A DNA stretch of 64,000 bases from Patescibacteria group bacterium (GTDB taxonomy: Bacteria > Patescibacteriota > WWE3 > JAUXAW01 > JAYEID01): positions 74,917-138,916 of the forward strand of contig JAYEID010000013.1 in the NCBI GenBank assembly GCA_034659915.1. The letters run 5' to 3'. Below are positions 1 through 64,000 of the stretch, in pieces. The position numbers and the translations under genes were made by a program. How positions within the stretch are numbered: the stretch's first letter is position 1; every line of letters begins with the position of its first letter. Under the pieces are notes generated by a model that worked only from the letters and a program-made list of their open reading frames with translations, was not told the origin of the DNA and made no database searches.

Positions 1-493
1 ATTGGATAACAGCAGATGGAGATGCGGGGAAAGCTAAGATTACACGTGATCCGGAAAGGGATGATATCGGTGCTGATATTGATGAGAGTATGGTAGTGGA
101 GTTCTATTCCCGTTAATGGCTGATGTTGTTGTATAATAATGTGTTTGGTGTGGTGTCGATGGTTGTTCGTTGAAAAATAGCGTTAAGTATAGTTAAGAAT
201 GGTTAAGTGTGGTAAAAAATTGTTGGGTCAAATGTAGCGATAATTGTTTTGTTAAGTTGGCGTTAAGAAGAGGTTAAGTGTTAGGGAATTAGATTTAACA
301 GCAGAGCTCTGACGATGCTACTTAACGCAGTTTCCGAACTGCTCTTAACACGAGGGTCGCTAGATCCGAGTACTTGGCGTGAGCGAAGCGAGCTTTTTAC
401 GATTGTAAGGAGGCTAATCAGGGCGGTTTTCGAGATATATGTATTTTTCAATTTTACTGTTTGTTTACACCTTTCGAAAGGGGGTTTAGTTAG

Positions 494-1447
494 ATGTTAG
501 ATCCAAAAAATGTTTCTCTTATAGTTGAAGACGAAGAGGAAAAGTCTGCCCGATTTGTTCTACGTCCATTACCTGCCGGTTTTGGTCGTACTATAGGTAA
601 CTCTCTCAGAAGAGTTCTCCTTTCTTCTATTGAAGGAGCGGCAGTAACTGAGGCACGTTTTTCTGGTGTTCCGCACCAGTTTACAACAATTGATGGGGTG
701 AAGGAAGATGTGGTGCAGCTTATCTTAAATTTGAAAAAATTGCGCCTTCGCATTGAAGGAGAAACTGCTGTTGCATTGAGCCTTTTAGCAAAGGGAACTG
801 GCGAGGTTACAGCTGGTGATTTAGAGGTACCTGCGGGCGTAGAAATAATTAATAAAGATTTGGTTTTGGCGACGCTTACTTCTAAAGATGCTAAATTGGA
901 AGCCGAACTATTAGCTGAGAAAGGTTACGGATTTGTACCTTCGGAGGAGGGGGAAAAGTCCCGTGTGGGTGCTGTTCTTTTGGATGCGGCTTTTTCACCG
1001 GTAAAAAGTGTTTCCTGCAAGGTGGAGAAGACGCGAGCAGGAGATCTTTCTAATTTGGATTCATTGGAGATGCAAGTAAAAACTGATGGAACTATTTCAC
1101 CCCGAGAAGCTTTCTTGGAAGCTTCTGAGTATTTAATGAAATACTTTTACCGACTTACTCAAGGTGAGCAGGAGGTGAAGTTGGAAGAAGAAAAGAAGAA
1201 ACCATTAATGACGCAAGAGGAGAAGCAACATCCTCTGGAGGATTTGGAATTACCAACTCGAGTAACAAACAGTTTGAAAGCTGGGGGTGTTACAACTTGC
1301 GGAGACTTAATGGAGATTATTTGGGAAGAGGGTTATGAGGCTTTGAAGGAGATACCAAAAGTAGGCGAGAAATCAGTGGAAGAGATAAAGAAAAGGGTTA
1401 GGGAACGAGGTTGGGTAAAAGATTTAGAGGAAGAGGAAGAAGAGTAG
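494..1447 (+). CDS. rpoA: DNA-directed RNA polymerase subunit alpha
   Basis: 317 aa with N-terminal FVLRPLPAGFGRTIGNSLRRVLLSS block and C-terminal alpha-CTD-like tail; followed by rplQ as in the conserved rpoA-rplQ arrangement; ATG at 494, TAG stop. Confidence 0.9.
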   Translation: MLDPKNVSLIVEDEEEKSARFVLRPLPAGFGRTIGNSLRRVLLSSIEGAAVTEARFSGVPHQFTTIDGVKEDVVQLILNLKKLRLRIEGETAVALSLLAKGTGEVTAGDLEVPAGVEIINKDLVLATLTSKDAKLEAELLAEKGYGFVPSEEGEKSRVGAVLLDAAFSPVKSVSCKVEKTRAGDLSNLDSLEMQVKTDGTISPREAFLEASEYLMKYFYRLTQGEQEVKLEEEKKKPLMTQEEKQHPLEDLELPTRVTNSLKAGGVTTCGDLMEIIWEEGYEALKEIPKVGEKSVEEIKKRVRERGWVKDLEEEEEE

Positions 1448-1507
1448 GAGTAAAAGGCAAGTAATTTATCTATTTAGTTTAATTCTGAAGCTGGCTTGGT
1501 TTTTGTT

Positions 1508-1870
1508 ATGAAGAAACAGTACAAACTTGGACGAAAAAAAGCACACCGCGAATCATTACTTTCTAATCTTGCGCGGGAATTAGTTGAACATGGGAGAGTG
1601 AAAACAACGTTGGCTAAAGCAAAGGCGTTACGACCTAAGGTTGAGCGAATGGTAACTAAGGCAAAACGAGGTAAGAATAGCGATTATCGTGAATTACTTA
1701 AATTTTTTCGTTCAAGAAAACATGTTGATAAGATGATTGAGGATATTGCTCCTCGGTTTTCAGAGCGAGGGGGAGGATATACCAGGATTTTGAAGTTAGG
1801 ACCGCGGGGAAGTGACAAGGCGGAAGCAGCTTTGATTGAGTTTGTGGAGCGCGGGGACCAAAACGAATAA
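1508..1870 (+). CDS. rplQ: 50S ribosomal protein L17
   Basis: MKKQYKLGRKKAHRESLLSNLA... is a typical L17 N-terminus; start placed at ATG 1508 (ORF track opens 12 nt earlier at 1496). Confidence 0.9.
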   Translation: MKKQYKLGRKKAHRESLLSNLARELVEHGRVKTTLAKAKALRPKVERMVTKAKRGKNSDYRELLKFFRSRKHVDKMIEDIAPRFSERGGGYTRILKLGPRGSDKAEAALIEFVERGDQNE

Positions 1871-1884
1871 AAGATTAATTTGTA

Positions 1885-2316
1885 ATGACGACTAAAACCT
1901 ACGTAACAAAGGAATCTGACATTGAGCGCGAGTGGCATCTTTTTGATGCTAAGGGGGAGGTTTTGGGGAGGTTATCATCACAAATAGCTCCCTTGCTCAT
2001 GGGTAAAAATAAACCAAAATATGCTCCTTATCTTGATTTAGGTGATTACGTAGTGGTTGTTAATGCCCAAGATTTGGAGATAAAAGGTAAGAAAGAAAAA
2101 AAGAAAGTTTATTATCGTCATTCGCAGTATCCTGGTCATTTGAAGCAAGAAACGTTAGGGGAGCTTATGGAGCGAGATCCAACTGAGGTTATTTACCGTG
2201 CTGTAAAAAGAATGCTTCCAGCCAACAAGTTGAGGGATAAAAGGATGAGCCGGTTAAAAGTTTATGCGGGCGCGGAACACCCGCATGAGGCCCAAATCCG
2301 AAGTCCGAAATCCTAA
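1885..2316 (+). CDS. rplM: 50S ribosomal protein L13
   Basis: 143 aa; ...HLFDAKGEVLGRLSSQIA...KYAPYLDLGDYVVVVNA...YRHSQYPG... L13 signature; precedes rpsI. Confidence 0.9.
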   Translation: MTTKTYVTKESDIEREWHLFDAKGEVLGRLSSQIAPLLMGKNKPKYAPYLDLGDYVVVVNAQDLEIKGKKEKKKVYYRHSQYPGHLKQETLGELMERDPTEVIYRAVKRMLPANKLRDKRMSRLKVYAGAEHPHEAQIRSPKS

Positions 2317-2487
2317 ATTCGAAACAAGCACGAATGTTCAAAATCCAATTGACACGAACACTAATCTTTTTGCGGATGTTTTGAAAATTTGGATTTATAT
2401 AATTTGAATTTGTCGCCTCTCCGGCGACCTGCCGAGGAGGTACGGTTTAGGATTTAGATATTAGGATTTAGGGTTTTTCATTAAATT

Positions 2488-2895
2488 ATGTCTAATAAGA
2501 GCAATAACCAACAATTTTATAGGGGTGTAGGTAGAAGGAAAACTTCTACAGCAGTGGTTCGCCTTTTTGACAAAAAGGGAGAAATCTTGGTTAACGGTAT
2601 GCCTATTTCCGATTATTTTTCGGGAGAAAAGGCTAGAAAGAAGTATATGATGCCTTTTGATGCATGTGGAATGACCAATAAGTTTAGCGGTGATATTAGG
2701 GTAAGCGGTGGCGGAACTACAGGACAATTAGATGCGACTGTTCTTGGTATTTCCAGAGCACTTCTAGAATACGATGAAGAGCTCAAGGCTGCTCTCAAGA
2801 AGTATGACCTTCTAACTCGTGATCCGCGAATGAAGGAGAGGAAAAAAGTTTATCATCGGGGTGCACGGCGCAAGCCCCAATTCTCCAAGCGGTAA
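2488..2895 (+). CDS. rpsI: 30S ribosomal protein S9
   Basis: 135 aa ending ...YHRGARRKPQFSKR, the hallmark S9 C-terminus. Confidence 0.9.
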   Translation: MSNKSNNQQFYRGVGRRKTSTAVVRLFDKKGEILVNGMPISDYFSGEKARKKYMMPFDACGMTNKFSGDIRVSGGGTTGQLDATVLGISRALLEYDEELKAALKKYDLLTRDPRMKERKKVYHRGARRKPQFSKR

Positions 2896-3005
2896 CCAAC
2901 GCTAATTTACGCGAACAAAAGAACACGAATCTACGTGAAATGAAGGACGAGGTTTTTGTCACTGATTAAAAATGTTATTCTTGCGTATTCTTTTCTGTGT
3001 TGGAG

Positions 3006-3038
3006 GCTTTCGGTTAAGTGCCGAAAGCTGATTTTGGT
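3006..3038 (+). terminator. Rho-independent terminator after rpsI
   Basis: Perfect 8-bp stem GCTTTCGG/CCGAAAGC with 7-nt loop followed by TGATTTTGGTT. Confidence 0.6.
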
Positions 3039-3227
3039 TGACTTTCACCCCTTTTTATGCTATAAGTTATGTAGTTTCAGACTGCGCCTCTCTTCGAAAT
3101 CCTACTGCAGTTTGACATAAGTTCGGCCCCCATTCAGCGGTCCGGACAGTTTTTTGTTTTAATCGTGAGATAGGGAAACTGTAAGAAGTTCAAGTCTGAG
3201 TATTCATAGTAACAAAGGAGGTTGGAA

Positions 3228-3812
3228 ATGTCGGAAAAGGAAAAAGTTGATGGGTACGAGTACAAACTAGCCCTGGTTTTGGGCCTTGGCGTCTTGATCC
3301 TGCTTCTTGTTGTGGGATCTTCTATGGCACGAGGTTTCCATAATTCGGTTGCGGCGGAACGCTTGAAGGCGGAAGCAGAACGTCTTGAGGCCGAAGCTGC
3401 TAGATGGAAGGGGCGGGCCGAATCTTACAAGGCAGAAGCTTCCTTCTGGGAAGGACGTGCTACTGCTTACAAGAACGAGGCTGAAAAGTGGCGCGGCGTA
3501 GCGGTCTCACTGCAAGCACTAACTGAGCCATTGGGTGCGGCAGTAGCGGTGATTCTTTCCGTTGCTGTTCTAGTTTTTGCTGTCGGTGGCGCAGTTGCTC
3601 TTGTCCGTATTGGCTGGGGGTTCGGTCGCGGTGGCGAAGCACAAATGAAGGCTCGGGCAGGTGCTTTTAGTTCTTCTGGCCAGCACACGACTTGGGATGT
3701 TCTCCCGAGGAAGGCTGAGACTAAGCAGGAGTATGTTGCCCCGCCCGGATCCGCTGTTGCGAAGCGGCTTCGGGAGTTGGGTGTAGATGTTCGGGAGGCT
3801 GGCCATGCCTAG
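3228..3812 (+). CDS. hypothetical membrane protein with coiled-coil segment
   Basis: SD AAAGGAGG 6 nt before ATG 3228 (ORF track opens at TTG 3222); N-terminal TM helix, repeated AERLKAEAERLEAEAARWKGRAESYKAEA heptad-like block, second hydrophobic segment; lies in GC-rich islet. Confidence 0.55.
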   Translation: MSEKEKVDGYEYKLALVLGLGVLILLLVVGSSMARGFHNSVAAERLKAEAERLEAEAARWKGRAESYKAEASFWEGRATAYKNEAEKWRGVAVSLQALTEPLGAAVAVILSVAVLVFAVGGAVALVRIGWGFGRGGEAQMKARAGAFSSSGQHTTWDVLPRKAETKQEYVAPPGSAVAKRLRELGVDVREAGHA

Positions 3813-4587
3813 AGATTTGGCGAATCCCGCAGTCAGGATGGCAGCAGTTCTGACTTTTTGTGCTCTTTTTACAATTGGTTTGGCTGTAGCTGCGCTCGGC
3901 CATGCCCGTACGGTTGTGGCGAGTGCGGACGTTTCGGTTCGGGAGGTGTCGGAAGCAAGAGCTACGCCGCCGGGAGCGGTGGAAAAGGAGAATACGAAGG
4001 AGGGCGAACCGGAAACAGAGCCAGAACCGGGGCCGGAGGCAATACTAAAACCGGAATCGAACCCGGAGGCGGAGGTTGCCAAAGAAGGTCTTTCTCGCGT
4101 GTGGCCGCAAGAGATACTTGCTTTGGAAGGTCTGGTTGTTGAAGCTGCAAATATGTTCGGGCACGATCCAAACCTTGTGGCAGCTCTTATAAAGACAGAG
4201 AGCTGGTTCTCACAAAAACGGTGCCCGAAGAATAGACCTGACCTTTGGGGTGAGCCCGGGACCAGGCGTTACAACGAATGCAAGACGGCTTGGCAGCTTT
4301 GTCCCGAGGGTCCTGCTACCTCGTCTTGTACATCTGTAGCAGGGGCAAAAGGTCCGGCCCAGGTCATGCCTTATCATTTTTTCCCTGGGGAAGATGGGCG
4401 TGACCTTAGCACAAATATCTATCGCGGAGCGGAAATTCTCCGTGATTATACGGACAGGAAGGGGGGCAATATCCGAACGGGTCTTGCCGCCTATTACTGT
4501 GGTCCTAACAAGACCACTTACCCTGCGCACTGCTGGTCGTACGTGGAGAAAGTTATGGGAAATTACGGTGATGCGATTCAGCAGTAA
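3805..4587 (+). CDS. lytic transglycosylase (SLT-domain) with N-terminal TM anchor and Pro/Glu-rich linker
   Basis: SLT catalytic blocks ALIKTESWF (catalytic E-S), GPAQVMP, NIYRGAEILRDY, GLAAYYCGP; GGGAGG SD 6 nt before ATG 3805 (ORF track opens at 3787); overlaps previous gene by 8 nt. Confidence 0.7.
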   Translation: MPRDLANPAVRMAAVLTFCALFTIGLAVAALGHARTVVASADVSVREVSEARATPPGAVEKENTKEGEPETEPEPGPEAILKPESNPEAEVAKEGLSRVWPQEILALEGLVVEAANMFGHDPNLVAALIKTESWFSQKRCPKNRPDLWGEPGTRRYNECKTAWQLCPEGPATSSCTSVAGAKGPAQVMPYHFFPGEDGRDLSTNIYRGAEILRDYTDRKGGNIRTGLAAYYCGPNKTTYPAHCWSYVEKVMGNYGDAIQQ

Positions 4588-4832
4588 CACGTTTTTTGTT
4601 TTTGGTACCTTTGGGAGGCGAGTGGTTGGTTGGTTCCTAAACCAACACTCGTCTCCTTGTTCTTTTTTTGCTATTAGTGTTAAATTAAAAGTAATTAAGG
4701 CAGATTTTTGGGATATCTTTTATTTTAAAGACCTGCTTTTAATTACACAGGAGAGTGAAGGGAGAAGGAAAAAAAAGCACTAAAAATACCAGAATGTCCA
4801 TCAATTTTCTAGGATCTAAAGCTAAGGAGGCA

Positions 4833-5291
4833 ATGACAGTGGAAAGAGATGTACCCAGAGTTGTAGATGAAATTTTTTGGGAGCTTTTCAAGTACCATCA
4901 GGAGAATGGTGCTAGAGGTTTTATGCCCCCTCCTCCTGAGGAGGCGGAGGAAATCTTGGCAACGGAAATACTTCCACAATTCCCACCAGCAATCCAGGAA
5001 GAGCTCTTGGGGGGTTGTGTTTGTACTCTACCGCCAGATGGGTGTTCCGAAGAGGAGCGTGCGGCCTACCGCACGCTAGGGAGAACAGCTATCTACTATA
5101 CGCTACTTGGGTACCCACCGGTTAATATGTCATTACCGCTGGAAGAAACCTTGTCGTTGTCTCAAGCACCGGGGTGGATGCGCGAAAGGAAACTACCCCC
5201 TGGTTTTGACGGGATGAACTTTGAAGAGCGTTGTTTTATGTTCGGGTTTCTGCAAAATGGCGACCAAGAACAAGACAAAGGAGAGATGTAA
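4833..5291 (+). CDS. hypothetical protein
   Basis: Open frame 4755-5291 (GTG at 4755, ATG at 4833 preceded by AAGGAGG); no recognisable domain; start uncertain. Confidence 0.4.
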   Translation: MTVERDVPRVVDEIFWELFKYHQENGARGFMPPPPEEAEEILATEILPQFPPAIQEELLGGCVCTLPPDGCSEEERAAYRTLGRTAIYYTLLGYPPVNMSLPLEETLSLSQAPGWMRERKLPPGFDGMNFEERCFMFGFLQNGDQEQDKGEM

Positions 5292-5587
5292 TGTGTTCTG
5301 GAGATGAGCTAGTGTGGAGGCTTTTCGAAGTTTCTGATGGCTTGGCGCTACCTTCCGAAGATGGGGAGCTGAAAAGACTAGCGGAGATTGTTGTTTGCGG
5401 GCTTCCGGAGGATGAAATACCGGATGCTTTGGACTATCTCTGGAACACTTTTGGAATCGAGTTAAATTTGGACGATCTTTTTGCATGTCCACCCGATCCG
5501 GAAGAGGTGGAATGGTTGATGGACACAGGAATAAGGTATTCCGAGCCTGTGGAGAGTTTGAAAGTAATTTCAGGCCACGTCCCTTGA
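5291..5587 (+). CDS. hypothetical protein (translationally coupled, TAATG overlap)
   Basis: ATG at 5291 overlaps TAA stop of previous ORF by one base (TAATG); 99 aa acidic protein; no recognisable domain. Confidence 0.4.
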   Translation: MCSGDELVWRLFEVSDGLALPSEDGELKRLAEIVVCGLPEDEIPDALDYLWNTFGIELNLDDLFACPPDPEEVEWLMDTGIRYSEPVESLKVISGHVP

Positions 5588-5626
5588 ACGTAGTCGTACC
5601 TGCTTAGGATGCTAGGGAGATTTCAG

Positions 5627-5680
5627 GGCAGTTCTCGCGAATGGGTTCGAGAACTTTTGGAACTAGTTCCGAGAACTGCC
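5627..5680. repeat. nested inverted repeat at right edge of GC-rich islet
   Basis: GGCAGTTCTCG (5627-5637) pairs with CGAGAACTGCC (5670-5680); inner GTTCGAGAAC and GGAACTAGTTCC palindromes. Confidence 0.4.
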
Positions 5681-6058
5681 ACTATAAGTATTTTGGAGTT
5701 AGGAGGATAGTTGTAAGAATGGTTGGTTTCGGAAGGGTGTTGGCTCTCACGAACGCAAGGGAGGTACGTCCAATGACGTGCGCCGAGAGAGCTTCTGTTC
5801 GAGGACGAGTTGTGAAACCTAGGTGTTTATGATCTTTATAGATACCAGCTAGATAGGTTTCCGCTCGTCCTTTCTTTTTGTACTTAACCATTTTTGGTGT
5901 GGTTTAAGCCACTTTTGCGTAATATTCATTTCTTGTTCTTTGCGCTTTCTCAATATTATGCTAAAAATGATTGAAGCAGTTTTTTATAAATCCGGGGGGC
6001 TGCGTACTGCAAAAGAGGGGTGTATTTGGAGTGGGGCATATAGTGAAAGGAGAAGGGT

Positions 6059-6259
6059 GTGCCTAACACGGGATCCATATTGGTAGCGCTGGGGTTGATG
6101 GAAGAGCCTGAAAGGTCAAAGCGCAAGGCGTTGTGTGTCCGCTGCCGGGGCGCAGAGGCTGCGGAAAATAGCAAGTATTGTTCTAACTGTATTAAGGCTA
6201 TAGAGCATAACAAACAGCGATTGCGGGAGGATCGCGATACCGACGAAAAATGCTCGTGA
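6059..6259 (+). CDS. possible small zinc-ribbon protein
   Basis: 66 aa with CVRC...CSNC spacing typical of a zinc ribbon; weak coding evidence. Confidence 0.25.
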   Translation: MPNTGSILVALGLMEEPERSKRKALCVRCRGAEAAENSKYCSNCIKAIEHNKQRLREDRDTDEKCS

Positions 6260-6417
6260 AATGCGAGAGATCTTTTTGGGAGCTGTCTAGTCCAGGGGAT
6301 TAGGTATTGGGGAAACAAAGTATCTATATCCTTTTCGAAGGGTGAGTTCGTGAAGTCTAAGGTGTTTGTTTATAAACACTTGCTGCTAGACTTCAGGCCT
6401 TACCCTTTCTTTTTTAT

Positions 6418-6446
6418 TTGCAGATACGATCTTTTGGGGATATAAT
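6418..6446 (+). promoter_or_regulatory. sigma70-type promoter for tRNA-Pro
   Basis: TTGCAG-17 bp-TATAAT, with -10 ending 7 nt before the mature tRNA 5' end at 6454; preceded by a hairpin plus T-run (about 6355-6415). Confidence 0.55.
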
Positions 6447-6453
6447 AAGGTTG

Positions 6454-6530
6454 CGGGGCGTGGCGCAGATGGCTAGCGCGTACGCATGGGGTGCGTAAGG
6501 TCGCCGGTTCAAGTCCGGCCGCCCCGACCA
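6454..6530 (+). tRNA. tRNA-Pro (anticodon GGG)
   Basis: Cloverleaf folded by hand: acceptor CGGGGCG/CGCCCCG, D-stem GCGC/GCGC, anticodon stem TACGC/GCGTA with loop ATGGGGT, T-arm GCCGG-TTCAAGT-CCGGC, discriminator A, encoded CCA. Confidence 0.85.
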
Positions 6531-6558
6531 CTTTTAATCTCCACCAAATATTCTATTT

Positions 6559-7887
6559 TTAAGAAACCAGCTCGCGCAGTTCCCGGTAAAACCTTTGGAG
6601 ATACTTTTCAGCCTCTTGCCAATGTTTTTCTCTTTCCGTGCTCGAAATTCCTTCTTTTTCAGCCAAATCATGTTCAAAAGTTGCCATTGCTTTCCAATGT
6701 GCAGCTTCCCTTAGTTGGAGTTCCGATTGTTGGTAGAGCTCACCATAAAGTGCACTAAAAGCCTTTTCTAGTTCTAGTTTATTAATACAACCCTCTAGTT
6801 TATCGTGAACTTGCCACCAGGTAATCTCCAGCTCAGCAGCTTTCTGTGGGTCAAAATCTGCTTCCATATTTTCCAGTGCAATTGAGTAGAAGCTTTCCAT
6901 TGCATTTACAGCTAATTCCCAATTCCGTTGGTTGTGTCCTTCCATGACAGCTCTGAACATTGCTTTTGTCATGTTGGTAGCGTTTTCGTTCCCAACATTA
7001 TAAAGTTCTTTAATCCAGTTGATGAAAATTCTCTGCATTTTTTCTATATTATCTTTGTTGTGTGCCTTCCACCAGCTAATTTCCAGCTCGGCAACCTTTT
7101 CGGGCTTAAAGTTTACGTTGGGAACGGATTGGTCTGCCCCGCCAAAACGGCGCCGTCTTCGGCTAAAGTCCAGGACTGCGTTTTTTAATTTTTCCGGTGA
7201 GAAGTCTGGGAAATGATCTCGTTCCCAGTAGATCTCGCTGTAAGCAGCTTGCCAAGATAGAAAACCGCTTAAGCGTTGTTCCCCCGAAGTTCTAATTACC
7301 AAATCAGGATAAGGGTGGGGTTGATCTTGCATATCGAGATAATTTTTGAAACGGTAATAAGGATATTTCCCAGCGTATTTTCCAACATTTTCTTTAATAT
7401 CTTTTGGATCAATTTTCCGTGTTTCTATATCTTTAATTATTTTTTCAACGCTGCGCAGTATTTCATCATGCCCCCCGTAATCCAATCCAATATTTAGAAC
7501 AAAACTTTTGTTGTTTTTTGTTTCTTCTACTGCGTTTTCAATTTTTTTCCTTAGCTGGCTTGGAATTCTATCTTTGCGCCCTAAGTGGTAGATACGCACG
7601 TTATCCTTTTTTGCGTCAGCAAGGTTGTCATCGATGAACTTTTCATATAGTTTCATTAGATAATTTATTTCTTTTTTGGATCTGTTCCAGTTTTCAGTGG
7701 AAAATGCCCAAACTGTGGTAGTGTGGATGTCCCAGTCGCGAATAGTTTGGAAAAGCTTGGGCGCAAGATCAAAACCCCTCCGGTGCCCTTCTAGTGTAGG
7801 CAACCCCCGTGCCCGTGCCCATCTCCTGTTTCCATCCGGAATTATTGCAATATGGCTAGGGAGCTCTGTGTTTGGGGGAAGCTCAAT
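6559..7887 (-). CDS. uppS: undecaprenyl-diphosphate synthase with about 190-aa C-terminal extension; start codon unresolved
   Basis: VWAFSTENWNR, DYGGHDEILRS, RTSGEQRLSGFLSWQAAYSEIYW blocks. Canonical-start ORF is 6559-7803 (TTG), but the essential N-terminal ELPSHIAIIPDGNRRWARARGLP is encoded in-frame upstream (7804-7908) with no ATG/GTG/TTG; the only in-frame candidates are ATT (7885-7887) and ATA (7900-7902). Confidence 0.75.
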   Translation of the reverse strand: MELPPNTELPSHIAIIPDGNRRWARARGLPTLEGHRRGFDLAPKLFQTIRDWDIHTTTVWAFSTENWNRSKKEINYLMKLYEKFIDDNLADAKKDNVRIYHLGRKDRIPSQLRKKIENAVEETKNNKSFVLNIGLDYGGHDEILRSVEKIIKDIETRKIDPKDIKENVGKYAGKYPYYRFKNYLDMQDQPHPYPDLVIRTSGEQRLSGFLSWQAAYSEIYWERDHFPDFSPEKLKNAVLDFSRRRRRFGGADQSVPNVNFKPEKVAELEISWWKAHNKDNIEKMQRIFINWIKELYNVGNENATNMTKAMFRAVMEGHNQRNWELAVNAMESFYSIALENMEADFDPQKAAELEITWWQVHDKLEGCINKLELEKAFSALYGELYQQSELQLREAAHWKAMATFEHDLAEKEGISSTEREKHWQEAEKYLQRFYRELRELVS

Positions 7888-7912
7888 ATCAGTTTTTGGT
7901 ATAGTATCTTAC

Positions 7913-7941
7913 ATTGTAGTCTCAGGCGTTGTTTTTTTCAA
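7913..7941 (-). promoter_or_regulatory. sigma70-type promoter upstream of uppS (TTGAAA-17-TACAAT)
   Basis: Minus strand reads TTGAAAaaaacaacgcctgagacTACAATGTAA; the -10 overlaps an ATG immediately followed by in-frame TAA (7914-7909). Confidence 0.5.
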
Positions 7942-8001
7942 GTTAACGGGGTTTGTGTCTCGGGTCTTTTAGTATAAAGTGTTTTATGTTATCTTTAGCC
8001 T

Positions 8002-9381
8002 ATGTTGGAAAGGACATCAGCTTCCAAAACTGTTAAAAAAGTAGGTGAGGACGTTATTCTTAAAGGTTGGGTAGACAGGCGGCGTGATCACGGTGGCGTG
8101 GCCTTTTTAGATTTACGAGATAGGACAGGAATTGTCCAAGTTGTTTGTACACCTGAACAAATTGATGATTTGCGCGATGAATACGTGGTTGAAATTAGAG
8201 GTGAGGTAAAAGAGCGGCCGGAAAATATGGTTAACCCTGATTTGGAGACGGGCACAGTGGAAGTTAAGGTAGAGAAAATCACTGTGTTATCGGAGTCGAA
8301 GACGCTACCCTTTGATATACACGGAAGCGGATTGAAAATTAATGAAAAGAAGCGTTTAGAGTATCGCTACCTAGATTTGCGTAGACTACGTTTAACAAAA
8401 AATTTACGTTTTCGCAGCAAGGCTGTTCAATTTATTCGCAATTATCTTATGGAGCGTGATTTTGTAGAAATTGAAACTCCCATTCTTTCTAAATCTACAC
8501 CGGAAGGGGCGCGTGACTTTTTGGTTCCTTCTCGGCTACAACCCGGCGAGTTCTACGCACTTCCCCAAAGTCCTCAGCAGTATAAACAGCTCTTGATGGT
8601 GGCTGGCTTTGAGCGCTATTTCCAAATTGCGCGGTGCTTTCGGGATGAGGATCTTCGTGCGGATAGGCAGTTGGAGTTTACTCAGCTGGATCTAGAAATG
8701 TCCTTCTCTACTCAGGAGGAAATTTTGGAGTTGACTGAGGATTTATTTACAAATCTAGTGGAGGAGTTAACCGACAAGAAAATTACAAAGAAGCCGTTTC
8801 CTCGCTTGAAGTACAAAGAGGTAATGAGAAAATACGGGACAGATACTCCTGACTTGCGCAAAGATAAAAGTGATCCTAATGAACTAGCATTTTGCTGGGT
8901 AATAAACTTTCCGCTTTTTGAGAAAAGTGCTGAGGGAGATCTTAGCCCCTCTCACCACCCGTTTACAGCTCCCCGGGAAGAAGATCTAAATTTGTTGGAT
9001 TCAGAGCCAATGAAGGTTCGTTCCTACCAGCACGATTTGGTATTGAACGGTCATGAGGTGGGTGGGGGAAGTATTAGAATTACGGATCCTAAGATCCAAA
9101 CTAAAATTTTTGAAATTTTAGGGCATACTCGCGAAGAGATTGAGGAAAAGTTTGGACACTTACTTAAAGCTTTCGAGTACGGTGTTCCGCCCCATGGTGG
9201 TATTGCTCCTGGCATTGATCGCTTGGTAGCTATTCTTTGCGGGGAGGAAACTATTCGTGAAGTTATGGCTTTTCCCGTTACCTCTTCTGGTGAAACTGCT
9301 GTAATGGATGCTCCTAGTAAAGTTGACAAAGATCAATTACGAGAGCTAGGTATTAAAGTTGTTGAGGATGATAATGACTAG
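8002..9381 (+). CDS. aspS: aspartyl-tRNA synthetase, short form lacking the GAD insertion domain
   Basis: 459 aa class II synthetase; OB-fold N-terminus, QIARCFRDEDLRADRQLEFTQLDLEMSF motif 2, GIDRL motif 3; length matches archaeal/non-discriminating type. Confidence 0.85.
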   Translation: MLERTSASKTVKKVGEDVILKGWVDRRRDHGGVAFLDLRDRTGIVQVVCTPEQIDDLRDEYVVEIRGEVKERPENMVNPDLETGTVEVKVEKITVLSESKTLPFDIHGSGLKINEKKRLEYRYLDLRRLRLTKNLRFRSKAVQFIRNYLMERDFVEIETPILSKSTPEGARDFLVPSRLQPGEFYALPQSPQQYKQLLMVAGFERYFQIARCFRDEDLRADRQLEFTQLDLEMSFSTQEEILELTEDLFTNLVEELTDKKITKKPFPRLKYKEVMRKYGTDTPDLRKDKSDPNELAFCWVINFPLFEKSAEGDLSPSHHPFTAPREEDLNLLDSEPMKVRSYQHDLVLNGHEVGGGSIRITDPKIQTKIFEILGHTREEIEEKFGHLLKAFEYGVPPHGGIAPGIDRLVAILCGEETIREVMAFPVTSSGETAVMDAPSKVDKDQLRELGIKVVEDDND

Positions 9382-9413
9382 TAAAATCTTCAATTAGGTT
9401 CAAAATTTCCCAA

Positions 9414-10487
9414 ATGGCAAATTATTTTTTTGCAAGAACAAAAAGGCGAGTACGTGCTGCTTTTGCAAAAGCACGTTTCCAAGGTTATTTACAAAAGGCA
9501 CATTTTTTGAGGCTTGCTGGTGTATGCTTTCTTCTTGCTTGTACTCTTTTTTCTAGTTCCTCTCCCCTTGTACAGAGTAATGAAATTGAAGATGGAAAAG
9601 GGGGAGAACAATCTCAAAGTTTGGTTGCTGGTGCAAAGGAAAATTCCTTTGAAGCAGCAGAGCCAGAATGGCCAAAATTAAGAGATGATGCGCCGGAATT
9701 TCCAACAGTTTCGGCAAAAGCAGTTTTGGTAAAAGATAGTAAGACAGGAAAGACTTTATACGAAAGAAACTCTACTGAGAGAATTGCTCCTGCTTCCTTG
9801 GTAAAAATAATGACTGCTTTGGTTGGTTTGGATAAGTATTCTTTGGAAGATGAGTTGGTGGTTTCAGAAAGTTGCCTTTCCGGGTTGGAGGGAAAAGCTC
9901 AGATGAATTTGCAAGCGGGGGAGCGTGTTAAAGCGGGTACCCTACTCTACGGCCTTTTATTACAGTCTGCTGCTGATGCTGCTTGTGTCTTGGCTCGGGA
10001 CCCGGAAAACATGCTTGACGACTACCGTGGTAACGAGCAGCTTTTTGTTGAAAATATGAATCAAAAAGCTTGGGAACTAGGGTTACGTAATACTCGGTTC
10101 CAAAATGTTATTGGTGTAGATGAGGAAGAGCAGTATTCGACTGCGGCAGATCTTTTGCATTTAGCTCAGGTTGCGATGGAGAATCCTATTTTTAGAAAGA
10201 TAGTTGGAACAAAGGAAATTAACCTGCATAATGCTGCTAATCCCCCAACCCAGTGGCATTATGTGCAAAATACAAATGAACTGTTGGTACCGGAATTAGA
10301 AGTTACTGGAGTAAAAACAGGAACAACTACCAATGCTGGTGAGTGCTTACTTGTATCTTGGTTATGGAAAATTCGGGAGATTTATGCAGTGCTTTTGGGA
10401 AGTGAAAAAGATCAGCGGTTCGCAGAATCGCGTAAAATTATAGATTGGGTAAACTCTTCGTTTGTAGCTAATCCTAGTCCTCGTTAG
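9414..10487 (+). CDS. serine-type D-Ala-D-Ala carboxypeptidase (PBP5/DacA family)
   Basis: N-terminal hydrophobic anchor, active-site SxxK (ASLVKIM), later LLYGLLLQSAADAA block. Confidence 0.7.
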   Translation: MANYFFARTKRRVRAAFAKARFQGYLQKAHFLRLAGVCFLLACTLFSSSSPLVQSNEIEDGKGGEQSQSLVAGAKENSFEAAEPEWPKLRDDAPEFPTVSAKAVLVKDSKTGKTLYERNSTERIAPASLVKIMTALVGLDKYSLEDELVVSESCLSGLEGKAQMNLQAGERVKAGTLLYGLLLQSAADAACVLARDPENMLDDYRGNEQLFVENMNQKAWELGLRNTRFQNVIGVDEEEQYSTAADLLHLAQVAMENPIFRKIVGTKEINLHNAANPPTQWHYVQNTNELLVPELEVTGVKTGTTTNAGECLLVSWLWKIREIYAVLLGSEKDQRFAESRKIIDWVNSSFVANPSPR

Positions 10488-11616
10488 ACTCTTGCGGTTC
10501 CTGGTTTACCCATTCTTGGGGTATAGCGTTTAGATACAACACAATTTCCCAAGGTTTTTGATTTTTAACTTCAGCTAAGCCTTTGAAAACGTAGATGGGT
10601 GTTAGGTAATTTTGCGCTTGTTTTGATTCAAAATAAGCTAGTTGCATATTTTGAATTCTTATTTTCTCAACTAAGGGTGGAGAGGGGTTTTCGTAAAACC
10701 CGGCTCCTTGAGGTTTGAGATAAACTAGGGCGGCATTTCCAGCTTCTAGATTTTCCCAGGCTTTGCTGGAAGTTAATAAAGGGTAAGTAGAGCCTTCTTC
10801 AGTTTTTATTTTCCAGTTTTGGTATTCAGCTATTGGTACTTGATCAACTACTGAACGGTAAGAGCCACCAGCAACTAGTAGAGTAGTTAATCCTTGTCTA
10901 GGTTTGGGACCCAAGACATCGTAGCTTTTTCCATCCACATTAAGGACTTTGAAAAGATCTACTCGGGTTAGTTGCGCTTGTGATAAACTTTCTACTACGC
11001 TAAATTTCCCGTTATTTATTTGAACAAATGAGACCTCTCTTTTTGCACTTTCTAGTGTTTTGTTTCCTAGGCTAAGCCGGTTAAGAAAATTCTGGGCTGT
11101 ATCTTCAGCAAGTTGCTTAGTGGGCGCGTTGCCTTTTGTGAGTTGTATTTCTAATGTATTGGAGTCGTAAGTAAGGGAAAAAGCTTGGCTTACTATATTC
11201 ATTTCTAGAGTTCGTTTTCCTTCTTCCCAGCGATATTCAGTGGGTGAGATAGCTTTAGGGCTAGAAGTAAATCCCAAACTTTTTGCTAGATCCTCCGCTT
11301 GCAATTCTGTAAGTGGTGTTGTTGGGTTTTTCTCTAAGGGAAATATAGGTAACCGGTCCGGCATAGCTGGTAATCTTGCGGTGGGAGTGTCCAGTTCGTA
11401 CTTCCATTTAGATAAATTAATGTCGCTAGATGGTATTTTTGGTATGCCTATTTTGCCGAAAGCTGTTTCTGGTGCCGGCTTTTTGGGAGGAAAGAAGTGA
11501 CGGTAAATTCGAACTCCCACATTCCAACCTATTCTTCCAATAGTTAGAACTGCTAGAAAAATTATAAAAGCAGCAATGCCGCGTCTTGTAACTTTAGAAA
11601 CTTTGGTTAAACTCAT
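10474..11616 (-). CDS. hypothetical membrane-anchored protein
   Basis: 380 aa with a single N-terminal TM (AAFIIFLAVLTIG); no recognised motif; converges on the dac gene with a 14-nt overlap. Confidence 0.5.
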   Translation of the reverse strand: MSLTKVSKVTRRGIAAFIIFLAVLTIGRIGWNVGVRIYRHFFPPKKPAPETAFGKIGIPKIPSSDINLSKWKYELDTPTARLPAMPDRLPIFPLEKNPTTPLTELQAEDLAKSLGFTSSPKAISPTEYRWEEGKRTLEMNIVSQAFSLTYDSNTLEIQLTKGNAPTKQLAEDTAQNFLNRLSLGNKTLESAKREVSFVQINNGKFSVVESLSQAQLTRVDLFKVLNVDGKSYDVLGPKPRQGLTTLLVAGGSYRSVVDQVPIAEYQNWKIKTEEGSTYPLLTSSKAWENLEAGNAALVYLKPQGAGFYENPSPPLVEKIRIQNMQLAYFESKQAQNYLTPIYVFKGLAEVKNQKPWEIVLYLNAIPQEWVNQEPQESNED

Positions 11617-11832
11617 TGAGGCTTACTGTTCACAATCTTAGCATGAAATCATTAGAACATAAAAGCATGAAAACATAGAATATAAAAGGGACCTAAGAGA
11701 CCTGCAAGGGGCGGTACCACATTGGGTCGACCCCAGGGGTCTAGCTTGTCTAGTCCTTGGAGGTCTCGGTAGAAAAAGAAAAGATTGAAGAGACCGGAAA
11801 ATCGTAACTAGAGATAGGAAATACTAAATACC

Positions 11833-11885
11833 AACTACTAATTGCTAATTGCTAGTTGCTAACTACTTACTACTAACTACTAAGC
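11833..11885. repeat. degenerate 7-bp tandem repeat (CTAAYTR) about 7 copies
   Basis: ctaattg ctaattg ctagttg ctaacta cttacta ctaacta ctaag just upstream of gltX; related AGTTACC/AGTTACG repeats at 37056-37090. Confidence 0.6.
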
Positions 11886-11906
11886 CCGTTTGTTATAATA
11901 ACTACG

Positions 11907-13421
11907 TTGCTTATGCCAAATGATAATTCTTTTGAAAATGTAAGAGTGCGCAGTGCTCCTTCTCCCACTGGCCGACCTCATATTGGTACTGCTTATAACG
12001 CTCTTTTTAATTATGTTTTTGCCCGTAAACACGATGGTAAATTTATTCTTCGTATTGAGGATACAGATCGGTCTCGCTATGATGCTGATTCTGAGCGAGA
12101 GATTATAGATGCTCTTACTTGGTTAGGTTTGGAGCCAAATGAATCTCCTAAAAAAGGGGGAGAGTACGGACCTTACCGGCAGTCGGAACGCTTGGATATC
12201 TATAAAAAATATGTCGAGCAGCTTTTAGATAAAGGTGCAGCTTATTACTGCTTTTGTTCGGAAGAACGCCTAGAGAGAATTAGAGAAAGAGCTAGGCGGG
12301 AAGGTAAGCCTCCCATGTATGATGGACATTGTCGAAGTATTAGCAGGAAAGATGCTGAAAAGAGAATTCAGGAGGGAGAAGAGTATGTGGTTCGCTTAAA
12401 AGTCCCCAAGGAAGGGACTACTAAGTTTCACGACTTGATACGTGGTGAAATTGAGGTTGAAAATCAAGTTATTGATGATCAAGTTCTTTTAAAATCTGAC
12501 GGTTTTCCTACCTATCATTTAGCTAATGTGGTAGATGATCATTTAATGGAGATTAGTCATATTATTCGGGGTGAGGAGTGGCTTTCTTCTGTTCCCAAAC
12601 ACATTTTACTCTACACTGCTTTTGATTGGGCTCCTCCGGTTTATGCACATACTCCGCTGCTTCGCGGTGAGGGCGGTGCTAAACTGGGAAAGCGACACGG
12701 CGCACTTCCTATTTTTGAATACAAGAAAATGGGTATTCTTCCGGAAGCACTTTTAAATTATTTGGCGCTTTTGGGCTGGACTCATCCTCAGGAGAAAGAG
12801 TTTTTTGGTTTGAAAGAAATGATTGATAAGTTTCAACTTGAAGATATGGATGCAACTGCTCCTATCTATGATCCGGATAAGTTAAAATGGTTAAATGGTA
12901 AGTGGATCCGCGCGCTTAGTGTTGAGGAGCTTGCGGAAAGACTTCGGAGTGTTTTTGCAAGAGAAGCGGAAGCCGCCGGGGAAACTTCCGGGGTTTCTGC
13001 AGATCCAACCCCGGAGGTTAAAGAGGCGGCCCAGGAACGATTTTCCGAAATCGTCTCCCTTGTTCAGGACCGCATGGAAACCCTCTGTGATTTTGAGGAA
13101 CTGGCCCGGTTCTTCTTTGAAGCTCCGGAGGTAGACAAAGAACCTCTTGTGGAGCAGGCTCATGGAGATGAAGAAGAAGCAAAAGCTATCTTGGAAGCAG
13201 CAGCAAAGATTATTGAAGAGACAGAATTGGAACACGATGCTTTGGAACAAGCTTTTCGGTCTAAGGCAAAGGAAGAAGGTTGGGGAATGCGGGCAATTTG
13301 TATGACTACCCGAGTAGCAATAACTGGGAAAACAGTCTCCCCCCCACTTTTTGATTGTGTCGCGATCCTCGGCCGCGAAGAAACCCTTACCCGCCTTAAC
13401 AAATCTTTGGAATTACTGTAA
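11907..13421 (+). CDS. gltX: glutamyl-tRNA synthetase
   Basis: VRVRSAPSPTGRPHIGTAYNALFN (HIGH region), WLGLEPNE, KLGKRHG (KMSKS-like); 504 aa. Confidence 0.9.
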   Translation: MLMPNDNSFENVRVRSAPSPTGRPHIGTAYNALFNYVFARKHDGKFILRIEDTDRSRYDADSEREIIDALTWLGLEPNESPKKGGEYGPYRQSERLDIYKKYVEQLLDKGAAYYCFCSEERLERIRERARREGKPPMYDGHCRSISRKDAEKRIQEGEEYVVRLKVPKEGTTKFHDLIRGEIEVENQVIDDQVLLKSDGFPTYHLANVVDDHLMEISHIIRGEEWLSSVPKHILLYTAFDWAPPVYAHTPLLRGEGGAKLGKRHGALPIFEYKKMGILPEALLNYLALLGWTHPQEKEFFGLKEMIDKFQLEDMDATAPIYDPDKLKWLNGKWIRALSVEELAERLRSVFAREAEAAGETSGVSADPTPEVKEAAQERFSEIVSLVQDRMETLCDFEELARFFFEAPEVDKEPLVEQAHGDEEEAKAILEAAAKIIEETELEHDALEQAFRSKAKEEGWGMRAICMTTRVAITGKTVSPPLFDCVAILGREETLTRLNKSLELL

Positions 13422-13431
13422 CAACAGCCCT

Positions 13432-14297
13432 CGCAAAGGTATTACCTTTGATAGAGCTTGTTTCATAGGGTTTTTGATTTTTTTATGAAAAGAAAAACTG
13501 TTTTGGCAGTTGGTGGTATTTATCATATTTTCAATCGTGGGATTGACAAACGTGATATTTTTCTTGATCCAAGTTATTATTCCCGTTTTGTTTCAACTTT
13601 AGAGCATTCTTTAAAGTATAATTATCCTTATAGTTTACTGAAACGCCGGTTGAGAGAAGCTAAATCTTCGGAGGATAGAAAGAATATACTTTTGCAGCTG
13701 GAGACGAAGCGTGTAGAACCCCCGGTGGAAGTACTTTCCTTTTGTTTAATGCCCAATCATTTTCATCTAACTTTAAAACAACTTGTCGAAGACGGTATTA
13801 CTGAGCTTATACGTAGAATTTGCACAGTGTATACAATGTATTTTAATGTGCGGCAAGAGAGAAGAGGAACTCTTTTTGGTGGGGTATTTCGATCAGTTCT
13901 GGTGGAAACTGAAGAACAGCTGATCCACCTTTCTCGTTATCAGCACTTGAACCCCCTCAAGGCCGGAATAACTGAGATATCGAAGTTGGGAGATTATCCC
14001 TGGTCAAGTCTCGCCACTTATTTGGGTAGGGATGATATTCCTTTTGTTAATAGTAGGCCGGTCATGTCTCATTTTAAAGATGCGGAAGGGTATTTAAGGT
14101 TTCTGGAAGCCGAAATTGACGAGTTCGAGCCTCTGCGTTTGGAGGGTATTGCGATAGATGATGACTTCGGTTGGTTCGCCTGTTTTAGGGATTATGAGGA
14201 AGAACGTAAAGAGGCTCTCCGAAAGAGATATATGGAATTGTTGTAATGAAGGCGCTCGCAAAGGTATTACCTTTGATAGCTTTTACCTTTGATAGCT
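13432..14297 (+). mobile_element. IS200/IS605-family-like element: Y1 (HUH) transposase flanked by 25-bp direct repeats
   Basis: Identical CTCGCAAAGGTATTACCTTTGATAG at 13432-13456 and 14255-14279, each containing the palindrome CAAAGGTA-T-TACCTTTG; partial third copy TACCTTTGATAGC at 14284-14296. Confidence 0.65.
13485..14246 (+). CDS. tnpA: IS200/IS605-type (RAYT-like) HUH tyrosine transposase
   Basis: GGIYHIFNRG, HUH motif in LMPNHFHLTL, catalytic Tyr region ICTVYTMYFN, RRGTLFGG block; 254 aa from ATG 13485, longer than the roughly 140-aa canonical IS200 TnpA. Confidence 0.7.
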   Translation: MKRKTVLAVGGIYHIFNRGIDKRDIFLDPSYYSRFVSTLEHSLKYNYPYSLLKRRLREAKSSEDRKNILLQLETKRVEPPVEVLSFCLMPNHFHLTLKQLVEDGITELIRRICTVYTMYFNVRQERRGTLFGGVFRSVLVETEEQLIHLSRYQHLNPLKAGITEISKLGDYPWSSLATYLGRDDIPFVNSRPVMSHFKDAEGYLRFLEAEIDEFEPLRLEGIAIDDDFGWFACFRDYEEERKEALRKRYMELL

Positions 14298-14349
14298 TTA
14301 TTCTGGTCCTAACCTTATACCATGTGATAGACTGAAGTTTAAGCTTTAT

Positions 14350-17300
14350 ATGGTTAACCCTGTCCGTGATTCTAGTTCAATTGAAAAAATTTCCCAGTGG
14401 ATTGATATTTTTCTTCTTTTTGTGTTGGTTATTGCCAACTTGTTATTTCCCCTCTTTGGTCTTTCTGCGCATCTTGTAAGTTTGGTCCGGTTGTTGTTTT
14501 TGCTTTCCTTAGTTCTATTTTTTATATTTGTACGGTTGCCGCTTCTTTTCGTTGAATCGGTTGTGGGTATGCTTCGTTCCCACAAAGATAGAAAGAAGAT
14601 TTGGAGGAGTAGAAAAAATTTTCTTATTAAAAACCTTGTTTTTATTTTGGTTTTTCTTTTTGTGTTGGATTCAGTGGGTGCAAATTCTCTCCACGGCGTA
14701 ATTGGTAGAGAGTTGTTAGGGAGGAAAGGTGATCGTGGTGGAGCAGCTGATAATGGAGGGGAAGCCTACGGGTTGGTAAGGTCCAGCGAAAAAGAAATGT
14801 TTGTTCTGCGGGCAAAGCGTAAAGACTTTAAGTCTGAAGAGGACGTTACCTTTAAGGTAAGTTTTACCGATGCTTTGCCCTCCGCACCGGAAGAAAATGA
14901 GGCGTCAGGTTCTTCCTCCCAGCCCTCCTCGGCAACAACCTCTGCCACTCCCGAAACAGATTCTCCCTCTTCTGTAGATCAATCTGGTTCGGAAGAACCA
15001 ACCACCCAAGATTCTACTCCGGAGGGTACAGAAAGTGCTACTCCGGAGGCAACAATAAGCGCCCAGCCTAGTAATCAGGGGTTGTTGGGAAAAGTATTAG
15101 CGCTTTTGGAAAAATATAATATTTTTGGTTCTGTTAAAGCTCAAAGCAAAGAACCGGATATTGATGTGAAAATTTTTGATGTGGAAGGTGAAGAGACTCA
15201 CTTTCCTATTTCTGTTGAGGCTGATGAATCAGGTAACTTTGAGATAGAGGTAAGTAAGGGTAGAGCGTTTAGACCCGGGAAGTATGAGCTTAAAGTTACC
15301 TTGGTAGATCCGGAAAGTGGTGAAGAGCTTGATTCTATAGAACAAGATTTTACCTGGGGTGTTTTGGCTGTTAATACCAACAAGTCCATTTACCTGCCCC
15401 GGGAAAAAGCAAAATTGCAGATGGCTGTTTTGGATGAAGAAGGGATGATGGAATGTAACGCTAAGCTGCGCTTGGAAATCCAAAATCCGAAATCCGAAAT
15501 TCAAAACCTCTCGACGGAAGAGGGAAGCATTACCGTGAACCCTGAATGCAAGTTGCATGACTTTACTCTGGTGCCGGATTACGAGGCAGAATACCAAGTT
15601 GCCGATTCTGGTGTTTATGAGATGAAACTAACTGCGGAAACAGAAAACGGCACTTATACCATTACCGATTCTTTTGAAGTGCGCAACGAAGTCCCTTTTG
15701 ATGTGGAGAGGGAAACAGCAACCCGTATTTATCCTCCCGAGTCTTACCCCGTTACTTTTTCTATTAAGGTTAACCAAGATTTTACCGGCGTAATTGAGGA
15801 GCGTGTTCCTGCAAGTTTTGAGGTGGAATGTCCCCCTCTTTTTGATGTGGATTCGGGAACTCGTAGCAACAGTTGCCAGATCAAGGAGAAGGACGGCGTC
15901 AAAACAATATCTTGGTCTGTAAGTTGGGCAGAAGGGCAAAGGACAACCTTGTACTATCGTTTCAAGACACCTCTCATATCGCCGCAATTTTACCTTCTGG
16001 GACCTTTAACCTTCCGTAGCCTTGGCGAAGGAGGTCCTTCCACTACTGTTTTTGAAAAAAGCGAGGATGAGCTTGCACCGACGAGCTTCGAAGAAGCGAG
16101 GAGGTGGCAGCTGGCTATTGACGATACGGAAGGCGCCAACAGCCCAAGCAGCGCAGCTGAAGATACATCTGTAGGTGGTTATTCTTGGTCGGGATATACC
16201 AATGTTTATTCTAGTAATGATTCCTATGCTGAGGTTACTTTGGGTAAAGGATATATAAGTTATTATATTAAAGCTACCGGCTTCGGTTTTTCCCTTTCTA
16301 ATTGCGAGTCCATTGATGGGATTTATGTAGAGGTGGAGCGTAAATCTAACGATGCGGCTGATATGGAAGATAATTCAGTACGCCTGGTTAACGGTAGTGG
16401 TACTATTGTTGGCGATGACAAAGCAATAGCTGGTGATTGGCCAACTTCGGATACTTACCAAGGTTACGGTGGTTCTACCGATACGTGGAACGCCAGCTTG
16501 ACTTGTAGTGATGTTACTAATTCTAATTTTGGAGTTGTCTTTTCAGCGCAGAACACTGTATCTACTAAACCACGCGATATTACTGCCTCCGTTGACCACA
16601 TTCGGGTGACCGTTTATTATACTGCTGCCCCAGCTCTTGAACAGAGCCATTACCGTTGGCGCGACGACAGCTACGGTTTAAACACTGACAACGGTTGGCA
16701 GGCAAATGAAGATAACGAGTACAATGGCTTGCCGACAAATACTACCGCCCGTTTACGAATGGAAATTGACAATACCGGTGACGCGGAGGCGAGCAGTTAT
16801 CAGTACCAACTGGAATATGCTGCCCAAAGTGGGGACACTTGCGGCGGCGAAAGTTACACCGCCGTACCGGTTACTGCTTCCACAGAACCTTTTGAGATGG
16901 TTACTTCTAGCCAATACACGGACGGTGACGCTATTACTTCGGGATTTCTGACAGGTTCCGGCACTTGGGCTGATGGTGAGGGTGTGGCAGACCCCTCTAA
17001 TAAAACAGCAAGCCATAGCTTAGCTTATGGTGACTACACAGAATTTGAATATGCAATTCAGGCAACTAGTGATGCAGGCAGTGGACAGACCTACTGTTTC
17101 CGGTTAACAAATGATGGCTCGATTGAGAATTTTACTTATACTAGATACGCTGAAGCGACCATTCAAGGAGTTAGCGGTTCTTTGGGCAAATCTGCAGACG
17201 GATGGGCGGGGGCAATTCCAGTTTATATGGATGTTATTGGTTATGATTCCAGTTATTACGCCCGGGCTAAAGTGGATACGCCTGCTGCGGAAACCTACTA

Positions 17301-19977
17301 CTTTGATATGACCTGGGATAGCGGCAACAGCCGTTTTGAAGGGACAATTTATCCAGGCTCTTATTATTGCAACGGTTGTGCTGATCCAAATACCGGAACT
17401 TTTACGGTTACTGTTCAGATCGATGACGATTCCGGGTTTGGGTCAATTAATGACTCAGACAGTACGGGTAGTTTTGATACTTATATTACCCGCCGGAAAA
17501 GTTCTTTGGACACCTCTGAAAACTATACCGATATCAAACCGGTTTGGAACACCGACCATTGGGATATTGAGGTGGCTGACTTTGCCCTTTATTGCTCTTC
17601 CAGCCAAACCAATGCGGTTATTGCCGTCCCTTTTCATCCCACTACAGCTAGTATTTCTAACATTGCTGTTAGCTATGATGGTACAGCTGTGTCCCAGGGT
17701 AGTGCGGAATCAACCACTGACGCTTGGTGGTGGGACAGCGATTACCACACCTTGTTTTTAATGTTTGGTTCCTGCAGCACGACCATTGTGGATGTGGACA
17801 TTAGCTTTGATTCGGATACGGATCTTTGGGCAACGCGGTTCGACCGGGTGCAAACAGCTGACATGGGCAACCGCGAATTTTATAACGGTCTTTTTATTGG
17901 TAACCAATACTGGACAACCAGCGTGTATGGCGGCGGTCACGAAGGCGCCGGTGAGCAGGCGGAATCGCGGGCAAAACCCAGCGGGGGAGATGAGTTAACT
18001 GTTGATTGTATGGAACGTGTGGGTGTTTGGGCTGACGATGACGGGGACCCCAACACCATCGATGACCTGAACTGCGACGACTCCGGTTATTATGAATGTA
18101 ACGTTAAGTGGGCGCAGGACGAGTGGGATGATTGGCCCCTTTCGGAAGATAACGATTCGATTGTGGTGGAAACCAACGAGGACCAGACCGCAAGCACCGG
18201 TTGGCGGCAGTATTTGGATAATTCTATTAGTGTTGAACGGATCCTAACTTTTTATTCCGGCAAAATATATATTGAAAACAATTACACTATAACCAATAAC
18301 GATTCCAGTGCACATGATCTCGACCTTGTTCATGAAAGAGAACAATGGCTTGCTGGAGACTGCGCTATAAACGATAGAGGTCGTTATTATAGTGATACTT
18401 CGGATCGAACTATGGACACGAGGGTAGATATGTCTACGTTTTCTAATCCTTGGCTGACGAGTTACGACAATTACGACACCGGTTATTATGCAAGCATGGG
18501 ATTTATTTTTGAGGAAGGTGCGGAAGCGGATTACGGTATTTTTACTGACCATGCCTTTATTACTAACACTTCGGCTGAGTGGCCGGTGGTAATTGGTTCA
18601 GAAGGGCACACTGAGGCAGCTAATACCGGTTTTGAATTAAGTAACAATTCTGTTGCGGCAGGGAACAGTGTGGTTTTAAATTATTGGCAAACCCTGTATA
18701 TAGGCAGTTCTTGGGATGATGTTGCGTCTGCCTTGGATGATGCTTGTGCAGAGCTTAATGATGCTAACACCGCACCCAACAGCCCCACTTCTCTGACGCA
18801 AAAGAAGACCGACGACACAGTTCTTTCCACGGGCGACTGGACCAACGAATCTTCGGTAAAATTCACGGCAACTGTGGATGACCCCGACGATTCGGACACA
18901 CTCTACCTCTGTGTAGAAAAAGACCCCACCGGCACTGCTTTTTCTGATACCGAAGATCAGTGCGGGGAGGGGGTTTCCTACTCCGGAACAGCGGTGGAAG
19001 CAACTGTTACTATTTCTTCGCAGACCGACGATACTGAGTATCACTGGCAGGCACGGGTTAAGGACGAAGCGGGAGAATATTCATCCTGGGTTTCTTACGG
19101 GGGGAACGCGGATCCTAGTGATACAGATTACGCTATTGACACCACAGCCCCCACCGGAGGGACAGTTTACGACGGAACGGAGGCGGGGGTGGATAAGGAT
19201 TTTAACGATGAATCTCTTTCCCAGCTTTCTGCCAACTGGAGCGGGTTTGATGCTAGTGTATCCGGTTTGGATTATTACGAATATTCAATTGGTACTACCC
19301 AAGGAGGAATCGATGTTGTGGGCTGGACCAATAACGGCACATCAACTTCGGTAACTGAACAAGATTTAACTTTGCAAACCTCACAACCTTATTACTTTAA
19401 TGTGCGGGCAGTGGATAATGCAGGCAGTACCCAGTCTCCCGCAATTTCCTCCGACGGCCAGCTGGTGAGTCCCAGTATTTCTTTTAGCGTTAGCCCTTCT
19501 ACAGTTTCCTTTGATGCTTTGAACGCTTCCAACAGTTATACCGATACGGAAACCGTTACTTTGGAAACTTCCACCAACGCCTATAATGGTTATGTTGTTC
19601 GTGGTTTTGCCACCGATTATTTGCGTTCCGCTTCCGGCAACGAGACAGTTCCCGATTTTGACGGGGGAACTTACGAGGAGCCGGACGGCTGGCTTACTAG
19701 TGACCGCGGGTTTGGTTACCATTCTTCGGATGAATCTATTCAAGGAAGTAATATTTTTAATAGCGACCCTTGCCCCGGTGGCAACAGCCCGCCCTGTTAT
19801 GCGCCTTTTTCCCAAACGGCTCCCGGTGATATTGTTGCCGACCACACCGCCAATGTTACCGGCAGTCCTATTTCCAGCGAACAGTTTACGCTTACCTATA
19901 AGGTGAAAACCGACAGTATCCAGGCTTCGTCAACTTACATTACAACTATTATTTACACTATAACTGCTCAGTATTAA
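14350..19977 (+). CDS. giant (1875 aa) membrane-anchored Ser/Thr/Asp-rich cell-surface protein
   Basis: Several N-terminal TM helices, a Ser/Thr/Pro/Glu-rich linker (aa 180-240) and a long beta-rich, low-Cys extracellular region. The last roughly 160 aa (SISFSVSPSTVSFDA...SSTYITTIIYTITAQY) are homologous to the C-terminus of the 21149-22186 protein. Confidence 0.7.
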   Translation: MVNPVRDSSSIEKISQWIDIFLLFVLVIANLLFPLFGLSAHLVSLVRLLFLLSLVLFFIFVRLPLLFVESVVGMLRSHKDRKKIWRSRKNFLIKNLVFILVFLFVLDSVGANSLHGVIGRELLGRKGDRGGAADNGGEAYGLVRSSEKEMFVLRAKRKDFKSEEDVTFKVSFTDALPSAPEENEASGSSSQPSSATTSATPETDSPSSVDQSGSEEPTTQDSTPEGTESATPEATISAQPSNQGLLGKVLALLEKYNIFGSVKAQSKEPDIDVKIFDVEGEETHFPISVEADESGNFEIEVSKGRAFRPGKYELKVTLVDPESGEELDSIEQDFTWGVLAVNTNKSIYLPREKAKLQMAVLDEEGMMECNAKLRLEIQNPKSEIQNLSTEEGSITVNPECKLHDFTLVPDYEAEYQVADSGVYEMKLTAETENGTYTITDSFEVRNEVPFDVERETATRIYPPESYPVTFSIKVNQDFTGVIEERVPASFEVECPPLFDVDSGTRSNSCQIKEKDGVKTISWSVSWAEGQRTTLYYRFKTPLISPQFYLLGPLTFRSLGEGGPSTTVFEKSEDELAPTSFEEARRWQLAIDDTEGANSPSSAAEDTSVGGYSWSGYTNVYSSNDSYAEVTLGKGYISYYIKATGFGFSLSNCESIDGIYVEVERKSNDAADMEDNSVRLVNGSGTIVGDDKAIAGDWPTSDTYQGYGGSTDTWNASLTCSDVTNSNFGVVFSAQNTVSTKPRDITASVDHIRVTVYYTAAPALEQSHYRWRDDSYGLNTDNGWQANEDNEYNGLPTNTTARLRMEIDNTGDAEASSYQYQLEYAAQSGDTCGGESYTAVPVTASTEPFEMVTSSQYTDGDAITSGFLTGSGTWADGEGVADPSNKTASHSLAYGDYTEFEYAIQATSDAGSGQTYCFRLTNDGSIENFTYTRYAEATIQGVSGSLGKSADGWAGAIPVYMDVIGYDSSYYARAKVDTPAAETYYFDMTWDSGNSRFEGTIYPGSYYCNGCADPNTGTFTVTVQIDDDSGFGSINDSDSTGSFDTYITRRKSSLDTSENYTDIKPVWNTDHWDIEVADFALYCSSSQTNAVIAVPFHPTTASISNIAVSYDGTAVSQGSAESTTDAWWWDSDYHTLFLMFGSCSTTIVDVDISFDSDTDLWATRFDRVQTADMGNREFYNGLFIGNQYWTTSVYGGGHEGAGEQAESRAKPSGGDELTVDCMERVGVWADDDGDPNTIDDLNCDDSGYYECNVKWAQDEWDDWPLSEDNDSIVVETNEDQTASTGWRQYLDNSISVERILTFYSGKIYIENNYTITNNDSSAHDLDLVHEREQWLAGDCAINDRGRYYSDTSDRTMDTRVDMSTFSNPWLTSYDNYDTGYYASMGFIFEEGAEADYGIFTDHAFITNTSAEWPVVIGSEGHTEAANTGFELSNNSVAAGNSVVLNYWQTLYIGSSWDDVASALDDACAELNDANTAPNSPTSLTQKKTDDTVLSTGDWTNESSVKFTATVDDPDDSDTLYLCVEKDPTGTAFSDTEDQCGEGVSYSGTAVEATVTISSQTDDTEYHWQARVKDEAGEYSSWVSYGGNADPSDTDYAIDTTAPTGGTVYDGTEAGVDKDFNDESLSQLSANWSGFDASVSGLDYYEYSIGTTQGGIDVVGWTNNGTSTSVTEQDLTLQTSQPYYFNVRAVDNAGSTQSPAISSDGQLVSPSISFSVSPSTVSFDALNASNSYTDTETVTLETSTNAYNGYVVRGFATDYLRSASGNETVPDFDGGTYEEPDGWLTSDRGFGYHSSDESIQGSNIFNSDPCPGGNSPPCYAPFSQTAPGDIVADHTANVTGSPISSEQFTLTYKVKTDSIQASSTYITTIIYTITAQY

Positions 19978-19994
19978 AATAGTGCCAAATTAAA

Positions 19995-21095
19995 ATGAAA
20001 AATTTGCTCATTTCCAAAAATAAAAACAAAGCTAAAAAGTTAAAGAGATTAGGTATTTGCGCTGGGTTTTTGTTAGTTTTGGTAGTTTTCTTTTTTTCGG
20101 GTTCCGTTTTGCAGGTGGGGGCGGCTGATGGTGCAGAGGAAACAACTGCTTCTGCGGGGGCTTCGGGAAATATGCCTCTTATGCAGTTAGAAAGTGCTGA
20201 GCCGGAAAAAGCAGCTTTGGGTGTTTCCCCGGTAATTATTGAACTTATTTTGGAACGGGGTCGAAGCACAGAAAAGAAAATAACTGTTTTTAACATAACC
20301 AACTTCCCCCTACCTGTTAAGGGAAACACGGAGAGCTTTTTTGTGTTGGAAGATGTGGAACCGGGTGCCGAAGAAATTTTTGATGTTTCTTCTTGGGTAA
20401 GTATTGAACCCGCAGATTTCATTCTCCAACCCCGTGAGCACAAAGAGGTTAAAATATCAATTGATGTTCCCCCGGAAGCCGAGCCGGGAGGGCATTATGC
20501 TTCTATTTATTTTCAACCGCTGATTCCGGTGGAAGTTCTTTCCCCGCAGACCGCTTTTCTGACTGCGCGGGTAGGTACTTTAGGGTTCTTTGTGGTTCAA
20601 GGTGAAATTGTGGAGAAAGCGGAGCTGGGTGAATTGGAGGTAAGAACGCTTCAGCAGTTTGGACCTGTAGATTTTAAGTTCCCGATTAGAAATGCGGGAA
20701 ATGTGCATCTTTTGCCTGCGGGGGAAGTGATAATAACTGGTTTTTTGGGGAATGAAAAAGAAAAACTAGAGATATCTCCCAGCGCAATTTTGCCGCAGAC
20801 AACCAAGGAAATAACTGCTCAGTGGGATAAGAAATATCTTTTTGGTAAGTTTTCTGTAGAGGTAAATATTTCTTACGGGAGCGAGAATAAAAAATTGGTG
20901 GCCGGACCGGTAGATTTTTGGGTTGTCCCTTGGCTCTCACTCTTAATTGGGGGCAGCTTGTTGACAGCTGTCTTGGTTTTCTGCATAATGTTTAGGAGAC
21001 GGGTGGGTTTGGCGCTGACTGCGCTTTTCAACCCGGAAAAACTTAGTGAAAAGGAACGGAGGGGAATTAACCTTCTCCCGCGTAAGGATAATTAA
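19995..21095 (+). CDS. membrane-anchored surface protein, paralogue A (possibly DUF916/DUF3324-like)
   Basis: Signal/TM at N-terminus, blocks VSPVIIEL, VSSWVSIEP, EPGGHYASIYFQP, RNAGNVHLLPAGEV, C-terminal TM (WLSLLIGGSLLTAVLVFCIMF) followed by RRR; paralogous to 22389-23318. Confidence 0.6.
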   Translation: MKNLLISKNKNKAKKLKRLGICAGFLLVLVVFFFSGSVLQVGAADGAEETTASAGASGNMPLMQLESAEPEKAALGVSPVIIELILERGRSTEKKITVFNITNFPLPVKGNTESFFVLEDVEPGAEEIFDVSSWVSIEPADFILQPREHKEVKISIDVPPEAEPGGHYASIYFQPLIPVEVLSPQTAFLTARVGTLGFFVVQGEIVEKAELGELEVRTLQQFGPVDFKFPIRNAGNVHLLPAGEVIITGFLGNEKEKLEISPSAILPQTTKEITAQWDKKYLFGKFSVEVNISYGSENKKLVAGPVDFWVVPWLSLLIGGSLLTAVLVFCIMFRRRVGLALTALFNPEKLSEKERRGINLLPRKDN

Positions 21096-21148
21096 TTTTA
21101 GAAATTACCCAATTTTTGAAAAGGGGGTGAAACAGAATAAGTAACAAT

Positions 21149-22186
21149 ATGCAATTTGCACGCAAATTTAAGAAACTCTTGCCTATTTTTATACTAGGAG
21201 GATTATTAGCGTGGATGAGAGTAAGCACGGTTCATGCGGCAACGCTGACCGGAGGTTCGGTAAGCTTGAGCGATTCCCGCCCGGATCAAACTAGCGTGGA
21301 ATATGATTCCGAGTGGAGTAATGTAACCCAATCAAACATTAAATGTATTAAGATCCAGTTTAATACTGCTGCTGACGGAAGTGGGAGTGTTCCTTTGACT
21401 TCTACTGGTGGTACTGTGGATACCACTAATACGGATTATGTTGACGTAAGTACGTGGACCACTGATTTCACAACTAACGGTACGGTTACAATAACAGACT
21501 CAACGGGTGCCGCACCGACCAGTTCCTCTAACCTGACAATTGCTTTGGACGGAATTACCAACGGTTCCACTGCGGATACCGGTTATTATTATATCCTTAA
21601 CACCTATGACAATACGGATTGTTCCACGAGTCCTGTGGACGAAGGTACAGTAACCTTTATCTATACCGAGGGGCAGTCTGTATCTATGACTGTGGACCCG
21701 TCCATTAGTTTCTCCCTTGCTTCTGTGGGGTCGGGTGTATTAGTGAACGGGGCAACTACTACTGAGGCTAGCACTACAACTACCATTCCTTTGGGAACGG
21801 TTACAGATACCACCAATGGAATTACAGCGCACGACCTTACGGTAAGCACCAATGCGGAAAACGGTTACACGGTTTACGCCCGCTATACCGGTCAGCTGAC
21901 TTACAGCACGGCTACAATTGACGATCATACGGGAGATCATACTACGCCTACGGAAATGTCTGTGGGGACTGAGGCGTTTGGTTACACTACCGAAGATACT
22001 GACCTTTCTCAGTTTCAGCCAAACAAGTGGGCTGGGTTTACCAGTACTAATGCTTCAGTGGCCACCAATACGACGGCGGCTTCCAGTGAAACAACCCGTA
22101 TCGGTTACCAAGCGGGAATTAGCAGCACAACGGAGGCGGGGACTTACACAACTACTGTTATCTTGACTTGCACGCCCACCTACTAA
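21149..22186 (+). CDS. secreted Thr-rich beta-strand protein sharing the giant protein's C-terminal domain (SCPU/WxL-like fold guess)
   Basis: Signal peptide MQFARKFKKLLPIFILGGLLAWMRVSTVHA; residues about 185-345 (PSISFSLASVG...NAENGYTVYARYTGQL...AGTYTTTVILTCTPTY) align block-by-block with the giant protein's C-terminus. Confidence 0.6.
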   Translation: MQFARKFKKLLPIFILGGLLAWMRVSTVHAATLTGGSVSLSDSRPDQTSVEYDSEWSNVTQSNIKCIKIQFNTAADGSGSVPLTSTGGTVDTTNTDYVDVSTWTTDFTTNGTVTITDSTGAAPTSSSNLTIALDGITNGSTADTGYYYILNTYDNTDCSTSPVDEGTVTFIYTEGQSVSMTVDPSISFSLASVGSGVLVNGATTTEASTTTTIPLGTVTDTTNGITAHDLTVSTNAENGYTVYARYTGQLTYSTATIDDHTGDHTTPTEMSVGTEAFGYTTEDTDLSQFQPNKWAGFTSTNASVATNTTAASSETTRIGYQAGISSTTEAGTYTTTVILTCTPTY

Positions 22187-22388
22187 AAACGCTCGTTGGA
22201 GAGTTTTTAGAGGTGGCGGCAAGTTGGGGGGTGGGGGCTTTGTTGTTTATTTGAATTGCCGGTAGGCACCAAAGCGGCGCCCCACAAGCAGGCTTGTGAC
22301 TTCCTGCGAAGGGCGGGGGTGTTTTAGAGGCACCCCTTTGTTCCTTGCCTTGAATAATAAAGCTTGAATTAATTTTTTGATTTGTGTT

Positions 22389-23318
22389 ATGAAACTTAAA
22401 CTGGTTACAATTGTAATTTTTTCTTTCTTCTTGTTTTTCCCTTTCCAAAGAGCGCGGGCGCAGGAAATGGTTACTCTTAGTGTTTCGCCGCCGGTTTTTG
22501 AGCTTACAGCTAATCCGGGGGATACGCTCAAGAATGTGATTCGGGTGAGTAACCCCCACGAGGAGCCGCTTAAAGTTTCGGTGGATACCCGCAATTTTGT
22601 GGCGGTGGGTGAGGTTGGCTCGGTGGGGCTTACGGAGGAAGAAACGCCCTATTCTTTAGCTTCCTGGATAAGTGTAACCCCTACTCAGGTTGAAATCCCC
22701 GGCGAATCCAGCTGGTATTTTAATGTTGAAACAAATGTTCCCTTGAACGCAGAACCCGGCGGTCATTTTGGTTCCGTGGTTTTTAAAACAGGCGGCGGCG
22801 CTGTCCAGCAGACCGGTGCTGCAGTTACTCAGGAGTTGGGTTCTTTGTTTTTGCTGAGGGTTTCGGGAAAGGTAACTGAAGACGGTCGGGTGGAAAGCTT
22901 TTCAGCAGAGAAAAAGTTTTGGGAATACGGTCCTATCCGGTTTGATCTGCGGGTGGAGAACAACGGCAATGTGCATATCAAACCGCAGGGGAAAATAGCA
23001 ATTACTAACATGTTAGGAAAAGAGGTGGCTGAGGTGGATGTTAAGCCGCAAAATGTTTTACCTGATGCGGTCCGCAAGTTTTCACCAACCTGGGAAAAAG
23101 AAATTCTTTTTGGAAAATACACAGCAACCGCATCTCTGGTTTACGGCAGTGATAGCGAGGTTTTAAATGCAACTACGAGTTTCTATGCTTTCCCCTACAA
23201 AGTAGGGGGTGCGGTTTTGGCTGGCCTAATTGTTATTGGCTTTTTGCTCTACCGTGGTCGAAGAAGAATAGCCTTAGCCCTACGGATACTGTTTGGGAAA
23301 CATGAAGACAAGGCCTAA
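22389..23318 (+). CDS. membrane-anchored surface protein, paralogue B
   Basis: Blocks VSPPVFELTANPGD, LASWISVTP, EPGGHFGSVVFKT, ENNGNVHIKPQGKI, C-terminal TM then RGRRR; ATG 22389 (ORF track opens at TTG 22377). Confidence 0.6.
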   Translation: MKLKLVTIVIFSFFLFFPFQRARAQEMVTLSVSPPVFELTANPGDTLKNVIRVSNPHEEPLKVSVDTRNFVAVGEVGSVGLTEEETPYSLASWISVTPTQVEIPGESSWYFNVETNVPLNAEPGGHFGSVVFKTGGGAVQQTGAAVTQELGSLFLLRVSGKVTEDGRVESFSAEKKFWEYGPIRFDLRVENNGNVHIKPQGKIAITNMLGKEVAEVDVKPQNVLPDAVRKFSPTWEKEILFGKYTATASLVYGSDSEVLNATTSFYAFPYKVGGAVLAGLIVIGFLLYRGRRRIALALRILFGKHEDKA

Positions 23319-23333
23319 TATGAAAAAAAGATT

Positions 23334-24392
23334 ATGGAAGAACTTTATAGCTTACAGAGAATTTCTCCCTCCTTCTTAGGTACAACTAAGATTGTTCTCT
23401 TTAATATCCTCTTTGTTTTTTTGTTCTTTTTAATCTCTCTTGCTTCTCCAAAACTTGTCTGTGCAGGAACAGAATTGAATGTTACTATGCAGGTTCACGA
23501 TACAACCTTTATTGTTACAGGCAGGACTAGTCCTAATGCTAAGGTAACAGTGCTGGAAGACAATTCTGTAATTGGTACTACCCTTGCGGGCGGTGATGGT
23601 AGCTTTTCCAAAGAATTTCCGGCGCAGGATACTGGCGTTCATAACTACGGTTTTTATTCTACTGATAGCGAAGGTAGAGATACCTCCACTATTAATTACT
23701 CGGTTTCTTTGTTTTCTCATACGGTGACCACACTTTCTAATCTAATCTTGCCCCCCACCTATGAACTTAGCGCTACAGAAATTACTGCCGACGAAGACCT
23801 TCTGGTGGAAGGTTCGGCAGTGCCCAGTTCCCAAGTTGTTTTGTATTTTTCCAAGGCTGGAAGTTCGGAAATTTCCTCGCATACTGTGAAGGCTGGGAGT
23901 ACTGGAAGGTGGGAATATTCTCTGGGTTTGGATTCTTTGGGCGAAGGAACATACGAAATTTATGGTCAAGTAACAACTGTTGATGGTTATCAAAGCGATG
24001 CGGGCAGCGTGCTTGGTTTCGAAGTTACGGCTCCTCCCGAAGAGGAGGAGGAGGAAGAAGAGCTAGTTTCTCCGCCTGTCTCGGTTGAGGAAGAAGTAGC
24101 GCCATCTCCCACTTTAGTTGAGGAAGAAGAGGAGGAAGGTCCAAAGCTTCCTGATTTTATGAGTGTTTTTGATCCAGATGGAGACGGCAGGATTAGCAAA
24201 AGCGAAGTTTTTGATGCAGTAAAGTCTTGGGTTCACAGTTGGCGAGATTATTTGTCTGATTTAGTTGCTGATGAACAATTGCAAGAGCCTCCGTTGGAGA
24301 AGAGAACGTGTGATTTGAATAATGATGGAAAATGTAACTTGCGTGACTTTTCTATACTACTGTACTATATAGAAAGAGAGGAGGGTGGGTAA
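23334..24392 (+). CDS. secreted protein with Ig-like region, poly-Glu linkers and C-terminal EF-hand/dockerin-like Ca-binding pair
   Basis: N-terminal hydrophobic signal; EEEEEEEE and EEEEEEG acidic tracts; the C-terminal loops DPDGDGRISKSE (canonical DxDxDGxIxxxE) and DLNNDGKCNLRD, each followed by a helix-forming segment, are spaced as in the two segments of a dockerin. Confidence 0.6.
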   Translation: MEELYSLQRISPSFLGTTKIVLFNILFVFLFFLISLASPKLVCAGTELNVTMQVHDTTFIVTGRTSPNAKVTVLEDNSVIGTTLAGGDGSFSKEFPAQDTGVHNYGFYSTDSEGRDTSTINYSVSLFSHTVTTLSNLILPPTYELSATEITADEDLLVEGSAVPSSQVVLYFSKAGSSEISSHTVKAGSTGRWEYSLGLDSLGEGTYEIYGQVTTVDGYQSDAGSVLGFEVTAPPEEEEEEEELVSPPVSVEEEVAPSPTLVEEEEEEGPKLPDFMSVFDPDGDGRISKSEVFDAVKSWVHSWRDYLSDLVADEQLQEPPLEKRTCDLNNDGKCNLRDFSILLYYIEREEGG

Positions 24393-24408
24393 TACTGCCA
24401 GATTCATT

Positions 24409-25452
24409 ATGGAAAAGAAAGATTCACAAACACAACTAACCGTTACGCTTGTATTAGTTGGTTTTTTCAAAGTAATACTTTTGGGTATAGTTTCTTGGTT
24501 GTTGTTGCATTTCTTTGCTTTGGTGGGGTTTTTTGTTGCCTTGTCATTGCCTTTGTGGTGGTTGTTCTTCCCACGCCGTATCCCTTGTATTGGCTGTCAG
24601 ACCAGAGAAGAAGGTGAGTATTGTCCTCTTTGCGGTAAGGAGGTGCGGGAGGGTTCTCCACGTTCGTTTCGGAGTATGGCTGCCCATATGGGTATTTTCC
24701 TCCTCTTATTTCTTGTTTCCCTTGGTGTTATTTATGCTGAACGAGAGATATTGGAAGGGTTGGATATTTCCTTAACGCCAAAGACAGCAACTTTTGAGAT
24801 CCCTCCCCGCGCGCAGTACCGTTTGGGAGAGATTTTTCCAATGAGGATTACACTTACAGGTATTAAACGTTCTATCAATGCAGTTCAGGCTGATTTTAGC
24901 TTTGACCCCCGCCGGTTGGAGCTAGTTGAAATTTCTACTAGGGAATCTTTTGCCTCTGTTTTTATTCAGAAGGAAATTGATAATAAGACAGGTTATGGTC
25001 GTTTAGCTGGGGGTGTTCCCAGTCCGGGCTTTTCTCAGGAAAGAGGTGTTTTTGGTACTGTTTATTTTCGTGGCAAGACTCCCGGCTTGGCTGATGTTGA
25101 GTTTTTACCTTCTTCTATGATTTTAGCTAATGACGGGCGGGGTACTAATGTTTTAAAAGGGTTGGCATCTTCCCATTACCTTGTCCTTCCTGAAGAAGTT
25201 TTGGATACAGAACGTGAACTTCAAGAATCGGCACTGATCCTCGAAGTTTTGGGTACTGAGGAGGAACGTAAAGAACAGATGCTCTTTTTTGAGCCGGGCG
25301 AAAAGGTTTTGGGAGGGGATGTGGAAGAAGATCAGATTACGCCGAGCCGGACATTTGGTTTGGGACGGAGCTTGCTTAGGGTTTTGAATAGGTTTAATAG
25401 ACTTGTTATTAATTTTTGGCGCGAAATGTTTGCCTTCGTATTTTCTAGTTAG
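24409..25452 (+). CDS. polytopic membrane protein with cytoplasmic zinc ribbon and extracellular cohesin-like domain
   Basis: Two TM helices, CIGCQTREEGEYCPLCGK zinc ribbon, a third TM, then INAVQADFSFDPRRLELVEI...GVFGTVYFRGKTPGLADVEFLPSSMILANDGRGTNVL, which matches the cohesin beta-sandwich pattern. Start at ATG 24409 or GTG 24385. Confidence 0.55.
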   Translation: MEKKDSQTQLTVTLVLVGFFKVILLGIVSWLLLHFFALVGFFVALSLPLWWLFFPRRIPCIGCQTREEGEYCPLCGKEVREGSPRSFRSMAAHMGIFLLLFLVSLGVIYAEREILEGLDISLTPKTATFEIPPRAQYRLGEIFPMRITLTGIKRSINAVQADFSFDPRRLELVEISTRESFASVFIQKEIDNKTGYGRLAGGVPSPGFSQERGVFGTVYFRGKTPGLADVEFLPSSMILANDGRGTNVLKGLASSHYLVLPEEVLDTERELQESALILEVLGTEEERKEQMLFFEPGEKVLGGDVEEDQITPSRTFGLGRSLLRVLNRFNRLVINFWREMFAFVFSS

Positions 25453-25486
25453 TCGTTTCTTGCTCCGGGTTTTTTGGGAATAAAAG

Positions 25487-26659
25487 TTAAGATTGGTCTT
25501 CGGGTTTTGGTTGAGGTTCTTTTGTTGCTTTTGGTTTCTTACTACTGGAAAGTAACTTGCCTGTTGCAAAGCCTAAGACAAATCCGAGAATCAAAGCGCC
25601 AACACCAACTCCAATAAGGAGGATTTTATTTACACCTTCAGTTATTGTAGCTAAGAAACCCGCTGCTTCTTTCGTAGCAATATCTCTTGCGTCTATTCCT
25701 GAATTTGTGTCTCTTTGTGTAGTGTCCAATTCAGTTGGAAGCTCATCTTCCTCAAAATACTCTCGCGCCTCAGAAAGAGGTAGTATTGAAGTTTCTAGAT
25801 CATAAGCTAAGACACCCTCATCTTTTTGTGAGCCATAATCTATTTCCAAATAATATGTGTCTGACTTTTCAGCCAAGAAGGGAGCAGTTACAACCGCACC
25901 TTGGTTGGGCCACCCATGTCTTTCTAATTCCTTACGAGAAGAGTCGTAAAAAACTATAGCATCAAAGCTTGCGTTGCTTGGTGGTGTTATTGTTACAACT
26001 AGAACTTGTCCTCTGTTTACATCCACACTGTAAAAGTCAGCATCATCTGTACCACTCCCACGTCCTACTAGGTATCCTGTGTAGGTACCTTCTGTTAGGG
26101 GCACAGCTTTTTCAAAAGAATTACCAGCGTCAGATTCTGCTCCTCCGTCAAAATAGCTAACCTTTTCTATTTCTAAGCTGTAAGAGGAAAGATCTCCGTC
26201 GCGGCTTACTTCAATTACAATATAGTATTCATAGATAGTTTTTTCTGTTCCGGGAAGCCACGAGACTTCAAGATCACTAGGTTCACTTGCGTGCTGCGAT
26301 TCTCGTGCAAGCTCACTTCGGTCTGCATCATAGAGTATTAATGAGGCACCAGTATCTCCTTCAAAATTCCCAGTTGCAGTCACTTGTTCTCCCGGGCGGA
26401 AGCCAGAAACTTTAAAATATTTCTTTTCGCCTGAGGGAACACTTGCGCCAGATTCATAGGAACCTGTATCAAGTTCTTCTGCATTTTCAAAACTATCGCC
26501 TCCGCTTATTACTGTTGTCTGTTCAGCATTAGTTGTGGTTGAAAATCTACTAGTATCTTCTTGGGCTAAAGCGGGATTGAAAACTGAATATAAAGGGAGG
26601 AGAAGGAGAGGGCTCAATAGGGTTAAAATAATCTTTTGGCAGGTTTTTGCTCTATTCAT
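25487..26659 (-). CDS. C-terminally membrane-anchored protein with two pre-peptidase C-terminal (PPC)-type domains
   Basis: Signal peptide; two tandem copies of the pattern (D/K)xY(F/S)xVxxxxGQxLxVT...xILYDxxxxELxR...xTYYLEI; C-terminal TM ILLIGVGVGALILGFVLGF plus lysine-rich tail. Confidence 0.55.
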   Translation of the reverse strand: MNRAKTCQKIILTLLSPLLLLPLYSVFNPALAQEDTSRFSTTTNAEQTTVISGGDSFENAEELDTGSYESGASVPSGEKKYFKVSGFRPGEQVTATGNFEGDTGASLILYDADRSELARESQHASEPSDLEVSWLPGTEKTIYEYYIVIEVSRDGDLSSYSLEIEKVSYFDGGAESDAGNSFEKAVPLTEGTYTGYLVGRGSGTDDADFYSVDVNRGQVLVVTITPPSNASFDAIVFYDSSRKELERHGWPNQGAVVTAPFLAEKSDTYYLEIDYGSQKDEGVLAYDLETSILPLSEAREYFEEDELPTELDTTQRDTNSGIDARDIATKEAAGFLATITEGVNKILLIGVGVGALILGFVLGFATGKLLSSSKKPKATKEPQPKPEDQS

Positions 26660-26773
26660 AAGTAATCTGTACTTTCAAGCTACCAAGATCAAAAATACGT
26701 GTCAAGGACATTGGAGAGAAACTGCTTTACATAGAAGTGTCTTTATGGCTAAATAAATTTGGAAGAAAACTTT

Positions 26774-27406
26774 ATGGATGCTAGAAACACATTACTCCAA
26801 CATTTTATAGTTGCTGTCTTTACTTTAGGGCTGGCTTTTGTATTTAACCAGGTTTTTGGTATTCGCTGGTCCACTTCTTTTGCGCGTGTTTCTTTTATTT
26901 TACTGTTCTTGACATTACTTATTGGTCCTGTAATGAAGTTGCGGAAGCCTAGGGTAGTTTCAACTCCTTTAAAGCTACCCTGGAGTTGGCGAAGCGAGTT
27001 GGGGATTTGGTTTACTATTGCTTCTTTGATTCATGTCTATTTTGTAATGGGTGGGCGACCGAATTGGGATTTGATGAAAGCTTTGGGAGGCGGAATTGGT
27101 GGGGGCGGCTATGGTTTTGCCAATCTTATTGGTTTAGTTGGGTTGGTTTGGGCACTTGTTCTTACTGCTACTTCTTTTGGGAAGGTAATTAAGTGGTTGG
27201 GAGTTGAGTCTTGGCGCTGGCTTCACTCTTTTACTTATGTAATATTTTATTTAGTAACAGCACACTCACTTTATTTTCAGTTCTTCTCAACTTATGGTGG
27301 TGGGCCAGATGCGTTTGGATACATGTACCTTGTAATGTTTTGTGTAATAACAGTTTTGCAACTAGCTGCTTTTGTAAAGATTGTTTTGGGGCAAGAAAGA
27401 AGCTAA
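26774..27406 (+). CDS. integral membrane protein, possibly ferric-reductase-like/MsrQ-type heme-binding TM domain
   Basis: Six predicted TM helices with conserved His in LIHVYF and LHSFTYVIFYLVTAHSLYF; ATG 26774 (ORF track opens at TTG 26759). Confidence 0.35.
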   Translation: MDARNTLLQHFIVAVFTLGLAFVFNQVFGIRWSTSFARVSFILLFLTLLIGPVMKLRKPRVVSTPLKLPWSWRSELGIWFTIASLIHVYFVMGGRPNWDLMKALGGGIGGGGYGFANLIGLVGLVWALVLTATSFGKVIKWLGVESWRWLHSFTYVIFYLVTAHSLYFQFFSTYGGGPDAFGYMYLVMFCVITVLQLAAFVKIVLGQERS

Positions 27407-27530
27407 AATATTTTTTACAACCTTCCTGCTATTCTCTCTTCTTTACTACAACCCCGTCTACTTTGGTACAGTTCTAGTATTATTTAAAAATTTTGTTTGA
27501 ATTTGGCTTTGATGAAGTGGGGAATTGGTT

Positions 27531-27566
27531 GGCACGCTGAGCGTGCCTAAACCACGCTTAGCGTGG
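27531..27566 (-). terminator. two tandem related hairpins in the tRNA-Gln 3' trailer
   Basis: GGCACGC-TGA-GCGTGCC (27531-27547) and CCACGC-TTA-GCGTGG (27552-27566); the second includes the encoded CCA of the tRNA. Confidence 0.35.
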
Positions 27567-27637
27567 TTGCCGGGCTAGGATTCGAACCTAGATTTTCGGG
27601 ACCAAAACCCGACGTCCTACCATTAGACGACCCGGCA
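27564..27637 (-). tRNA. tRNA-Gln (anticodon TTG)
   Basis: Reverse complement folds as acceptor TGCCGGG/CCCGGCA, D-arm GTCT-AATGGTA-GGAC, anticodon stem TCGGG/CCCGA with loop TTTTGGT, T-arm CTAGG-TTCGAAT-CCTAG, discriminator A, CCA encoded. Confidence 0.85.
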
Positions 27638-27741
27638 TGGAAGTATAGGTTTATTATATCAAAAACTTATGTTGAAAGCGAGAACTGAATGTTAATTTTA
27701 TATTTTGTTAACTACCCAGTGTGTTATTCTTGGGATTAAGA

Positions 27742-28413
27742 ATGGATTATTTTTATCTAGTTGGAATATTGCTAGCTTTACCCTTTTGGGTTTTTCTTTT
27801 TATTAGAAAAGAGCACCGAAAAGAAATATTGATAATGGGGTTAATTTTTGGTGTTGCTGCCGTGGTTATTGAACATGCCTATGCTAAATGGGATTACTGG
27901 CACCCAGTTTATATTTTTCCTAAAGTGCCGTTTGAAGATTTTTTATACGGTGTTGTGTATGGTGGTATTAGTTCTGAATTGTATGAGATATTTTGGAAAG
28001 TAAAAGATTCAGAATTCCCAAGACATGAAACATACAAAGAGTTTTTTCTTTTAGGTATATTGCTGGTAGCAGGAACTTTTTGGTTACTTGTAGATACATT
28101 GGCACTAAATTCTATAACCGCGCACATTGTTCCTCCAATTATAGTTGGTATAATTGTAGGCTCCTTGAGAAAGGAGTTGGTTAAGTTCCAGCTTTTTAAT
28201 GGGGTTGTGATTGCTCTGCTAACTTTTGGGGTGTTTAAGCTTTTATTTTTAATTTACCCTGGGATGATAGAAAAATATTGGATGCTGGAGAACTTAAGCG
28301 GTGTTTTTGTACTGCAAGTGCCAGTTGAAGAACTTCTTTTCGCTTTCGCAGTAGGTTTTGGAGCAAGCTGTTTTTATGAGCTAGCTTTTGGGTATGCGTT
28401 GGTTAAAAAATAG
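27742..28413 (+). CDS. integral membrane protein (lycopene-cyclase-domain-like)
   Basis: About 224 aa, seven hydrophobic helices, two roughly 100-aa halves; MDYFYLVGILLALPFWVFLF start; family call tentative. Confidence 0.35.
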   Translation: MDYFYLVGILLALPFWVFLFIRKEHRKEILIMGLIFGVAAVVIEHAYAKWDYWHPVYIFPKVPFEDFLYGVVYGGISSELYEIFWKVKDSEFPRHETYKEFFLLGILLVAGTFWLLVDTLALNSITAHIVPPIIVGIIVGSLRKELVKFQLFNGVVIALLTFGVFKLLFLIYPGMIEKYWMLENLSGVFVLQVPVEELLFAFAVGFGASCFYELAFGYALVKK

Positions 28414-28468
28414 TTTTTTAATCCTTTTGGTAATTGACATTAACTTCCAAGTTCTCTATCATTGAGTT

Positions 28469-28972
28469 ATGGCAGAAGAAAGAGATTCTGCGCAACAACC
28501 GCAGAAGTCAGATCAAAAAGAAGGATCCTCCTCTTCCAGCTTACGGGCTAATAAAAAATTTCGGCTTGGTGTTATTGCAATACTTTTGATTATTGTAGCT
28601 GTTCTCTTCTTTGTTTGGGAAAAGGCACGGATTATCTTGGTAGTAGCTTTTGTAACTCTACTTGCAGCTTTTGGGCTTGAAGCTACTGAACACGATTGGG
28701 ATTTGGGGAAGTTAATAGAAACTGGTTCTTTCCAAGAATCAAAAGTTGCTCGAGACGCGTCGGGAAATATCCTATTTGACAAGGAAGGCAACATAACAAC
28801 CGATTCCTCTGTAGGAAAACCTGCCGATGATTACAACTGCTCAGACTTTGAAACCCAACAGGAAGCACAAAGGTTTTTTGAGAGGCTTGGTGGAACAGAA
28901 AATGATGTCCACCGCCTTGATGGAGATAATGATGGTATTGCCTGTGAAGCTCTTCCAAGTGAGCGAGACTAA
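28469..28972 (+). CDS. membrane-anchored Excalibur calcium-binding domain protein
   Basis: N-terminal TM; C-terminal [22 protein letters not shown]...[11 protein letters not shown] matches the Excalibur DxDxDGxxCE motif. Confidence 0.65.
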
Positions 28973-29049
28973 ACTTTCTTTTCCCAACTCCAAATAGCTT
29001 CTGGCCGTTTGTTGACTTATTTTTATGTGTTTTGTACCATTAACAGCGT

Positions 29050-29733
29050 ATGTTTGCTAATTTTACACAAGCAGTTTTAGAGTGGGTTCAAAATTACCGC
29101 GCCTTTGGCGTGTTTTTAGGTGGTTTTGCAGAAGCAATAATTGTGCCCATTCCCTCTCCTCTTATTACCATGTCTGCGGGATTTCTTTTAGTTCCTGAAA
29201 GAATTCTTATTCAGGCGTTGCCGCAACTTTTTGCTAAAATTGCTGTACCCTACGCAGTGGGTGCAACATTGGGTAACCTAACAGTTTACTGGCCTACTTA
29301 TTATGCAGGTAAATTTTTTGTAGATAAGTTTTCTAAGTTTTTGGATTTTTCTTGGCGGGATGTGCAGCTTATTAAGTTGAAATTTGATGAGGGTACTTGG
29401 GATGAAAAAATTATTGTTATTCTTCGTGCAGTACCTCTTTTTCCTGTGTCTTTAATTACGGCAGTAGGTGGTGCCTTGCGATTAGAATGGAAAAAGTTTT
29501 TTCTTTTAAGCTGTTTAGGCTTGGTGCCGCGTGGTTTTATTTTAGCTATTGTGGGTTGGTGGTCGAAGGATACTTATATGTCTTTAGCTGAAGGTTTGGA
29601 TAGAGTAGAAACTTATGTTTCTCTGGGTTTTTTAGTTCTAACTTGGGTTGTTTTTTACGTTCTGTATCGCAACAGAGAACGTTGGCTAATTGGTAATTCA
29701 GATCCTTCCAAACTAGAAGACCTCGACAGTTAG
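29050..29733 (+). CDS. DedA/SNARE-associated family membrane protein
   Basis: 227 aa; GGFAEAIIVPIPSPLITMSAGFL and later re-entrant hydrophobic segments typical of DedA/TVP38. Confidence 0.5.
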   Translation: MFANFTQAVLEWVQNYRAFGVFLGGFAEAIIVPIPSPLITMSAGFLLVPERILIQALPQLFAKIAVPYAVGATLGNLTVYWPTYYAGKFFVDKFSKFLDFSWRDVQLIKLKFDEGTWDEKIIVILRAVPLFPVSLITAVGGALRLEWKKFFLLSCLGLVPRGFILAIVGWWSKDTYMSLAEGLDRVETYVSLGFLVLTWVVFYVLYRNRERWLIGNSDPSKLEDLDS

Positions 29734-29783
29734 ATTTAGTTGTCCTTTGTGAGCTTTTAGTTTTTTTCTCGTTAAATAATAAA

Positions 29784-30782
29784 GTGAAAGATAAAAGAAT
29801 TGTTTGCATTGGGGGAGGTACAGGTAGCCTTGTTGTCCTCTCTGGTCTAAAGGAATATACTAACCCCTCAGCAATTGTTTCCATGGCAGATAGTGGGGGT
29901 AGTGCTAAGAAGGAACGCGACGAGTGGGGGCTTTTGCCTGTTTCGGATGTGAGGAAAGCGCTTCTTGCTTTGGCGGAAGTTGATGATGAGCGCTCGCGGG
30001 TTTTGCGCGAACTTTTTAACTACCGGTTTGCAAATGGAGTGGGTTTGTCGGGAATGACTTTTGGCAATTTACTACTAGTTGCTCTTACCAATGTTCTTAA
30101 TTCGCAATCCGATGCAATTCAAGAGGCATCCCGCCTTCTTAACATCAAGGGTGATATTTACCCGGTTACGTATGAGCAAACTAATTTGGTAGTAACTTAT
30201 TCAGATGGGACAGAAATTGTGGGGGAACATGTACTAGATCAATTTTTGGAAAGGTACCCTGAAAAAGAGAACGTGCGGGTAGAAAACTTTTATCTTTTGC
30301 CTTCTGCAGAAGCTAATCCACGTGCGTTAGAAGTGATTGAGAGTGCAGATCTTATTGTTTTTCCACCTGGTGACTTATATGGGAGTATTCTTGCCAATTT
30401 GGCAGTTGGTGGTATACCTGAGGCAGTTTGCAGATCGGGTGCAAAGAAAATATACATAATGAATTTGGTAACAAAATTTGGTCAGACCAATAGTTTCAAA
30501 GCCTCGGGTCATGTGATGGAGCTCGAAGAATGTTTAGGTTGCTCTTTGGATTATATCTTGGTCAATGATGCGCCAATGCCCAAGGGTGTGCTTGAGCGTT
30601 ACAGGGAGGAAAAGTCCTTTCCGGTGGTCGATAATTTAGGGGAGGACAGACGGGTTATTCGAGGTGATTTTTTGGCTGAAGAGCTACCACGGAAACAGGA
30701 GGGTGATAAGTTAAAGAGAAGCTTTGTTCGCCACGATCCGGCTAAACTTGCCAAGACACTGAGTGATTTGGGATCCTCGTAA
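29784..30782 (+). CDS. YvcK/CofD-family gluconeogenesis factor (UPF0052)
   Basis: GTG start; RIVCIGGGTGSLVVLSGLK N-terminal Rossmann-like motif, VSMADSGGS, NLLLVALT, IVFPPGDLYGSILANL blocks. Confidence 0.7.
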   Translation: MKDKRIVCIGGGTGSLVVLSGLKEYTNPSAIVSMADSGGSAKKERDEWGLLPVSDVRKALLALAEVDDERSRVLRELFNYRFANGVGLSGMTFGNLLLVALTNVLNSQSDAIQEASRLLNIKGDIYPVTYEQTNLVVTYSDGTEIVGEHVLDQFLERYPEKENVRVENFYLLPSAEANPRALEVIESADLIVFPPGDLYGSILANLAVGGIPEAVCRSGAKKIYIMNLVTKFGQTNSFKASGHVMELEECLGCSLDYILVNDAPMPKGVLERYREEKSFPVVDNLGEDRRVIRGDFLAEELPRKQEGDKLKRSFVRHDPAKLAKTLSDLGSS

Positions 30783-31159
30783 GCTATTTTCTTTAATATT
30801 TCTGTGATAAAATTTCGTTATGAGTATTTCTTGTGCAGATTTGCAGGAAGAAACAAAGAAAATTTACGAGCGCAATGGGTGGGAGACTAATTCAACATTG
30901 CTCACTGTGGCTATGGGGGAGGAGTTGGGTGAACTTTGGTGTTTCTCTACGGACTCAGGGCTCAATCTTTTGTCCTTCGACTCCATCCCCCGACCTGTTG
31001 GGAGACGTCGCTCAGGACCAAAGAAATTCTAGAGCTCATTTTATTCGCTAAGTAGCCCCGAACCAGAATTCCGGCAGACTGGAATACGGTTTAGGGCTTA
31101 ATTCCGACCATCTAAATTCTCGGAAGAATTTAGGGTCTCATTAAGGGAGGTGATAAATT

Positions 31160-31681
31160 ATGGCATTTGAAAAAGATTTTAGAAAGCATCCATCCCAACG
31201 AGTGGGAGTTTTTGTAGATGTTCAAAATATGTATTACTCAGCAAAAAACCTTTTTGATGGTGCGAAGGTAGATTTTGGGCAGGTCCTTTCTGCTGCTGTT
31301 TCTGGGCGCCAACTAATTCGGGCAATGGCTTATGTAATTCGTGCTGATGTAGGAGAAGAAGAAGCTTTTTACGAGGCACTTCAAAAACAAGGTTACGAAG
31401 TTATGGCTAAGGAATTGCAGGTTTTTGCTGGTGGTGCAAAAAAAGGTGATTGGGATGTAGGATTGGCAATTGATGCTATTCGTGCTGCTGACAAGTTGGA
31501 TACTATTGTGTTAGTTGGTGGTGATGGCGACTTTGCTCCTTTGGTAGATTATTTGCAAAACAATAAAGGCTGTCGTGTGGAAGTGGTTGCGTTTGAAAAG
31601 ACTTGTTCCAGTAAGTTAATTGAGGAGGCGGATGACTTTTTGGATTTGGGTAGTGATAAAGAGCGGTTTTTGATAGAGTAA
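31160..31681 (+). CDS. NYN/LabA-like (PIN-fold) domain protein
   Basis: VGVFVDVQNMYYSAK, IVLVGGDGDFAPLVDYLQNNKGCRVEVVAF; strong SD AAGGGAGGTGA. Confidence 0.65.
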   Translation: MAFEKDFRKHPSQRVGVFVDVQNMYYSAKNLFDGAKVDFGQVLSAAVSGRQLIRAMAYVIRADVGEEEAFYEALQKQGYEVMAKELQVFAGGAKKGDWDVGLAIDAIRAADKLDTIVLVGGDGDFAPLVDYLQNNKGCRVEVVAFEKTCSSKLIEEADDFLDLGSDKERFLIE

Positions 31682-31881
31682 CGGATTTAAGATATGTTTT
31701 CGCTTCAAGCATTTATTCTTATCCATTACGTGCTATAAAATCCCAAAATTCAAATTACGAGTTCCAAAGGAATATAAAATTCTGAATTGCAATTTTTAGA
31801 TTTAAATATGGTTGTAATTTGGTAATTGGTGTTTGTGATTTGTTTGTATCTTGGTATTTGGGATTTGGTGCTTAAGTTATA

Positions 31882-33774
31882 ATGCGCAAACTTTTAGTAG
31901 GCTTTTGTATTGCAATTGTTTCAGTTTTAATTTTCCCCTCTAACCTTTTCGCTAAGGATTATTCTATTGGTGCAGTCGATATAAATGTTGATATTTACCA
32001 AGACCGTTCTTTTGAGATAACTGAATCCCGTGTATATAACTTTGACGGGAGCTTTTCTTGGGCAGATTTGTGGATCCCAACTAGGGTCACTCGCAACGGG
32101 AACAGTTATGACGTTTCTATTTCTAACTTTGAAGTTCGGGATGAGACTGGAAATTTGCTTGAAACAGAGACAAGTCAAAGAGAGGGTAAATTTTATGCTA
32201 AGTGGTTTTATTCTGCCCAAAATGAGAACAAAACTTTTATCTGGACCTACCATGTAGAAGGTGATGCAATTAAGAAATATGAGGATATTGCAGAGTTTTA
32301 TTGGCGGGTAGTTGGGGATGAATGGGAAAAATCAGCTGGACCTGTGTCTGTTCTTGTTCGGTTGCCTTCGGGGGCAGAGGAAGAAGAAATTCAAGTTTAT
32401 GGTCATTTGCCAACAGATGCGCTCTTAGATATTGGTGGTCCCAAGAAAACTGACTCAGAAATTATTGACTCGCAAACTGTTCGGTTTACTGTTCCTAGGC
32501 TGCCTGCAGAAACCTATTTGGAGGTGCGAGTTCTCTTTCCCCCACAGCTTGTTTCTGGTCCAATCTCGGGAAAAAAATCTTTGGAAGAAATAAAAGTAGA
32601 GGAGAAGCAATTTGTAGAACAAACAGTTGCTACTTCTAAAAGAAGGCAGCTGGTTGCTAAGGCAGTTCTGGGGTATGTGTTTATTGTTATTCCTCTTTCT
32701 ATTATTGTTTGGCTTTACTTTTATTGGCAGGCTTGGAAAAGGAAGGGCAGAGAGTACCAGTTTCCAGATATTCCCAAATATGTGCGGGAGTTACCTTCGG
32801 AGTTACCGCCAGCTATGGTTGATGTTCTTTTGAGGCAGGGCGGCAAGCCCAGTACTGATGCTTTTGTAGCTACTATTTTTGACTTAGCGCGAAGAGGGTA
32901 TATCTCTTTGAAAGATGAAACAGAGATAAAAGCCGGTCTTCTACAAACTAGAAAAAAGATAAAGACAAATCTGATCCGCCAAGAAAAGGACATTAACGAG
33001 CTACGTGACTTTGAACAGATGATTTTAGAAATTCTTTTTAAGACTATTCCTGAGGGAAAGGATGGTAGCTTGTTTGGTGTTGTTGGTGCTGCTTTGGGTC
33101 AGGGTCAGGGTGAAGATCAAGCTGAATCTTCGTCGGAAGATGTTATACAGTTTGGCGATGTTGAAAGCTATATTAAAAATCACCAGCAGAGTTTCCGCAG
33201 GTGGTTTGAGCAGTGGCAAAAGGAGGTTGTGAATGAGGCAGAGGTTGGCGGTTATTTGGAAAAAGAGGGGAAAGAGCTTGCTAAGAAATTTTGGGTTATG
33301 TCAGCTTTGCTTTTATTTTTTGGTTCTCCAGTTATTCTTTTGGGAATTTTTCTTATTCCTAATCTCAAGCGGTGGAAAAAGGAGTGGGCAAGGGAAGCAG
33401 CGGAGTGGGTAGCTTTTCGTAAATTTTTGGATGACTTTTCTAGTTTTGAAGAGATTCCTCCCGAAGCTTATAAACTGTGGGAGTATTATTTGGTTTACGG
33501 TGTTCTTTTTGGGAATGCTGAGGCGATTTTGAATGCTTTGCCCGTGATTTTTGAAAACCCCCGCGCTGCGCAGCCTACTTGGTACTTAACAACTTCTGGT
33601 GGAAAAATTTCGGGAGCATCTCTTTCTTCAATTTCTTCTATGACTAATAGTATTGCCAATTTAAACTCTTCAATGCGTTCTGTTTCAGCCTCTTCTATGT
33701 CCTCTGGTAGTGGGGGTGGTTTTTCTGGTGGTGGGGGAGGGGGTGGTGGGGGTGGTGGAGGCGGTGCTGGCTAA
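31882..33774 (+). CDS. DUF2207-like membrane protein with C-terminal poly-Gly tail
   Basis: Signal peptide, roughly 230-aa extracytoplasmic beta domain, TM helices at about 260 and 470, C-terminal SGSGGGFSGGGGGGGGGGGGGAG as seen in DUF2207 proteins. Confidence 0.5.
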   Translation: MRKLLVGFCIAIVSVLIFPSNLFAKDYSIGAVDINVDIYQDRSFEITESRVYNFDGSFSWADLWIPTRVTRNGNSYDVSISNFEVRDETGNLLETETSQREGKFYAKWFYSAQNENKTFIWTYHVEGDAIKKYEDIAEFYWRVVGDEWEKSAGPVSVLVRLPSGAEEEEIQVYGHLPTDALLDIGGPKKTDSEIIDSQTVRFTVPRLPAETYLEVRVLFPPQLVSGPISGKKSLEEIKVEEKQFVEQTVATSKRRQLVAKAVLGYVFIVIPLSIIVWLYFYWQAWKRKGREYQFPDIPKYVRELPSELPPAMVDVLLRQGGKPSTDAFVATIFDLARRGYISLKDETEIKAGLLQTRKKIKTNLIRQEKDINELRDFEQMILEILFKTIPEGKDGSLFGVVGAALGQGQGEDQAESSSEDVIQFGDVESYIKNHQQSFRRWFEQWQKEVVNEAEVGGYLEKEGKELAKKFWVMSALLLFFGSPVILLGIFLIPNLKRWKKEWAREAAEWVAFRKFLDDFSSFEEIPPEAYKLWEYYLVYGVLFGNAEAILNALPVIFENPRAAQPTWYLTTSGGKISGASLSSISSMTNSIANLNSSMRSVSASSMSSGSGGGFSGGGGGGGGGGGGGAG

Positions 33775-35138
33775 TTACTAGATACCTCAATAAAACTTCC
33801 ACTAAGGATTTTTGCGCTTGGACCCATTTGCTTCTTGTCTAAGAGAACGGTGCTTTTTGCAGGGCGGTTGGTAGCTTTTAAGTAATCTTTTATAGTTGAT
33901 CCCTCAGCTACAGGAACTACTCCTAGTTCTTTATCAATAACATATATATCTGGCTTTAAAACTTTTTCTGCAAGCTCACCCAAAAATTGCTCACTTTCTT
34001 CTTTCATAAAGTTTTCTTGCCATTCAATAAGTTTCTGTGTCCAGTACCGAATTTTTTCTACTTTTTCAGAATCTGTTTGTGCATGGGTTAGATGGATTGC
34101 TAAGCCAAAATCTGCACGTTGGTGCATGTTCTTGTCTCGAATTTGTATCTCAAAAATGGAGCCTGAGTTTTTGTCAAAAACGCGGGTATGCAAAGCTTCG
34201 TAACCGTTGGGTTTTGGTTGAGCAATAAAGTTACTAATTCCCACATGAGGTACGGGTTTGTAGTTTTCGTGAATAATTCCCAAAGCAGTGTAGCAATCTC
34301 TTTTTTTGGGAACTACTACACAGGTTATTACTAAGTCGTATACTTCGTCTAAATTTTTATTAATTTCTTTGCGGTGAAGTTTAGCAAATAGACTGTACCA
34401 ATTTTTTCTGCGAGTTTCAGTTTTAATAAGTTTTAGCGGTTCTTTTTTAAAAATATGCTCTAATTCAAAGTTTATCGCTTTAATTATCTCTTCCCTTTTA
34501 TCCATTGCTTGTTTTGCATACTCTGTTACCCATTGAAAGTCTTTTGGTCTTTGGGTTTTAAAACACAGTTCACGTAGGTCACCACTTACCTCGCTCATTC
34601 CCATCTTGTATGCTAGGGGAGCGTATACAGATCTTGTTTCTTCCGAAAGCTTGCTTTGGGCTTGTGGAGAAAGGTATTGGATAGTTTTCATATTGTGCAA
34701 TCTGTCTGCTAATTTTATAACTACTACCCGAAGATCTTTAGACATGGCTAAAAACATTTTCCTCAGGTTATTGGCGAACTTTTCTTTCTTATTTCTATGA
34801 AAATCAACCTCGCTTACTTTTGTTACACCATCTACCAGGTTAGTGATTTGGGATCCAAACTCCTTCCTGATATTACTGAGGGTAAGGGGTGTATCTTCCA
34901 CTACGTCATGAAGCAACCCTGCGCAAATGCTTTCGGTGTCTTGTTCCCATTTATTAAGGTTTTTTGCTGTTTCAAGAGGGTGAATAAAGTAAGGTTCGCC
35001 AGATTTTCTTAAGTCGCCCTGGTGTGCTTTCTGCGAAAAATCTAAAGCCTTTTTTATTTTTCGCAAATTAGGGTTTTGGGGGTTGTTTTTTAGTTCTTTT
35101 AGAAAAATGTTTCTTGCAGTGTCGAGATTATATTCCAT
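33771..35138 (-). CDS. short bifunctional-type RelA/SpoT homologue (HD hydrolase + synthetase + TGS)
   Basis: HD block HPLETAKNL...AGLLHDVVEDT, synthetase block YKPVPHVGISNFIAQPKPNGYEALHTRVF...EIQIRDKNMHQRADFG, TGS-like C-terminus; 455 aa, no ACT domain. Confidence 0.75.
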   Translation of the reverse strand: MEYNLDTARNIFLKELKNNPQNPNLRKIKKALDFSQKAHQGDLRKSGEPYFIHPLETAKNLNKWEQDTESICAGLLHDVVEDTPLTLSNIRKEFGSQITNLVDGVTKVSEVDFHRNKKEKFANNLRKMFLAMSKDLRVVVIKLADRLHNMKTIQYLSPQAQSKLSEETRSVYAPLAYKMGMSEVSGDLRELCFKTQRPKDFQWVTEYAKQAMDKREEIIKAINFELEHIFKKEPLKLIKTETRRKNWYSLFAKLHRKEINKNLDEVYDLVITCVVVPKKRDCYTALGIIHENYKPVPHVGISNFIAQPKPNGYEALHTRVFDKNSGSIFEIQIRDKNMHQRADFGLAIHLTHAQTDSEKVEKIRYWTQKLIEWQENFMKEESEQFLGELAEKVLKPDIYVIDKELGVVPVAEGSTIKDYLKATNRPAKSTVLLDKKQMGPSAKILSGSFIEVSSN

Positions 35139-35221
35139 AGTTTGTGCTATTTTCTAATTCCTCCCTGTTTTTGTCAATAATTCTCTTAAATTACTAGTAA
35201 TGTTTATGGTACCATGCCTAT

Positions 35222-37006
35222 ATGATTTTAAAGAAGTTGAAAAAAAGTCTGAAGTCATTTTTACAAATTTTTCTTACGCGGGATTTTTGGATTTATTTTT
35301 CTAGTTCCTTGCTATTAGCTTTTTCAATAATTTTCTTTGCGTATCATTTAGCTTACGCTAGGAAAACTATTCCTGGAGTGCGAATGTTGGGTTTGGATTT
35401 AAGTAATAAGAGTGAACGCCAAACACTATCTCTACTAAAACCGCGTTTGGTGGAACTGGAATCTGCTAATTTGCAATTTTCTTATCAGGATAAGGTATTT
35501 TCTAAGAGTATGTATGAATGGGGTGTTCGTTATGATGCAACCTCTTCTGCCCAAAAAGCATTTGCTTTTGGAAGAAGTGGTCATGTTTTTAAGACAACTA
35601 AGGATAAGTTTCAGGCTGGTACGGCGGGAGTTTCACTTCTACCAGTAGCTTCCATTGACGAACAATCTTTTTCCGCTACTTTGTCTGAAGTTGCTGCTGA
35701 TGTTGGCAAGCCAAAGGAGAATCCCTATTTTGCACTGGTTGAGGGTTCTTTGGAAGTTGTACCTGGTGAGAGTGGTTACGAGATTGATGAGAATAGCTTC
35801 CAAGAACTGATCTTGCGGGCGGCGCAGGAGCTTGACTTTTCTCAAAAAGAATTACCAATAGAAGAAGTGGAGCCAGACTACACTAAAGCAGATCTGGAAA
35901 ATTTAGAGGTTGAGGTAGCGGAACTGTTGGTTTCCTCGCCCAAGCTTACGTTTGGATCTCGCACTTGGACCCTGTCTGAGCAAGAAATTCTTAAGCTTTT
36001 GGATTTCGAAGTAGCACCTGAAAATCCAAACAAAATACAAATTACTACTAATGAGGAGGGGCTTAGTTCTTTTGTTTCCTCCTTAGCAGCCTCCATAAAC
36101 CAACCAATGCGCGGCGGTACTTTTGAGCTTCAGGATGGGCGTGTTATTGATTTTGCTTTACCCCAGCCAGGGTATCACTTGAAAGAAGAAGAGGCAAAAC
36201 AAGTAGTTTCGGAAGTTGTTCTTGATCTCGAGAAAAGCGAAGTTGAATTGCCGGTGGAAGTTAAGGATGTACAGGCTAATGCAAATCAGTATGGAATTCG
36301 TTCTTTATTAGGAACAGGATCTTCCAATTTTAGCGGTTCTAGTTTGGGTAGAATTCATAATATTGACCTTGCCTCGTCCCGGCTGGATGGTATTTTGATT
36401 CCTCCTGGCGAAACTTTTTCTTTCAATGAGACGTTGGGTGACGTAAGCTCAGAAACCGGATACAAGACCTCCTATGTTATAAAGGATGGGCGTACTATTT
36501 TAGGGGTGGGTGGTGGAGTTTGTCAGGTTTCAACTACTATGTTCCGGGCAGCTCTAAATGCGGGGTTGCCAATTGTGGAGCGCGCAGCACACGCCTACCG
36601 AGTTCACTATTACGAGCAGGATAAGGGACCGGGGTTTGATGCTACTGTGTATTCCCCCTCGCCAGATGTTAAGTTTGAAAATGATACCCCAGCTCATGTG
36701 TTAATCAAACGTTATTACAACCCATCTACCTCTACCTTGCAGTTTTCTTTCTATGGTACTTCTGATGGGCGTACTGTTAATATTGTGGGTCCCATAATTC
36801 ATTCTCAGACCCCTCCCCCGGAGCCAGAGTATATTGAAGATGAATCACTAGAACCGGGAGAAACAAAGCAGGTTGATTGGGCAGCTTGGGGTGCTAGGGT
36901 TACAGTGAAAAGAAAAGTGACCCGGGGTGGGGAAGTTTTGCATGAAGATAATTTTTATAGCAGTTACCAACCTTGGCGAGCTGTGTATTTAGTAGGGAAG
37001 GAATGA
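35222..37006 (+). CDS. VanW-family protein
   Basis: N-terminal TM, then SGYEIDE... and the VanW core GVGGGVCQVSTTMFRAALNAGLPIVERAAHAYRVHYY. Confidence 0.7.
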   Translation: MILKKLKKSLKSFLQIFLTRDFWIYFSSSLLLAFSIIFFAYHLAYARKTIPGVRMLGLDLSNKSERQTLSLLKPRLVELESANLQFSYQDKVFSKSMYEWGVRYDATSSAQKAFAFGRSGHVFKTTKDKFQAGTAGVSLLPVASIDEQSFSATLSEVAADVGKPKENPYFALVEGSLEVVPGESGYEIDENSFQELILRAAQELDFSQKELPIEEVEPDYTKADLENLEVEVAELLVSSPKLTFGSRTWTLSEQEILKLLDFEVAPENPNKIQITTNEEGLSSFVSSLAASINQPMRGGTFELQDGRVIDFALPQPGYHLKEEEAKQVVSEVVLDLEKSEVELPVEVKDVQANANQYGIRSLLGTGSSNFSGSSLGRIHNIDLASSRLDGILIPPGETFSFNETLGDVSSETGYKTSYVIKDGRTILGVGGGVCQVSTTMFRAALNAGLPIVERAAHAYRVHYYEQDKGPGFDATVYSPSPDVKFENDTPAHVLIKRYYNPSTSTLQFSFYGTSDGRTVNIVGPIIHSQTPPPEPEYIEDESLEPGETKQVDWAAWGARVTVKRKVTRGGEVLHEDNFYSSYQPWRAVYLVGKE

Positions 37007-37090
37007 GAGGTTGCCTCTTTAACCTCCGGGGGCCTATTTTTATCTATTCAGTTTAGTTTTTTCTGATTACAAGTTACCAGTTACGAATTA

Positions 37091-38554
37091 CTAGTTACCT
37101 CTTTTTAGCGCCTTTTTAATCTTACTCTTCGCTTCGTTGGTCTTAGCGCAATTTAACCAATCAGGTGAGGGTCCTTTACGGCTTTTATCGGTGAGGATTT
37201 CTACTACTTGTCCGGTTTGCAGTTTGGAATCTACCGCAATTAATTTTCCATCTGCCTTTGCTCCAGTGCAGCTGTTTCCGAGATCAGAGTGTATCTTGTA
37301 GGCAAAATCAATAGGAGTTGCTCCTTGAGGCAAGTCTAAAACATCTCCTTTGGGTGTGAGTACAAAGACCCTATCTGTATAAACATTTATTTTAAGTGCT
37401 TCTTCGAATTCCTTATTTCCTCGTGTTTTTTCTTTCCATTTAACTAAGTCTTTTAACCAGGATGTGTATTCCTTTGGTGCTCTTAATTGGCTTCCTTTTG
37501 TTCTTCCTAGTTCTTTATAAAAGGCGTGTGAGGCGGGACCGTATTCGTTGTATTCGTGCATTTTCCACGTACGGATTTGGAATTCGGCGATTCTGTTTTC
37601 CTCACAAAACACAGTGGTGTGAAGAGATTGGTATCCATTTGGTTTGGGATGGGCGATATAATCGCTAAACCTTTCCCCCGGTTCCCAAAAATTGTATACA
37701 ATATCCAAAGTTTTATAGCACTCATCAGTTGTGTTTATAAGGATTCGAAAAGCTTGGACATCGTGCAATCTTTTCAGGTATTCCCGGCTTGTTTCTCCTG
37801 CTTGTTTCTCGCTCTGCATTTTTCTATAAATGCTGTAAAAGTGTTTAGGACGTCCGTAAATTTCTGCGTTGATTCCCTGCTTTCTCAATTCTTTTCTTAT
37901 CTTTTTGCGCACCTTTTGAATATATTCGTTGCGGCCTTCTCTGGTTTCTTCTAGGAAGTTTTGAATTTCGGTGTGCGCTTTGTGGTTAAGGTACTTAAAA
38001 GCCCAGTCTTCCAACTGCCATTTGTAATAGTAAACGCCCAGGCGTTCAGCAATTGGCGCGTATATATCAAGAGCTTTTTGGGCTGTTTCTTCGCGTAGTT
38101 CTTCCGGTAAGCTTTCTATTGTTTTTAAGCTGTGTACTTTTTCTGCCAGTCGGATGAGCATTACGCGGATATCTTTGACTGTTGCCAAAAGAAGTTTTCT
38201 AAAATTTTCGGTTTGGGTCCAGCCGCCTGTTTTGGTTTTTACTTTTTTAATTACTGAAACCCCGTCAACAAGTTCGGCTACCTCTTTCCCAAAGTTTTTT
38301 TGTAGTGATTCTTTGGTTGTTTTTTCGTGTTCAATTGTGTCATGGAGAAGTCCCGCAGCAATGGCTGTACTCTCCATTTTTATATCTGCGAGAAGGTGGG
38401 CAACCTCCAGGCAGTGTTCAATTAACGGTTTCCCGCTTAAACGTTCTTCCCCTTCGTGGGCTTTTTGTGCATATTTGTAGGCTTTTTCAACTAGCCCAAA
38501 ATCCGCATTGGGGTTATATTTCTTAATTTTGTTTTTCAGTTTGGTAATGCTCAT
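37091..38554 (-). CDS. second short RelA/SpoT homologue (HD + synthetase + TGS)
   Basis: AAGLLHDTIEH HD motif, YIAHPKPNGYQSLHTTVF...EFQIRTWKMHEYNEYG synthetase, TGS block VFVLTPKGDVLDLPQGATPIDFAYKIHSDLG; 487 aa. Confidence 0.75.
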   Translation of the reverse strand: MSITKLKNKIKKYNPNADFGLVEKAYKYAQKAHEGEERLSGKPLIEHCLEVAHLLADIKMESTAIAAGLLHDTIEHEKTTKESLQKNFGKEVAELVDGVSVIKKVKTKTGGWTQTENFRKLLLATVKDIRVMLIRLAEKVHSLKTIESLPEELREETAQKALDIYAPIAERLGVYYYKWQLEDWAFKYLNHKAHTEIQNFLEETREGRNEYIQKVRKKIRKELRKQGINAEIYGRPKHFYSIYRKMQSEKQAGETSREYLKRLHDVQAFRILINTTDECYKTLDIVYNFWEPGERFSDYIAHPKPNGYQSLHTTVFCEENRIAEFQIRTWKMHEYNEYGPASHAFYKELGRTKGSQLRAPKEYTSWLKDLVKWKEKTRGNKEFEEALKINVYTDRVFVLTPKGDVLDLPQGATPIDFAYKIHSDLGNSCTGAKADGKLIAVDSKLQTGQVVEILTDKSRKGPSPDWLNCAKTNEAKSKIKKALKRGN

Positions 38555-38696
38555 TTTACTCTAGCTGGCCGTATACCGCCGCATTCCTTAGCCCCTGGGG
38601 CTTCTCCTGCGGTGGCGTTTGGTATGCAGTTGTTTTTTTTGTGTTGTCTTTCATGATAGGTTAAAGGGTTTAGGCTTGTGGCTGGGTAGAGGAGCC

Positions 38697-39899
38697 TTAG
38701 CCCTGGGTAATTTTGAGGAAAGAATTTTTGCCGTAGCGAATTAGGCATGGTTTGGCGATCAAGGTTTTGGGATCAGTTATGTTTTTTCCGTCTATTTCCA
38801 CTGCGTTTTGTTGGACGCGGCGCTTCGATTCACTCTTTGAGGGTAGGGCACTGGATTGTTTTAGGAGTTCATCTAGTTCTAAACCCTCTTTTGGGAGTTT
38901 AAAGGTGGGAACTGCTTCTATTTTTCCTTCTTCTTCTCCAAAAATTTTCTTTGTGTCGCGTGCTACTTTTTTTGCAGTATCTTCTCCGTGGACAAGTTTT
39001 GTAACTTCAAATGCCAACTTCTTTTGCGCTTCTCGCGGATCTCTGAGAAGGTCCTCTATTTTCTCTAATGGTAAAAATGTTAGGGTTTTTAGCATAATGG
39101 GAACAATTTCGTCTGGTACTCCTTGAAGATATTGGTAGAAATCAAATGGATTAGTTTTTTCTGGATCCAACCAAATTGTTCCTTCAGCAGTTTTTCCCAT
39201 TTTCTCACCACTTGGTGTGGTTATTAATGGGTGGGTAATTGCGAACGCATCTTCACCATGTTTCCTGCGGATAAGATCAACGCCGGCTAAGATATTTGCC
39301 CATTGATCGTTGCCTCCAACCTGGATCTTGCAATTGTGGTTTTCAAAAAGATATAGAAAATCCCACCCTTGAAGTACAGGGTAACAAAATTCTAGCAGGG
39401 AAAGATGGCTTTCTGATTCCAAACGCCGGGAAAAAGTTTCCATTTTAACCATTTCGTTAACTGAAAAGTGGCGGGCAACTTTGAGTAAGAAATCATCTAG
39501 AAATCGAAATTTCGAGAGCCACTTATTATTATCAAGCATTAAAGCCTTGTTTTCACTATCAAAACTAATCAATCCAATATTTTCAACTTGTTTTTTTAGT
39601 GATTCCGCGTTTTCGGCAACAGTCTCAGGGTCTAATAATTTTCTCGAAAATGCCTTGTCGGCGGGATCTCCAATCTTACCTGTACCCCCGCCAATGAGAA
39701 ATATAATCTTGTGTCCGGCTTCTTGTAAGTGGTGAAGCATCATCAGTGGCATAAGGTGTCCTAGGGTGAAACTGTCCGCCGAAGGGTCAAATCCTTGATA
39801 AATTGTAGCCCTTTCCTTTGCGAGTAAAGAGGCAACCCCCTCGTCATTCGAGGTCTGGCTTATGTACCCACGTTTTTTTAGCTTTTGGAGGATGTCCAT
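38697..39899 (-). CDS. tyrS: tyrosyl-tRNA synthetase
   Basis: TLGHLMPL (HIGH), KMGKT (KMSKS), C-terminal S4-like region; 400 aa. Confidence 0.9.
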   Translation of the reverse strand: MDILQKLKKRGYISQTSNDEGVASLLAKERATIYQGFDPSADSFTLGHLMPLMMLHHLQEAGHKIIFLIGGGTGKIGDPADKAFSRKLLDPETVAENAESLKKQVENIGLISFDSENKALMLDNNKWLSKFRFLDDFLLKVARHFSVNEMVKMETFSRRLESESHLSLLEFCYPVLQGWDFLYLFENHNCKIQVGGNDQWANILAGVDLIRRKHGEDAFAITHPLITTPSGEKMGKTAEGTIWLDPEKTNPFDFYQYLQGVPDEIVPIMLKTLTFLPLEKIEDLLRDPREAQKKLAFEVTKLVHGEDTAKKVARDTKKIFGEEEGKIEAVPTFKLPKEGLELDELLKQSSALPSKSESKRRVQQNAVEIDGKNITDPKTLIAKPCLIRYGKNSFLKITQG

Positions 39900-39972
39900 A
39901 AAAATACAACTAGAAATGTTATAACTACAACCCTACAAAGGCTTAGCCTTTGGAAGCCTGTTCTTACAGTGT

Positions 39973-40986
39973 TTATGAAGGTAGGACTTTGTCTAGGTCC
40001 ATGGCTTTTTTGGCTAGTTTTAAAGTTTCTGCGGCTTCGGCCCGAGCTTTTTTTGTTCCCTCATTCAGGATTTTTTCAATTAATTCTGGCTGTTTTTTGT
40101 ATTTTTTACGCCGTTCTCGAATGGGGTCAAGAAATTCGTTTATTGCTCGGGCTAACTTTTCTTTTACCTCTACATCTCCTACTTTACCTTTCCTATATCT
40201 TTCTTTCAAATCCTTTACTTCCTCTTTTTCGGGATTAAAAGCGTTGTGGTATATAAATACAGGATTACCTTCTACTTTGCCTGGATCTGTGGGATGGATG
40301 CGGTTAGGGTCCGTGTACATACCCATAACCTTTTCTTCTACAACTTCTGCTTTATCAGAAAGGTAAATACAATTATCCAACGATTTACTCATTTTTGCAT
40401 TACCATCAAGGCCGACTAGGGTGGGCACTTCACCAATTAAAGGTTCTGGTTCGGGGAAGGTTTCACCATAGAGATTGTTAAAGCGCCGTGCAATTTCTCG
40501 GGTTAGCTCTACATGAGATTGCTGGTCTTTTCCTACTGGCACAAGATCAGCGCGGACCATTAAGATATCTGCTGCTTGTAGTACGGGGTAGGTAAGTAGA
40601 CCTAGGGAAGGTTTCTTAATATTTAAATCGCGCATTACTTCCTTTAGCGTTGGTATTCTCTGACAACGGGGGACGCTGACCAGCATTGAAAAAAGTAAGG
40701 ACAGATAAGTAACCTCGGGGATTTGAGATTGAACGTAGATTGTTGACTTTTCTGGGTCAACTCCTACTGCTAGGTAATCCAAAACCATTTCGTGAATATT
40801 TTGGGGAAGTTTTTCTAAATTTTCCTTTTCTGGGGCTGTGGTTAAGGTGTGTAAGTCGGCAATGATGAAGAAGCACTCGTAGTCATCCTGCAACCGCACT
40901 CGGTTTTTAAGCGAGCCAACATAATGCCCCAAGTGTAATTTCCCCGTTGGTCTGTCACCTGTTAGTATTCTTTTTTTGCTATTCAT
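39973..40986 (-). CDS. trpS: tryptophanyl-tRNA synthetase
   Basis: [28 protein letters not shown]; 337 aa. Confidence 0.9.
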
Positions 40987-41002
40987 GATGATTTCCTTTT
41001 TG

Positions 41003-41031
41003 ATTATACACTAATAATTAGCCTGTGCTAA
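41003..41031 (-). promoter_or_regulatory. sigma70-type promoter for trpS (TTAGCA-17-TATAAT)
   Basis: Minus strand reads TTAGCAcaggctaattattagtgTATAATcaaaaaggaaatcatcATG, with an AAAGGAAA SD-like stretch. Confidence 0.5.
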
Positions 41032-41056
41032 GTTTGAGGAAGAAGGTTGGGTATAA

Positions 41057-41088
41057 AACAAAAAAACCGCCCCTTGTTATAAGGACGG
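41057..41088 (-). terminator. strand-specific Rho-independent terminator
   Basis: Minus-strand RNA CCGUCCUU-AUAACA-AGGGGCGG forms an 8-bp stem only with two G-U wobbles (these would be C-A mismatches on the plus strand), followed by UUUUUUU. Confidence 0.6.
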
Positions 41089-41327
41089 TTCGTAAAGAAA
41101 CGTGTTGCCACCTTATTTTATCCAACTATTACTAGTTGAACCTTTGTACCGACTTTGTCCTGATTTTAGTAGAAGGACAACAACGGTATGCTATTTGGTA
41201 ACGGATAGCTGCCGGAGAAAGCTACTTAGTTTTACCTGTTCGCCTTTCAGCCTGTCCCGACTCCACCAGTTGGGGGGATCGGGGCGGAAGAGGCCCATTC
41301 TCCTCTTCATAACCTTTCAATTGACGT
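41062..41327 (-). ncRNA. candidate small RNA (or 39-codon sORF transcript) of unknown class
   Basis: Bounded by TTGACA-17-TGTACT (41335-41363, minus) and the terminator at 41057-41088. No minus-strand ORF of 60 aa or more, only a possible 39-codon sORF (MKRRMGLFRPDPPNWW...) with GAAAGG 2 nt upstream; remaining roughly 150 nt untranslated. Confidence 0.35.
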
Positions 41328-41383
41328 GATTATTAGTACACCATATTTGGGCTTTATTGTCAAGCAGTTTAGGAGCTTTTAGC

Positions 41384-42613
41384 TTATACAGGTTTGACCT
41401 TTTCTTGATTATAACCGATTGGTGGTTTAAGGATTTTGTTGGCAGGGAGGGATGTAGCATGGACAATCTTTTCGCCAAAGTGTTGGTTTATTTTATCTAC
41501 TGTTTTGGTTAGCTCTTGCCAATTAGTTTTGAACATGTTTTGCGGCATGTTTTTTTCTTTAGTTAGGTTAGAGACACGGATTCCTACCAGTCTTATATTT
41601 TCAAAACCCTTAAATTTTTTGTAAAGTTTTACACAGGTAGCAAATATTTCTCTCGCATCTTGAGTATAATAAGAGATTGATTTTTGCCTAGTTTGGGTTT
41701 TAAAATTTAGATTTCTAAGTTGCAGTGTAATTGTATTTCCAAAAACATTTTTGTTTCGCATCTTTCTGGCTATCCTTTCTGCAAGCCGAAAGAGGACTGG
41801 CTTTGCAGCCTCAAAGGTAGAAACCTCTTTAGGTAGAGTAAAAGAGCGGCTGATTGATTTTTCCTTTTCTTCTTGCCAGTAGGGTACAACAGGCGCGTTA
41901 TCAATTCCCTGTCCAAATAGTTTCAAGTTTTGTGCGCTTGAACCAAACACCGCTTTTAAGTTTTCTAATGGATAGTTGCCTAGTTCAGCAAGAGAACTTA
42001 TCCCCATTTTTTCCAGCTTAGCTGCAGTTTTAGAACCGATGCCACAAATTTCTTTTGGGATTGTATTTTTAAGTAGAGCTGGGATATTTTTCCTTTTTAA
42101 GATAAAAATACCGTTTGGTTTTACTTTTTGGCAGACTAGTTTAGCAAAGGTTTTATTAGGTGCAATACCAATAGAAGCTGTAATATATTTTCCCAGCTGG
42201 TTCCTAATCTTCTTTTTTATTTGTTGTGCTAGCTTTAATTCTCCGCCAAATCTTTCAACCGTGTCGGTTATATCGAGGAAAGCTTCATCAATAGAAAATA
42301 TTTCTAGAATAGGGGAGAACTCTCGCATAATTTGAAGCCAGGTTCTACTGCACTTTTGGTAATTTTCCATATGACCTTGCACAAACCGGATCTGGGGGCA
42401 AAGTTCTTTTGCTTCCCAGGTAGGCATTCCAGATTTAACACCAAAAGGTTTTGCTTCGCGTGAGGCTGCTGCCACTACAGTTCTGGTTCCTGGCTTTCCT
42501 GAAACACCAATTGGTATTCCTCGTAACGAAGGCTCTTGCTGTTGCTCTACTGAAGCAAAGTAAGAATCCATATCCAGGTGTAAAATTTTCCGTTCTCTAC
42601 TGTGGCAGTCCAT
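41384..42613 (-). CDS. dinB: DNA polymerase IV (Y-family)
   Basis: ILHLDMDSYFASVE N-terminus, TASIGIAPNKTFAKL, little-finger region; start taken at the internal ATG 42613 (ORF track opens 48 nt upstream at 42661). Confidence 0.85.
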   Translation of the reverse strand: MDCHSRERKILHLDMDSYFASVEQQQEPSLRGIPIGVSGKPGTRTVVAAASREAKPFGVKSGMPTWEAKELCPQIRFVQGHMENYQKCSRTWLQIMREFSPILEIFSIDEAFLDITDTVERFGGELKLAQQIKKKIRNQLGKYITASIGIAPNKTFAKLVCQKVKPNGIFILKRKNIPALLKNTIPKEICGIGSKTAAKLEKMGISSLAELGNYPLENLKAVFGSSAQNLKLFGQGIDNAPVVPYWQEEKEKSISRSFTLPKEVSTFEAAKPVLFRLAERIARKMRNKNVFGNTITLQLRNLNFKTQTRQKSISYYTQDAREIFATCVKLYKKFKGFENIRLVGIRVSNLTKEKNMPQNMFKTNWQELTKTVDKINQHFGEKIVHATSLPANKILKPPIGYNQEKVKPV

Positions 42614-42844
42614 TAAATATATTTTACGTGAACTTGCCCTAAGAATCGATAACCCCTCCACCCTATCAAAACAACCGTAATAGACCTCCGAGGTCTAGGA
42701 TCCTATGGGAATGGTGTTTGAGGGGTAAAAAAGAGCTATTAAGTTATCATCTCTTCTTGTTCCTGTCCCCGCAGCTCTAAGATACCTCGGAGGTCTAGAA
42801 GTGTTGGGAGATGTGGTTTTTGTGTTACTATTTTTATAGAGATT

Positions 42845-43210
42845 ATGAGTGTTAGGTTTGATTCTACACAGTTTGGTAGTGTAACTATTAATGGCAAACA
42901 GTATAAAGATGTCCTGGTTGTGGGCGAGGAAATTATTCCCCGTGATTTGGATGTGTTGCACAAGCGCTACGGTACTGGGCATAAAATTGCTCCTGAGGAA
43001 TTGGATAAATTGTTAGATGAGAAACCTGCTTTCTTGGTTATTGGTACGGGGCAGACTGGTGTGCTTCACATTCCGGATAGTGTACGGAAAGAGGTTAAAG
43101 ATGCTGAAGTTGACTTGATTGCCAAAATAACACCCAAAGCTATTGAGAATTTCAATGCTTTGAGAGAAAAAGGTAACAGGGTAAACGCGTTGATTCATGT
43201 AACGTGTTAG
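42845..43210 (+). CDS. Mth938-like (DUF498) domain protein
   Basis: 121 aa; AFLVIGTGQTGVLHIPDSV and C-terminal NALIHVTC resemble the Mth938 family. Confidence 0.45.
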   Translation: MSVRFDSTQFGSVTINGKQYKDVLVVGEEIIPRDLDVLHKRYGTGHKIAPEELDKLLDEKPAFLVIGTGQTGVLHIPDSVRKEVKDAEVDLIAKITPKAIENFNALREKGNRVNALIHVTC

Positions 43211-43224
43211 GTATTTTTCTGGAG

Positions 43225-43692
43225 CTAGAGGGTAGTTTTTAGGAAAGTGAGAGTTTTGTCTTCCTTTAGATCTCGGACTACTATTAGTTCTAAATCCCTT
43301 CCTCCTTTTTGGTATATCCAGGCTTCTCCACCACTTGGTTGAAAGGTCTTTACACCTTTCCAGCGGTTCTTTTCCAATTCTTTGTTGTAAAAATTTAGAA
43401 CTTCTTCAACTGGTTTTTCTGTTTCTAGAATCAGATGAATCCTTTGCTGGTTCTGGCTTTGATTTTCAGTAGCCTGTATTAGCTGGTAGTAATTTGGGAT
43501 GGGTATATCCTCGGGCCAGTTAGAGGGAAGATCAGACTGAGTTCCAAAAATTGTTCCTTTGTGTTCTTGCGCAAACTGGGGCAAGAGATTACCCTCTTCC
43601 TTAAAAATCCAAAGTCCTGTTCCTATAAAGAAAGTACTGAGCAATGTTAAGAAAGCCCCAATTTTTACAGAGTTTGCTATTTTAAAAGTCAT
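43225..43692 (-). CDS. hypothetical membrane-anchored protein
   Basis: 155 aa with N-terminal TM (IGAFLTLLSTFFIGTGLWIF); no recognised motif. Confidence 0.45.
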   Translation of the reverse strand: MTFKIANSVKIGAFLTLLSTFFIGTGLWIFKEEGNLLPQFAQEHKGTIFGTQSDLPSNWPEDIPIPNYYQLIQATENQSQNQQRIHLILETEKPVEEVLNFYNKELEKNRWKGVKTFQPSGGEAWIYQKGGRDLELIVVRDLKEDKTLTFLKTTL

Positions 43693-43809
43693 TACAACCT
43701 AATATTATCAGAGGAGATAAAGGTAGAACAACTGTTTCCTTGAGGAAGGGTGTTGAAGGTATGGTATAATAACCTTGCTTGGTCAGGTTTGTGTAAATTG
43801 AGGTTTAGT

Positions 43810-43885
43810 GGCCCCATCGTCTAGTGGCCTAGGACGTCGCTCTCTCAAGGCGGAAACACGGGTTCGATTCCCGTTGGGGCCACCA
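43810..43885 (+). tRNA. tRNA-Glu (anticodon CTC)
   Basis: Acceptor GGCCCCA/TGGGGCC, D-arm GTCT-AGTGGCCTA-GGAC, anticodon stem TCGCT/GGCGG (two G-U) with loop CTCTCAA, T-arm ACGGG-TTCGATT-CCCGT, discriminator A, CCA encoded. Confidence 0.8.
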
Positions 43886-44266
43886 TCAGAAGGTGTATTG
43901 TAAATTTTTGATTTGGGGAGATAGAACTAAGATTCTGGTAAAGCCTTTCCGTGTAGTAAAAACCACAGTGAAAAACTATATAATTGTTAGGTTTTTGCTC
44001 GTTGTTTTTTAAGTTTGACAATTCTAGACTGGTGTGTTAATTTTATCCACTGCCAAGCAATTGGCTACTTAGAGGAGTTATATTTTTTATCCGGAAGTAC
44101 TTTCTCTTCCACCTTGAATTAATAATCATAAGCCGTCTTACAAAGTAGCGTTAATTGTTTCCGTTTTTCAGAATAATAGAGTTCCCTAGAGGGGGTAAGG
44201 TGGTTTTGTGATAATTTATTGAAACAGTGGTTATTTTAAAGGGGATGGTTAGTAATTTAGATAGCA

Positions 44267-44746
44267 ATGATAGCAATGAAAGAAAAGCAGAAGAAAATTT
44301 TGACCCCGGGAGGGTACAAAAAACTGAAAGAAGAGTACGAAGAACTAACTCAGGAGAAAAGAAAAGAAATAGCTGAGAAAATTCGCGAAGCTCGCGAGCA
44401 AGGGGATCTTTCGGAAAACGCTGCATATAAGGCAGCTAAGGAAGAGCAAGTGTTTGTAGAGCGGCGGATTGATGAACTTGAGACTGTTTTGCGGCAGGCC
44501 AAAGTTGTTGAGCGTAGTAATGATGCTTGTGGTAAAGTCGACCTAGGGTGCAAAGTGCAAGTTTATTTGGAAGGACAGAATCATGAGTTTTTTATTGTGG
44601 GTGCCGAGGAGGCAAACCCAACTGAGGGCAAGATTTCCTATGAGTCGCCCTTGGGGCAAGCGCTAATGGGTAAAGCTCCGGGGGAGCGGGTTGAAGTAGA
44701 AACTCCAGGTGGTAGAATAACTTATATTGTAAAGGGGATTGAATGA
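44267..44746 (+). CDS. greA: transcription elongation factor GreA
   Basis: N-terminal coiled coil with GDLSENAAYKAAKEEQ, C-terminal FKBP-like KISYESPLGQALMGKAPGERVEVETPGG. Confidence 0.85.
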   Translation: MIAMKEKQKKILTPGGYKKLKEEYEELTQEKRKEIAEKIREAREQGDLSENAAYKAAKEEQVFVERRIDELETVLRQAKVVERSNDACGKVDLGCKVQVYLEGQNHEFFIVGAEEANPTEGKISYESPLGQALMGKAPGERVEVETPGGRITYIVKGIE

Positions 44747-45216
44747 TAAATTTAGAAAAAACATACTATTTAACCCCAGAGGGGTTGGAAAAATTTAAGG
44801 AAAAGCTGGAGCATTTGGAAGAAAATGTTATGGATGATGTGCGAAGTGAGTTAAGAGTTGCTCAGGAAGAAGAGCCAGACCCTACCGAAAATCCTGGTCT
44901 TCGAGATGCAATTAGTCGCCAGCAACAAGCGGAGGAAGAAATTGAGGAGCTGAAAAATGTCCTTAATAATTACGAATTAATTGAAGGAGGCTCGGGTGAT
45001 AAGGTTGAACTAGGATCGGTTGTGGAAGTCAAGGTAGATGGGGAGAAGGACAAATTCCAAATTGTTGGTTCGTTGGAAGCAGATCCTGTTAATGGTAAAA
45101 TTTCTTATGAATCTCCAGTGGGGGAAGCACTTTTGGGTGCTAAGCCTGGTGAAGAAGTTGAAGCGGGAGGTTCTATAGTTAGAGGAGCTACTTATAAGGT
45201 TTTATCTGTTAATTAA
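44743..45216 (+). CDS. GreA/GreB-family paralogue (second copy, ATGA overlap)
   Basis: YLTPEGLEKFKEKLEHLEE coiled coil, acidic tip, C-terminal KISYESPVGEALLGAKPGEEVEAGG. Confidence 0.75.
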   Translation: MINLEKTYYLTPEGLEKFKEKLEHLEENVMDDVRSELRVAQEEEPDPTENPGLRDAISRQQQAEEEIEELKNVLNNYELIEGGSGDKVELGSVVEVKVDGEKDKFQIVGSLEADPVNGKISYESPVGEALLGAKPGEEVEAGGSIVRGATYKVLSVN

Positions 45217-45218
45217 TT

Positions 45219-46577
45219 ATGTCAAACTACTTTGTAGATTTGAATTACGATAAATCAAAGCTTGCGGAAAGTGAGCAAAAGGTTTTGGGTAAATTGGTTG
45301 ATGCAGCTAAGTTAATTGGTATCTTGTATTCTCGACAAGAGGACAACAATCATCCTGGGGCAAATTTTTACCCCCATAATGCTAGTAGGGAAGAGATTAG
45401 AGCAGCAGCGGAAGAGGACCCAGCTATTTTAAGCCCTTATACTATGGTAAAAAGAGGTGAGAAGGGGAATTTGGTGGCAATTCCTTACCACAAAATGTAC
45501 AGTGAAGAAATGGAGAAAATTGCTACCCTCTTGGAAGAGGCAGCAAAAGCTTCGGAGGATAGAGAGTTTGCAGAGTTTTTAAAGCTACGTGCCCAGTCTT
45601 TTCGTGATGGCAGTTGGGATAAGAGCGAAGACAAATGGCTTGAGATGAACGGTCACAAAATTGATATTGTTATTGGACCAATTGAACCTTACCTCGATGA
45701 CCTCTTTTCTATTAAATGTGCTTTCCAGGCAAATATTCGCGTAACAAGCAACGATCCCAAGTTTAACCCCCAAGACTATTTAAAGGTTATCCGTAATCTT
45801 TATTCTTCGTGTGCGGGACCTTCTGAAGAGGAGCGGAAGCCAGTAAAAGTTAGGGTAGATGATGTAGTAGCGCTTGCGGGATGGCATGCTAAGCTGCGCC
45901 CCGTAGGGAGTAATTTGCCAAATGATCCAGAAAAAGTCGAAAAATACGGAACAAAAATTATTATCTACACTGACAATATTCGGTACCGGGAGGGGAAAAT
46001 AACCATTGGTGCTTTGGAAAGGGTATTTCCAAAGGATATTGTAGAAGAACACTCGAGGGAGAGCCTTTTGGACAACGCAATTCGGGGGACAATGCTTCAT
46101 GAAATCACGGAAGCTATTGTAAAGTATCCCGGAACAGTAAATAGATTAGGCGATATGTATACTCCAGTGAAGGAGCTGCATGCCACAATTGTTGGTCTAA
46201 AAGGTTGTACTTTTCATGTTCTAAAAGGTATTTTGACTCAGAAAGATTTTAAAGAGCTTTTAATGATTTTAATTTCTTGGCTTTTTGAAAGCTGGCTTCG
46301 CCGTGAAAGCAGTAAGGGTATTCGGGCGTATCTTCGAGGATACATGGTTGCTTTTAACTTTTTCCGTGAGCAAGATGCTTTGGAGGTAAAGGATGGTGTT
46401 ATTAAGCCAGATTTTGAGGAACTTTTCTTGGCAGTAGATAATTTGGCAGGGGTGCTTTCTCACCTTATGTCGGAAGGCACTCAAGAAGAAGCAGAGGAGT
46501 TTTTTGCAAAATACGAAGATTACCAAGTGATGGATCAGTTTACCTCTGAACTTTCAGCGTTACAGCAGGAGCTTTAA
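45219..46577 (+). CDS. hypothetical protein (contains HEITE motif)
   Basis: 452 aa, no TM; the only notable feature is GTMLHEITEAI (HExxE-like), so a metallo-hydrolase is possible but unsupported. Confidence 0.5.
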   Translation: MSNYFVDLNYDKSKLAESEQKVLGKLVDAAKLIGILYSRQEDNNHPGANFYPHNASREEIRAAAEEDPAILSPYTMVKRGEKGNLVAIPYHKMYSEEMEKIATLLEEAAKASEDREFAEFLKLRAQSFRDGSWDKSEDKWLEMNGHKIDIVIGPIEPYLDDLFSIKCAFQANIRVTSNDPKFNPQDYLKVIRNLYSSCAGPSEEERKPVKVRVDDVVALAGWHAKLRPVGSNLPNDPEKVEKYGTKIIIYTDNIRYREGKITIGALERVFPKDIVEEHSRESLLDNAIRGTMLHEITEAIVKYPGTVNRLGDMYTPVKELHATIVGLKGCTFHVLKGILTQKDFKELLMILISWLFESWLRRESSKGIRAYLRGYMVAFNFFREQDALEVKDGVIKPDFEELFLAVDNLAGVLSHLMSEGTQEEAEEFFAKYEDYQVMDQFTSELSALQQEL

Positions 46578-46616
46578 GCGTTGTCTCTCCCCTTTGCTTA
46601 GTGTTATACTAACTCC

Positions 46617-48095
46617 ATGCCGCAGCCAATTGAAGAACTTAAGCGCGTTCGTATAGAAAAATTGGAAAAATTAAGAGACTTGGGAATTGATCCCTATCCC
46701 GCTAGTTGGAAGTTTTTTGATTCTAGAATTTCCAACCAAGAGTTGAGGGAGAAAGACTTGGGTTCAGAAGTAGTGGCGGTTGGAAGAATCCGTGCTACGC
46801 GCGGTCACGGTGGAATAGTTTTTGTTGATATTTATGACGAAAGTGGAAAAATCCAGGTTTGTTTTAGAGAAGATGGATTTAATCCCCAAGGTCCTTGGGA
46901 GTTCAACAACTTAAACCTTTTGGATTTAGGAGACTTTATCGGGGTACGAGGTGAGCTTTTTAAAACTGAGGCTGGTGAGCTTACTATACTGGTAGAAGAT
47001 TTGAAACTCCTCTCTAAAACTATTCGTCCCCTTCCTTCTGAATGGTATGGTCTTAAAGATAAAGAAGAACGTTACCGAAAACGATACTTAGACCTTATTA
47101 TGAATCCCGAAGTACGGGAGGTTTTCCGAAAGCGAACGAAGATTCTGACCTTGCTCCGAAAGTATTTAGACAACCATGGATTTATGGAAGTAGAGACTCC
47201 TATTCTTCAGCCTATTTATGGCGGGGCTTCTGCTCGACCTTTTGTAACTCATTTGGAAGCTTTGGATACAGATTTTTACCTCCGGATTTCTAATGAGCTT
47301 TATCTTAAGAGGCTAGTTGTGGGGGGTTTTGAAAAAGTTTATGAAGTTTCCAAAGATTTTCGTAATGAGGGTATTGATCGGCAACACAGTCCGGAATTTA
47401 CTCAAATTGAGTTTTATTGGGCGTATGCGGATTACGAAGATTTAATGGATTTTATAGAAGAGATGCTTTGTTCTGTGATTGAGGAAATTTGCGGTTCATT
47501 GGAAGTAGAGTTTGGGGAGGAGAAACTTGATTTTACTTCGCCCTGGAACCGAATAACCTATCGCGATTTAGTCTTGGAACAGACTGGTATTGATATAGAC
47601 AAAGTAACCACGGAGAAAGCGCTTCTTAGTGAGCTTAAGGAGAAAGACTTGTCTATTGATTTGGAAGGTGCGGTGGGCTACGGTGCTGTTCTTGATAACC
47701 TCTATAAAGAGTACTGCCAACCAACTTTAGTTCAGCCCACATTTCTAATTGAACATCCAGCCGAACTTATGCCCCTTGCAAAAAGAATGTCGGACGATCC
47801 TTCTAAAATCCAAAGTGTTCAACTGTTGGTTTCAGGATATGAGTTGATTAAAGCTTACAGCGAGTTAAATGATCCTCAGGATCAAAGAGAACGTTGGGAA
47901 GAGCAGGAAGGTTTAGCAGCAAAGGGTTTAGAGGAGCATGAAGCTCTGGATGAAGATTACATTGAGGCTTTAGAATACGGTATGCCTCCTACTGCGGGGT
48001 GGGGGATGGGAATTGATAGGTTAACAGCAATTCTTACCAATCAGCCTTCAATTCGGGATGTAATCCTTTTTCCGTTGATGCGCCCAGAGAAATAG
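46617..48095 (+). CDS. lysS: lysyl-tRNA synthetase (class II)
   Basis: OB-fold N-terminus, YLRISNELYLKRLVVGGFEKVYEVSKDFRNEGIDRQHSPEFTQIEFYWAY motif 2, GWGMGIDRL motif 3; 492 aa. Confidence 0.9.
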   Translation: MPQPIEELKRVRIEKLEKLRDLGIDPYPASWKFFDSRISNQELREKDLGSEVVAVGRIRATRGHGGIVFVDIYDESGKIQVCFREDGFNPQGPWEFNNLNLLDLGDFIGVRGELFKTEAGELTILVEDLKLLSKTIRPLPSEWYGLKDKEERYRKRYLDLIMNPEVREVFRKRTKILTLLRKYLDNHGFMEVETPILQPIYGGASARPFVTHLEALDTDFYLRISNELYLKRLVVGGFEKVYEVSKDFRNEGIDRQHSPEFTQIEFYWAYADYEDLMDFIEEMLCSVIEEICGSLEVEFGEEKLDFTSPWNRITYRDLVLEQTGIDIDKVTTEKALLSELKEKDLSIDLEGAVGYGAVLDNLYKEYCQPTLVQPTFLIEHPAELMPLAKRMSDDPSKIQSVQLLVSGYELIKAYSELNDPQDQRERWEEQEGLAAKGLEEHEALDEDYIEALEYGMPPTAGWGMGIDRLTAILTNQPSIRDVILFPLMRPEK

Positions 48096-48285
48096 CATGA
48101 GAATGCTACCTAGCAAGGACGGGTCTTGCGAGGGCTGTTATCATTCAATTCGGGATGTAATTCTCTAATTCTCTTTAACCTCATGCGTCCTGAAAAGTAG
48201 TTTTAAGGTGAGTTTTTTATTGAAAACTGCTATAATTTTTCTAGTGATGCAGGTTAAATCCTGTTAGAAGAGGAGGTTGGTGGTG

Positions 48286-48720
48286 ATGTCTAGGCAAGAG
48301 GATTTAGGTGGGGATGCCATTGTTCATGCAAGTTTGGCAGTTTTGAGTATTTTGTCGTTTTTGGGCGGATGTTTGTTGTTAGGAATTGCTTTCGCAGGTA
48401 CACTTAGTAGTGGTTATTGGATTAGCGCTCTTCGGGATGTGGGCTGGGGTTTGGAGATTGCTGCAATTACGTTAGTGAGTACCTTTCTTTGGGGTATTCT
48501 TAGCGTAATTGTTTCCCTTGCCAGTGCTGTGGTTACATCCTGGTTTAGGCAATATTTCTTGCTTTCTTTTTTTCGCAAAGTCGTTGCGTTTTTACCAGTA
48601 TTGAACCTTGGCTTTGTGCTATTTCTGTGGTTTGGTGCTTTTTTAATGACATTTTTGGTTCTGCTTGCTATTTTGGTAATGCTACCTTTTGTCCTTGTGC
48701 TCTTTTTGATTAAATGGTAG
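48286..48720 (+). CDS. hypothetical polytopic membrane protein
   Basis: AGGAGG SD 9 nt before ATG 48286 (ORF track opens at TTG 48277); four hydrophobic helices. Confidence 0.45.
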   Translation: MSRQEDLGGDAIVHASLAVLSILSFLGGCLLLGIAFAGTLSSGYWISALRDVGWGLEIAAITLVSTFLWGILSVIVSLASAVVTSWFRQYFLLSFFRKVVAFLPVLNLGFVLFLWFGAFLMTFLVLLAILVMLPFVLVLFLIKW

Positions 48721-48809
48721 GAATGAGATTGGTCAAGTAGGTCAAGTAATGACTTCTCAATTTTCCTTGCGCACCTCTAGGAGGAGAGCCTTTTAGAGGT
48801 GTTTTTTCT

Positions 48810-49412
48810 TTGTTAGAATGTCCTTACATTGCAATGATTACCAAGGAACGTGCTTTAGAGATTTTAAAAGGAAATATTGAAAACGAAAACCTCCGAAAGC
48901 ACCATTATGCAGTAGCTGCTGCTATGCGTGCCCTTCATAACTATTTTGAGGAAAAAGGAGAAACTTGTACTGAGCCTGTCGAAGCATGGGAGATTGTCGG
49001 ACTTTTACACGATGCGGATTATGAAGAAACTAAAAATGATCCAGAAAATCACACTTTGGTTTTAGCAGAGCAGTTGGAGGAAGAGGGTGTTTCGGAAAAG
49101 ATAATTCGGGCTATAAAAGCACATAATTGTGAATATACACATACAGAACCGCAGAGCAAGCTTGAATGGTCGCTTATTGCTTGTGATGACTTGACTGGCC
49201 TTGTTGTTGCTGTGGCTTTAGTTCACCCCACTAAATTAGAAGGTGTTTCGGTGGAGTCAGTAATGAAAAAGTTTGATTCCTCTTCTTTTGCAGCTGGTGC
49301 TGACCGGGAAAGAATTGTTCTTTGCGAAGAAAAGCTCGGAATTCCCCTCGAAGACTTTGTTGGTATTGTTCTCTCTGCAATGAAACAAGACCGCGATCAG
49401 CTGGGATTGTGA
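48810..49412 (+). CDS. HD-domain phosphohydrolase
   Basis: HHYAVAAAMRAL...VGLLHDADYE HD motif; start at TTG 48810 or ATG 48834. Confidence 0.6.
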   Translation: MLECPYIAMITKERALEILKGNIENENLRKHHYAVAAAMRALHNYFEEKGETCTEPVEAWEIVGLLHDADYEETKNDPENHTLVLAEQLEEEGVSEKIIRAIKAHNCEYTHTEPQSKLEWSLIACDDLTGLVVAVALVHPTKLEGVSVESVMKKFDSSSFAAGADRERIVLCEEKLGIPLEDFVGIVLSAMKQDRDQLGL

Positions 49413-49466
49413 AGGCGACTCTCCTTTATTAGGGTACTAAAAGATGCCAAAGGTTCTATATGAACG

Positions 49467-49490
49467 TACTAACATGCTAGCATGTTAGTA
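49467..49490. promoter_or_regulatory. 24-bp perfect palindrome (operator candidate) upstream of EamA transporter
   Basis: TACTAACATGCTAGCATGTTAGTA; left flank TATGAACGTACTAACATG is identical to that of site 50421-50438. Confidence 0.55.
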
Positions 49491-49526
49491 TATTACAATT
49501 TTATTTAACTTGATACGAAGCATTTT

Positions 49527-50375
49527 ATGTATATATTTATTCTTGTTGTCATAGTTTCTAGTGGTTTAGCTTCTATTACCTTGCGGTTACTTGGTCGTGA
49601 TGAGCCGCGTGGCGAACTTCCTGCCTTTCTTTTTCAATTTATTAGCGCGCTTTTTTTCTTGCCGTTTGTGCGTGAAGTTCCGTCTCTTTCTTCGGTCTGG
49701 TTTTTTCCTTTTTTAGCGAGTGTGTTTTATGGCTTGGGAAACATCTTTATGTTCAAGGCATTTGAGAAGGGGGAGGTTTCTTTACTTGCGCCTTTGGGTA
49801 ATTTAGGTCCGGTTTTGACTTTACTCTTTTCGGTAGTTTTACTCGGAGAAGGTTTTAGTTGGGCAAAAGTTTTGGGAACTTTGCTTGTTGTTTTTGGTTT
49901 AGCTTTTTTGAAAAAGGGGGAGAATTTTCTCCGATCGTTAGAAGCACTAATTCGGGACAGAAATTGCCGGTTTTACTTTTTGTTTCTAATCTTTTTTAAC
50001 ATTGCCGGTGTGTTTGATAAAAAAGCCACTCCTTACTTTGCCACGACCACCTACAGTTTTGTTCAGTTCTTTTTGCCCTCTTTGATGGTTTTAGCTTATC
50101 TTATTGCCCGGGGTAATTTTGGTAATCTAGTATTATTTACTAAAGTAAGGCTCCCCTTGGCTGTTCTCACTTCGTTAGTGATAAGCATTCGTTACGCAAG
50201 CTTTTATACTGCGATAACAAGTGCAGAGTTAAGTCTTGTTACTCCGCTGTTTTCGCTTAGTACGTTTGTTTCTCTTTTTCTCGCTTCCTGGTGGCTAAAA
50301 GAAAAGGTGGAACAGCGCTGGGCCGCCGCACTTTTTACAGTTCTTGGTTCCGCTTTACTTCTTCATAAACTTTAA
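49527..50375 (+). CDS. EamA/DMT-family transporter
   Basis: 282 aa, 10 TM helices in two EamA-like halves. Confidence 0.6.
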   Translation: MYIFILVVIVSSGLASITLRLLGRDEPRGELPAFLFQFISALFFLPFVREVPSLSSVWFFPFLASVFYGLGNIFMFKAFEKGEVSLLAPLGNLGPVLTLLFSVVLLGEGFSWAKVLGTLLVVFGLAFLKKGENFLRSLEALIRDRNCRFYFLFLIFFNIAGVFDKKATPYFATTTYSFVQFFLPSLMVLAYLIARGNFGNLVLFTKVRLPLAVLTSLVISIRYASFYTAITSAELSLVTPLFSLSTFVSLFLASWWLKEKVEQRWAAALFTVLGSALLLHKL

Positions 50376-50422
50376 ATTGCTCTTAGTGCGATACTAGGTT
50401 TGTGTTTGTACCCTGGCTTATA

Positions 50423-50450
50423 TGAACGTACTAACATGTTAGTACGTTCA
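50423..50450. promoter_or_regulatory. 28-bp perfect palindrome (operator candidate) between EamA 3' end and regulator 3' end
   Basis: TGAACGTACTAACATGTTAGTACGTTCA, followed by the TGTTAACA mini-palindrome. Confidence 0.55.
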
Positions 50451-50506
50451 CATGTTAACATTCTATAACACGCTGCCTGTTTACAATTGGGTATATAGTT
50501 GTTCTT

Positions 50507-50935
50507 TCAAAAAGGAATTCCGGTTTTTGCTAGTTTTTCTCGTGAACTCATTTTTTCTTCAATTTTTCGCATTTCGTCTTTTTCTAGTTCATCTTTGTCT
50601 GGCTTTTTGGGATATAGAATCTTTAATACCAATTCCAGACCCCCTTCACCGAAGTATAGCCTCTTTGCAATTTTGGTAACTGTAGTAGTTGTTGTTTCCA
50701 ACTCTTCTGCGATTTGTTCATATGTTTGTTCCTCTTGCCAGAGTTTTTCGGCAATATGCCAGCGCAGACCCAACATTCTAAGTTCGTTATCCGTAAGAAT
50801 GTCACGAAAAAATTTGGCCTGATCACGAAGGTTTTGTGTTTTGAGGGCCGCAACGAAGAACCCCTTCATTTCCTCGTTCATCCAGGGAAATTCTTTGTTT
50901 TTTTCTTTTGGCAACTTAACTTTAACTCGCGGCAC
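50507..50935 (-). CDS. YerC/YecD-type TrpR-related DNA-binding protein
   Basis: FFRDILTDNELRMLGLRWHIAEKLWQEEQTYEQIAEEL...TVTKIAKRLYFGEGG; start placed at GTG 50935 (SD GAAAGAGGTGA 5 nt upstream) rather than the ORF-track GTG 50944. Confidence 0.6.
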   Translation of the reverse strand: MPRVKVKLPKEKNKEFPWMNEEMKGFFVAALKTQNLRDQAKFFRDILTDNELRMLGLRWHIAEKLWQEEQTYEQIAEELETTTTTVTKIAKRLYFGEGGLELVLKILYPKKPDKDELEKDEMRKIEEKMSSREKLAKTGIPF

Positions 50936-50992
50936 GGTTATCACCTCTTTCTAAGATTATTAGTAGTAATTAGGATGGTCGCATCTTTATAC

Positions 50993-51010
50993 TAACATAC
51001 TAGTACGTGA
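50993..51010. promoter_or_regulatory. related half-site pair in regulator/serS divergent promoter region
   Basis: ACTAACATACTAGTACGT carries both half-site cores (ACTAACAT and TAGTACGT) of the 28-bp palindrome with shorter spacing. Confidence 0.4.
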
Positions 51011-51046
51011 GTATGAGTTTAGTTTAGGGTCTAGAAGTTGATCTGG

Positions 51047-51096
51047 TTCTTTTTTCTTTTTTCTTTTTTCTTTTTTTCTTTTTTTCTTTTCTATAC
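51047..51096. repeat. T-rich simple sequence repeat (CTTTTTT about 6 copies)
   Basis: ggttcttttttcttttttcttttttctttttttctttttttcttttc immediately upstream of the serS -10 (TACTAT at 51110-51115). Confidence 0.6.
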
Positions 51097-51124
51097 TTTT
51101 TTGGTGTGCTACTATGGCAGTTAG

Positions 51125-52393
51125 ATGCTAGATATTGATTTTATTCGTAACAATCCAGATACGGTGCGGAGGGGTTTACAAGCCAAGCAAGCTAATCCTT
51201 CTTTGGTTGATAAAACTCTTGAGTTGGACAAAGAACGGCGTGAGCTTTTGCAAGAGGTAGAAAAACTGCGGCATGAGATAAATGAAATTAGTAATATTCA
51301 GGAAAAGCCATCTGCAGATGATATTGAGAGAGCTAAAAAGTTAAAGAATCAGCTAAGAAAACTTGAACCAAAGCTTCGGGAGGTTGAAGAAAGGTTTAAG
51401 GAAGTTTGGCAACAAATTCCAAATATGCCTGCTGAAGATGTTCCTCGGGGGGAAAGTGAAGAAGAAAATGTTGAGGTTAAAAAGTGGGGTAAGCCACGGG
51501 ATTTTGATTTTGAACCTAAGCCTTATTGGGAGCTAGGCGAAAGCTTGAGAATTATAGATAAAGAAAGGGCAGCTAAAGTTTCCGGAGCCCGCTTTGGTTA
51601 TCTAAAAGGAGCTGCAGTTTTGTTGGAGTTTGCCTTAGTTGACTTAGCAATAAAGAACCTTCTTTGGGAGGGTTTTCTTCCTGTAATTCCACCCGTAATG
51701 ATAAATGATAAAGCCATGCGTGCCATGGGTTATTTGGAACATGGCGGTGAGCAGGAGACTTATCATTTTGAAAAAGACCAGCTTTATTTAATTGGGACTT
51801 CGGAGCAAGCAGTTGGTCCTATGCATATGAATGAGGTTTTGGAGGAGGGTACGTTGCCACGGCGTTATGTTGCTTTTTCTACTTGTTTTCGGCGCGAGGC
51901 TGGTAGCTATGGCAAAGATACTAAGGGTATTTTTCGAGTTCATCAATTTGATAAGGTAGAGATGTTTTCTTTTACCCATCCGGAAGGATCCGAGGAGGAA
52001 CACGACTTTCTCCTCTCTGTGCAAGAAAACCTAATGCAAGAACTAGAAATTCCTTACCAAGTGACAGAAATGTGTACTGGTGACCTGGGTGCTCCAGCAG
52101 CTAGAAAGTATGATATTAATGCCTGGTTCCCTTCACAAGATTGTTATCGGGAGACGCATTCTGCCAGCAATTGTACAGACTTTCAGGCTCGAAGGCTTAA
52201 TGTAAAATACCAAAATGAAAAAGGTGAGAAAGATTTTGTTCATACCTTGAACGGTACTGCGTTTGCTATTGGTAGGACAGTTTTGGCTATTTTAGAGAAC
52301 TACCAACAAGAGGATGGTTCGGTATTGATACCAGAAGCTTTGGAACCTATGGTGGAAATGGGAGTGATTCAGCCTGTCCCAAGTAAATTGTAG
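51125..52393 (+). CDS. serS: seryl-tRNA synthetase
   Basis: MLDIDFIRNNPDTVRRGL N-terminal coiled-coil arm; class II motifs FRREAGSYGKDTKGIFRVHQFDKVEMF, GTAFAIGRTVLAILE. Confidence 0.9.
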   Translation: MLDIDFIRNNPDTVRRGLQAKQANPSLVDKTLELDKERRELLQEVEKLRHEINEISNIQEKPSADDIERAKKLKNQLRKLEPKLREVEERFKEVWQQIPNMPAEDVPRGESEEENVEVKKWGKPRDFDFEPKPYWELGESLRIIDKERAAKVSGARFGYLKGAAVLLEFALVDLAIKNLLWEGFLPVIPPVMINDKAMRAMGYLEHGGEQETYHFEKDQLYLIGTSEQAVGPMHMNEVLEEGTLPRRYVAFSTCFRREAGSYGKDTKGIFRVHQFDKVEMFSFTHPEGSEEEHDFLLSVQENLMQELEIPYQVTEMCTGDLGAPAARKYDINAWFPSQDCYRETHSASNCTDFQARRLNVKYQNEKGEKDFVHTLNGTAFAIGRTVLAILENYQQEDGSVLIPEALEPMVEMGVIQPVPSKL

Positions 52394-52432
52394 GTCGAAG
52401 TTAATAGCTATTGCAGAATAATCCTGCTAAAC

Positions 52433-53146
52433 ATGAGTTTACTAAAATCAATCTTTCCTCAGGTCTTATTTCGGGAAAAATCACCTATTTATGGAACAGT
52501 TGAAGTTGTTCAGGCTGGGAGTGAGCGCCAGCTTTTGGTTAATGGTGTTCGCCAGTCTGTTGATAAGAATGCTTCTAATATTGGTCAGCGTTATTGGTCG
52601 CGGGTGGTTGATATAGCGTACGAGTATCAGGGTAAAAGATTGGAAAAATTTTTGATTTTAGGTTTGGGTGGGGGTACAGTAGCTCACTTTATTTGTAAAA
52701 AGTTTCCCAATTCTAGAATTGACGGGGTGGAGCTTGATCCAGTTGTGTTGGAAGTGGGGGAAAGGTTTTTTGGGTTGGCAGAGGTTCCGGGTTTGCATAT
52801 TGTTCAGGGGGACGCCTTTGACGTGGTAGATAATCCAGATCGTTATGAGCTTAGCTTTTCTTCTTACGACCTTATTTTTGTTGATGTGTTCCAAGGTGGT
52901 AATTTTCCAGATAAGTTCAAAAAAATAGAGTTTTTTGAAAAGACTAAGAAGTTACTTTCGTCCGGAGGATTGGTGGTTTATAATCAAACAACGCGTTCTT
53001 CGGTTGACAAGTCTCTAAAATCTTTTGAAAAAGGGGTTTCTAAGGTTTTTGTTCCAATAAAGAAACAAGAGGTTGGAGCATCTTTAGGCTTTTCCAATTT
53101 TTTATTCTTTTGTACGCATTTTTCTCGCGGAAGTAGTTGTGGCTGA
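52433..53146 (+). CDS. spermidine-synthase-like SAM-dependent methyltransferase-fold protein
   Basis: ILGLGGGTVAHFICKKFPNSRIDGVELDPVV, VQGDAFDV, DLIFVDVF; 237 aa, shorter than canonical SpeE. Confidence 0.5.
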   Translation: MSLLKSIFPQVLFREKSPIYGTVEVVQAGSERQLLVNGVRQSVDKNASNIGQRYWSRVVDIAYEYQGKRLEKFLILGLGGGTVAHFICKKFPNSRIDGVELDPVVLEVGERFFGLAEVPGLHIVQGDAFDVVDNPDRYELSFSSYDLIFVDVFQGGNFPDKFKKIEFFEKTKKLLSSGGLVVYNQTTRSSVDKSLKSFEKGVSKVFVPIKKQEVGASLGFSNFLFFCTHFSRGSSCG

Positions 53147-53663
53147 TTTTTTAATTTTAGCTATAGGCAAATATTTGGTGTTTGTTTTCCTTTTGCCGCT
53201 TGTTTACTTTTGGCTTAAGGGAAAAAAAAGTGTTGTTTTTCAAGCCTTGTTAGCTGTACTTATTGCTAACATACTTTCATTGTTGGTTGGGATTGTATTT
53301 CCGGCACTCAGACCTTTTGAATTAGCAGAGACTTCTCCACGAGTTCCAATCTTTTTTTTGGAGCAGAACTCTAGATTTCGAACTACCTCTTTTCCTTCTA
53401 AGCATGCAGCTGCTAGTGCTGCTATTGCCTTTTCTGTTTTAGTGGATAATAAACTTTTGGGTTTGGTTCTGTTGGCTTTTGCGCTGTCTGTAGGCGCAGG
53501 CAGAGTGTGGGCGTTTGTCCACCGTTGGTTCGATGTTGTTGGTGGTTTTGGGTTGGGGTTGTTTGCAGCGTTTGTTGCTAGATTTGTGGTGAACCACAAG
53601 GTTATTGGTAGTTTTATGGCTAAGATGGAGGCAAAGTTACCTCCATACCCAACTCATGAATAG
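53139..53663 (+). CDS. PAP2-family phosphatase (BcrC/PgpB-like)
   Basis: GTG start overlapping upstream TGA; motifs ALRP, SFPSKH, AGRVWAFVHRWFDV (KxxxxxxRP / PSGH / SRxxxxxHxxxD pattern); 4-5 TM. Confidence 0.65.
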   Translation: MADFLILAIGKYLVFVFLLPLVYFWLKGKKSVVFQALLAVLIANILSLLVGIVFPALRPFELAETSPRVPIFFLEQNSRFRTTSFPSKHAAASAAIAFSVLVDNKLLGLVLLAFALSVGAGRVWAFVHRWFDVVGGFGLGLFAAFVARFVVNHKVIGSFMAKMEAKLPPYPTHE

Positions 53664-54477
53664 TTTTCAAGCTTTTGTACTAGGTATTGTCCAGGGCATA
53701 ACTGAGTTTTTTCCGGTATCCTCTTCGGGGCATCTTATTCTTTTACCCAAGGTCTTTGGTTGGAAGGAGCAGTCTTTGGCTTTGGACGCTTTCTTGCATC
53801 TAGGAACTGGCATTGCTGTTCTCTTTTATTTTCGTAAAGAATGGTGGGGGATGTTTACGTCGTTGTTTACGGATTTAAAACAAGGTGTTTTTACGGATGC
53901 TGTAGTTCAGATTCCATTCTCTGAGTTTTCGGCTGATTCTCGCCAACTTGTTTTTCTTGTTCTGGCTTCTATTCCGGCGGGTATGGTTGGGATTCTTTTA
54001 AACGATTGGGTGGGAGCAAATTTGCGTTCCCCAAAAATAATTGCTGGTGCGCTTTTAATTGTAGCTTTAATAATGATTATTGCTGATACAGTTGGACTAC
54101 GTGTTTTGGAGGAGTTACGACTTATACCATCTCTGGAGATTGGCTTTTCGCAGATTTTGGCACTGATTCCGGGTGTATCCCGTTCGGGGATTACGATTTC
54201 CGCGGGACTTTTTTCGGGGTTGACTGTCCAATCTGCAACGCGTTTTTCATTTCTTTTGGCAACGCCGGTAGTTTTGGGAGCGGGACTCTGGGGTCTTTTT
54301 ACTTTGACGTCGCTTGATACCTCTTTTTCGGTTCTGGTTACGGGTTTTGTGTCTTCTTTTCTTTTTGGTTTTATAGCTATTGAATTTTTTCTGGGTTTGG
54401 TGGATAATATAGGTCTAGTACCCTTTGCTGTTTATAGAATAGTTTTGGCTTTGGTTGTGTTTCTTCTATTCATTTAA
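53656..54477 (+). CDS. uppP: undecaprenyl-diphosphatase (BacA/UppP)
   Basis: [45 protein letters not shown]; ATG 53656 overlaps PAP2 gene end by 8 nt (ORF track opens at 53605). Confidence 0.85.
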   Translation: [273 protein letters not shown]

Positions 54478-54505
54478 TGGTCTCTTTGAGGGGTGGTGAG
54501 GGTAT

Positions 54506-54757
54506 GTGATACTAAAAGAGTTGTTGCAATGGTACCGCTGTAATTGTCGTGATAATGAGCTTTACTTTGGGCATTGTAATTGTTGCGGGAACTTTATTGT
54601 TAATCGCAAGCCCTTTTTAGTACCTGATTTGGACGGAAATAGTAATAGTTCATATTACTATTGTTGTTCCCTTAAGTGCGCTCTTCGCAAGGCAAATCAA
54701 GTTGACCCGGATTGGGTTTGTGACGTATTAATGCGTTTCCGCGAAAATGATAACTAG
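54506..54757 (+). CDS. hypothetical small Cys-rich protein
   Basis: 83 aa with 10 Cys (CNCRD...HCNCCGN...YYCCSLKC...WVC); GTG start. Confidence 0.35.
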   Translation: MILKELLQWYRCNCRDNELYFGHCNCCGNFIVNRKPFLVPDLDGNSNSSYYYCCSLKCALRKANQVDPDWVCDVLMRFRENDN

Positions 54758-54896
54758 GTAGCATTTGAGCCTGAGGGTGTTCGAAAAAAGCCTTCAGGCT
54801 CTTTTATTTTGTAATATCTACAGATATAGGATATAATTAAGCTACTGGAATAAGATTTCGTTCGAGGTTGGCAGGTTTACAAGAAAGGAGCTGAGA

Positions 54897-55139
54897 GTGG
54901 CTATGCGTACTAAAGCAGCACTTCGTCAGATGAGCATTTCCGAGCTCCGAGGATACCGCCGGGAGGTGGAAGGTCGCTTGGAGCGGGCGCAAGAGGGTCT
55001 GTCCCCTTACAGTATGGAGGACATAGACCGAGAGCTGGATCGGATTGATGCTGTTATCGCGGAGAAAGAAGCAGAATCCCGTGATCAGAAGAAATCCGAA
55101 CCAAGCTCGGGGGCCAGCCAGCTAAAGTTGGACCTCTAG
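54897..55139 (+). CDS. hypothetical small charged protein (GC-rich islet)
   Basis: AAAGGAG SD; 80 aa, Arg/Glu-rich helical. Confidence 0.4.
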   Translation: MAMRTKAALRQMSISELRGYRREVEGRLERAQEGLSPYSMEDIDRELDRIDAVIAEKEAESRDQKKSEPSSGASQLKLDL

Positions 55140-55148
55140 GAGGCCCTA

Positions 55149-55340
55149 ATGAATATGAGTAGATTTGAATTGGGAGATCGAATCTGCGGGGTACACGAGA
55201 TTCTGAGTGTGTTGCGCAGCCTTCCAGGAGGAGCGGACGCGGAGGTTCAGAAGCACTGGGAGAAGCGATTGAAAATGCTGGAGGAGGCGGGGGATGAAAA
55301 AAGTGCCTTACAGGATTGTTCGAAAAGTGCGCGTAGGTGA
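55149..55340 (+). CDS. hypothetical small protein (GC-rich islet)
   Basis: GGAGG SD 8 nt upstream; 63 aa; overlaps next ORF in another frame. Confidence 0.3.
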   Translation: MNMSRFELGDRICGVHEILSVLRSLPGGADAEVQKHWEKRLKMLEEAGDEKSALQDCSKSARR

Positions 55341-55698
55341 ATCTCGGTCCCCCAAGAATAAGAAAGAGGTGGATCTTCCGCGGGATTTGGAAGAAGAGCT
55401 TCTTTCTTCTCTGGAGGCTTACTTGCCGGAGGAAGGCGTTGCGATTACGGAGGGGGTTTTTCCTCCCGGAGCATCGGAGCCCTACATTGCGGAAGCAGGG
55501 GCTTATCAACATGCCTGGCGCGCTTACAGCGCTGCTTGGCAGATGTTTGGTTTGGGAGCAACTAAGGAGCAGGTGGGGAGAATTGCTTGGCGGAAGCTGG
55601 GGATTTTTTCTCCCTTTGCACAAAAAGCTCTTAACCTACCCAAGCGCCCAGAGGACGTAGCTTCTTGGCTTTGGCACTTAGTCAAAAACGACAACTGA
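55294..55698 (+). CDS. hypothetical protein (GC-rich islet)
   Basis: GGAGGCGGGGG then ATG; 134 aa; stop codon sits in the loop of hairpin 55686-55708. Confidence 0.4.
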   Translation: MKKVPYRIVRKVRVGESRSPKNKKEVDLPRDLEEELLSSLEAYLPEEGVAITEGVFPPGASEPYIAEAGAYQHAWRAYSAAWQMFGLGATKEQVGRIAWRKLGIFSPFAQKALNLPKRPEDVASWLWHLVKNDN

Positions 55699-55766
55699 GT
55701 TGTCGTTTGCAAAGAAATAGCCCGAGGGCTGAGGTGCGGTACAGACCGCGACCCAGAACTCGGGCT
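55686..55766. terminator. bidirectional terminator hairpins between convergent genes
   Basis: AAACGACAAC-TGAG-TTGTCGTTT (T-run on minus side) and AGCCCGAG...CTCGGGCT followed by TTTGATTTTGTT on plus. Confidence 0.5.
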
Positions 55767-55784
55767 TTTGATTTTGTTCGGAAT

Positions 55785-56834
55785 CTATTTAGGAGGCTTG
55801 TCACCGCGTACTTTCCAGCCCCGGAACCAACCTCCGTCTTCTCTATTGTGGGGGAGCTTGAGTTGTTCGGGTGATTTAGGTTCTTCTTTTCCTTCTGTTG
55901 GTTTTACAGTTGGCGGACTATTTCCTCCTTTATCTCCAACATTTGTTTCCAAAGATTCAAAAGGTTCTTTCCGACAAACAGAGTTGAACCGACAGTATTT
56001 ACAGGTGTGGTCGTTGTCTATAGGTGTCCATTTTTGCTCTAGCAGTACGGATTGAGCAGTTGCGAACTGTCCCTCTAACCTTTGGCGGTTATAGCTTTCG
56101 AGTTTTCGCAATTCACCGCTTCTTAGTGACCAAACTATACCCATGATTGGTAGGTTGCCAAAGTGCGCAGCCACTTCCGGCTTTTTAGAAAGGACTGCTT
56201 TTAGGCCCTCAATGTAGGCGGAAATCTGCAGTAGTTTGATGTTTTCGAGCCGGCTTGTGGTTATGTCAACAATTGCTAGCATATCTCTTTGGGGTAGGTG
56301 CCAAAGCTGATCGATACGCCCGGTAAAGGGGTACCTTTCAAACAGCTCAACCGTAGGGAGTGTGTACTCTACTTCTAAGATTTCAACAGGCCCCAAACCA
56401 AGGCTTTGGGGTAAGCTTAGAAAGCGGTCCCAGTAACCAATGTTGTCCGGGGAACCAGTAAGCAATTCTTCTCCCGTTCTCATAAGTTTCCAGTACTGTC
56501 CTTCGTATTGCCAGGTTACATCCCCGTACCGCTTCCGGTATTCTTCAATGCTTCTTTTCCAGCGCCATTTCCAAAATCCGCCAAATGACTCTTTGGATTT
56601 GAAAAAGAACGGCCTTTCTGGGGTGGGTTCAAACTTACCCCTGTTGGCGCCGGAACCAATGTGGAGGGCTTCAGTTGCTTTGTGGCAAGCATCCCCAAAA
56701 GGTAGGTACCAAGGTGCTGGGGTAACCACCCTCATTATCCGATCTAGGAAAAACTTACGGGCGCAACCCAGTATCTGGAGAATACTACTTGGGCTCCAGA
56801 CCATCTGCGCAATAAACTTGCTAATATCTCGCAT
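55785..56834 (-). CDS. PD-(D/E)xK nuclease, Cas4/RecB-like with Fe-S cysteine cluster
   Basis: N-terminal Cys (LGCARKF), GRIDQLW and IVDITTS acidic motifs, QISAYIEG (QxxxY), C-terminal CKYCRFNSVC; 349 aa; GC-rich. Confidence 0.55.
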   Translation of the reverse strand: MRDISKFIAQMVWSPSSILQILGCARKFFLDRIMRVVTPAPWYLPFGDACHKATEALHIGSGANRGKFEPTPERPFFFKSKESFGGFWKWRWKRSIEEYRKRYGDVTWQYEGQYWKLMRTGEELLTGSPDNIGYWDRFLSLPQSLGLGPVEILEVEYTLPTVELFERYPFTGRIDQLWHLPQRDMLAIVDITTSRLENIKLLQISAYIEGLKAVLSKKPEVAAHFGNLPIMGIVWSLRSGELRKLESYNRQRLEGQFATAQSVLLEQKWTPIDNDHTCKYCRFNSVCRKEPFESLETNVGDKGGNSPPTVKPTEGKEEPKSPEQLKLPHNREDGGWFRGWKVRGDKPPK

Positions 56835-57134
56835 GACCTCCCCCTTTGGAATGAATTCATTTGTTTATGTGCTTTTGAGTTTCTAAGAGAAATATTACCA
56901 CAAATTAATATTGTAGACTATAGCTTTATCTTGTAGTTATTTAATATATGGTGGTTCTTTTGTCTGTATTATAAGTGTGGTTCTAGGACCACTCCCTTTT
57001 AATAAAAAATGCCAAATTCAGTCTTCAAGGTAAAAAAAATTAGAAAAAGCCCGGGTGCAGGGTGGCACGCGCGGCGGCTTTTATCCTCGGCCGGTTTAAA
57101 GGTAAGTGGGTTCGTGATAGAATTGAGGCTGATT

Positions 57135-59717
57135 GTGTTTGGATTTTTGGGGAATCTTTTTGATTCTAACGAGAAACAATTAAACAAGCTTACACCTGTA
57201 GTAGAGGAGATAAACCAACTCGAGAGCGAGATTAAGCCTCTTTCTGACGAGAAACTGCAGGCAAAGACACCTGAGTTTAAGAAGCGTTTAGAAAAAGGAG
57301 AAACTTTAGATGATTTACTACCGGAAGTCTTTGCGGTTGTCCGAGAAGCAATTCGAAGGAAACAAGGCGAGCGTGCTTATGATGTTCAGCTTATGGCTGC
57401 TATTTCGCTCCACCAAGGAAAAGCAGCAGAGCAGAAGACTGGTGAGGGTAAAACTTTAACCTCAGCTCTTACACTTTACCTTAATGCTTTGGAAGGTAAG
57501 GGGTGTCATATGATTACAGTTAACGATTATCTAGCTAGGCGTGATGCTGGCTGGTATGGTCAAACTTTGCACTTTTTAGGTTTGGAAATTGGTTGTATTG
57601 TACATGACAACGCTTTTATTTTAGATCCTTCTTACGTAGATGATTCGGAACACGATCCCCGACTTCAGCATCTTCGTCCTGTTGAGAGAAGAGAAGCCTA
57701 CCAAGCAGATATAACTTATGGTACGAACAATGAATTTGGTTTTGATTATTTAAGAGATAATATGGCGCACAGTTTTTCCGGAATGGTGCAAACTAATTCT
57801 AACGATGATGTGGGAGCTCACAATTTTGCTATTGTGGACGAAGTAGACTTTATCTTAATTGATGAGGCAAGAACACCTCTTATTATTTCTGCTCCAAGAG
57901 AGGAAGCAACTGAAAAATATTATGAATTTGCAAAATTAACTGAGGGCTTGGTTTCGGGGACCGATTTTGAGGTGGATGAAAAGGAAAAGACAGCTAACCT
58001 TACAGAGCTTGGGTTACGCAAGGTAGAACGCAAGCTAGGGGTTGATAATCTTTACGAGCAGGATTTTGAAACTGTGCGCCACGTAGAGCAAGCGCTACGA
58101 GCCCGCACTTTGTTTGAAAGGGATGTGGATTATATTGTGAAAGAGGGGCAAGTAATAATTGTGGATGAATTTACTGGTAGGTTAATGCTGGGGCGCCGTT
58201 ATAGTGAGGGTTTGCATCAGGCAATTGAAGCTAAGGAGGGTGTTCCTATTAGGAAAGAATCCCAAACTTTAGCAACTATCTCAATTCAGAATTATTTTCG
58301 GATGTACGACAAACTTGCGGGCATGAGCGGAACCATAATGACGGAGGCAGAAGAGTTTAAGAAAATTTATGGATTAGATTCAATTGCTATTCCTACTCAC
58401 AAACCAGTTATTAGAGACGACCGATCAGACTTAGTTTATAAAACTAAGTCAGCAAAATGGCGAGCAGTAGTAGGGGAAATAGAAGAGTGCTATGAGCGCG
58501 GTCAACCTGTGTTGGTGGGAACTACATCGGTAGAAAAGAACGAGCTAGTGCATAGCTTATTAGAAAGAAAACATGTTCCCCACGAAATTTTGAATGCAAA
58601 AAATCACCAGCGCGAGGCTGAGATTATTGCCCAGGCTGGTCGTCCTAAATCCGTTACTGTAGCTACTAACATGGCTGGTCGGGGTGTGGATATTAAATTA
58701 GGTGGAGATCCAGTTGATAGAGAAGAGCAAGAACAGGTCTTGGATTTGGGTGGGCTACATGTTGTTGGTACGGAGCGGCACGAGGCAAGAAGGATTGATA
58801 ACCAGTTGCGTGGGCGTGCAGGTAGGCAAGGGGATCCAGGCTCAAGCCAATTTTTTGTTTCTCTGGAAGATGACTTAATGCGTATTTTTGGTGGAGATAG
58901 GGTAAAAGCATTAATGGATAGATTTGGGATGGAGGAGGATGTTCCCTTGGAGCATCCTATGGTGTCTGGTTCTATTGAAAGAGCTCAAAAGAAGGTGGAG
59001 GGTTACAATTTTGATATTCGAAAGCATCTTGTAGAGTATGATGATGTTGCTAATGTCCAGCGGGAGATTGTTTACAAGTTGAGAAGGAGAATATTATCAG
59101 CGGTTGAAAATTCTGGGGGTGCGGAGGGGGAAAAGCGGTTGGATTGGCTTCTCGAAAAGCTTGAAAGTTATAGTGATGATTTACCTGAAGTTTGGGAAAC
59201 ACGCCGAGAAGAATTGGGCGAGACATGGTTTGAAATTGTGAAGGAAATTTCTTTGGGAGTTGTTGATACTTTTTGGATGGAGCATATTGATACTCTTACT
59301 GATTTGCGGGAGGGAATTGGCTTGCGGGGACACGCCCGCCGTGATCCGTTGGTGGAATATAAAAGAGAAGCGCGAGAACTTTTTGAAAAACTAATGAGGG
59401 ATATTTATTCTAACACTGCCGAACGGCTAGTACGTGTGAGAATTTCTTCGCCTGATGAGATTTCTGCTCCCAAAATGCCGCGCCGAATTCAGCTTCAGCA
59501 CGAGAAACCGGAGCTAGGGGTTAGGGATGAGAAAGCTGCTTTGTCAGGGCAGCCGCATTCCTCAGCCCCCGGGGCTTCTCCTGCGGCTGGTGGGCAAAGA
59601 AAGAAGCTTAAGCCGATTGAGAAAGAGGAAGAGCCGGGGAGGAATGACCCCTGTCCTTGTGGTGCAACATATCCAGACGGTACTCCCAAGAAATATAAGC
59701 ATTGTTGTGGTCGTTAA
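57135..59717 (+). CDS. secA: preprotein translocase ATPase SecA
   Basis: Full-length SecA with DEAD motor and C-terminal zinc finger [20 protein letters not shown]; start placed at in-frame GTG 57135 (GAGG 7 nt upstream) since the ORF-track ATG 57009 adds 42 non-conserved residues. Confidence 0.85.
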
Positions 59718-59838
59718 TCTTAATTAAACATTGTACAAAAGGAAAGACTGCGCTTACCATTTAGGGTGCTAATTTCCTTGCGCCGATTTCCATAATATGC
59801 TAGCTTGAACCTAGTTTATATTAGGATAGGCCCTGTCC

Positions 59839-61389
59839 ATGGAAAATATATCTTTTTCTGATCCGGAAACTGAATCCAAATCTTCTGGTTCCTTTTTTGG
59901 GAACATTTTTTCCTTATTGCGAAGTAAAAAAGTACTAGTAGGTGTTACTGTAGCTTTTACTCTTCTTTTGGGTGGAACTGCTGGTTTTCTTGCGTGGAGA
60001 TTGCAAAAAACTGAAGAGCCAGTAAGCGAAACTCCCGCTTCGGCAGCTGGCTGCACAGGAACAAAGCTCTCTGACTATTGTGGGGGGGATAAGCCTGACT
60101 TGTGTGATGTTTCGAATTATGAATGCCACGGCGACTGTTTGAAAGCTTGGGGTAGGTGTTGTGATTTTTGTGGGGCTGGTAATACTTGTGATGACGGGCA
60201 TTTTGGTTGGGTTGAGGATTGTACAGCTCAAGGCGAAGAGTGTATTGATGGTGCCTGTCGGTCTAGCGAACCTGCGCCAGAAGAATGTAAGGTTTCTTGG
60301 GCTGATGGATCAGAAACATTTACTTATAATGGTCAAGAAATAACTATTGAACAAGCATGTTTGACAGTGCACGCCGAAAATTGCCATGGGCAACCAGTAG
60401 GGTTTACTCGCTATCATTGTTATGACGGCTTTGATCCAGAAATTGGTTGCAGTGACAACCCCGTCAAAAAAGAGTTCACTATTGACTCCGATGATTATTG
60501 GAAAACAATGTGTTTACATGCGGATTTTGGGGGAGCTCCCCCCGATTGTCCTGTAGGGCAAACTGATGGGGCGGTGGGAAATCCCAATGTTTCTAATGAT
60601 GCAGTGCTTTGGGAAATTGGTGACCAGTACTGTGAGGAGGAAGAGCTTACTGGGCCACGATGCAATAACATTACCGCGGAGCCTACCGGACTTCCCTATT
60701 TTGGGGGGACAGTTACCTTGACTGTTCAGGCTACTCAAGGAGATGGTGGGGCTCTTTCTTATACTTGGGGTTCTGATGCGGGTTCAATTGATCCTAATGC
60801 AGCGTCCGGTGATAATAAAGCTGTTTGGGATCTTACTAGTCTTACTAATGATACATATCAGCCAAGTACACACTACGCATGGGTAAAGGTGAGTAACGAT
60901 GTTGGTTCTTCCGGTTGCGATGACCAGGATACTTGCACTGCGGATGGTGGGGGTTGTGTACTAGCTTTGGATCTCGCCCCCTTCCCAGAAGAAGATATTA
61001 CTTGTGATGATTTAACTATTTCTCCCTCGCCTTCTGAAATTGAGCTTGGTGATTCTGTTAGCATTACTTGCCAAGGAAGCAGCCGTTGGTCTTACCAGGA
61101 TCAGCGAGATAACCCTTATCCTATTGTCCGTATTGATTTTAAAGTTTATCTTGATCCTAAGGTTGGCTCAGCTTTTGATGGTTTTCAAGAGAACGAGCAA
61201 ATTGCGGGGAGCCCATTCTCTGTTGATGTAGCGGGACAAGGTCCTACCTGGAGTGCTACTTATCCTGCTAGTTCTAGCGATGCTCCTATTGTGATTGACA
61301 AAACAGGTACATGGGGAGTAGCAAGTAGAGTTTGCGCTAATGTTCAAGGTACTGTGCAGTGTACTAATTACGCAACACCGTCGCCTTAG
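59839..61389 (+). CDS. membrane-anchored Cys-rich extracellular protein
   Basis: N-terminal TM (VLVGVTVAFTLLLGGTAGFLAW), then a roughly 450-aa region with more than 30 Cys in CxxC/CC patterns; coordinates from ORF track (my base count places the ATG at 59838). Confidence 0.55.
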   Translation: MENISFSDPETESKSSGSFFGNIFSLLRSKKVLVGVTVAFTLLLGGTAGFLAWRLQKTEEPVSETPASAAGCTGTKLSDYCGGDKPDLCDVSNYECHGDCLKAWGRCCDFCGAGNTCDDGHFGWVEDCTAQGEECIDGACRSSEPAPEECKVSWADGSETFTYNGQEITIEQACLTVHAENCHGQPVGFTRYHCYDGFDPEIGCSDNPVKKEFTIDSDDYWKTMCLHADFGGAPPDCPVGQTDGAVGNPNVSNDAVLWEIGDQYCEEEELTGPRCNNITAEPTGLPYFGGTVTLTVQATQGDGGALSYTWGSDAGSIDPNAASGDNKAVWDLTSLTNDTYQPSTHYAWVKVSNDVGSSGCDDQDTCTADGGGCVLALDLAPFPEEDITCDDLTISPSPSEIELGDSVSITCQGSSRWSYQDQRDNPYPIVRIDFKVYLDPKVGSAFDGFQENEQIAGSPFSVDVAGQGPTWSATYPASSSDAPIVIDKTGTWGVASRVCANVQGTVQCTNYATPSP

Positions 61390-61404
61390 TAAGTAATTGT
61401 TCTT

Positions 61405-63045
61405 ATGAATAGAAAAACTTTAACTACAATTTTGGTTGTGTTGGGAACTGTTTTTTTGGCGGTAGGAGCTGTGTTTTTAGCCTGGAAAATTTCCCGACCA
61501 GATACTACTACTGAGCCCGAACCAACCGAAGCTTCTTTTGGTGGTGGCGAGAATTGCACCCTTACTTTTACAGTTACAGAACCAGACCTTAAGATAAAGA
61601 AGTATGTAAAGGTTAAAGGTACAGATGCTTGGTACACTGATACAGAAACAACTCTTTCTAATGTAACTGTGGGTACCCTTCCCGTGGATCCAGGTACTAC
61701 TGTAGTTTGGAAGATAGTACTGTGGAATTCTGGTGGTGAGGATATATCTGTTTCTGAGACTACAGATGATTATACAGCTAGTGAGATTTACAGCTCTTTT
61801 GCTGGAGCAGAACCTACTGGAACTGGACCTACTTATCAAGATTGGCCCTCTGTTATTCCTGCTGGCGGTTCAGAGGAGGAAGCTTTTGAATCTACCGATT
61901 TGTCACGGGAGTTTGAAGCTGTTGTTTTAGCGGAGGATCCATTGCTAGAAAGCGCTGGTGCTGGTTCACATTTATCTCAAAACACAGCTTATGTGACTGA
62001 TTACGACCTTTCTGATTCAGCTAGTATTCGTGTTGGAGTTGAGGGTGAGTCTGATCTTCAAATTAAAAAATATGTTTGTGAAATAGATACTAGTGGGGAG
62101 TGCACAACTGCCTGGTATTCCGATACAACAAGCTCTTTATCTGAAGTTGAAGTAGGAACCTTAGCAGTTGATCCCCAATCTACGGTTAAGTGGAAGCTTG
62201 TGGTTTGGAATAGTAGGACGGCAGACGTTGAAGCCAGTTCTACAGATTCTTATGATCAGCAAGATATTTATGAAACTTTTGATGGTAGTAGCCCTGATGG
62301 TGCTGGACCATCTTTCAATTGGGGAACTATTCCTGCTAATGGAACAGAGGAAGAGTCTTTTGCTGATTCAAATCTTTACCAAACATTTACTGCAGTAGTT
62401 AAGGATAACGATTCTTTGATTCAAGATTTAGGAACCAATACTTATCTTTCTACAAATACAGGAATGTTAGATCAAGGCGGTTCAGACAGTGCTAGTATTG
62501 AAGTTACTCCTTCGGGGGAGTATGCGCTGCACATTAAGAAATATGTTCGCCAAGAGGGCGGCGAACGATGGTATGATGATCGGACAACAGTTGATATAGG
62601 GTCTGTAGTTGAGTGGCGAGTTGTGGTTTGGAATACGGGAAATGTGGATGCAGAGGATGTAAGAGTTTCGGATGTTTACACCAGTTCTAATATTTATCAA
62701 ATGTTTGAAGGTGATTCTGGTTTGGATGGTACTGTTGACGAGGATTTGCGGTTTGGCACTGTTCCTGCCAATTCTACTGAAGATGACGGTGTAATAGTTG
62801 AGTTTAGTTCAACGCTATCGTCTGATCTTGCTGAGGGTAGTTACAGTTCTGTAAATACTGCCACTCTTAGGGAAAATGATCAAAGTGACGATGCTGCTAT
62901 TGATGTAACTATCGAAGGTGAGCAGCCAGTTGAAGAGGAAGAGGAGGAAATAGAGGTACCGCCTACTGGGGGTAAAGAGACTTGGATAACAGTGCTGGCT
63001 TCCGTGTTGCTTTTGGTCTTGGGTGTTACTCTTATTGGCTTTTGA
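61405..63045 (+). CDS. surface protein with three tandem roughly 150-aa DUF11-like repeats and C-terminal VPPTGG + TM
   Basis: Repeats begin L(K/Q/H)IKKYV... and contain WYxDT, VGTLxVDP, VxWK(I/L)VxWN, and IY(S/E/Q)xF...G(P/T)...(I/V)PA(G/N); C-terminus EEEEEIEVPPTGGKETWITVLASVLLLVLGVTLIGF. Confidence 0.6.
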   Translation: MNRKTLTTILVVLGTVFLAVGAVFLAWKISRPDTTTEPEPTEASFGGGENCTLTFTVTEPDLKIKKYVKVKGTDAWYTDTETTLSNVTVGTLPVDPGTTVVWKIVLWNSGGEDISVSETTDDYTASEIYSSFAGAEPTGTGPTYQDWPSVIPAGGSEEEAFESTDLSREFEAVVLAEDPLLESAGAGSHLSQNTAYVTDYDLSDSASIRVGVEGESDLQIKKYVCEIDTSGECTTAWYSDTTSSLSEVEVGTLAVDPQSTVKWKLVVWNSRTADVEASSTDSYDQQDIYETFDGSSPDGAGPSFNWGTIPANGTEEESFADSNLYQTFTAVVKDNDSLIQDLGTNTYLSTNTGMLDQGGSDSASIEVTPSGEYALHIKKYVRQEGGERWYDDRTTVDIGSVVEWRVVVWNTGNVDAEDVRVSDVYTSSNIYQMFEGDSGLDGTVDEDLRFGTVPANSTEDDGVIVEFSSTLSSDLAEGSYSSVNTATLRENDQSDDAAIDVTIEGEQPVEEEEEEIEVPPTGGKETWITVLASVLLLVLGVTLIGF

Positions 63046-63099
63046 GCTGAGTAATTTAGTCCTCTTAAATTCTCCTAGTGTTTATTAATTTGTTAAATT

Positions 63100-64000
63100 A
63101 TGAAAGTACTTTATTGCTCTTCAGAATGTGACCCATTTGTCAAGATTGGTGGATTGGGTGATGTTTCTGCTGCACTTCCCAAAGCTCTTTCCAGGTTAGG
63201 TGTGGAAGTTCGTGTGGCAATTCCCTTTTATGATGTGATAGAAAGGGAAAAGTTTTCCTTTGAAAAAATGGGTGAGATTGAGGTGCCTTTTGCAGATGAA
63301 ACACACAAAACTGCAGTATGGCAAACACTGCTTCCGGGAACAGATGTTATGGTACTTCTTTTTGAAAATGATAAGTATTTGTTTAGCGGAGGTACAGAAG
63401 CTTTTACTGGTTTGGATGGGGAGATCCGAAGATTTGCTTTTTTTGACCGTGCTGTAGTTTCTTGGTTAGAGCAAGAACAATATTGGAAGCCGGATGTGTT
63501 GCACTTGAATGATTGGCATACAGGGCTTATTCCTAAGTATGTAGAAGAATTAGAGCCCTCTCCTGCTATCCTTCTTACTGTTCACAATCTTTCTTATCAA
63601 GGTATTTCTAGCTTAGACCTTTTTTCGGAAACAGGTCTTTCTATTGAAAACTCACGCCTCCTTTCTTGGGATGCTCAAGATGATAACATTGATTTTCTAT
63701 TAGTGGGCATTGCTAAGGCGCATGTGATAAATACTGTCTCTCCTACTTACGCTAAGGAGATTTTAACTTCCGAATTTGGCGAGGGTTTGGATGAGGTTTT
63801 ACGTTCCCGCAAAGCAAGAATTTTTGGTGTTTTAAATGGGATTGATACAGAATCTTTTGACCCGGAGAAAGATGGAAAAATATTTGCAAATTATACTATT
63901 GCTAACTGGAGGGATGGCAAAGCTAAAAATAAAGAAGGTTTGCAGCAGGCTGTGGGTTTAGAAGAGAATCCGGACAAGTTACTGGTTGGGTTTGTTGGGC
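63100..64000 (+). CDS. glgA: glycogen/starch synthase (partial, runs off window)
   Basis: MKVLYCSSECDPFVKIGGLGDVSAALPKALSRLGVEVRVAIPFYD is a canonical GlgA N-terminus (KxGGL motif); no stop before the window end. Confidence 0.8.
   Translation, partial: MKVLYCSSECDPFVKIGGLGDVSAALPKALSRLGVEVRVAIPFYDVIEREKFSFEKMGEIEVPFADETHKTAVWQTLLPGTDVMVLLFENDKYLFSGGTEAFTGLDGEIRRFAFFDRAVVSWLEQEQYWKPDVLHLNDWHTGLIPKYVEELEPSPAILLTVHNLSYQGISSLDLFSETGLSIENSRLLSWDAQDDNIDFLLVGIAKAHVINTVSPTYAKEILTSEFGEGLDEVLRSRKARIFGVLNGIDTESFDPEKDGKIFANYTIANWRDGKAKNKEGLQQAVGLEENPDKLLVGFVG

Follow-up and report, generated by a model that had tools for sequence, protein, structure and literature searches.

The closest described systems to the uppS gene reported here are bacterial genes with near-cognate start codons, mRNAs that are leaderless or carry very short leaders, and the leaderless mRNAs of mammalian mitochondria. 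AUU is the proven natural start codon of infC, an AUG-to-AUA mutant of T4 rIIB loses about 85% of its translation (leaving about 15%), and AUA in another construct retains 7.5% (PMC5499595). Initiation from AUA in Escherichia coli reporters amounts to 1–2% of that from AUG, with a range of 0.02–3% (bioRxiv 10.1101/063800), and a natural ATG>ATA SNP in rpoS of E. coli O104:H4 is reported to lead to reduced RpoS (PMC12864459). For leaderless mRNAs, a Caulobacter reporter gave drastically lower expression with all of the near-cognate codons tested, AUA included, and short leaders lowered reporter expression further (PMC8459731).

The literature searched contained no description of leaderless translation or of start-codon stringency in CPR bacteria, and leaderless translation in Patescibacteria appeared there only as an incidental mention. 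For many of their lipids, CPR bacteria are believed to rely on hosts, and cells that make peptidoglycan normally cannot do without UppS (undecaprenyl diphosphate synthase). Mitochondria decode AUA as methionine, using a modified tRNA. Here, we describe a uppS gene from an uncultured Patescibacteria group (CPR) bacterium of Woesebacteria type, in which ATA occupies the position where the relatives have their ATG start codon. The gene lies in a 64,000-nucleotide stretch of DNA, which was analyzed as a whole and is referred to as the window; all positions are counted along it.

The uppS reading frame and its missing canonical start

The features of the uppS locus and of the divergent aspS start are as follows.

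6559–7902, minus strand: uppS coding sequence, 447 codons plus a TAA stop (frame translation, PF01255 and TIGR00055 matches, dN/dS)
6562–7140, minus strand: C-terminal extension of UppS, about 190 residues, typical of Woesebacteria-type homologues (homologue coverage)
7801–7803, minus strand: TTG, the first canonical start codon, where a mechanical ORF call begins; not the real start (33 codons inside the conserved protein)
7816–7836, minus strand: DGNRRWA catalytic and diphosphate-binding motif, 5′ of the first canonical start (translation, alignment)
7885–7887, minus strand: ATT, alternative in-frame near-cognate start at residue 6, which would leave the catalytic domain complete
7900–7902, minus strand: ATA, almost certainly the position of the uppS start codon, where a G-to-A transition at 7900 has altered an ancestral ATG (codon-for-codon alignment with the ATG of relatives)
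7905–7907, minus strand: predicted transcription start zone, 6–8 nt past the −10 hexamer, with purines at 7907 and 7905 (sigma-70 promoter geometry)
7909–7914, minus strand: ATG-TAA pair overlapping or abutting the −10 hexamer, coincidental and not part of the gene (comparison with relatives)
7913–7918, minus strand: predicted −10 hexamer TACAAT, 17 nt past the −35 hexamer (same hexamer and same 10-nt spacing in L002, L004 and L006)
7936–7941, minus strand: TTGAAA, the predicted −35 hexamer for uppS (conserved as TTGAAA or TTGCAA in L002, L004 and L006)
7987–8004, plus strand: start of the divergent aspS gene, an extended −10-like TGTTATCTT, 6 nt, then ATG, of leaderless geometry (same in L004 and L006)

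Following an in-frame TAA, the minus strand reads GAT ACT ATA (7902–7900) CCA AAA ACT GAT ATT (7887–7885) GAG and continues to GAT GGA AAC AGG AGA TGG GCA, encoding DGNRRWA (7836–7816), which is followed by the TTG at 7803–7801. A scan for candidate starts found no ATG, GTG or TTG between the TAA (7911–7909) and the catalytic Asp, confirming the central claim of a preliminary description of this DNA, that uppS is without a canonical start. That description had also placed the conserved N-terminus, with its DGN(R/G)RWA block, upstream of the TTG at 7803, as the translation and the profile positions of PF01255 and TIGR00055 bear out, and had located the promoter, ATG, TAA, ATA, ATT and TTG correctly on the minus strand.

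The protein spans the whole of the PF01255 profile (1–219 of 219; 235.7 bits, cutoff 27) and of the TIGR00055 equivalog profile (1–228 of 228; 226.8 bits, cutoff 109.55), and by these full matches above cutoff it is assigned as UppS, which would be predicted to build C55 (undecaprenyl) diphosphate from FPP and IPP. The first position of PF01255 corresponds to residue 23 of the stop-to-stop ORF, in which the TTG is residue 35, 12 residues later, and the first position of TIGR00055 corresponds to residue 14 counting from the ATA. Because both domains begin upstream, the ORF that starts at TTG 7803 is N-terminally truncated and would be without the catalytic Asp; this residue is absent from the mechanical TTG-started ORF of 414 residues and also from the Logan gene call of 365 residues (P0003). 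All seven residues of the motif (D23, G24, N25, R26, R27, W28 and A29) are invariant in an alignment of 22 sequences. Solved UPPS structures align with the window protein from residue 7 onward, and in a solved structure IIMDGNGRWA and RRHRRFGG are the counterparts of its DGNRRWA and RRRRRFGG.

Homologues that share the C-terminal extension number in the hundreds and are of Woesebacteria type, 420–448 residues long with coverage of 98–100%; the names carried by homologues of the window UppS are Woesebacteria, Microgenomates or Patescibacteria. The extension, which has no match in Pfam, NCBIfam or PDB sequences, holds two similar segments, …AELEISWWKAHN… and …AELEITWWQVHD….

Two reassignments of the genetic code were considered and rejected: TAA as a sense codon, as it ends 30 of the 56 window ORFs (TAG ends 19 and TGA 7), and AUA as a methionine codon, as the ATA at 7845–7843 encodes the invariant Ile of HIAIIPDGN. 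The code is standard, because TAA terminates and AUA within genes is read as Ile in the usual way. The G+C content of the window is 42.5%.

Relatives have ATG at the position of the ATA

Comparison with orthologous proteins locates the start. The closest homologue (P0001; 92% identity, 447 residues) has the N-terminus MPKTNIELPSNTELPDHIAIIPDGNRRWA, P0013 (79% identity) begins MPKNDIKLPQ, and P0002 (80% identity) includes ...NNAMVKNKIELPQ, while the window frame at the same region reads (D T) I PKTDIELPPNTELPSHIAIIPDGNRRWA. Orthologues at these three levels of identity start with MPK... or MVK..., and their ATG falls at the position of the window's ATA. The same correspondence is found in the DNA. 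The window and L001 read TTGAAA-17-TACAAT GTAAGATACT ATA CCA, and L002/L003 read TTGAAA-17-TACAAT GTAAGATACT ATG CCA; L004/L005 and L006/L007 read TTGCAA-17-TACAAT AAACAACGCA followed by ATG GTT and ATG CCT, respectively. In L002/L003, L004/L005 and L006/L007 the ATG is exactly 10 nt 3′ of the −10 hexamer; at this same place the window carries ATA. On this alignment, the start codon of the window differs from the ATG of its relatives by a single third-base G-to-A transition at 7900. The ATA at 7902–7900 had been put forward as one candidate start in the preliminary description, together with an alignment to UppS from relatives as the means of checking it, and that alignment now places the ancestral ATG at this very codon.

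The wider survey combined a scan of a genome collection, which yielded 80 uppS loci, with L001–L007. A canonical start, usually ATG, was found 5′ of the catalytic Asp in all 78 other loci with a DGN[RG]RW motif except L001, which belongs to the strain of the window; in many homologues only 11–14 residues precede the catalytic Asp. Among the surveyed loci only a single strain has the ATA allele, so nothing indicates that selection has maintained it, and DNA-pattern scans of JGI metagenome contigs gave no further strains. Within the window, uppS alone among about 55 ORFs has conserved sequence 5′ of its first canonical start, and the Pfam domains of every other gene start within the called protein. 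Because the other genes show no such upstream conservation, the ATA of uppS appears to be an isolated mutation and not a habit of the genome. As a separate observation on annotation, the public call for L004/L005 (3001–4557; P0002, 518 residues) is probably 71 codons too long, extending into the aspS–uppS intergenic region, and the conserved promoter and orthologous ATG of these loci fall within the called P0002 coding sequence.

The base itself is consistently called. The window is matched at 100% identity over 4,158 nt by a Logan assembly of run SRR26901925 (L001/L088) and over 3,994 nt by one of a second run, SRR26901928 (L089); ATA stands in both assemblies. Base-call support is thus made up of three assemblies, the MAG and two from Logan, from two runs, and as all of them give ATA a random sequencing or assembly error is unlikely. 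We are highly confident that ATA 7902–7900 is both a real base call and the true orthologous start position.

The deposited protein MEA2020519.1 (P0121, 447 residues) corresponds to the window UppS translated from the ATA, its first residue given as Met. It was tied to the MAG through the two adjacent accessions: the AspRS of the window is identical to MEA2020520.1 and the product of the gene after it to MEA2020521.1, both from a MAG contig of 184,270 bp. MEA2020519.1 begins at the ATA, and therefore the deposited annotation already uses a non-canonical start. Gene callers restricted to ATG, GTG and TTG mis-annotate uppS, and the NCBI record has the correct 447-residue protein.

A conserved promoter, a short predicted leader and an ATG-TAA pair

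The uppS promoter site scores 10 of 12 in a promoter scan. Sites of this quality are no more frequent in the region than expected by chance (3 found, 2.8 expected), and this site is conserved in position and sequence among relatives. With 10 nt between the end of the promoter and the start codon, the predicted leader is only about 3–5 nt long. No Shine-Dalgarno sequence lies upstream of the window uppS, the predicted fold leaves the initial 23 nt of this mRNA free of pairing, and no compensatory-looking promoter or leader difference distinguishes the window from L002.

The ATG at 7914–7912 overlaps the final two bases of the −10 hexamer, and the TAA at 7911–7909 follows it in frame; the pair is simply TACAAT followed by GTAA. 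L002/L003 (92% identical) have the same TACAATGTAA and yet start at the ATG 10 nt past the −10 hexamer, whereas L004 and L006 read TACAATAAAC, with no ATG at that place. By this comparison the pair at 7914–7909 is coincidental and upstream of the predicted transcription start. Because L002/L003 use the downstream ATG and L004/L006 are without the upstream one, ATG 7914 was never the start. The preliminary description had drawn attention to an ATG-TAA embedded within the promoter: the overlap with the −10 hexamer stands, but the significance attached to it does not, since L002 keeps the pair alongside a normal ATG and L004/L006 dispense with this ATG.

Leaderless-type geometry in uppS and elsewhere in the window

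Close spacing between promoter and start codon extends well beyond this locus. A match to TATAAT of at least 5 out of 6 lies 5–11 nt 5′ of the start in 20 of 28 Microgenomates-type uppS loci, compared with 2 of 100 internal ATGs, and an extended TGn element is present in many of the surveyed loci. Across Microgenomates, the strong −10 precedes uppS by 6–11 nt: seven loci have a spacer of 6 nt, five have one of 7 nt, and the clade of the window has 10 nt; because of this 10-nt spacing, a strictly leaderless uppS transcript is not predicted for the clade. GGAG, GAGG and AGGA are absent from the 16 nt 5′ of the uppS start in all 28 loci.

The divergent aspS start has a similar design, reading TGATACATT-6-ATG in L004 and TGGTAAATT-6-ATG in L006. 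Across the window, a −10-like hexamer lies 5–11 nt 5′ of 17 of 54 starts versus 14% of internal ATGs, and an SD-like motif precedes only 10 of the 54. On these sequence patterns, leaderless or near-leaderless mRNAs appear to be common in the genome. Individual starts that lack an SD and are preceded, at a distance of 6–9 nt, by a −10-like hexamer, often with extended TGn, were seen at aspS (7987–8004), 28469 (28440–28471) and 35222 (35200–35224), with the same SD-less design at 46617 (46595–46619; a second class II D/K/N-type aaRS) and at serS, 51125 (51100–51127); gltX (11888–11915) reads TGTTATAAT-7-TTG. uppS and several of its neighbours in Microgenomates thus have a leaderless promoter geometry, a feature for which the literature searched holds no CPR description.

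Selective constraint and pathway context

Between the window and L002, uppS has a dN/dS of 0.116. With L004 as the outgroup, the window branch carries 8 amino-acid changes (M1I included) versus 14 on the L002 branch, and there are no frameshifts or internal stops across the 447 codons. No relaxed constraint or excess of amino-acid change was seen on the window uppS branch by these comparisons, in which dN/dS is blind to a recent loss. The divergence of the two adjacent genes differs: dS between the window and L002 is 0.36 for uppS (6559–7902) and about 1.5 for aspS (8002–9381), and this much lower divergence of uppS points to a recent exchange of the segment between these lineages, by recombination or transfer.

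BacA/UppP and a PAP2 phosphatase are encoded in the window (53139–54474), and a D-Ala-D-Ala carboxypeptidase gene adjoins aspS. The presence of these three genes indicates that undecaprenyl-phosphate metabolism (C55-PP recycling) is in use. Neither a second cis-prenyltransferase (Prenyltransf domain) nor infC was found within the 64-kb window.

Probable initiation at the AUA, and alternatives

The reading that we favor, with a probability of roughly 0.6, is that AUA 7902–7900 acts as a near-cognate start codon for uppS on an mRNA with a very short leader, at a reduced rate. A genuine G-to-A transition has changed the start codon from ATG to ATA, with the gene transcribed from its conserved, sigma-70-type promoter (TTGAAA-17-TACAAT); transcription is predicted to start at 7905–7907 and would leave a leader of about 3–5 nt with no Shine-Dalgarno sequence. 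Near-cognate pairing of the initiator fMet-tRNA with AUA would then start translation, to yield the same 447-residue UppS as in relatives at a much lower initiation rate. The N-terminal peptide predicted for this protein is (f)MPKTDIELPPNTELPSHIAIIPDGNR, versus M-ELPPN... if translation began at the ATT. Because AUG matters far more to leaderless and very-short-leader mRNAs than to SD-led ones, initiation could be very poor; the level of ATA-started UppS is probably low and, by analogy with the measured systems, UppS expression may be very low.

A sequencing or assembly error, with G as the true base at 7900 and an ordinary ATG start, is suggested by the nature of the difference (one base in a metagenome-assembled genome, judged from assemblies) but would have to be shared by the MAG contig and the Logan assemblies of SRR26901925 and SRR26901928, which all have ATA and are otherwise 100% identical; as there are no signs of errors in other window genes either, we regard it as very improbable. 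Still harder to credit is a functional ATG 7914, whether as the original start followed by a nonsense mutation or by readthrough of the TAA, or as a start-stop mini-ORF feeding re-initiation at the near-cognate codon downstream. The ATG-TAA is truly present, in frame and 6 nt 5′ of the ATA, but the ATG overlaps a conserved −10 hexamer and comes before the predicted start of transcription, it has no Shine-Dalgarno sequence, L002 combines the pair with a normal downstream ATG while L004 and L006 have no ATG there, and readthrough is countered by TAA being the commonest terminator in the window (30 of 56 ORFs) and not a sense codon. Two explanations offered in the preliminary description fall with it: an error that turned ATG-xAA into ATG-TAA, because ATG 7914 is not the start in relatives and the change is instead in the third base of the ATA codon, and a recent nonsense mutation after ATG 7914, because L002 shares the ATG-TAA while having the downstream ATG, and L004 and L006 are without that ATG.

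Recent loss of the start codon, in which the ATG-to-ATA change silences uppS or leaves a severe hypomorph and the intact ORF reflects recency only, is possible although clearly less probable than initiation at the AUA; a small population might carry such an allele because it is only mildly deleterious or has hitch-hiked, or else a paralogue or a host might provide the function. It accords with the dominance of AUG in leaderless-type initiation, where near-cognates are drastically weaker (PMC8459731), with an allele unique to one strain among the surveyed loci, with the lack of any visible compensatory change, and with the host dependence of CPR bacteria for many lipids. Against it stand the normally essential role of UppS where there is peptidoglycan, together with the BacA/UppP, PAP2 and D-Ala-D-Ala carboxypeptidase genes of the window; 447 codons free of frameshifts and stops, with fewer amino-acid changes than on the sister branch; an ATA that is the consensus in two runs; and the absence of a second Prenyltransf domain within 64 kb. 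Translation from the downstream ATT at 7887–7885 would give a protein 5 residues shorter with the whole catalytic domain kept. This codon is in frame, 15 nt 3′ of the ATA in an unstructured region, the TIGR00055 profile begins only at residue 14, many homologues have just 11–14 residues before the catalytic Asp, and AUU is the natural infC start (PMC5499595); however, it is more distant from the 5′ end, with no Shine-Dalgarno sequence to place the ribosome, and it is the same Ile codon that relatives have downstream of their ATG, where nothing marks it as a start. We therefore consider it unlikely.

This locus is a natural test case: an essential enzyme for the cell-wall lipid carrier is encoded behind an AUA on an SD-less, nearly leaderless mRNA, which is almost untranslatable in model bacteria. 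Should UppS be produced, CPR bacteria initiate more permissively than the models; otherwise, the strain lives on very little or no UppS. A stronger proposal, which we consider unlikely, is that leaderless-type mRNAs of this CPR lineage, like those of mitochondria, accept non-AUG start codons unusually readily, such that a 5′-proximal AUA gives adequate expression of an essential gene; were it true, it would imply that start-codon proofreading, by IF3 or through the initiator tRNA, is altered in these bacteria, whose ribosomes are reduced.

Other features of the window

An intergenic stretch of about 150 nt on the plus strand (5725–5890) is 93–97% identical to L002 4470–4631, with flanking genes only about 80% identical. 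Its predicted structure is strong (−62.5 kcal/mol, z = −3.8), a long hairpin with a U-run after it. Rfam gives no match even at E ≤ 1, and the stretch may be an undescribed small RNA. The element adjoins tRNA-Pro in L002 and is about 570 nt from tRNA-Pro in the window. Two nearby genes of the RelA/SpoT family (HD plus RelA_SpoT) lie on the minus strand at 33774–35138 and 37094–38554, with a TGS domain in only one of them, and two GreA/GreB paralogues stand in tandem with a 1-nt overlap at 44267–45213 (plus strand). An ORF of 1,875 residues at 14350–19974 (plus strand) has no Pfam match at E ≤ 0.001; 3′ of it are several ORFs that either have no family match or have weak Ig-like, EF-hand or dockerin matches, and the ORFs from 14350–19974 onward may form a cluster of large surface proteins.

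Comparison with known systems

As an enzyme, the window protein resembles described UppS (TIGR00055/PF01255) in its full catalytic domain, its DGNRRWA motif and the RRRRFGG C-terminal to it, and departs from it in the additional C-terminal region of about 190 residues, which is common to Woesebacteria homologues. In its start codon, it resembles the near-cognate cases of infC (AUU), T4 rIIB (AUA) and rpoS (ATG>ATA) in the single third-base change, the proposed reading by initiator tRNA at reduced efficiency and the otherwise unchanged protein (PMC5499595; bioRxiv 10.1101/063800; PMC12864459). These known cases are SD-led, in model bacteria and measured, whereas the window uppS is SD-less with a predicted leader of 3–5 nt, belongs to an uncultured CPR bacterium and is known from sequence alone; unlike that of infC, moreover, its non-AUG codon is not conserved among relatives.

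The leaderless and very-short-leader mRNAs of Caulobacter, Mycobacterium, Deinococcus and haloarchaea share with uppS a −10 hexamer that adjoins the start, the lack of an SD and an unstructured 5′ end, and the 6–7-nt spacing of most Microgenomates uppS loci fits transcription from the A of the ATG (PMC8459731, PMC4007540). The clade of the window differs in its 10-nt spacing, for which a strictly leaderless transcript is not predicted, and the window uppS differs in the absence of a 5′-proximal AUG or GUG signal, its codon being AUA, which is very poorly translated in known bacterial leaderless systems. Mammalian mitochondria, with AUA and AUU starts on leaderless mRNAs, provide a parallel for the combination of a leaderless-type mRNA with AUA (PMC11775629), but in the window AUA is Ile, as in HIAIIPDGN, and the code is standard. 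Set among these systems, the uppS ATA is a further case of the transition of a start codon to a near-cognate triplet, an uncommon but known type of event; what is somewhat unusual is its setting, in an essential gene, on an SD-less and almost leaderless mRNA, in a CPR bacterium.

Follow-up and report, generated by a model that had tools for sequence, protein, structure and literature searches.

Does the single HUH transposase-like gene that lies between gltX and a variable surface locus in a Patescibacteria (CPR) genome, bracketed by two identical hairpins, belong to a mobile insertion sequence, or is it a resident gene with hairpins of its own? An initial annotation of a 64,000-nt stretch of one contig (here called the window, whose numbering is used throughout) had described the gene as IS200/IS605-like, encoding about 254 aa, and had placed the element exactly at the boundary of the surface-protein locus, to whose acquisition it might have contributed.

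The gene, an ORF of 253 aa, is the only one between the gltX stop and an ORF of 1875 aa (Table 1). On its left, gltX closes a block that is conserved among relatives (class-II tRNA synthetase, S11 peptidase, a hypothetical gene and gltX), and on its right the 1875-aa ORF opens the variable downstream 'surface' locus; that ORF also follows the HUH gene in L002, a relative at 96% identity, and is missing after gltX in the relatives L094 and L096. The HUH gene starts at an ATG, an upstream TTG at 13458 being unused by homologues, and adjoins the synteny break after gltX, as had been claimed. For a part in the acquisition of the surface locus we find no support, the connection being one of adjacency to the break. 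The sequence here weakly suggests that the + strand is the lagging-strand template, which would expose the + strand hairpins; GC skew is positive across most of 9-22 kb.

Table 1. Features of the gltX-HUH locus in window coordinates
Feature	Coordinates	Strand	Basis or content
gltX (glutamate-tRNA ligase; context gene)	11907..13421	+	TAA stop at 13419-13421
Left hairpin module	13398..13454	+	5' extension 13398-13429, containing the last gltX codons and TAA stop; exact 25-nt imperfect palindrome CTCGCAAAGGTATTACCTTTGATAG at 13430-13454
Class-2 (RAYT / TnpA_REP-type) Y1 HUH endonuclease gene, 253 aa	13485..14246	+	ORF, motifs, fold
Right hairpin module	14223..14279	+	5' extension 14223-14254, encoding the last residues and stop of the HUH protein; exact 25-nt palindrome at 14255-14279
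Perfect 16-bp tandem duplication TTACCTTTGATAGCTT, 2.1 copies	14267..14299	+	Right hairpin 3' arm and tail; TRF
1875-aa ORF (context)	14350..19977	+	Hydrophobic N-terminal segment; no Pfam match

The hairpin module in the window

The 64 kb contain two exact copies of the flanking repeat CTCGCAAAGGTATTACCTTTGATAG and no more, both on the + strand in direct orientation, which confirms the identical 25-bp flanks first described. None of 100 shuffles in a control matched it, even at 3 mismatches, no further copy of the module was found in the window with up to 5 mismatches allowed, and a search across the window for other repeated hairpins returned none besides this pair. Each copy begins 8 nt past a stop codon, and the left one lies 31-55 nt 5' of the HUH start codon. 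The repeat does contain a palindrome, with a core of 8+1+8 nt that forms a 7-bp stem and a 3-nt loop rather than the 8-bp stem initially proposed, and with arms that extend to 12 nt across a 2-nt internal mismatch; as ssDNA the hairpin has a free energy of about -7 kcal/mol (z = -4.1). Its foot reads CTCG on the + strand and CTAT on the - strand, and the canonical 5' GT[AG]G is not present at the hairpin foot in the window; atypical feet have also been reported for TnpA_Y1 subclasses 2.6 and 3.

The direct repeat exceeds the palindrome, continuing for another 32 nt on its 5' side to give 57 nt at 81% identity, and this similarity runs into the last codons and stops of both gltX (..LELL*) and the HUH gene (..MELL*). 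Alignment of modules from the window, L002, L003, L098 and L005 revealed a common 5' extension, (G)GAAtT-r-Y-TGT-r-r followed by about 8 nt before the palindrome, which in the form GAATTrYTGTAA-N8 is common to the left module of the window, L003, the two L005 copies that stand apart from an HUH gene, and L098. We considered whether the module had donated the C-terminus of gltX, but this is disfavored by L094, which is without the element and yet has a gltX ending similarly in ..AQDLLR*, and the gltX end is therefore probably native. Its likeness to the ..MELL* codons of the module may reflect microhomology at insertion, or chance.

The partial third copy noted downstream is real (14281-14296), and is the product of a perfect 16-bp tandem duplication (100% match by TRF). 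It is missing from L002, in which the paired-module layout is otherwise kept, and duplications of the 3' arm arose independently in the second L005 copy, L091 and L024, with an 8-unit array in L019.

The HUH protein and its relatives

The HUH motif and the catalytic tyrosine, both recognized initially, are present as H92/H94 in MPNHFHL and Y152 in RYQHLNP, and in an alignment of 27 sequences H92, H94, Y152, H154, N156, P157 and the WSS motif at residues 173-175 (W173-S-S) are invariant. The tyrosine motif is of the form Y-x-x-x-N-P (Y152-Q-H-L-N156-P157); since Y...NP marks class 2 (TnpA_REP/RAYT) in the scheme of Quentin et al. 2018 (PMC6006769) and Y...Q marks the IS200 class 1.1, the protein belongs to class 2, as a Y1 HUH enzyme of the RAYT / TnpA_REP type and not an IS200-type TnpA. 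Beyond the core it carries a C-terminal extension specific to the CPR family, with a nearly invariant IDDDFGWF and a terminal helix, and the same 27-sequence alignment shows its C-terminal ...YMELL* to be native to the family.

The profile searches give weak signals that nevertheless agree in direction, and the structure search places the protein likewise. The Pfam model PF01797 (Y1_Tnp) scores 21.1 bits against a gathering cut-off of 23, and most close homologues carry a precomputed match to it. The sole NCBIfam match is NF047646 REP_Tyr_transpos at 46.3 bits, under the equivalog cut-off of 80, and by this score the protein is a distant relative of REP_Tyr_transpos and not an equivalog. A phmmer search of PDB sequences with the protein found no match; 4er8 was reached only by profile search (E = 0.0086, with the HUH, Y..NP and WSS/FST motifs aligned) and by fold. 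An AlphaFold2 model (pLDDT 90.4) had as its best Foldseek match in the PDB 4er8_A, the complex of E. coli TnpA_REP with a REP hairpin (E = 3.7e-6), followed by the TnpA proteins of IS608, ISDra2 and IS200; 4er8, 2vjv, 2xma and 2a6m all matched with probability 1.00. Together the alignment and the model show the catalytic motifs and the predicted fold to be intact, and they bear out both the assignment to the Y1 HUH family and the initial view, in keeping with the Y...NP motif, the 4er8 match and the sub-threshold REP_Tyr_transpos match, that the protein stands nearer to REP-associated tyrosine transposases than to the 140-150-aa IS200 TnpA.

A word-indexed search returned about 2,650 homologues, and all those with a named source are from Patescibacteria/CPR taxa; most homologue clusters occur on just 1-3 contigs. 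An exhaustive profile search gave 1,682 clusters at 50% identity (E <= 1e-30), and a scan of viral contigs with the family profile found no relative. Further members of the 253-aa subfamily adjoin envelope or glycosylation loci, generally variable regions.

Cognate hairpins across the family and at the gltX site

We examined the flanks of the gene in 80 metagenomic homologue loci (33-51% identity, mostly of a sister subfamily of 215-235 aa) and, in addition, in loci of the window's own 253-aa subfamily, scoring a hairpin pair wherever the two flanks of one gene gave an ungapped local score of at least 15. Such pairs were found at 52 of 79 homologous CPR genes when a gene's own flanks were compared, and at 0 of 316 when flanks from mismatched loci were compared, so that the hairpin sequence tracks each gene copy and not the neighboring genes. 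The palindromes lie typically about 25-100 nt 5' of the start codon and 1-30 nt 3' of the stop, and their sequence is specific to the locus (examples are GAGGTTGAACCTC, AAGGTCAGACCTT, CACGGGTTGAACCCGTG, TATCTAGAGGCAGCCTCTAGATA, CTAGATAAACGCATTGCGTTTATCTAG and CTATCAAAAGCTTAGCTTTTGATAG); common to them across loci is the apex GGT-W-N-W-ACC, below which the basal stems differ from one another by compensatory changes. The pairs are direct at about 38 loci and inverted at about 22. Paired hairpins recur in the window's own subfamily (L086, L088, L091, L098), and in the sister subfamily in-frame copies of the flanking hairpin also occur inside the ORF, at 16 of 53 loci; neither the window gene nor its 253-aa subfamily has such an internal copy. 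Judged from these flanks, the hairpin pair of the window follows a family-wide rule and is no local accident. Diverged paralogues, several within 10 kb, were seen at L041, L040, L031 and L081.

The initial annotation had also proposed a search for REP-like dispersion of the repeat, which we did not find in the window. The HUH gene has one copy in 64 kb, and across the family there are 8 extra hairpin copies outside genes in 390 kb. Two copies of the window hairpin were found in L005, which is from the same MAG as L094 (GltX 68% identical to that of the window); both have the 5' extension, one being exact over 23 nt and the other having 2 changes, and they bracket a 600-bp segment that holds a small GIY-YIG ORF. 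No homologue of the HUH gene was detected by tblastn (E < 1e-5) in the 8-kb stretch analyzed around them, and therefore at least one relative apparently has the module by itself, as a REP-like orphan. An exact search with the hairpin 20-mer of 185,579 species genomes, among which the window's genome is apparently not included, gave two loci, the L005 MAG and L004 (Bacteroidetes); the latter was rejected as a true module and treated as a probable chance match, because it lies within apparently unrelated sequence and about 1 chance hit is expected. Dispersion would thus amount to two orphan modules in one related genome and none in the window, and on these counts (0 further copies in 64 kb, 8 in 390 kb) the high-copy sense of 'REP-associated' does not appear to fit.

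The comparison of insertion sites that had been proposed was informative. In L003, whose HUH protein is 74% identical, the order gltX-hairpin-gene is retained, and the block CCCTCGCAAAGGTATTACCTTTGA is unchanged, with 24 of 24 hairpin nucleotides identical. Third-codon-position identity between the two is 0.48, giving a chance of 0.48^24, or about 2e-8, that 24 nt stay unchanged, and the hairpin is therefore not neutral. Synonymous sites are saturated between the window and L003 (pS 0.76), dN is 0.164 for the HUH gene and 0.193 for gltX, and against the closer relative L002 the HUH gene has a dN/dS of 0.20. These sequence comparisons show the gene and its hairpin to have co-diverged with gltX under purifying selection.

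Three more distant relatives (L093, L094 and L096, GltX 62-69% identical) retain the block upstream, but after gltX have neither the HUH gene nor the hairpin; the contigs of L094 and L096 continue past gltX, with downstream genes that differ from those of the window. The retained order in L003 and the absence in these relatives point to entry of the unit behind gltX in an ancestor shared by the lineages of the window and L003, and the insertion does not appear to be recent. In the MAG CAZOPS, from among the same 62-69% relatives, a 61% homologue lies at a different place, with a tRNA gene on one side and a rhomboid gene on the other, and this homologue carries its own hairpin pair; over deeper time the unit would seem to relocate or to be re-acquired.

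Competing readings and the proposed role of the unit

The first alternative is that the element is an autonomous and still mobile insertion sequence of IS200/IS605 style, in which hairpin, gene and hairpin move jointly by single-strand 'peel and paste', with guide and cleavage sequences in the conserved 5' extension. The initial annotation had regarded identical direct ends as atypical for this family, but the premise was wrong, since similar same-strand subterminal hairpins at both ends are the normal architecture of IS608 and ISDra2. The window element shares this arrangement in a unit of about 0.85 kb, as well as the Y1 HUH fold, structural likeness to the IS608 and ISDra2 TnpA and a conserved sequence of about 20-25 nt 5' of the hairpin foot, comparable to the left end of IS608, where cleavage occurs 19 nt 5' of the hairpin. 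Homologues occupy unrelated genomic contexts, with diverged paralogues within 10 kb of one another at the four loci named above, and the site is empty in L093, L094 and L096. On the other hand, the tyrosine motif is that of class 2 and not the Y...Q of class 1.1 (IS200, IS608, ISDra2), the protein has 253 aa and an extra conserved C-terminal domain where TnpA of this family has about 150 aa, and there is no tnpB. The gene is single in 64 kb, and the near-identical multiple copies typical of IS200/IS605 were seen neither there nor among the homologue clusters, which occur on 1-3 contigs. Moreover, the unit has kept one site through synonymous saturation, evolving in a housekeeping-like manner no faster than gltX, and the inverted hairpins at about 22 of 60 family loci are a misfit to the strand-specific ends of IS200/IS605. 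We therefore consider a still mobile element unlikely, if the best of the alternatives.

It is also conceivable, but distinctly improbable, that the enzyme is idle or the gene a relic, and that the hairpins are kept for a host function, as operator, stabilizer of mRNA 3' ends or weak terminator, and are not substrates for DNA cleavage. Their location 8 nt past stop codons would suit such a role, the left hairpin is in a possible operator position before the start codon, a consensus scan called the right copy terminator-like, and in E. coli the stability of mRNA is known to be influenced by REPs (background cited in PMC3733652, PMC3479197). However, the hairpin has a short, AT-rich stem, the left copy is not followed by a T-run, and L047 has a separate, canonical terminator beyond its right hairpin, and we therefore rejected the hairpin, or the repeat of which it is part, as a terminator. 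An Rfam scan of 12000-16000 at E <= 1 gave nothing relevant. The invariance of all the catalytic residues together with purifying selection argues against a relic, hairpins with a host function would not be expected to be specific to the gene copy rather than to its neighbors, and a role at transcript ends leaves the orphan modules and the in-frame copies of the sister subfamily unexplained.

That a recent duplication of the gltX terminator region made both repeats around an unrelated gene, in line with the 'recently duplicated target' of the initial annotation, can practically be dismissed: although the copies are 100% identical and their similarity reaches the 3' ends of both ORFs, the pairs are family-wide, recurring in most of 79 independent homologous loci, the hairpin was already 3' of gltX before the window and L003 lineages split, across saturated synonymous divergence, in relatives that lack the HUH gene the sequence behind gltX contains no such hairpin, and the ...YMELL* end of the protein belongs to its family.

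The reading that we favor, and hold to be probable, is that of a minimal REPtron-like unit, in which an inherited and selected class-2 Y1 HUH gene is combined with two direct cognate hairpin modules of about 50 nt. From the co-occurrence of gene and hairpin we infer that the window protein would bind and cleave its hairpin. By analogy with E. coli TnpA_REP and IS608 TnpA (PMC3333891, PMC3479197), binding would take place on single-stranded DNA, such as that of the lagging-strand template, and cleavage and rejoining beside the hairpin would proceed via a 5'-phosphotyrosine link at Y152; this cutting and joining activity might copy or homogenize modules, and on rare occasions relocate modules or the whole unit.

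The nearest known system is the REPtron of E. coli TnpA_REP (YafM/RayT, PDB 4ER8; Quentin et al. 2018, PMC6006769; Ton-Hoang et al. 2012, PMC3333891). Common to the two are the HUH motif and single tyrosine in Y...NP, the SS motif after the core, a single gene copy (here in 64 kb), vertical inheritance, purifying selection, and a gene bracketed by co-varying, cognate imperfect palindromes. The window protein differs from that of E. coli in being about 90 aa longer, with the C-terminal extension, and the unit differs from the classical REPtron in that the foot is without GT[AG]G, the modules are direct where classical REPs are inverted, and high-copy dispersed REPs or REPINs are not seen in the 64-kb window. 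The host, too, sets it apart from the published RAYT classes, CPR taxa being unmentioned by Quentin et al. 2018 (PMC6006769). In the literature searched, no paper describes RAYT/REP-type systems from CPR; the sole related mention, in a 2026 preprint, is a K07491 hit in an archaeon. What is known is the paired-hairpin REPtron arrangement; what sets this unit apart is the host clade, the C-terminal domain, the foot without GT[AG]G, the direct modules and the very low repeat number.

Within class 2, two published subclasses bear comparison. Subclass 2.1, which corresponds to the group 1 RAYTs of Bertels, or TIRYTs, has a median length of about 238 aa, low copy number and a low frequency of flanking 16-mers (PMC6006769 Table 1; PMC5581495), and the motifs NH[YF]H / FQ / Y[IV]HLNP / SS (Quentin et al. 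2018, PMC6006769). Judged by these published motifs only, the window protein resembles subclass 2.1 in NH[YF]H, F(E/Q) in place of WQ, Y-x-HLNP, the SS tail and a length of about 240-250 aa. Members of the subclass are reportedly without REP-like hairpins, some having terminal inverted repeats and HTH or DnaA_C-like tails (PMC6006769), whereas in the CPR family cognate hairpins are usual, and the tail of the window protein matches no Pfam model. In subclass 2.4, from Cyanobacteria and Bacteroidetes, REPs are inserted in frame inside tnpA_REP, as hairpins are in the CPR sister subfamily of 215-235 aa; in contrast to subclass 2.4, the sister-subfamily copies are placed about 25-30 aa ahead of HUH and about 8-10 aa beyond Y..NP, and the window gene itself has none.

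A bolder reading, which we put forward only tentatively, is that the CPR hold a large undescribed clade of RAYT-like Y1 HUH enzymes in which each gene actively homogenizes its own hairpin module at defined positions. These would be the two flanks and, for genes of the sister subfamily, also a pair of in-frame sites within the gene's own coding sequence, and the module of the window would also supply the last codons and stop region of the essential neighbor gltX. If true, such enzyme-driven, site-directed copying or replacement of modules would amount to self-directed ssDNA editing in nearly repeat-free genomes, and would be neither classical REP proliferation nor IS transposition.

When domesticated bacterial transposases are discussed, RAYT/REP systems are the textbook example, and the window enzyme is a relative of those in E. 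coli and Pseudomonas. To our knowledge RAYT/REP systems have been characterized almost only in Proteobacteria, Cyanobacteria and Bacteroidetes, and we know of no established benefit to the host. The window presents RAYT logic in the streamlined genome of an ultra-small bacterium from a little-studied group, the CPR, as a selected, single-copy Y1 HUH gene with co-evolving hairpins and a repeat found twice in 64 kb. If so low a repeat number holds genome-wide, a large REP population cannot explain the selection on the enzyme, and the unit would provide a stripped-down model for what RAYT-like enzymes do for the cell. For annotation, the rule that follows is that a 'transposase' call of this kind in Patescibacteria should not be taken to indicate that a gene moved recently or that an island ends there.

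In-frame hairpins within genes of the sister subfamily

Among 53 genes of the 215-235-aa sister subfamily, sixteen (those of L047, L034 and 14 other CPR loci) carry one or two internal, in-frame copies of their own flanking hairpin, at two conserved sites, one ~25-30 aa before the HUH motif and the other ~8-10 aa past Y..NP. Base-by-base reading of two loci, L034 and L047, shows the copy at the second site to be inverted in both. Given that the hairpin sequence differs between loci, the internal peptide that it encodes differs accordingly, with ..IEVEPRY.. and ..YRGSTSID.. as examples. The sole precedent for in-gene hairpins that we found in the literature is subclass 2.4, in which the internal sites lie at other positions than those of the CPR sister subfamily (Quentin et al. 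2018, PMC6006769).

Hairpin copies, 3'-arm duplications and an enclosed ORF in the window and in homologous or related CPR loci
Locus	Feature	Position	Strand	Remark
L047	Hairpin copies	2741/2957/3253/3470		gene 2780-3469
L034	Hairpin copies	9961/10176/10473/10691		gene 10004-10690
Window	3'-arm + tail duplication	14267-14299
L005	3'-arm + tail duplication	~1600-1625
L091	3'-arm + tail duplication	~3400-3420
L024	3'-arm + tail duplication
L019	Array of eight 17-nt hairpin units	948-1083
L005	84-aa GIY-YIG ORF	979-1233	-	within bracketed ~600 bp

Bracketed passengers, orphan modules and clustered paralogues

Three cognate hairpins occur in L088, at 9920, 10768 and 11470. The third comes after a gene for a GNAT acetyltransferase that lies downstream of the HUH gene, so that the set brackets the HUH gene together with a passenger gene. 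At L005, a related MAG locus (CAYXRZ010000010.1), the window's hairpin module occurs as two orphan copies within 960-1625, with ~600 bp enclosed between them. A second repeated hairpin of this locus, TTCTACACCCCGGAGGTGTAGAA (at ~896, 1437 and 1492), is similar to those flanking family members in L008, L026 and L052.

Diverged family paralogues are clustered on some CPR contigs, with three in 10 kb in L041 and two each in L040, L031 and L081; every paralogue in L031 and L040 has its own distinct hairpin pair, as do only some in L041 and L081. A 52% homologue in L086 (7009-10634), together with its pair of hairpins, lies between two ABC2 permease genes and an ABC ATPase gene, which look like a single transporter operon.

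Neighborhood of the window gene and its L003 orthologue

A 1875-aa ORF without a Pfam match opens the window's "surface" locus (14350-25452). A number of other ORFs there also lack annotation, and one ORF gives Big_6, EF-hand and dockerin-like matches. The GC content of the locus (0.45-0.47) is slightly above that of most of the remaining window (typical 4-kb blocks ~0.40-0.44).

In the 74% orthologue of L003, an in-frame TAG at codon 238 (5218-5220) removes the C-terminal helix, and the codons 3' of it read on as ..KDRKEQLRQQYMEML*. The TAG may stem from a recent nonsense mutation or from an error in sequencing, or the truncation may be tolerated.

Tandem duplication of the hairpin 3' arm

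In several loci the 3' arm of the hairpin and its tail are tandemly duplicated, a change that has recurred independently and that may have arisen through slippage at the hairpin or be a footprint left by the enzyme.

Follow-up and report, generated by a model that had tools for sequence, protein, structure and literature searches.

A C-terminal module shared by a giant secreted protein and a predicted pilin in a conserved gene cassette of Patescibacteria is related to the Pam pilin C-terminal domain

Results

The window analysed here is a 64,000-nucleotide stretch of a contig (JAYEID010000013.1) from a WWE3 patescibacterium, and nucleotides 14350-25452 of it hold a cassette of six genes, all on the forward strand. 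The first is an ORF (14350-19977) for a giant secreted protein of 1875 aa, a putative tip adhesin, laid out as a mosaic passenger region followed by a module at the extreme C-terminus (residues 1708-1875; nt 19471-19974). Its canonical signal peptide starts from Met74 (nt 14569), behind a hydrophobic N-terminal extension, its Pfam matches are all weak, and it ends in ...IIYTITAQY with no sorting signal; LPXTG was not found in it. The second copy of the module (residues 184-345; nt 21698-22183) forms the C-terminal domain of a 345-aa protein (21149-22186), and the window holds these two copies only. The sequences that a first-pass annotation had quoted from both proteins lie where it placed them.

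The 345-aa protein had been described as a small secreted protein, and it does carry a signal peptide (residues 1-30, with a VHA/A site), but it is better described as a predicted two-domain major pilin, on the basis of its AlphaFold2 model, the conservation of its linker and a match to the NCBIfam profile NF058581. In the model (mean pLDDT 93.5), an N-terminal beta-sandwich (about residues 35-171) is joined to the module by a linker (residues 172-185, GQSVSMTVDPS; nt 21662-21703) that has no secondary structure in the monomer and is modelled with low confidence (pLDDT 70 for the block). The linker is conserved across the family (consensus G-Q-A-V-S-L-T-V-D-P; columns Q176, V178, S179, V182 and D183 at 90% or more), and the protein ends in ...VILTCTPTY. 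The conservation of the linker, its low pLDDT and its likeness to PamA and PamB, in which the donated strand is the inter-domain linker (bioRxiv 10.64898/2026.03.03.709456), make it a candidate donor strand. Fold searches with the pilin model returned generic Ig-like matches only, from a library without PamA/PamB coordinates.

The pilin gene is flanked by genes for two anchored proteins, A (366 aa; 19995-21095) and B (313 aa; 22377-23318, with a likely start at 22389), which had been called paralogues and truly are (BLASTP of A against B: E 1e-40, 29% identity, 283 aa). In protein A a signal peptide is followed by two Ig-like domains and, at the C-terminus, a TM helix; it matches the chaperone-family HMM at E 1e-82 and is a putative PamC/PamD- and WxLIP-type chaperone anchored in the membrane. 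Protein B also has a C-terminal TM helix (residues 274-293), and its AlphaFold2 model (pLDDT 88.8) is that of a two-domain WxLIP/PapD-like chaperone. The best Foldseek matches of this model, and the closest solved structures, are WxLIP of E. faecium (9i1y_A and 9i25_C, E about 9e-12), including an entry 'bound to long WxL'; CfaA, CsuC, FimC and Caf1M come next (E about 1e-10). Pfam WxLIP_PGBD/DUF916 is matched by 60 of 70 members of the paralogue family, and full-length hhalign against Firmicute WxLIP gave a probability of 97.1% (E 4.9e-11). We conclude that the anchored paralogues are related to WxLIP (DUF916-DUF3324-TM) over their full length, in colinear order, and fold like PapD/Csu pilus chaperones. 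Their closest solved relatives are at present taken for factors of surface display rather than pilus chaperones. Protein B also has a conserved hairpin of low pLDDT (about residues 65-90), which can be set beside the disordered hairpin from which WxLIP is predicted to supply a strand that completes the WxL sandwich (PMC10599100).

Within the 190-nt gap downstream of the pilin gene lies a terminator-like hairpin (22315-22337, forward strand; 10-bp stem and T-rich tail), the best scoring on that strand between 13.4 and 26.8 kb, which may act as an attenuator setting a high ratio of pilin to chaperone. Gene 5 (352 aa; 23334-24392) encodes a putative pilus terminator and base subunit analogous to PamR, judging from its Pfam matches and its position, which is kept in 17 loci. 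Behind a signal peptide it has an N-terminal strand (GTELNVTMQV) and a pair of Ig-like domains (Big_6, E 6e-8, and Big_13); an acidic spacer then leads to an EF-hand/dockerin-like end (EF-hand, E 1.5e-7; Dockerin_1, E 3e-4, short of the Pfam threshold), a dockerin-like end that was read in three of the related loci. In its orthologues the mature N-terminus reads Q/E-S-L-T-V-S-L-x-V-G and is similar to the pilin linker, though this could merely be strand A of the first Ig domain. Gene 6 (355 aa; 24385-25452), with N-terminal TM segments bearing a CxxC...CxxC motif and a cohesin-like domain, would anchor the gene 5 dockerin to the membrane, as its conserved position and a Cohesin match suggest; the match is weak (E 0.011, short of the Pfam threshold) and recurs in the orthologue from locus L001.

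The core of the cassette, a giant with the C-terminal module, a chaperone, a pilin, a second chaperone and a two-Ig protein, is kept in each of the 13 related CPR loci whose upstream flank is long enough to show it; gene 6 can be detected in ten, and in one locus (L022) genes 5 and 6 are fused into a single ORF. The host groups comprise Saccharibacteria, WWE3, Woesebacteria and other Patescibacteria; synteny, as read from these sequences, is conserved across the CPR. The module was found in 1940 library representatives (E <= 1e-3), and among the best 150 of these at least 120 are giants of 1000-3674 aa, in which it always stands at the extreme C-terminus. Residues from about 1500 to 1875 of the giant were aligned by all 120 giant representatives, residues 300-600 by about half of them and residues 1000-1400 by two, a pattern of coverage from which we read the passenger region as mosaic and variable.

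The last 165 or so residues of the two module proteins had been proposed to be a shared domain on an alignment by eye, which needed profile support because pairwise BLASTP alone was not significant (composition-adjusted E 0.26; 28% identity over 223 columns with 23% gaps). At the profile level the comparison is significant: hhalign of 121 pilin-family against 67 giant-family C-termini gave a probability of 99.5% (E 2.6e-23; 118 columns, 33% identity), and 99.4% (E 1.4e-21) when the second profile was built from clear giant homologues only. The 345-aa protein matched an HMM from giant-family C-termini alone at E 2.4e-12. The pilin module scored 46.0 bits against the giant-family HMM and the giant module 34.9 bits against the pilin-family HMM, where the maxima of 2000 composition-preserving shuffles were 11.0 and 16.6 bits; since the shuffles score far lower, by about 17-20 SD, Thr/Ser bias is excluded as the source of the match. 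Nine columns (TN..GY, P, GY, F, Y) are invariant in the joint alignment of both families, with the terminal Tyr nearly invariant, and a single independent curated profile is matched end to end by both modules. Chance likeness of two Thr/Ser-rich, beta-rich tails, which only the pairwise BLASTP result favours, was ruled out by hhalign, the giant-only HMM and the shuffles, and we give it practically no weight.

That curated profile, NF058581 (CPR_Pam_pilin_C, 'Pam pilus system pilin subunit'), identifies the Pam pilin C-terminal domain as the nearest described family. It matched the pilin module at E 6.4e-9 (profile positions 2-148 of 148) and the giant module at E 2.6e-5 (positions 3-148), and was matched by 63 of 70 pilin-family members (best E 3.6e-13). 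With 36 and 24 bits the two modules score below the curated cutoff of 55, and therefore represent a divergent Pam subfamily. The family names suggested in the first-pass annotation were not confirmed, as neither SCPU nor WxL Pfam models matched the module, even at E 10.

Discussion

Cryo-EM of Pam filaments has revealed two-domain pilins made of an N-terminal sandwich, a donated linker and a truncated Ig C-terminal domain; in this system of ultra-small CPR bacteria, recently described for Ca. Mycosynbacter amalyticus with the pilins PamA and PamB, PamC and PamD are TM-anchored PapD-like chaperones, PamT is a tip pilin consisting of the C-terminal domain only, and PamR is an anchoring terminator with an N-terminal strand (bioRxiv 10.64898/2026.03.03.709456). 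The cassette resembles it in the domain order of the predicted pilin, in a pair of chaperone-like proteins that are exported by Sec and carry a TM helix at the C-terminus, in the absence of an usher and in its CPR host. By homology, the module would be a strand-accepting, donor-strand-type pilin domain, and the reading we favour, and consider probable, is that it is the acceptor domain of a Pam-type pilin in a chaperone-assisted donor-strand pilus that works without an usher and has the giant at its tip. There are also differences from the Pam system: the modules diverge from the experimentally studied PamA and PamB, there is a single pilin gene instead of PamA/B/E, a giant of 1000-3700 aa with a variable passenger stands in place of PamT, a two-Ig dockerin-like protein and a separate cohesin-like membrane protein replace the TM-anchored PamR, and no ATP synthase gene was found among nine ORFs checked outside the cassette.

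A less likely explanation, though one with a real claim to attention, is surface display without a filament, as proposed for the WxL/WxLIP clusters of Firmicutes, which comprise a small WxL, a large WxL, WxLIP and a small LPXTG protein (PMC9772566, PMC10599100). The module would then be a non-covalent anchoring tag held by strand insertion, with the giant kept permanently at the cell surface by paralogue A and the 345-aa protein by paralogue B. The relationship of the paralogues to WxLIP over their full length, the solved complex of WxLIP with long WxL (9i25) and the strand insertion predicted for WxLIP all fit, as does the pairing of genes, in which each of the two module proteins has a paralogue encoded next to it. 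Like a WxL cluster as defined (PMC10599100, PMC9772566), the cassette combines a TM-anchored two-Ig protein with two secreted proteins, one small and one very large, that share a C-terminal module of about 150-170 aa ending in a conserved hydrophobic/aromatic strand; L005 is a plasmid example of this architecture. However, the module matches the Pam pilin profile and no WxL model; homology to WxL domains is unproven, hhalign against seven of them giving a probability of 1.2% with the terminal strand alone aligned. Trp-x-Leu motifs are absent from the module, where the equivalent places are taken, by eye only, by GY.V and V.(L/Y)T, and the cassette has no LPXTG protein. WxL clusters are understood as display complexes bound to peptidoglycan rather than as pili. 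The Pam pilins, which are homologous, were seen as filaments by cryo-EM. Display would also leave the strongly conserved, unstructured linker of the 345-aa protein unexplained, and the hairpin after its gene suggests a pilin made in excess.

Other pilus types fare far worse. CPR cells have no outer membrane, and a classical chaperone-usher (SCPU/Csu) pilus is, like a sortase-assembled Gram-positive-type pilus, highly improbable here. Pap/Fim, CFA/I and archaic Csu/SCPU pili do share with the cassette the PapD-like two-domain chaperone fold, an incomplete Ig-like subunit domain and a tip adhesin, putative here, built like FimH and PapG in two parts, of which the C-terminal one is a pilin domain. 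They differ in having an usher, in that the chaperones here are membrane-anchored, and in that the candidate donor strand here lies within the subunit, as a linker, instead of extending from its N-terminus, while the subunit has an additional N-terminal domain; SCPU and fimbrial Pfam families gave no sequence-level match. The related locus L001 does have a sortase gene some 9 kb downstream, but LPXTG is absent from all six cassette proteins, and in the two module proteins the chain stops at the terminal Tyr. The environmental donor-strand-exchange fibrils TLP-1a/b (CryoSeek, PDB 9ikk), attributed to a Flavobacteriales-like protein, differ as well, with a single-domain protomer completed by the N-terminal donor strand of protomer n+4 (PMC11494351); sequence-level similarity between them and the cassette proteins was not found.

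On the Pam-type reading, polymerisation into a pilus and donor-strand exchange would be expected at this locus by homology. The parts would all be exported by Sec, and the module would be an incomplete Ig-like domain, complete once another protein donates a beta-strand. The first-pass annotation took it for what the paralogues bind or present; binding is indeed expected from their kinship with WxLIP and pilus chaperones, and their role is better read as chaperoning before exchange, both membrane-anchored proteins capping the open module of newly exported subunits by donor-strand complementation. The linker of the major pilin (GQSVSMTVDP) would then take the place of the chaperone's strand in the previous subunit's module, so that the fibre would grow at its base, without an usher. 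The fibre would probably be closed by the gene 5 protein, whose N-terminal strand is linker-like and whose dockerin-like end would attach to the gene 6 product, a membrane protein with a cohesin-like domain.

SLTVD, the core of the pilin linker, is missing from the giant family, and the module junction of the giant here reads GQLVSPSISF. With an acceptor module but no linker core, the giant could take only one place in such a fibre, that of the first, distal subunit. Its long hydrophobic N-terminus, kept also in P0314, might be an uncleaved anchor, which would clash with a location at the tip. A giant tip adhesin would be a variant that the 2026 preprint on the Pam pilus (bioRxiv 10.64898/2026.03.03.709456) does not mention in its main text. 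In these Patescibacteria the giant is probably the adhesive tip of the pilus, and its variable passenger region would make it a tip adhesin analogous to FimH or PapG.

A C-terminal module common to a giant protein and a pilin

The first-pass annotation had proposed that the giant 1875-aa protein (14350-19977, + strand) and a 345-aa protein (21149-22186, + strand; the pilin in what follows) end in the same module, and the sequences it quoted lie where it had placed them. BLASTP of one protein against the other gave a colinear alignment that is not significant by itself (E 0.26), and the claim was therefore taken to profile tests on two sets of homologues, 120 for the 345-aa protein and about 70 for the last 276 residues of the giant. 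Comparison of the two family alignments by hhalign gave a probability of 99.5% (E 2.6e-23, 118 columns), and 99.4% (E 1.4e-21) after borderline sequences were taken out of the giant set. An HMM built from giant C-termini only recovered the 345-aa protein of the window at E 2.4e-12. Of the full-length pilin HMM, it was almost always the last ~150 positions that matched giant-family proteins (about 50 of them), so the shared part is the C-terminal domain alone. Thr/Ser bias, named beforehand as what would refute the claim, is excluded: against 2000 composition-preserving shuffles of each of the two modules, the true scores were 46.0 and 34.9 bits and the highest shuffled scores 11.0 and 16.6. 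Together with the profile-profile comparison, this disposes of a chance or compositional likeness of the two tails. In the joint alignment nine columns are invariant (S/T-T-N-x-x-x-G-Y, P, G-Y, F, Y) and the terminal Tyr is nearly so.

The proteins flanking the pilin are real paralogues, as had also been claimed (BLASTP E 1e-40). What the module had been likened to fared less well. Pfam searches at E <= 10 with the modules and the whole pilin returned no relevant match and neither WxL nor SCPU, WxL was likewise absent among 70 homologues, and PDB sequence searches with the pilin, as single sequence and as profile, returned nothing relevant. The observation was thus right and its interpretation largely so, the SCPU or WxL identity of the module being the part that found no confirmation.

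A divergent relative of the Pam pilus

A match was found to NF058581 (CPR_Pam_pilin_C, Pam pilus system pilin subunit), which aligned with the C-terminal domain (CTD) of the pilin at E 6.4e-9 (positions 2-148 of 148) and with that of the giant at E 2.6e-5 (profile positions 3-148 of 148), and which matches 63 of 70 pilin homologues (best E 3.6e-13). The scores of 36.1, 29.6 (full-length protein) and 24.3 bits stay below the curated cutoff of 55 bits, and the proteins are therefore filed as divergent relatives or variants rather than strict members of NF058581. The module is a Pam-type pilin CTD, carried by one pilin and one giant, and we are confident that it represents the Pam-type acceptor domain.

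The Pam pilins PamA and PamB were identified by cryo-EM of filaments of Ca. Mycosynbacter amalyticus, a CPR bacterium; the operon also encodes PamC and PamD, PapD/FimC-like chaperones that unlike the classical ones keep a C-terminal TM helix, and PamT, a tip pilin consisting of a CTD only, while PamR is a membrane-anchored terminator with two FnIII domains, a C-terminal TM helix and an N-terminal strand (bioRxiv 10.64898/2026.03.03.709456). Chaperones of the same TM-anchored type flank the pilin in the window, and the restriction of Pam pili to CPR/Patescibacteria hosts fits both the window and the related loci. Three departures set our system apart, namely scores below the NCBIfam cutoff, a giant in place of PamT and a putative split dockerin/cohesin-type base in place of PamR. 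PamT has no counterpart in the window, which holds two copies of the module and no CTD-only ORF; a linker-less CTD is carried by the giant instead. The fifth gene of the cassette (gene 5) resembles PamR in having two Ig domains and an N-terminal strand, but it lacks a TM helix and ends in a dockerin-like module, the membrane segment coming from gene 6. The system is a divergent relative of the Pam pilus and would work like it, all beyond homology being prediction.

An insertion with a conserved Cys pair, C-P-G-G-x-x-P-P-C, is found in the module of the giant family (window 19790-19820, giant residues 1808-1816) and is absent from the pilin module, and in the N-terminal domain of the pilin two cysteines, Cys66 and Cys158, are invariant. 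Both pairs are likely to form disulfides, which have been reported for PamA/B. An ATP-synthase neighbourhood is reported for pam operons; the nine ORFs examined beyond the cassette, two greA, a lysS/asnS-like gene, serS and secA among them, include no ATP-synthase gene. Two adjoining tandem greA/greB-family genes, of 159 and 157 aa, lie at 44267-45216. The main text of the preprint mentions no adhesin, no giant module-bearing protein and no WxL (bioRxiv 10.64898/2026.03.03.709456).

Pilin, chaperones and proposed assembly

An AlphaFold2 model of the pilin (70-sequence alignment, pLDDT 93.5) predicts a signal-peptide helix, a beta-sandwich at about residues 35-171 (NTD), an unstructured stretch at 172-185, where pLDDT drops to about 70, and a second beta domain at 186-343 (CTD). 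The model thus has the two-domain layout of Pam pilins, with NTD, conserved linker and CTD. Few parts of the family are as well conserved as the linker (consensus G-Q-A-V-S-L-T-V-D-P), and a segment conserved yet unstructured is the pattern expected of a strand whose partner lies in another subunit. Its conservation and low pLDDT lead us to infer a Pam-like filament in which the linker would be inserted into the CTD of a neighbour by donor-strand exchange.

Paralogues A (366 aa, 19995-21095, + strand) and B (313 aa, 22377-23318, + strand), which flank the pilin, are both of the TM-anchored WxLIP/PapD-like type. For paralogue B the model (pLDDT 88.8) comprises a pair of beta-sandwich domains and, at the C-terminus, a TM helix (274-293), and its top Foldseek matches in the PDB are the E. 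faecium WxLIP entries 9i1y and 9i25 ('bound to long WxL', E ~9e-12), followed by the pilus chaperones CfaA, CsuC, FimC, Caf1M and DraB, all at E 1e-10 to 1e-12. Pfam WxLIP_PGBD (DUF916) matches 60 of 70 family members (best E 7.7e-8; paralogue B itself E 0.002), the DUF3324 model itself giving no match, and hhalign against five Firmicute WxLIPs from plasmids gave 97.1% (E 4.9e-11) over 255 columns that include the TM helix. The chaperone component is therefore unambiguously homologous to the WxLIP of Firmicute WxL clusters. Two segments of paralogue B are modelled with low confidence, a conserved hairpin at residues ~65-90 and a loop ahead of the last strand of domain 1. In WxLIP, the WxL sandwich is predicted to be completed by a disordered hairpin that turns into a strand (PMC10599100).

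After Sec export, the paralogues would cap the open module, and the pilin linker would then displace the chaperone strand from the previously added subunit, so that the fibre would grow from its base. Directly 3' of the pilin gene, a non-coding gap of 190 nt (22186-22389) contains the strongest terminator-like hairpin in the region (22315-22337, + strand; 10-bp stem GGGGGTG.../...CACCCCT and a T-rich tail), which may be an attenuator holding pilin output high relative to the downstream genes. An attenuator-type arrangement occurs after papA and fimA.

Giants as candidate tip subunits

In the giant family, an FnIII/Ig-like domain passes straight into the first strand of the module, and the junction (G-Q-x-V-A-P-S-L-S-F) is without the S-L-T-V-D core of the pilin linker; the giant therefore appears to be a strand acceptor and no donor. 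Without a donor strand it could be the first subunit only, which would place it at the distal tip, a role that we consider rather likely and in which it would serve as a variable adhesin, following the logic of FimH/PapG.

Among 1.84 billion cluster representatives, the module profile matched 1940 at E <= 1e-3, of which 257 reached E <= 1e-30. At least 120 of the best 150 are giants of 1000-3674 aa, in which the module always reaches the last residue. Residues ~1500-1875 of the window giant align with all 120 giants, residues 300-600 with about half of them and residues 1000-1400 with almost none. Giants thus consist of a constant C-terminal attachment part and a mosaic, variable passenger region. 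In a related locus (L001), Pfam identified LamG (lectin-like) and DUF2341 in the giant; scans of five other giants gave no annotated passenger domains. At the start of the giant ORF (14350-14680), about 73 hydrophobic residues precede the canonical signal peptide (MLRSHKDRKKIWRSRKNFLIKNLVFILVFLFVLDSVGA/N), and since a homologue (P0314) has the same extension, it may be genuine and not the product of a wrongly called start.

Cassette conservation and the proposed base of the fibre

Related loci were collected with the pilin alignment as query. In all 13 with enough upstream flank, from Saccharibacteria, WWE3, Woesebacteria and other Patescibacteria, the core order is the same, i.e. giant, chaperone A, pilin, chaperone B and gene 5, with gene 6 detectable in sixth place in 10 of the 13. 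A five-gene core, usually followed by gene 6, is therefore conserved across CPR. Window proteins are 100% identical to U9M98_02295 and U9M98_02300 (P0001 and P0192, from a Patescibacteria MAG).

Gene 5 (23334-24392, + strand) ends in an EF-hand/dockerin-like module, which was read directly in the window and in two related loci (L001, L002), and right after the signal-peptidase site its mature N-terminus reads Q/E-S-L-T-V-S-L-x-V-G across loci, resembling the pilin linker. Gene 6 (24385-25452, + strand) encodes a cohesin-like domain, TM segments and a CxxC...CxxC motif. Gene 5 may end the fibre through its N-terminal strand and, by a dockerin-cohesin contact with gene 6, be tethered to the membrane. 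The two genes are separate in most loci, partly fused in L009 and united in one ORF in L022 (1220-2791), a fusion that gives Rosetta-stone support for the contact. We put this anchor forward tentatively, rating it below the tip position of the giant. A cohesin-dockerin pair is unusual in a CPR pilus cassette.

Individual loci vary: L015 has two tandem pilin genes (7866-10233), the opposite strand carries the giant in L020 and a third chaperone paralogue in L011 (15522-16565), and in L001 a sortase gene (20861-21077) lies about 9 kb downstream of the cassette. Cassette contigs L008, L009 and L021 come from MAGs labelled 'Pseudomonadales' and 'Clostridia', which probably reflects binning or taxonomy-label error and no true occurrence outside CPR. 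Outside the conserved cassette of the window, a convergent gene right after it (25487-26659, - strand) encodes a secreted protein of 390 aa that has weak PPC (pre-peptidase C-terminal) repeats and a TM helix at its C-terminus. Directly upstream lies a 262-aa ORF (13458-14246) without a Pfam match at 1e-5, which contains MPNHFHLTL, a motif that resembles the HUH motif of IS200/RAYT-type tyrosine transposases.

Possible display without a fibre and other systems

A serious alternative to the filament is a WxL-type display, in which no fibre forms and the anchored paralogues act as permanent surface holders, each for one module-bearing protein. The homology of the paralogues to WxLIP, the solved WxLIP-WxL complex and the two-by-two pairing of the genes all speak for such an arrangement, but the modules match the Pam profile, Pam filaments have been seen experimentally and the pilin linker is conserved and unstructured, and we therefore prefer the donor-strand filament. 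The joint alignment has no Trp-x-Leu motif, and when the module was compared by hhalign with a thin WxL profile of seven domains from plasmid loci, the probability was 1.2% and the last strand alone was aligned (Y-x-T-T-V-x-(L/Y)-T-x-T-P in the module and Y-x-x-T-L-x-W-x-L-x-x-P in WxL). Module and WxL domain could not be shown to be homologous, though with so thin a profile they may still be distant relatives.

The cluster logic is nevertheless common to both systems: WxL clusters, like the window, encode small and large secreted proteins with a common C-terminal domain beside an anchored protein. A canonical WxL cluster on the E. mundtii conjugative plasmid pPe10301 (L005, 5529-12427) has a layout like the CPR cassette, its order being a small LPXTG protein, a 287-aa WxL protein, WxLIP and, last, a protein of 1507 aa whose WxL domain is C-terminal.

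Other systems are more easily set aside. A chaperone-usher or SCPU (Csu) pilus would need an usher, and there is none among the Pfam matches of the cassette proteins, nor a candidate pore in the conserved cassette; as a subunit of such a pilus, the module protein has neither an SCPU/fimbrial Pfam match nor an N-terminal donor extension. A sortase-dependent pilus is rejected on a regex scan that found LPXTG in none of the six proteins, the module proteins ending at Tyr, and the TLP-1 fibril is a Flavobacteriales-type structural analogue rather than a relative.

Implications

WxL/WxLIP virulence clusters occur in enterococci, listeriae and lactobacilli. The locus joins them to CPR Pam pili, two literatures without mutual citation in the papers searched, and our literature search found no paper tying WxL clusters to donor-strand systems or Pam pili. 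From this connection, a donor-strand mechanism would suggest itself for WxL clusters as well. With more reserve than for the anchor, we consider it possible that Pam-type pili and WxL/WxLIP clusters form one ancient, usher-less donor-strand family with membrane-anchored chaperones; WxL clusters would then assemble by strand exchange, possibly into fibres, the giants, hundreds in number, would be interchangeable, fast-evolving tip adhesins that set the host of an episymbiont, and the base of the fibre would be held by a cohesin-dockerin pair and not by a TM helix or sortase.

A very large part of bacterial diversity belongs to the CPR/Patescibacteria, most of which are attached to host cells. 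How these hosts are recognised has, to our knowledge, hardly been described. The practical value of our findings is moderate, as the Pam pilus has already been described, its core having first been seen by cryo-EM in 2026 (bioRxiv 10.64898/2026.03.03.709456), and what we add is mainly the Pam-WxL connection and a large class of giant candidate tip adhesins. If the giants are indeed pilus-tip adhesins, the module-bearing proteins (1940 cluster representatives, with at least 120 giants among the best 150) would provide a concrete, sequence-searchable set of candidate determinants of host specificity.

Follow-up and report, generated by a model that had tools for sequence, protein, structure and literature searches.

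Two truncated long RSH enzymes with complementary changes in a Patescibacteria locus: a possible split (p)ppGpp system

Two truncated long RSH genes around a VanW-family gene

The 64-kb stretch analysed here (the window), part of a 184-kb patescibacterial contig, carries two RSH genes on the minus strand, P1 (455 aa; 33771..35138) and P2 (487 aa; 37091..38554), recognized from the ORF list, Pfam and TIGR00691. A VanW-family ORF of 594 aa lies between them on the plus strand (35222..37006; Pfam). The initial annotation had described two long-RSH-type genes flanking a VanW-family gene, without ACT/RRM and clearly diverged from each other, and these points hold: the ORFs have the sizes and positions it gave, the two proteins share 27% identity, and both chains stop early with no downstream ORF to supply the remainder. 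The TyrRS gene (38697..39899, minus strand) is directly upstream of P2 and the TrpRS gene (39973..40986, minus strand) is upstream of that; the TrpRS, TyrRS and P2 genes share one strand with gaps of 73 and 142 nt, and the trpS–tyrS order upstream of P2 is kept in a related locus (L089). Co-transcription of the three is possible. P1 is preceded by a candidate sigma-70-like promoter (35149..35177, minus strand; TTGACA, 17 nt, GAAAAT) that ends about 10 nt before the ATG. Because the promoter scan as a whole did not rise above shuffles (16 found, 14.4 expected), the argument for this candidate is its conservation in four related loci.

The bacterial stringent response is governed by long RSH enzymes, its master switches. 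Current models of how they are controlled invoke the C-terminal ZFD and RRM together with a switch between compact and elongated states, and these two domains are believed to hold RelA/Rel on the ribosome. Both P1 and P2 belong to the long class, with HD_4 and RelA_SpoT on one chain: P1 scores 153.4 and 88.1 bits, and P2 156.6 and 112.3 bits, against Pfam gathering cut-offs of 27.2 bits (PF13328) and 27 bits (PF04607). P2 also passes the whole-protein cut-off of NCBIfam TIGR00691 spoT_relA (539.5 versus 499.2 bits); P1 stays under it (386.9 bits) and spans only profile positions 1–383 of 687. Both correspond to the N-terminal halves of long RSHs, without ZFD or ACT/RRM. Among PDB entries P2 matches B. 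subtilis Rel best (441 bits, residues 13–483); it breaks off where the helical domain begins, near B. subtilis Rel residue 485, and P1 ends at the close of a TGS-like unit, so that each chain stops before the helical/ZFD/RRM(ACT) region and lacks the full regulatory C-terminal part. A separate gene for the C-terminal part would not fit, because only 84 nt separate the 3′ end of P2 from the VanW stop and the 3′ end of P1 overlaps a convergent DUF2207 gene by 4 nt. Orthologues match the window copies in length (452–466 aa for the P1 type, 478–494 aa for the P2 type), so the truncations are genuine rather than assembly artefacts. Every domain of both proteins is under purifying selection (dN/dS 0.05–0.25). 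The missing ACT is in itself unremarkable, because many HD–Syn–TGS RSHs of about 480–500 aa occur in CPR and RshC has been known since 2011 (PMC3153485).

The VanW gene is opposite in strand to both RSH genes, divergent from P1 and convergent with P2. Its product combines VanW (1.6e-42) and PG_binding_4 (7.8e-19) with a G5 match (0.0015) below the G5 cut-off, an arrangement it shares with Ldt4 and Ldt5, the VanW-type L,D-transpeptidases of C. difficile (PMC11348318). VanW domains are L,D-transpeptidases, with a Cys-His-Asp catalytic triad whose cysteine is C286 in Ldt4 and C298 in Ldt5 (PMC11348318). The VanW domain in the window has a cysteine inside a conserved-looking GGGVCQVS stretch.

Complementary changes in the domains of P1 and P2

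Residue numbers follow Rel_Seq, and invariant columns are those at least 95% invariant in 205 reference RSHs. The HD_4 domain of P1 (aa 31–181; 34596..35048, minus strand; Pfam and alignment) is canonical at R44, K45, Y50, H53, H77, D78, E81, D82, K141, D144, R145, N148 and T151; its deviations (5 of 51 invariant columns; dN/dS 0.11) include no catalytic residue. The synthetase domain (aa 242–352; 34083..34415, minus strand; Pfam and alignment) retains R241, K243, K251, D264, K304, N306, Y308, H312, E323 and Q325 and carries G240T, H244N, A267I, R269C (Cys273 of P1 itself), T328D, E336D, W343L and Y345H. R269C removes the invariant Syn2 arginine, A267I also lies within Syn2, and these two together with six more of the 41 invariant columns are altered in all four P1-clade members. 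Despite this, the synthetase is the most conserved domain of P1 among orthologues (90, 87 and 77% identity; dN/dS 0.075). The equivalent of R269, R277 of Rel_Tt, coordinates substrate and is absent from the synthetase-dead SpoT_Ab (PMC9974481). R269C alone is no proof of an inactive P1 synthetase, because the synthetase core is kept and many P2-clade proteins, presumed active synthetases, are likewise without R269 (M or T instead, with K at 265).

At the P1 C terminus (aa 397–453; 33780..33950, minus strand), Pfam found no TGS, even with the isolated segment at E ≤ 10, and an RSH-specific TGS profile built without the P1 clade gave 0.3 bits, where shuffles reached up to 7.4. Here 14 of 19 invariant TGS+ columns deviate, against 8 of 41 in the synthetase domain, and the tRNA-CCA-sensing histidine column holds asparagine. 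An AlphaFold model nevertheless places a beta-beta-alpha-beta-beta unit at this position (pLDDT 85–92), and Foldseek aligns the P1 model over about 450 columns with 6yxa, 7qpr and 5kpv. The model suggests a residual TGS-like beta-grasp fold, and the unit has a dN/dS of 0.25.

P2 shows the reverse pattern, its clade deviating at 10 of 51 HD, 4 of 41 synthetase and 1 of 19 TGS invariant columns. In the window copy, 15 of the 51 HD columns differ. Its HD_4 domain (aa 25–174; 38033..38482, minus strand; Pfam and alignment) retains the metal ligands H53, H77 and D78, plus E81, and carries K45L, Y50L, D82H, K141R, D144E, R145K and N148S; from the canonical Rel hydrolase residue set it departs at Y50L, D82H, D144E and N148S. 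Throughout the P2 clade (28 of 28 members) Y50L, D82H/K, K141R, D144E and R145K recur, with N148S in 12 of the 28, window P2 included. Among related short-RSH clusters position 82 varies (H/K/E/S/Y), whereas R141, E144 and K145 are fixed. SpoT_Ab hydrolysis is lost when the counterpart of Y50, E81, D82 or N148 is replaced, and K141/R145 grip the 3′-pyrophosphate (PMC9974481); three of those four essential positions differ in P2. From these residues the P2 HD is predicted to be non-catalytic. It is conserved to the same degree as the synthetase domain (dN/dS 0.11) and, taken alone, scores 166 bits to B. subtilis Rel versus 84 bits to the RelA pseudo-HD.

The synthetase domain of P2 (aa 234–348; 37511..37855, minus strand; Pfam and alignment) is canonical at G240, R241, K243, K251, D264, R269, K304, N306, Y308, H312, E323 and Q325 (dN/dS 0.054). 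Its motif at 295–298 reads R-F-S-D, not the acidic E-x-D-D that in RelA replaces R-x-K-D; the RelA-type motif is present in related short-RSH clusters, including most of the distant P2-clade members. The TGS domain (aa 396–455; 37190..37369, minus strand; Pfam TGS 2.2e-21) carries the conserved histidine equivalent to B. subtilis Rel H420 and E. coli RelA H432, and the H420E and H432E replacements abolish activation by deacylated tRNA (PMC7797070).

Both proteins had been annotated as apparently intact HD–Syn–TGS enzymes. That description fits the P1 HD and the P2 synthetase and TGS; it fails for the pair as a whole because the changes are complementary, with the P2 HD and the P1 Syn2 altered and the P1 TGS apparent as a modelled beta-grasp alone. 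Inspection of catalytic residues for a single-activity copy, which the initial annotation had proposed, showed the altered P2 HD and P1 R269C. Neither copy is dead in both domains or belongs to another HD family, because each retains one canonical catalytic site.

Relationship and origin of the two lineages

In an NJ tree with 100 bootstraps, P1 and P2 were never monophyletic (0/100) and P1 grouped with ordinary CPR RSHs in 82 of 100, with which it shares the signatures GISDFIAQPKPNGY and RKK..YSL. The P1 type is a rare offshoot of these ordinary CPR RSHs (4 clusters among 5.8 billion proteins). Relatives of P2 are found among CPR and Firmicutes Rel. The recJ–RSH(–aspS) slot is occupied by P2-type genes and by ordinary CPR RSHs alike, and P1 lies outside the slot used by its nearest relatives. 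Given the tree and the shared slot, the earlier description of P1 and P2 as paralogues is unsupported in the sense of a lineage-specific duplication. We rejected placing P2 in the RelA clade, as it scores 441 bits to B. subtilis Rel versus 334 to E. coli RelA (166 versus 84 for the HD), and P1 in the SpoT clade with its full CTD (compact tau-state), as P1 groups with CPR short RSHs and has no ZFD/RRM; its match to SpoT_Ab is 141 bits, against 264 bits to Rel enzymes.

Ordinary CPR RSHs of about 480–500 aa (for example P0053 from Candidatus Woesebacteria GW2011_GWA1_37_8 and P0016 from Moraniibacteriota) share the truncated HD–Syn–TGS architecture. Canonical in HD, Syn2 arginine and TGS histidine alike, they are predicted bifunctional Rel enzymes; by contrast, R269 and the TGS signal are gone from P1, and HD residues from P2. 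A P2-type gene is present in every P1-clade locus with enough flank. Most P2-clade loci have no partner hydrolase nearby, and a P2-type gene is the sole RSH in each distant locus examined; if such partnerless genomes are real, the P2-type HD must still work there or the alarmone is removed otherwise. One tentative scenario, which we consider possible but somewhat doubtful, is that the split was assembled from two CTD-less RSH lineages: the resident recJ-linked RSH would already have been synthetase-only with a pseudo-hydrolase, and a second RSH, from another CPR lineage, would have been recruited as hydrolase and then have lost tRNA sensing and the Syn2 arginine.

A predicted division of alarmone synthesis and hydrolysis

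We infer the enzymatic activities and regulatory logic of P1 and P2 from sequence, and we give about an even chance to their forming a convergent RelA-like/SpoT-like split (p)ppGpp system derived from two naturally truncated CPR long-RSH lineages. P2, with a canonical synthetase site and an intact CCA-sensing histidine, would be the starvation-sensing synthetase. Its HD is kept by selection yet is probably a regulatory pseudo-hydrolase in the RelA fashion, because residues needed for hydrolysis are lost. P1, fully canonical in its HD site, would be the hydrolase-dominant, SpoT-like partner, and its synthetase may be weak, altered or only regulatory, since the invariant Syn2 arginine is missing despite conservation of the domain. 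Its TGS would have degenerated to a scaffold unable to read deacylated tRNA, a role that would fit the support given to the SpoT HD active site by the TGS hairpin and Core; both SpoT_Ab and B. subtilis Rel require a TGS/Core scaffold to hydrolyse (PMC9974481, PMC7797070). As uncharged tRNA accumulates, P2, encoded behind trpS–tyrS, would make the alarmone and P1 would remove it.

The same residues can be read as two bifunctional Rel enzymes that differ in regulation, with two inputs and no split: P2 would hydrolyse through a modified site (His/Lys 82, Glu 144), and P1, which may be a genuine bifunctional enzyme, would make and break the alarmone without tRNA input. P2 could be such a modified but active hydrolase, since it keeps the metal ligands and E81, D144E is conservative, and its HD resembles active HDs much more than the RelA pseudo-HD and is as strongly conserved as its synthetase. 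The solitary P2-type genes of distant loci and the intact, highly conserved synthetase core of P1 point the same way. We nevertheless regard this reading as unlikely, given the three changed positions whose replacement kills SpoT_Ab hydrolysis, a position 82 that, unlike a catalytic residue, is not fixed across related clusters, and an E-x-D-D motif in most of the P2 clade. It is more improbable still that P1 is an RSH gained by horizontal transfer, with an HD that acts on another nucleotide ((p)ppApp or another 3′-pyrophosphorylated or phosphorylated substrate), or that it is a detoxifier against alarmone-based toxins, rather than serving as the housekeeping partner of P2. Its separate lineage, rarity, position outside the ancestral slot and own conserved candidate promoter would suit such an origin, but all ppGpp-contacting HD residues of Rel/SpoT are canonical in P1, the 64-kb window holds no toxin-like SAS or further RSH gene, and the GC of the RSH region is comparable to that of the rest of the window.

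The initial annotation had further proposed that the RSH pair is coupled to the intervening VanW enzyme, so that envelope stress feeds alarmone signalling. VanW domains being cell-wall enzymes, the idea draws on a conserved 83-bp intergenic region with a conserved 10-bp palindrome, from which P1 and VanW diverge, and on the P2/VanW/P1 order retained in L001–L003 and L089. Alternating strands mean, however, that the three genes form no operon, and the loci with this arrangement are all close relatives (78–87% protein identity) in which synteny is expected by descent; VanW stands beside the RSHs only of relatives at least 78% identical. Six loci of remoter P2-clade members are without VanW, the neighbours being recJ, toxin–antitoxin, aspS or other genes (the sixth, L091, covers only 2 kb), and the nearest ordinary CPR RSHs have no VanW nearby. 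L004, with a 62%-identical P1-type protein (P0004), has other downstream neighbours but ends 71 bp upstream of its gene and so counts neither way. Because the adjacency is limited to close relatives, the coupling is unsupported and very improbable, and the adjacency shows no sign of significance.

Division of alarmone metabolism between two enzymes is a well-known theme, of which a split at this locus is a new variation rather than a new kind of system. In Beta- and Gammaproteobacteria the RelA/SpoT pair, with the hydrolase-only A. baumannii SpoT among its examples (PMC9974481), likewise consists of two complementarily degenerate long RSHs whose degenerate domains are held under selection. P2 resembles RelA in its altered HD, intact synthetase and TGS histidine; P1 resembles SpoT in its canonical HD, compromised synthetase motif and, judging by the model, a TGS that may act as scaffold. 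Unlike RelA and SpoT, P1 and P2 did not arise by duplication within a lineage and have no helical, ZFD or RRM domain. Degeneration has also gone much further in the RelA HD than in that of P2, which keeps its metal ligands, and in the SpoT_Ab synthetase than in that of P1, which keeps D264 and Q325. RshA–D occur in Bacillus, Bacteroidetes, Actinobacteria and Deltaproteobacteria alongside full-length Rel; RshB is a second copy with an HD diverged as in RelA, RshC is a TGS-truncated second long RSH of Bacillus, and RshC and RshD may have been acquired horizontally (PMC3153485). Compared by architecture alone, P2 agrees with RshC, which is cut short inside the helical domain with the TGS kept (PMC3153485). 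By their descriptions RshA–D differ from the present pair, in which both copies are truncated, the host is a member of the Patescibacteria and one TGS is vestigial.

CPR RSHs are natural minimal long RSHs (HD–Syn–TGS only), and this locus offers a natural experiment with a predicted synthetase-only copy and a predicted hydrolase-dominant copy with a scaffold TGS. If the split is real, synthetase and hydrolase have been separated more than once in evolution, and non-sister genes can supply the parts; under the two-lineage scenario, a whole CPR clade would have a RelA-like enzyme working without ZFD and RRM. That scenario would also raise the question of how partnerless relatives degrade (p)ppGpp. 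A real split would open alarmone turnover in ultra-small symbionts as a subject, one on which the literature open to search yielded nothing specific. Small, tractable proteins would then be available for testing the need for the CTD in Rel regulation. P1 and P2 are natural counterparts of engineered B. subtilis Rel truncations (delta-ZFD-RRM, 1–583; NTD, 1–373), in which hydrolysis goes up and synthesis down without ZFD and RRM, and further loss of TGS–helical nearly abolishes hydrolysis (PMC7797070, PMC7058999). In comparison with these constructs the CPR proteins, evolved and selected, end earlier: P2 at about B. subtilis residue 485 and P1 at the end of its TGS-like unit.

The RSH pair and its catalytic residues

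The two RSH genes lie on the reverse strand and encode proteins of 455 aa (P1; window positions 33771-35138) and 487 aa (P2; 37091-38554), with a VanW-family gene between them. Both proteins contain the Pfam domains HD_4 and RelA_SpoT, to which P2 adds a TGS domain that Pfam does not report in P1; P2 scores above the cut-off of the NCBIfam model spoT_relA (539.5 against 499.2 bits) and P1 below it (386.9 bits). Helical, ZFD and RRM/ACT domains are absent from both, which agrees with the initial annotation of two diverged RSHs without an ACT/RRM end; the two proteins are 27% identical, and there is no room for a separate C-terminal half between either gene and its flanking genes. Because the orthologues are equally short, we regard the truncations as genuine; with no coding space downstream either, a split or frameshifted full-length Rel was ruled out. 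No further RSH, SAS or SAH gene occurs within the 64-kb window. NCBI lists the exact P1 sequence, from a contig of 184 kb, under the name 'HD domain-containing protein [Patescibacteria group bacterium]'. The exact 487-aa P2 product is recorded from Logan assemblies only and not from NCBI, which does hold its 455-aa neighbour from the same MAG; in the annotation as deposited, P2 may begin at a different start or be missing.

Residues were mapped onto Rel_Seq (1vj7), whose numbering is used here, and B. subtilis Rel (6yxa) by HMMER alignments and by MAFFT alignments of 84 and then 242 RSHs. The hydrolase (HD) site of P1 is wholly canonical (R44, K45, Y50, H53, H77-D78, E81-D82, K141, D144, R145, N148 and T151). 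Its synthetase (SYN) domain retains R241, K243, K251, D264, K304, N306, Y308, H312, E323 and Q325 and carries the changes A267I, R269C (Cys273 in P1 itself), T328D, E336D, W343L and Y345H in all four P1-clade members. Judged by residues, P2 shows the reverse pattern: a canonical synthetase (GRPKH, D264, R269, E323 and Q325) and a hydrolase site that, although it still has the metal ligands H53, H77 and D78, and E81, is altered by K45L, Y50L, D82H, K141R, D144E, R145K and N148S. The initial annotation had described both motif sets as apparently intact in both proteins, which stands for one site in each, and had proposed checking whether one copy is hydrolase-only or synthetase-only; by its residues, each copy has one altered site. 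Changes at R295, K297 and G240 of P1 were dropped as signs of synthetase decay, as ordinary Patescibacteria (CPR) RSHs, that is, HD-Syn-TGS proteins of about 480-500 aa, also vary there.

The same asymmetry appears across 111 reference columns, in each of which at least 95% of 205 ordinary RSHs agree. The P1 clade departs from them at 5 of 51 HD columns (none catalytic), 8 of 41 SYN columns and 14 of 19 columns in the TGS and beyond, whereas the P2 clade deviates at 10, 4 and 1 (TGS), respectively; the P2 of the window itself deviates at 15 of the 51 HD columns.

Published mutants give these differences a functional reading. In SpoT of Acinetobacter baumannii (SpoT_Ab), substitution of Y51, E82, D83 or N147 (Rel_Seq Y50, E81, D82 and N148) yields a hydrolase-inactive enzyme, and K140 and R144 (K141 and R145) hold the 3′-pyrophosphate (PMC9974481). 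Of these four positions, shown by experiment to be needed for hydrolysis, P2 thus lacks three. The TGS histidine (H420 in B. subtilis Rel, H432 in E. coli RelA) makes a stacking contact with the CCA end of tRNA, and its replacement by Glu abolishes activation by deacylated tRNA; a Rel without ZFD and RRM hydrolyses more and is compromised in synthesis, and an NTD-only Rel is nearly without hydrolysis (PMC7797070, PMC7058999). By these data, P2 retains everything known to be necessary for tRNA-triggered synthesis except ZFD and RRM. The HD active site of SpoT_Ab is scaffolded by a TGS hairpin and the Core, and TGS deletion sharply reduces hydrolysis; R277 of Rel_Tt (R269) coordinates substrate and is replaced in the synthetase-dead SpoT_Ab (PMC9974481). 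Set against these data, P1 has everything that hydrolysis requires, and the histidine that reads the tRNA is gone.

A predicted division of labour

That both proteins carry a TGS, as first annotated, holds for P2; in P1 the domain has no sequence signal and appears only as a modelled fold. The P1 tail gave no Pfam TGS match, even as an isolated 87-residue segment at E<=10. An RSH-specific TGS profile that gave P1 48.8 bits was rejected as circular because the P1 clade had been included; rebuilt without that clade, it gave P1 0.3 bits, against up to 7.4 for shuffled tails. In an AlphaFold2 model (pLDDT 90.2, pTM 0.88), residues 397-453 of P1 form a beta-beta-alpha-beta-beta unit (pLDDT 85-92), and Foldseek aligns the model over about 450 columns with the TGS-containing structures 6yxa, 7qpr and 5kpv (TMq 0.78 for 5kpv). 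As the input alignment included TGS-bearing homologues, the beta-grasp-like fold is a prediction, not proof, and we describe the P1 C-terminus as a predicted vestigial TGS-like unit.

We propose that uncharged tRNA, sensed by the intact TGS of P2, would trigger (p)ppGpp synthesis by that protein, with its HD serving as a non-catalytic regulatory module, and that P1 would supply hydrolysis, its HD site being held up by the Core and the TGS-like unit. Any synthetase activity of P1 would be weak or otherwise regulated, and tRNA-independent. The pair would then work like RelA and SpoT, although P1 and P2 belong to neither family. We give this split, predicted from sequence, about an even chance. 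The main reason for holding a strict synthetase-only plus hydrolase-only division with moderate confidence is that the unusual domains stay functional in some sense, as their conservation and low dN/dS indicate. The synthetase is the most conserved part of P1 across its three orthologues (90, 87 and 77% identity, against 85, 80 and 63% for HD and 63, 68 and 50% for the tail). Pairwise Nei-Gojobori dN/dS is 0.11 for HD, 0.075 for SYN and 0.25 for the tail of P1 (window against the related locus L003), and 0.11, 0.054 and 0.084 for HD, SYN and TGS of P2 (window against L089). The seemingly degenerate domains are not decaying.

These values (0.05-0.25) also favour the main rival reading, in which both proteins are still bifunctional, as does the status of R269C. 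We rejected this change as proof of an inactive P1 synthetase because most distant P2-clade proteins, otherwise RelA-type-like, have Met or Thr at this position, with Lys at 265, so that R269C is not inactivating by itself. Set against the loss from P2 of three positions needed for hydrolysis in SpoT_Ab, dual bifunctionality seems to us rather improbable. The unusual domains could either have altered catalysis or be regulatory, like the pseudo-HD of RelA and the pseudo-SYNTH of SpoT_Ab.

Elements of such a division have precedents. A 2011 study (PMC3153485) described second long-RSH copies (RshA-D), among them RshB, whose HD has diverged in a RelA-like way, and the TGS-truncated RshC; a hydrolase-only SpoT followed in 2022 (PMC9974481). 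P1 and P2 differ from these in that both partners lack helical, ZFD and RRM domains, that each descends from a different CPR lineage, the two not being sisters, and that the TGS of P1 lies below sequence detectability. What is new is this combination of shared domain loss, non-sister origin and a TGS reduced in one partner; the enzymology is predicted. Our searches of the literature, incomplete in coverage, found no study of CPR/Patescibacteria RSH enzymes (ppGpp/RelA).

Relatives and origin of the two types

Close relatives of P1 are rare: a set of 5.8 billion clustered proteins contains three, at identities of 80, 79 and 62%, none with a Pfam TGS. The next matches, at about 40%, are ordinary RSHs, many of them CPR proteins of about 490 aa, with which P1 has sequence signatures in common. 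In a neighbour-joining tree of the HD and SYN columns, which at 320 columns is crude and open to long-branch effects, the P1 clade was monophyletic in 100 of 100 replicates and sister to ordinary CPR RSHs in 82. P1 and P2 grouped in none, which argues against the paralogous pair of the initial annotation. P1 would descend from the ordinary CPR type as a second copy, be it a xenologue or an old paralogue.

The P2 clade comprises about 28 clusters (52-87% identity, 478-494 aa), all of which fall under one representative when clustering is at 50% identity (1.84 billion representatives). Short-RSH clusters 40-45% identical to P2 have R141/E144/K145, E-x-D-D and the TGS His in common, and position 82 varies among them (E, S or Y, or H81-E82 in cluster P0305). 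A contig search with P2 returned Firmicutes and Dehalococcoidia Rel loci only, and no CPR genome. At distant P2-clade loci (L085-L088, L090) the gene directly follows recJ; one has recJ, the P2-type gene, a toxin-antitoxin pair and aspS. Ordinary CPR RSHs (P0009, P0053) likewise occupy a recJ-RSH-aspS slot; aspS follows recJ-RSH in L090, L092 and L093, and the slot, in which recJ and the RSH gene often overlap slightly (a few bases), is conserved in both CPR RSH types. It resembles the recJ-(apt)-rel linkage of Firmicutes. Given the shared slot, the P2 type is most simply the resident Rel of its lineage, vertically inherited with a remodelled HD. As the window contains no recJ, P2 of this lineage has moved out of its ancestral slot; trpS and tyrS lie immediately upstream on the same strand, as in L089. 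One of the recJ loci, L092, has two tandem recJ-like genes.

Most distant P2-clade members (P0126-P0148; also P0244, P0288 and P0305) combine R269 to Met/Thr with Lys265 and a RelA-type E-x-D-D (295-298); in the window's subclade (P0121-P0125) R269 is kept and the motif is basic or neutral. This co-occurrence may reflect compensatory covariation in the ATP site.

Gene neighbourhood and other features of the window

The VanW-family protein (594 aa; 35222-37006, forward strand) has PG_binding_4, VanW and weak G5 Pfam matches, and so, apart from the weakness of its G5, the PG4-VanW-G5 architecture of C. difficile Ldt4 and Ldt5; VanW domains are the catalytic domains of L,D-transpeptidases (PMC11348318). 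Transcription of its gene diverges from that of P1 across an 83-bp spacer and converges on that of P2, which excludes a single operon of all three. The order trpS-tyrS-P2/VanW/P1/DUF2207/NYN is kept in L001-L003 and L089, as expected by descent for loci so closely related (78-87% protein identity, dS 0.6-1.3). No VanW gene lies near the RSH at six distant P2-clade loci or two ordinary CPR RSH loci; the contig of the 62%-identical P1-type protein stops 71 bp upstream of its gene, which makes VanW adjacency there uninformative. With strands alternating, synteny confined to close relatives and no VanW near the more distant RSHs, we found no evidence for the envelope-stress coupling initially suggested from the VanW placement, which we regard as improbable. 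Downstream of P1 (31160-33774) lie genes for a 173-aa NYN-domain protein and a 630-aa DUF2207 membrane protein, both kept in L001 and L002; the DUF2207 protein has a long Gly/Ser-rich C-terminal tail, and its stop overlaps that of P1 by 4 nt (convergent).

Upstream of P1, a promoter-like element (TTGACA, 17 nt, GAAAAT) lies about 10 nt before the ATG and is almost invariant across four loci. Promoter and terminator scans did no better than shuffles (16 against 14.4 and 15 against 12.0), and the candidate is put forward solely on its cross-locus conservation. The 466-aa annotation of the related protein P0003 begins inside this promoter, and the cross-locus alignment places its true start in agreement with the 455-aa form. 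In this stretch (35138-35177, AGCACAAACTATG) no Shine-Dalgarno-like sequence is visible, which, with the short distance between the -10-like element and the ATG, points to a P1 mRNA with no leader or almost none. The same divergent spacer holds a perfect palindrome of 10 bp, ATGGTACCAT (35206-35215), located 6 nt before the VanW start codon. The four related loci (window, L003, L089 and L001) all have it unchanged, with varying adjoining bases; it could be an operator or simply belong to the sequence from which VanW translation is initiated.

Every 2-kb bin of the window (1-64000) has a positive GC skew and the cumulative curve rises monotonically, so that a single replichore appears to contain the whole window; the lowest skew values (0.03-0.07), at 34-42 kb, coincide with a minus-strand gene run (P1, P2, tyrS, trpS and dinB). 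A very large ORF (1875 aa) occupies 14350-19977 on the forward strand. In L089, two neighbouring genes of the GreA/GreB family overlap (155 and 139 aa; 2029-2912 of that locus), and two overlapping ORFs of similar size in the equivalent place of the window (159 and 157 aa; 44267-45216) are probably their counterparts.
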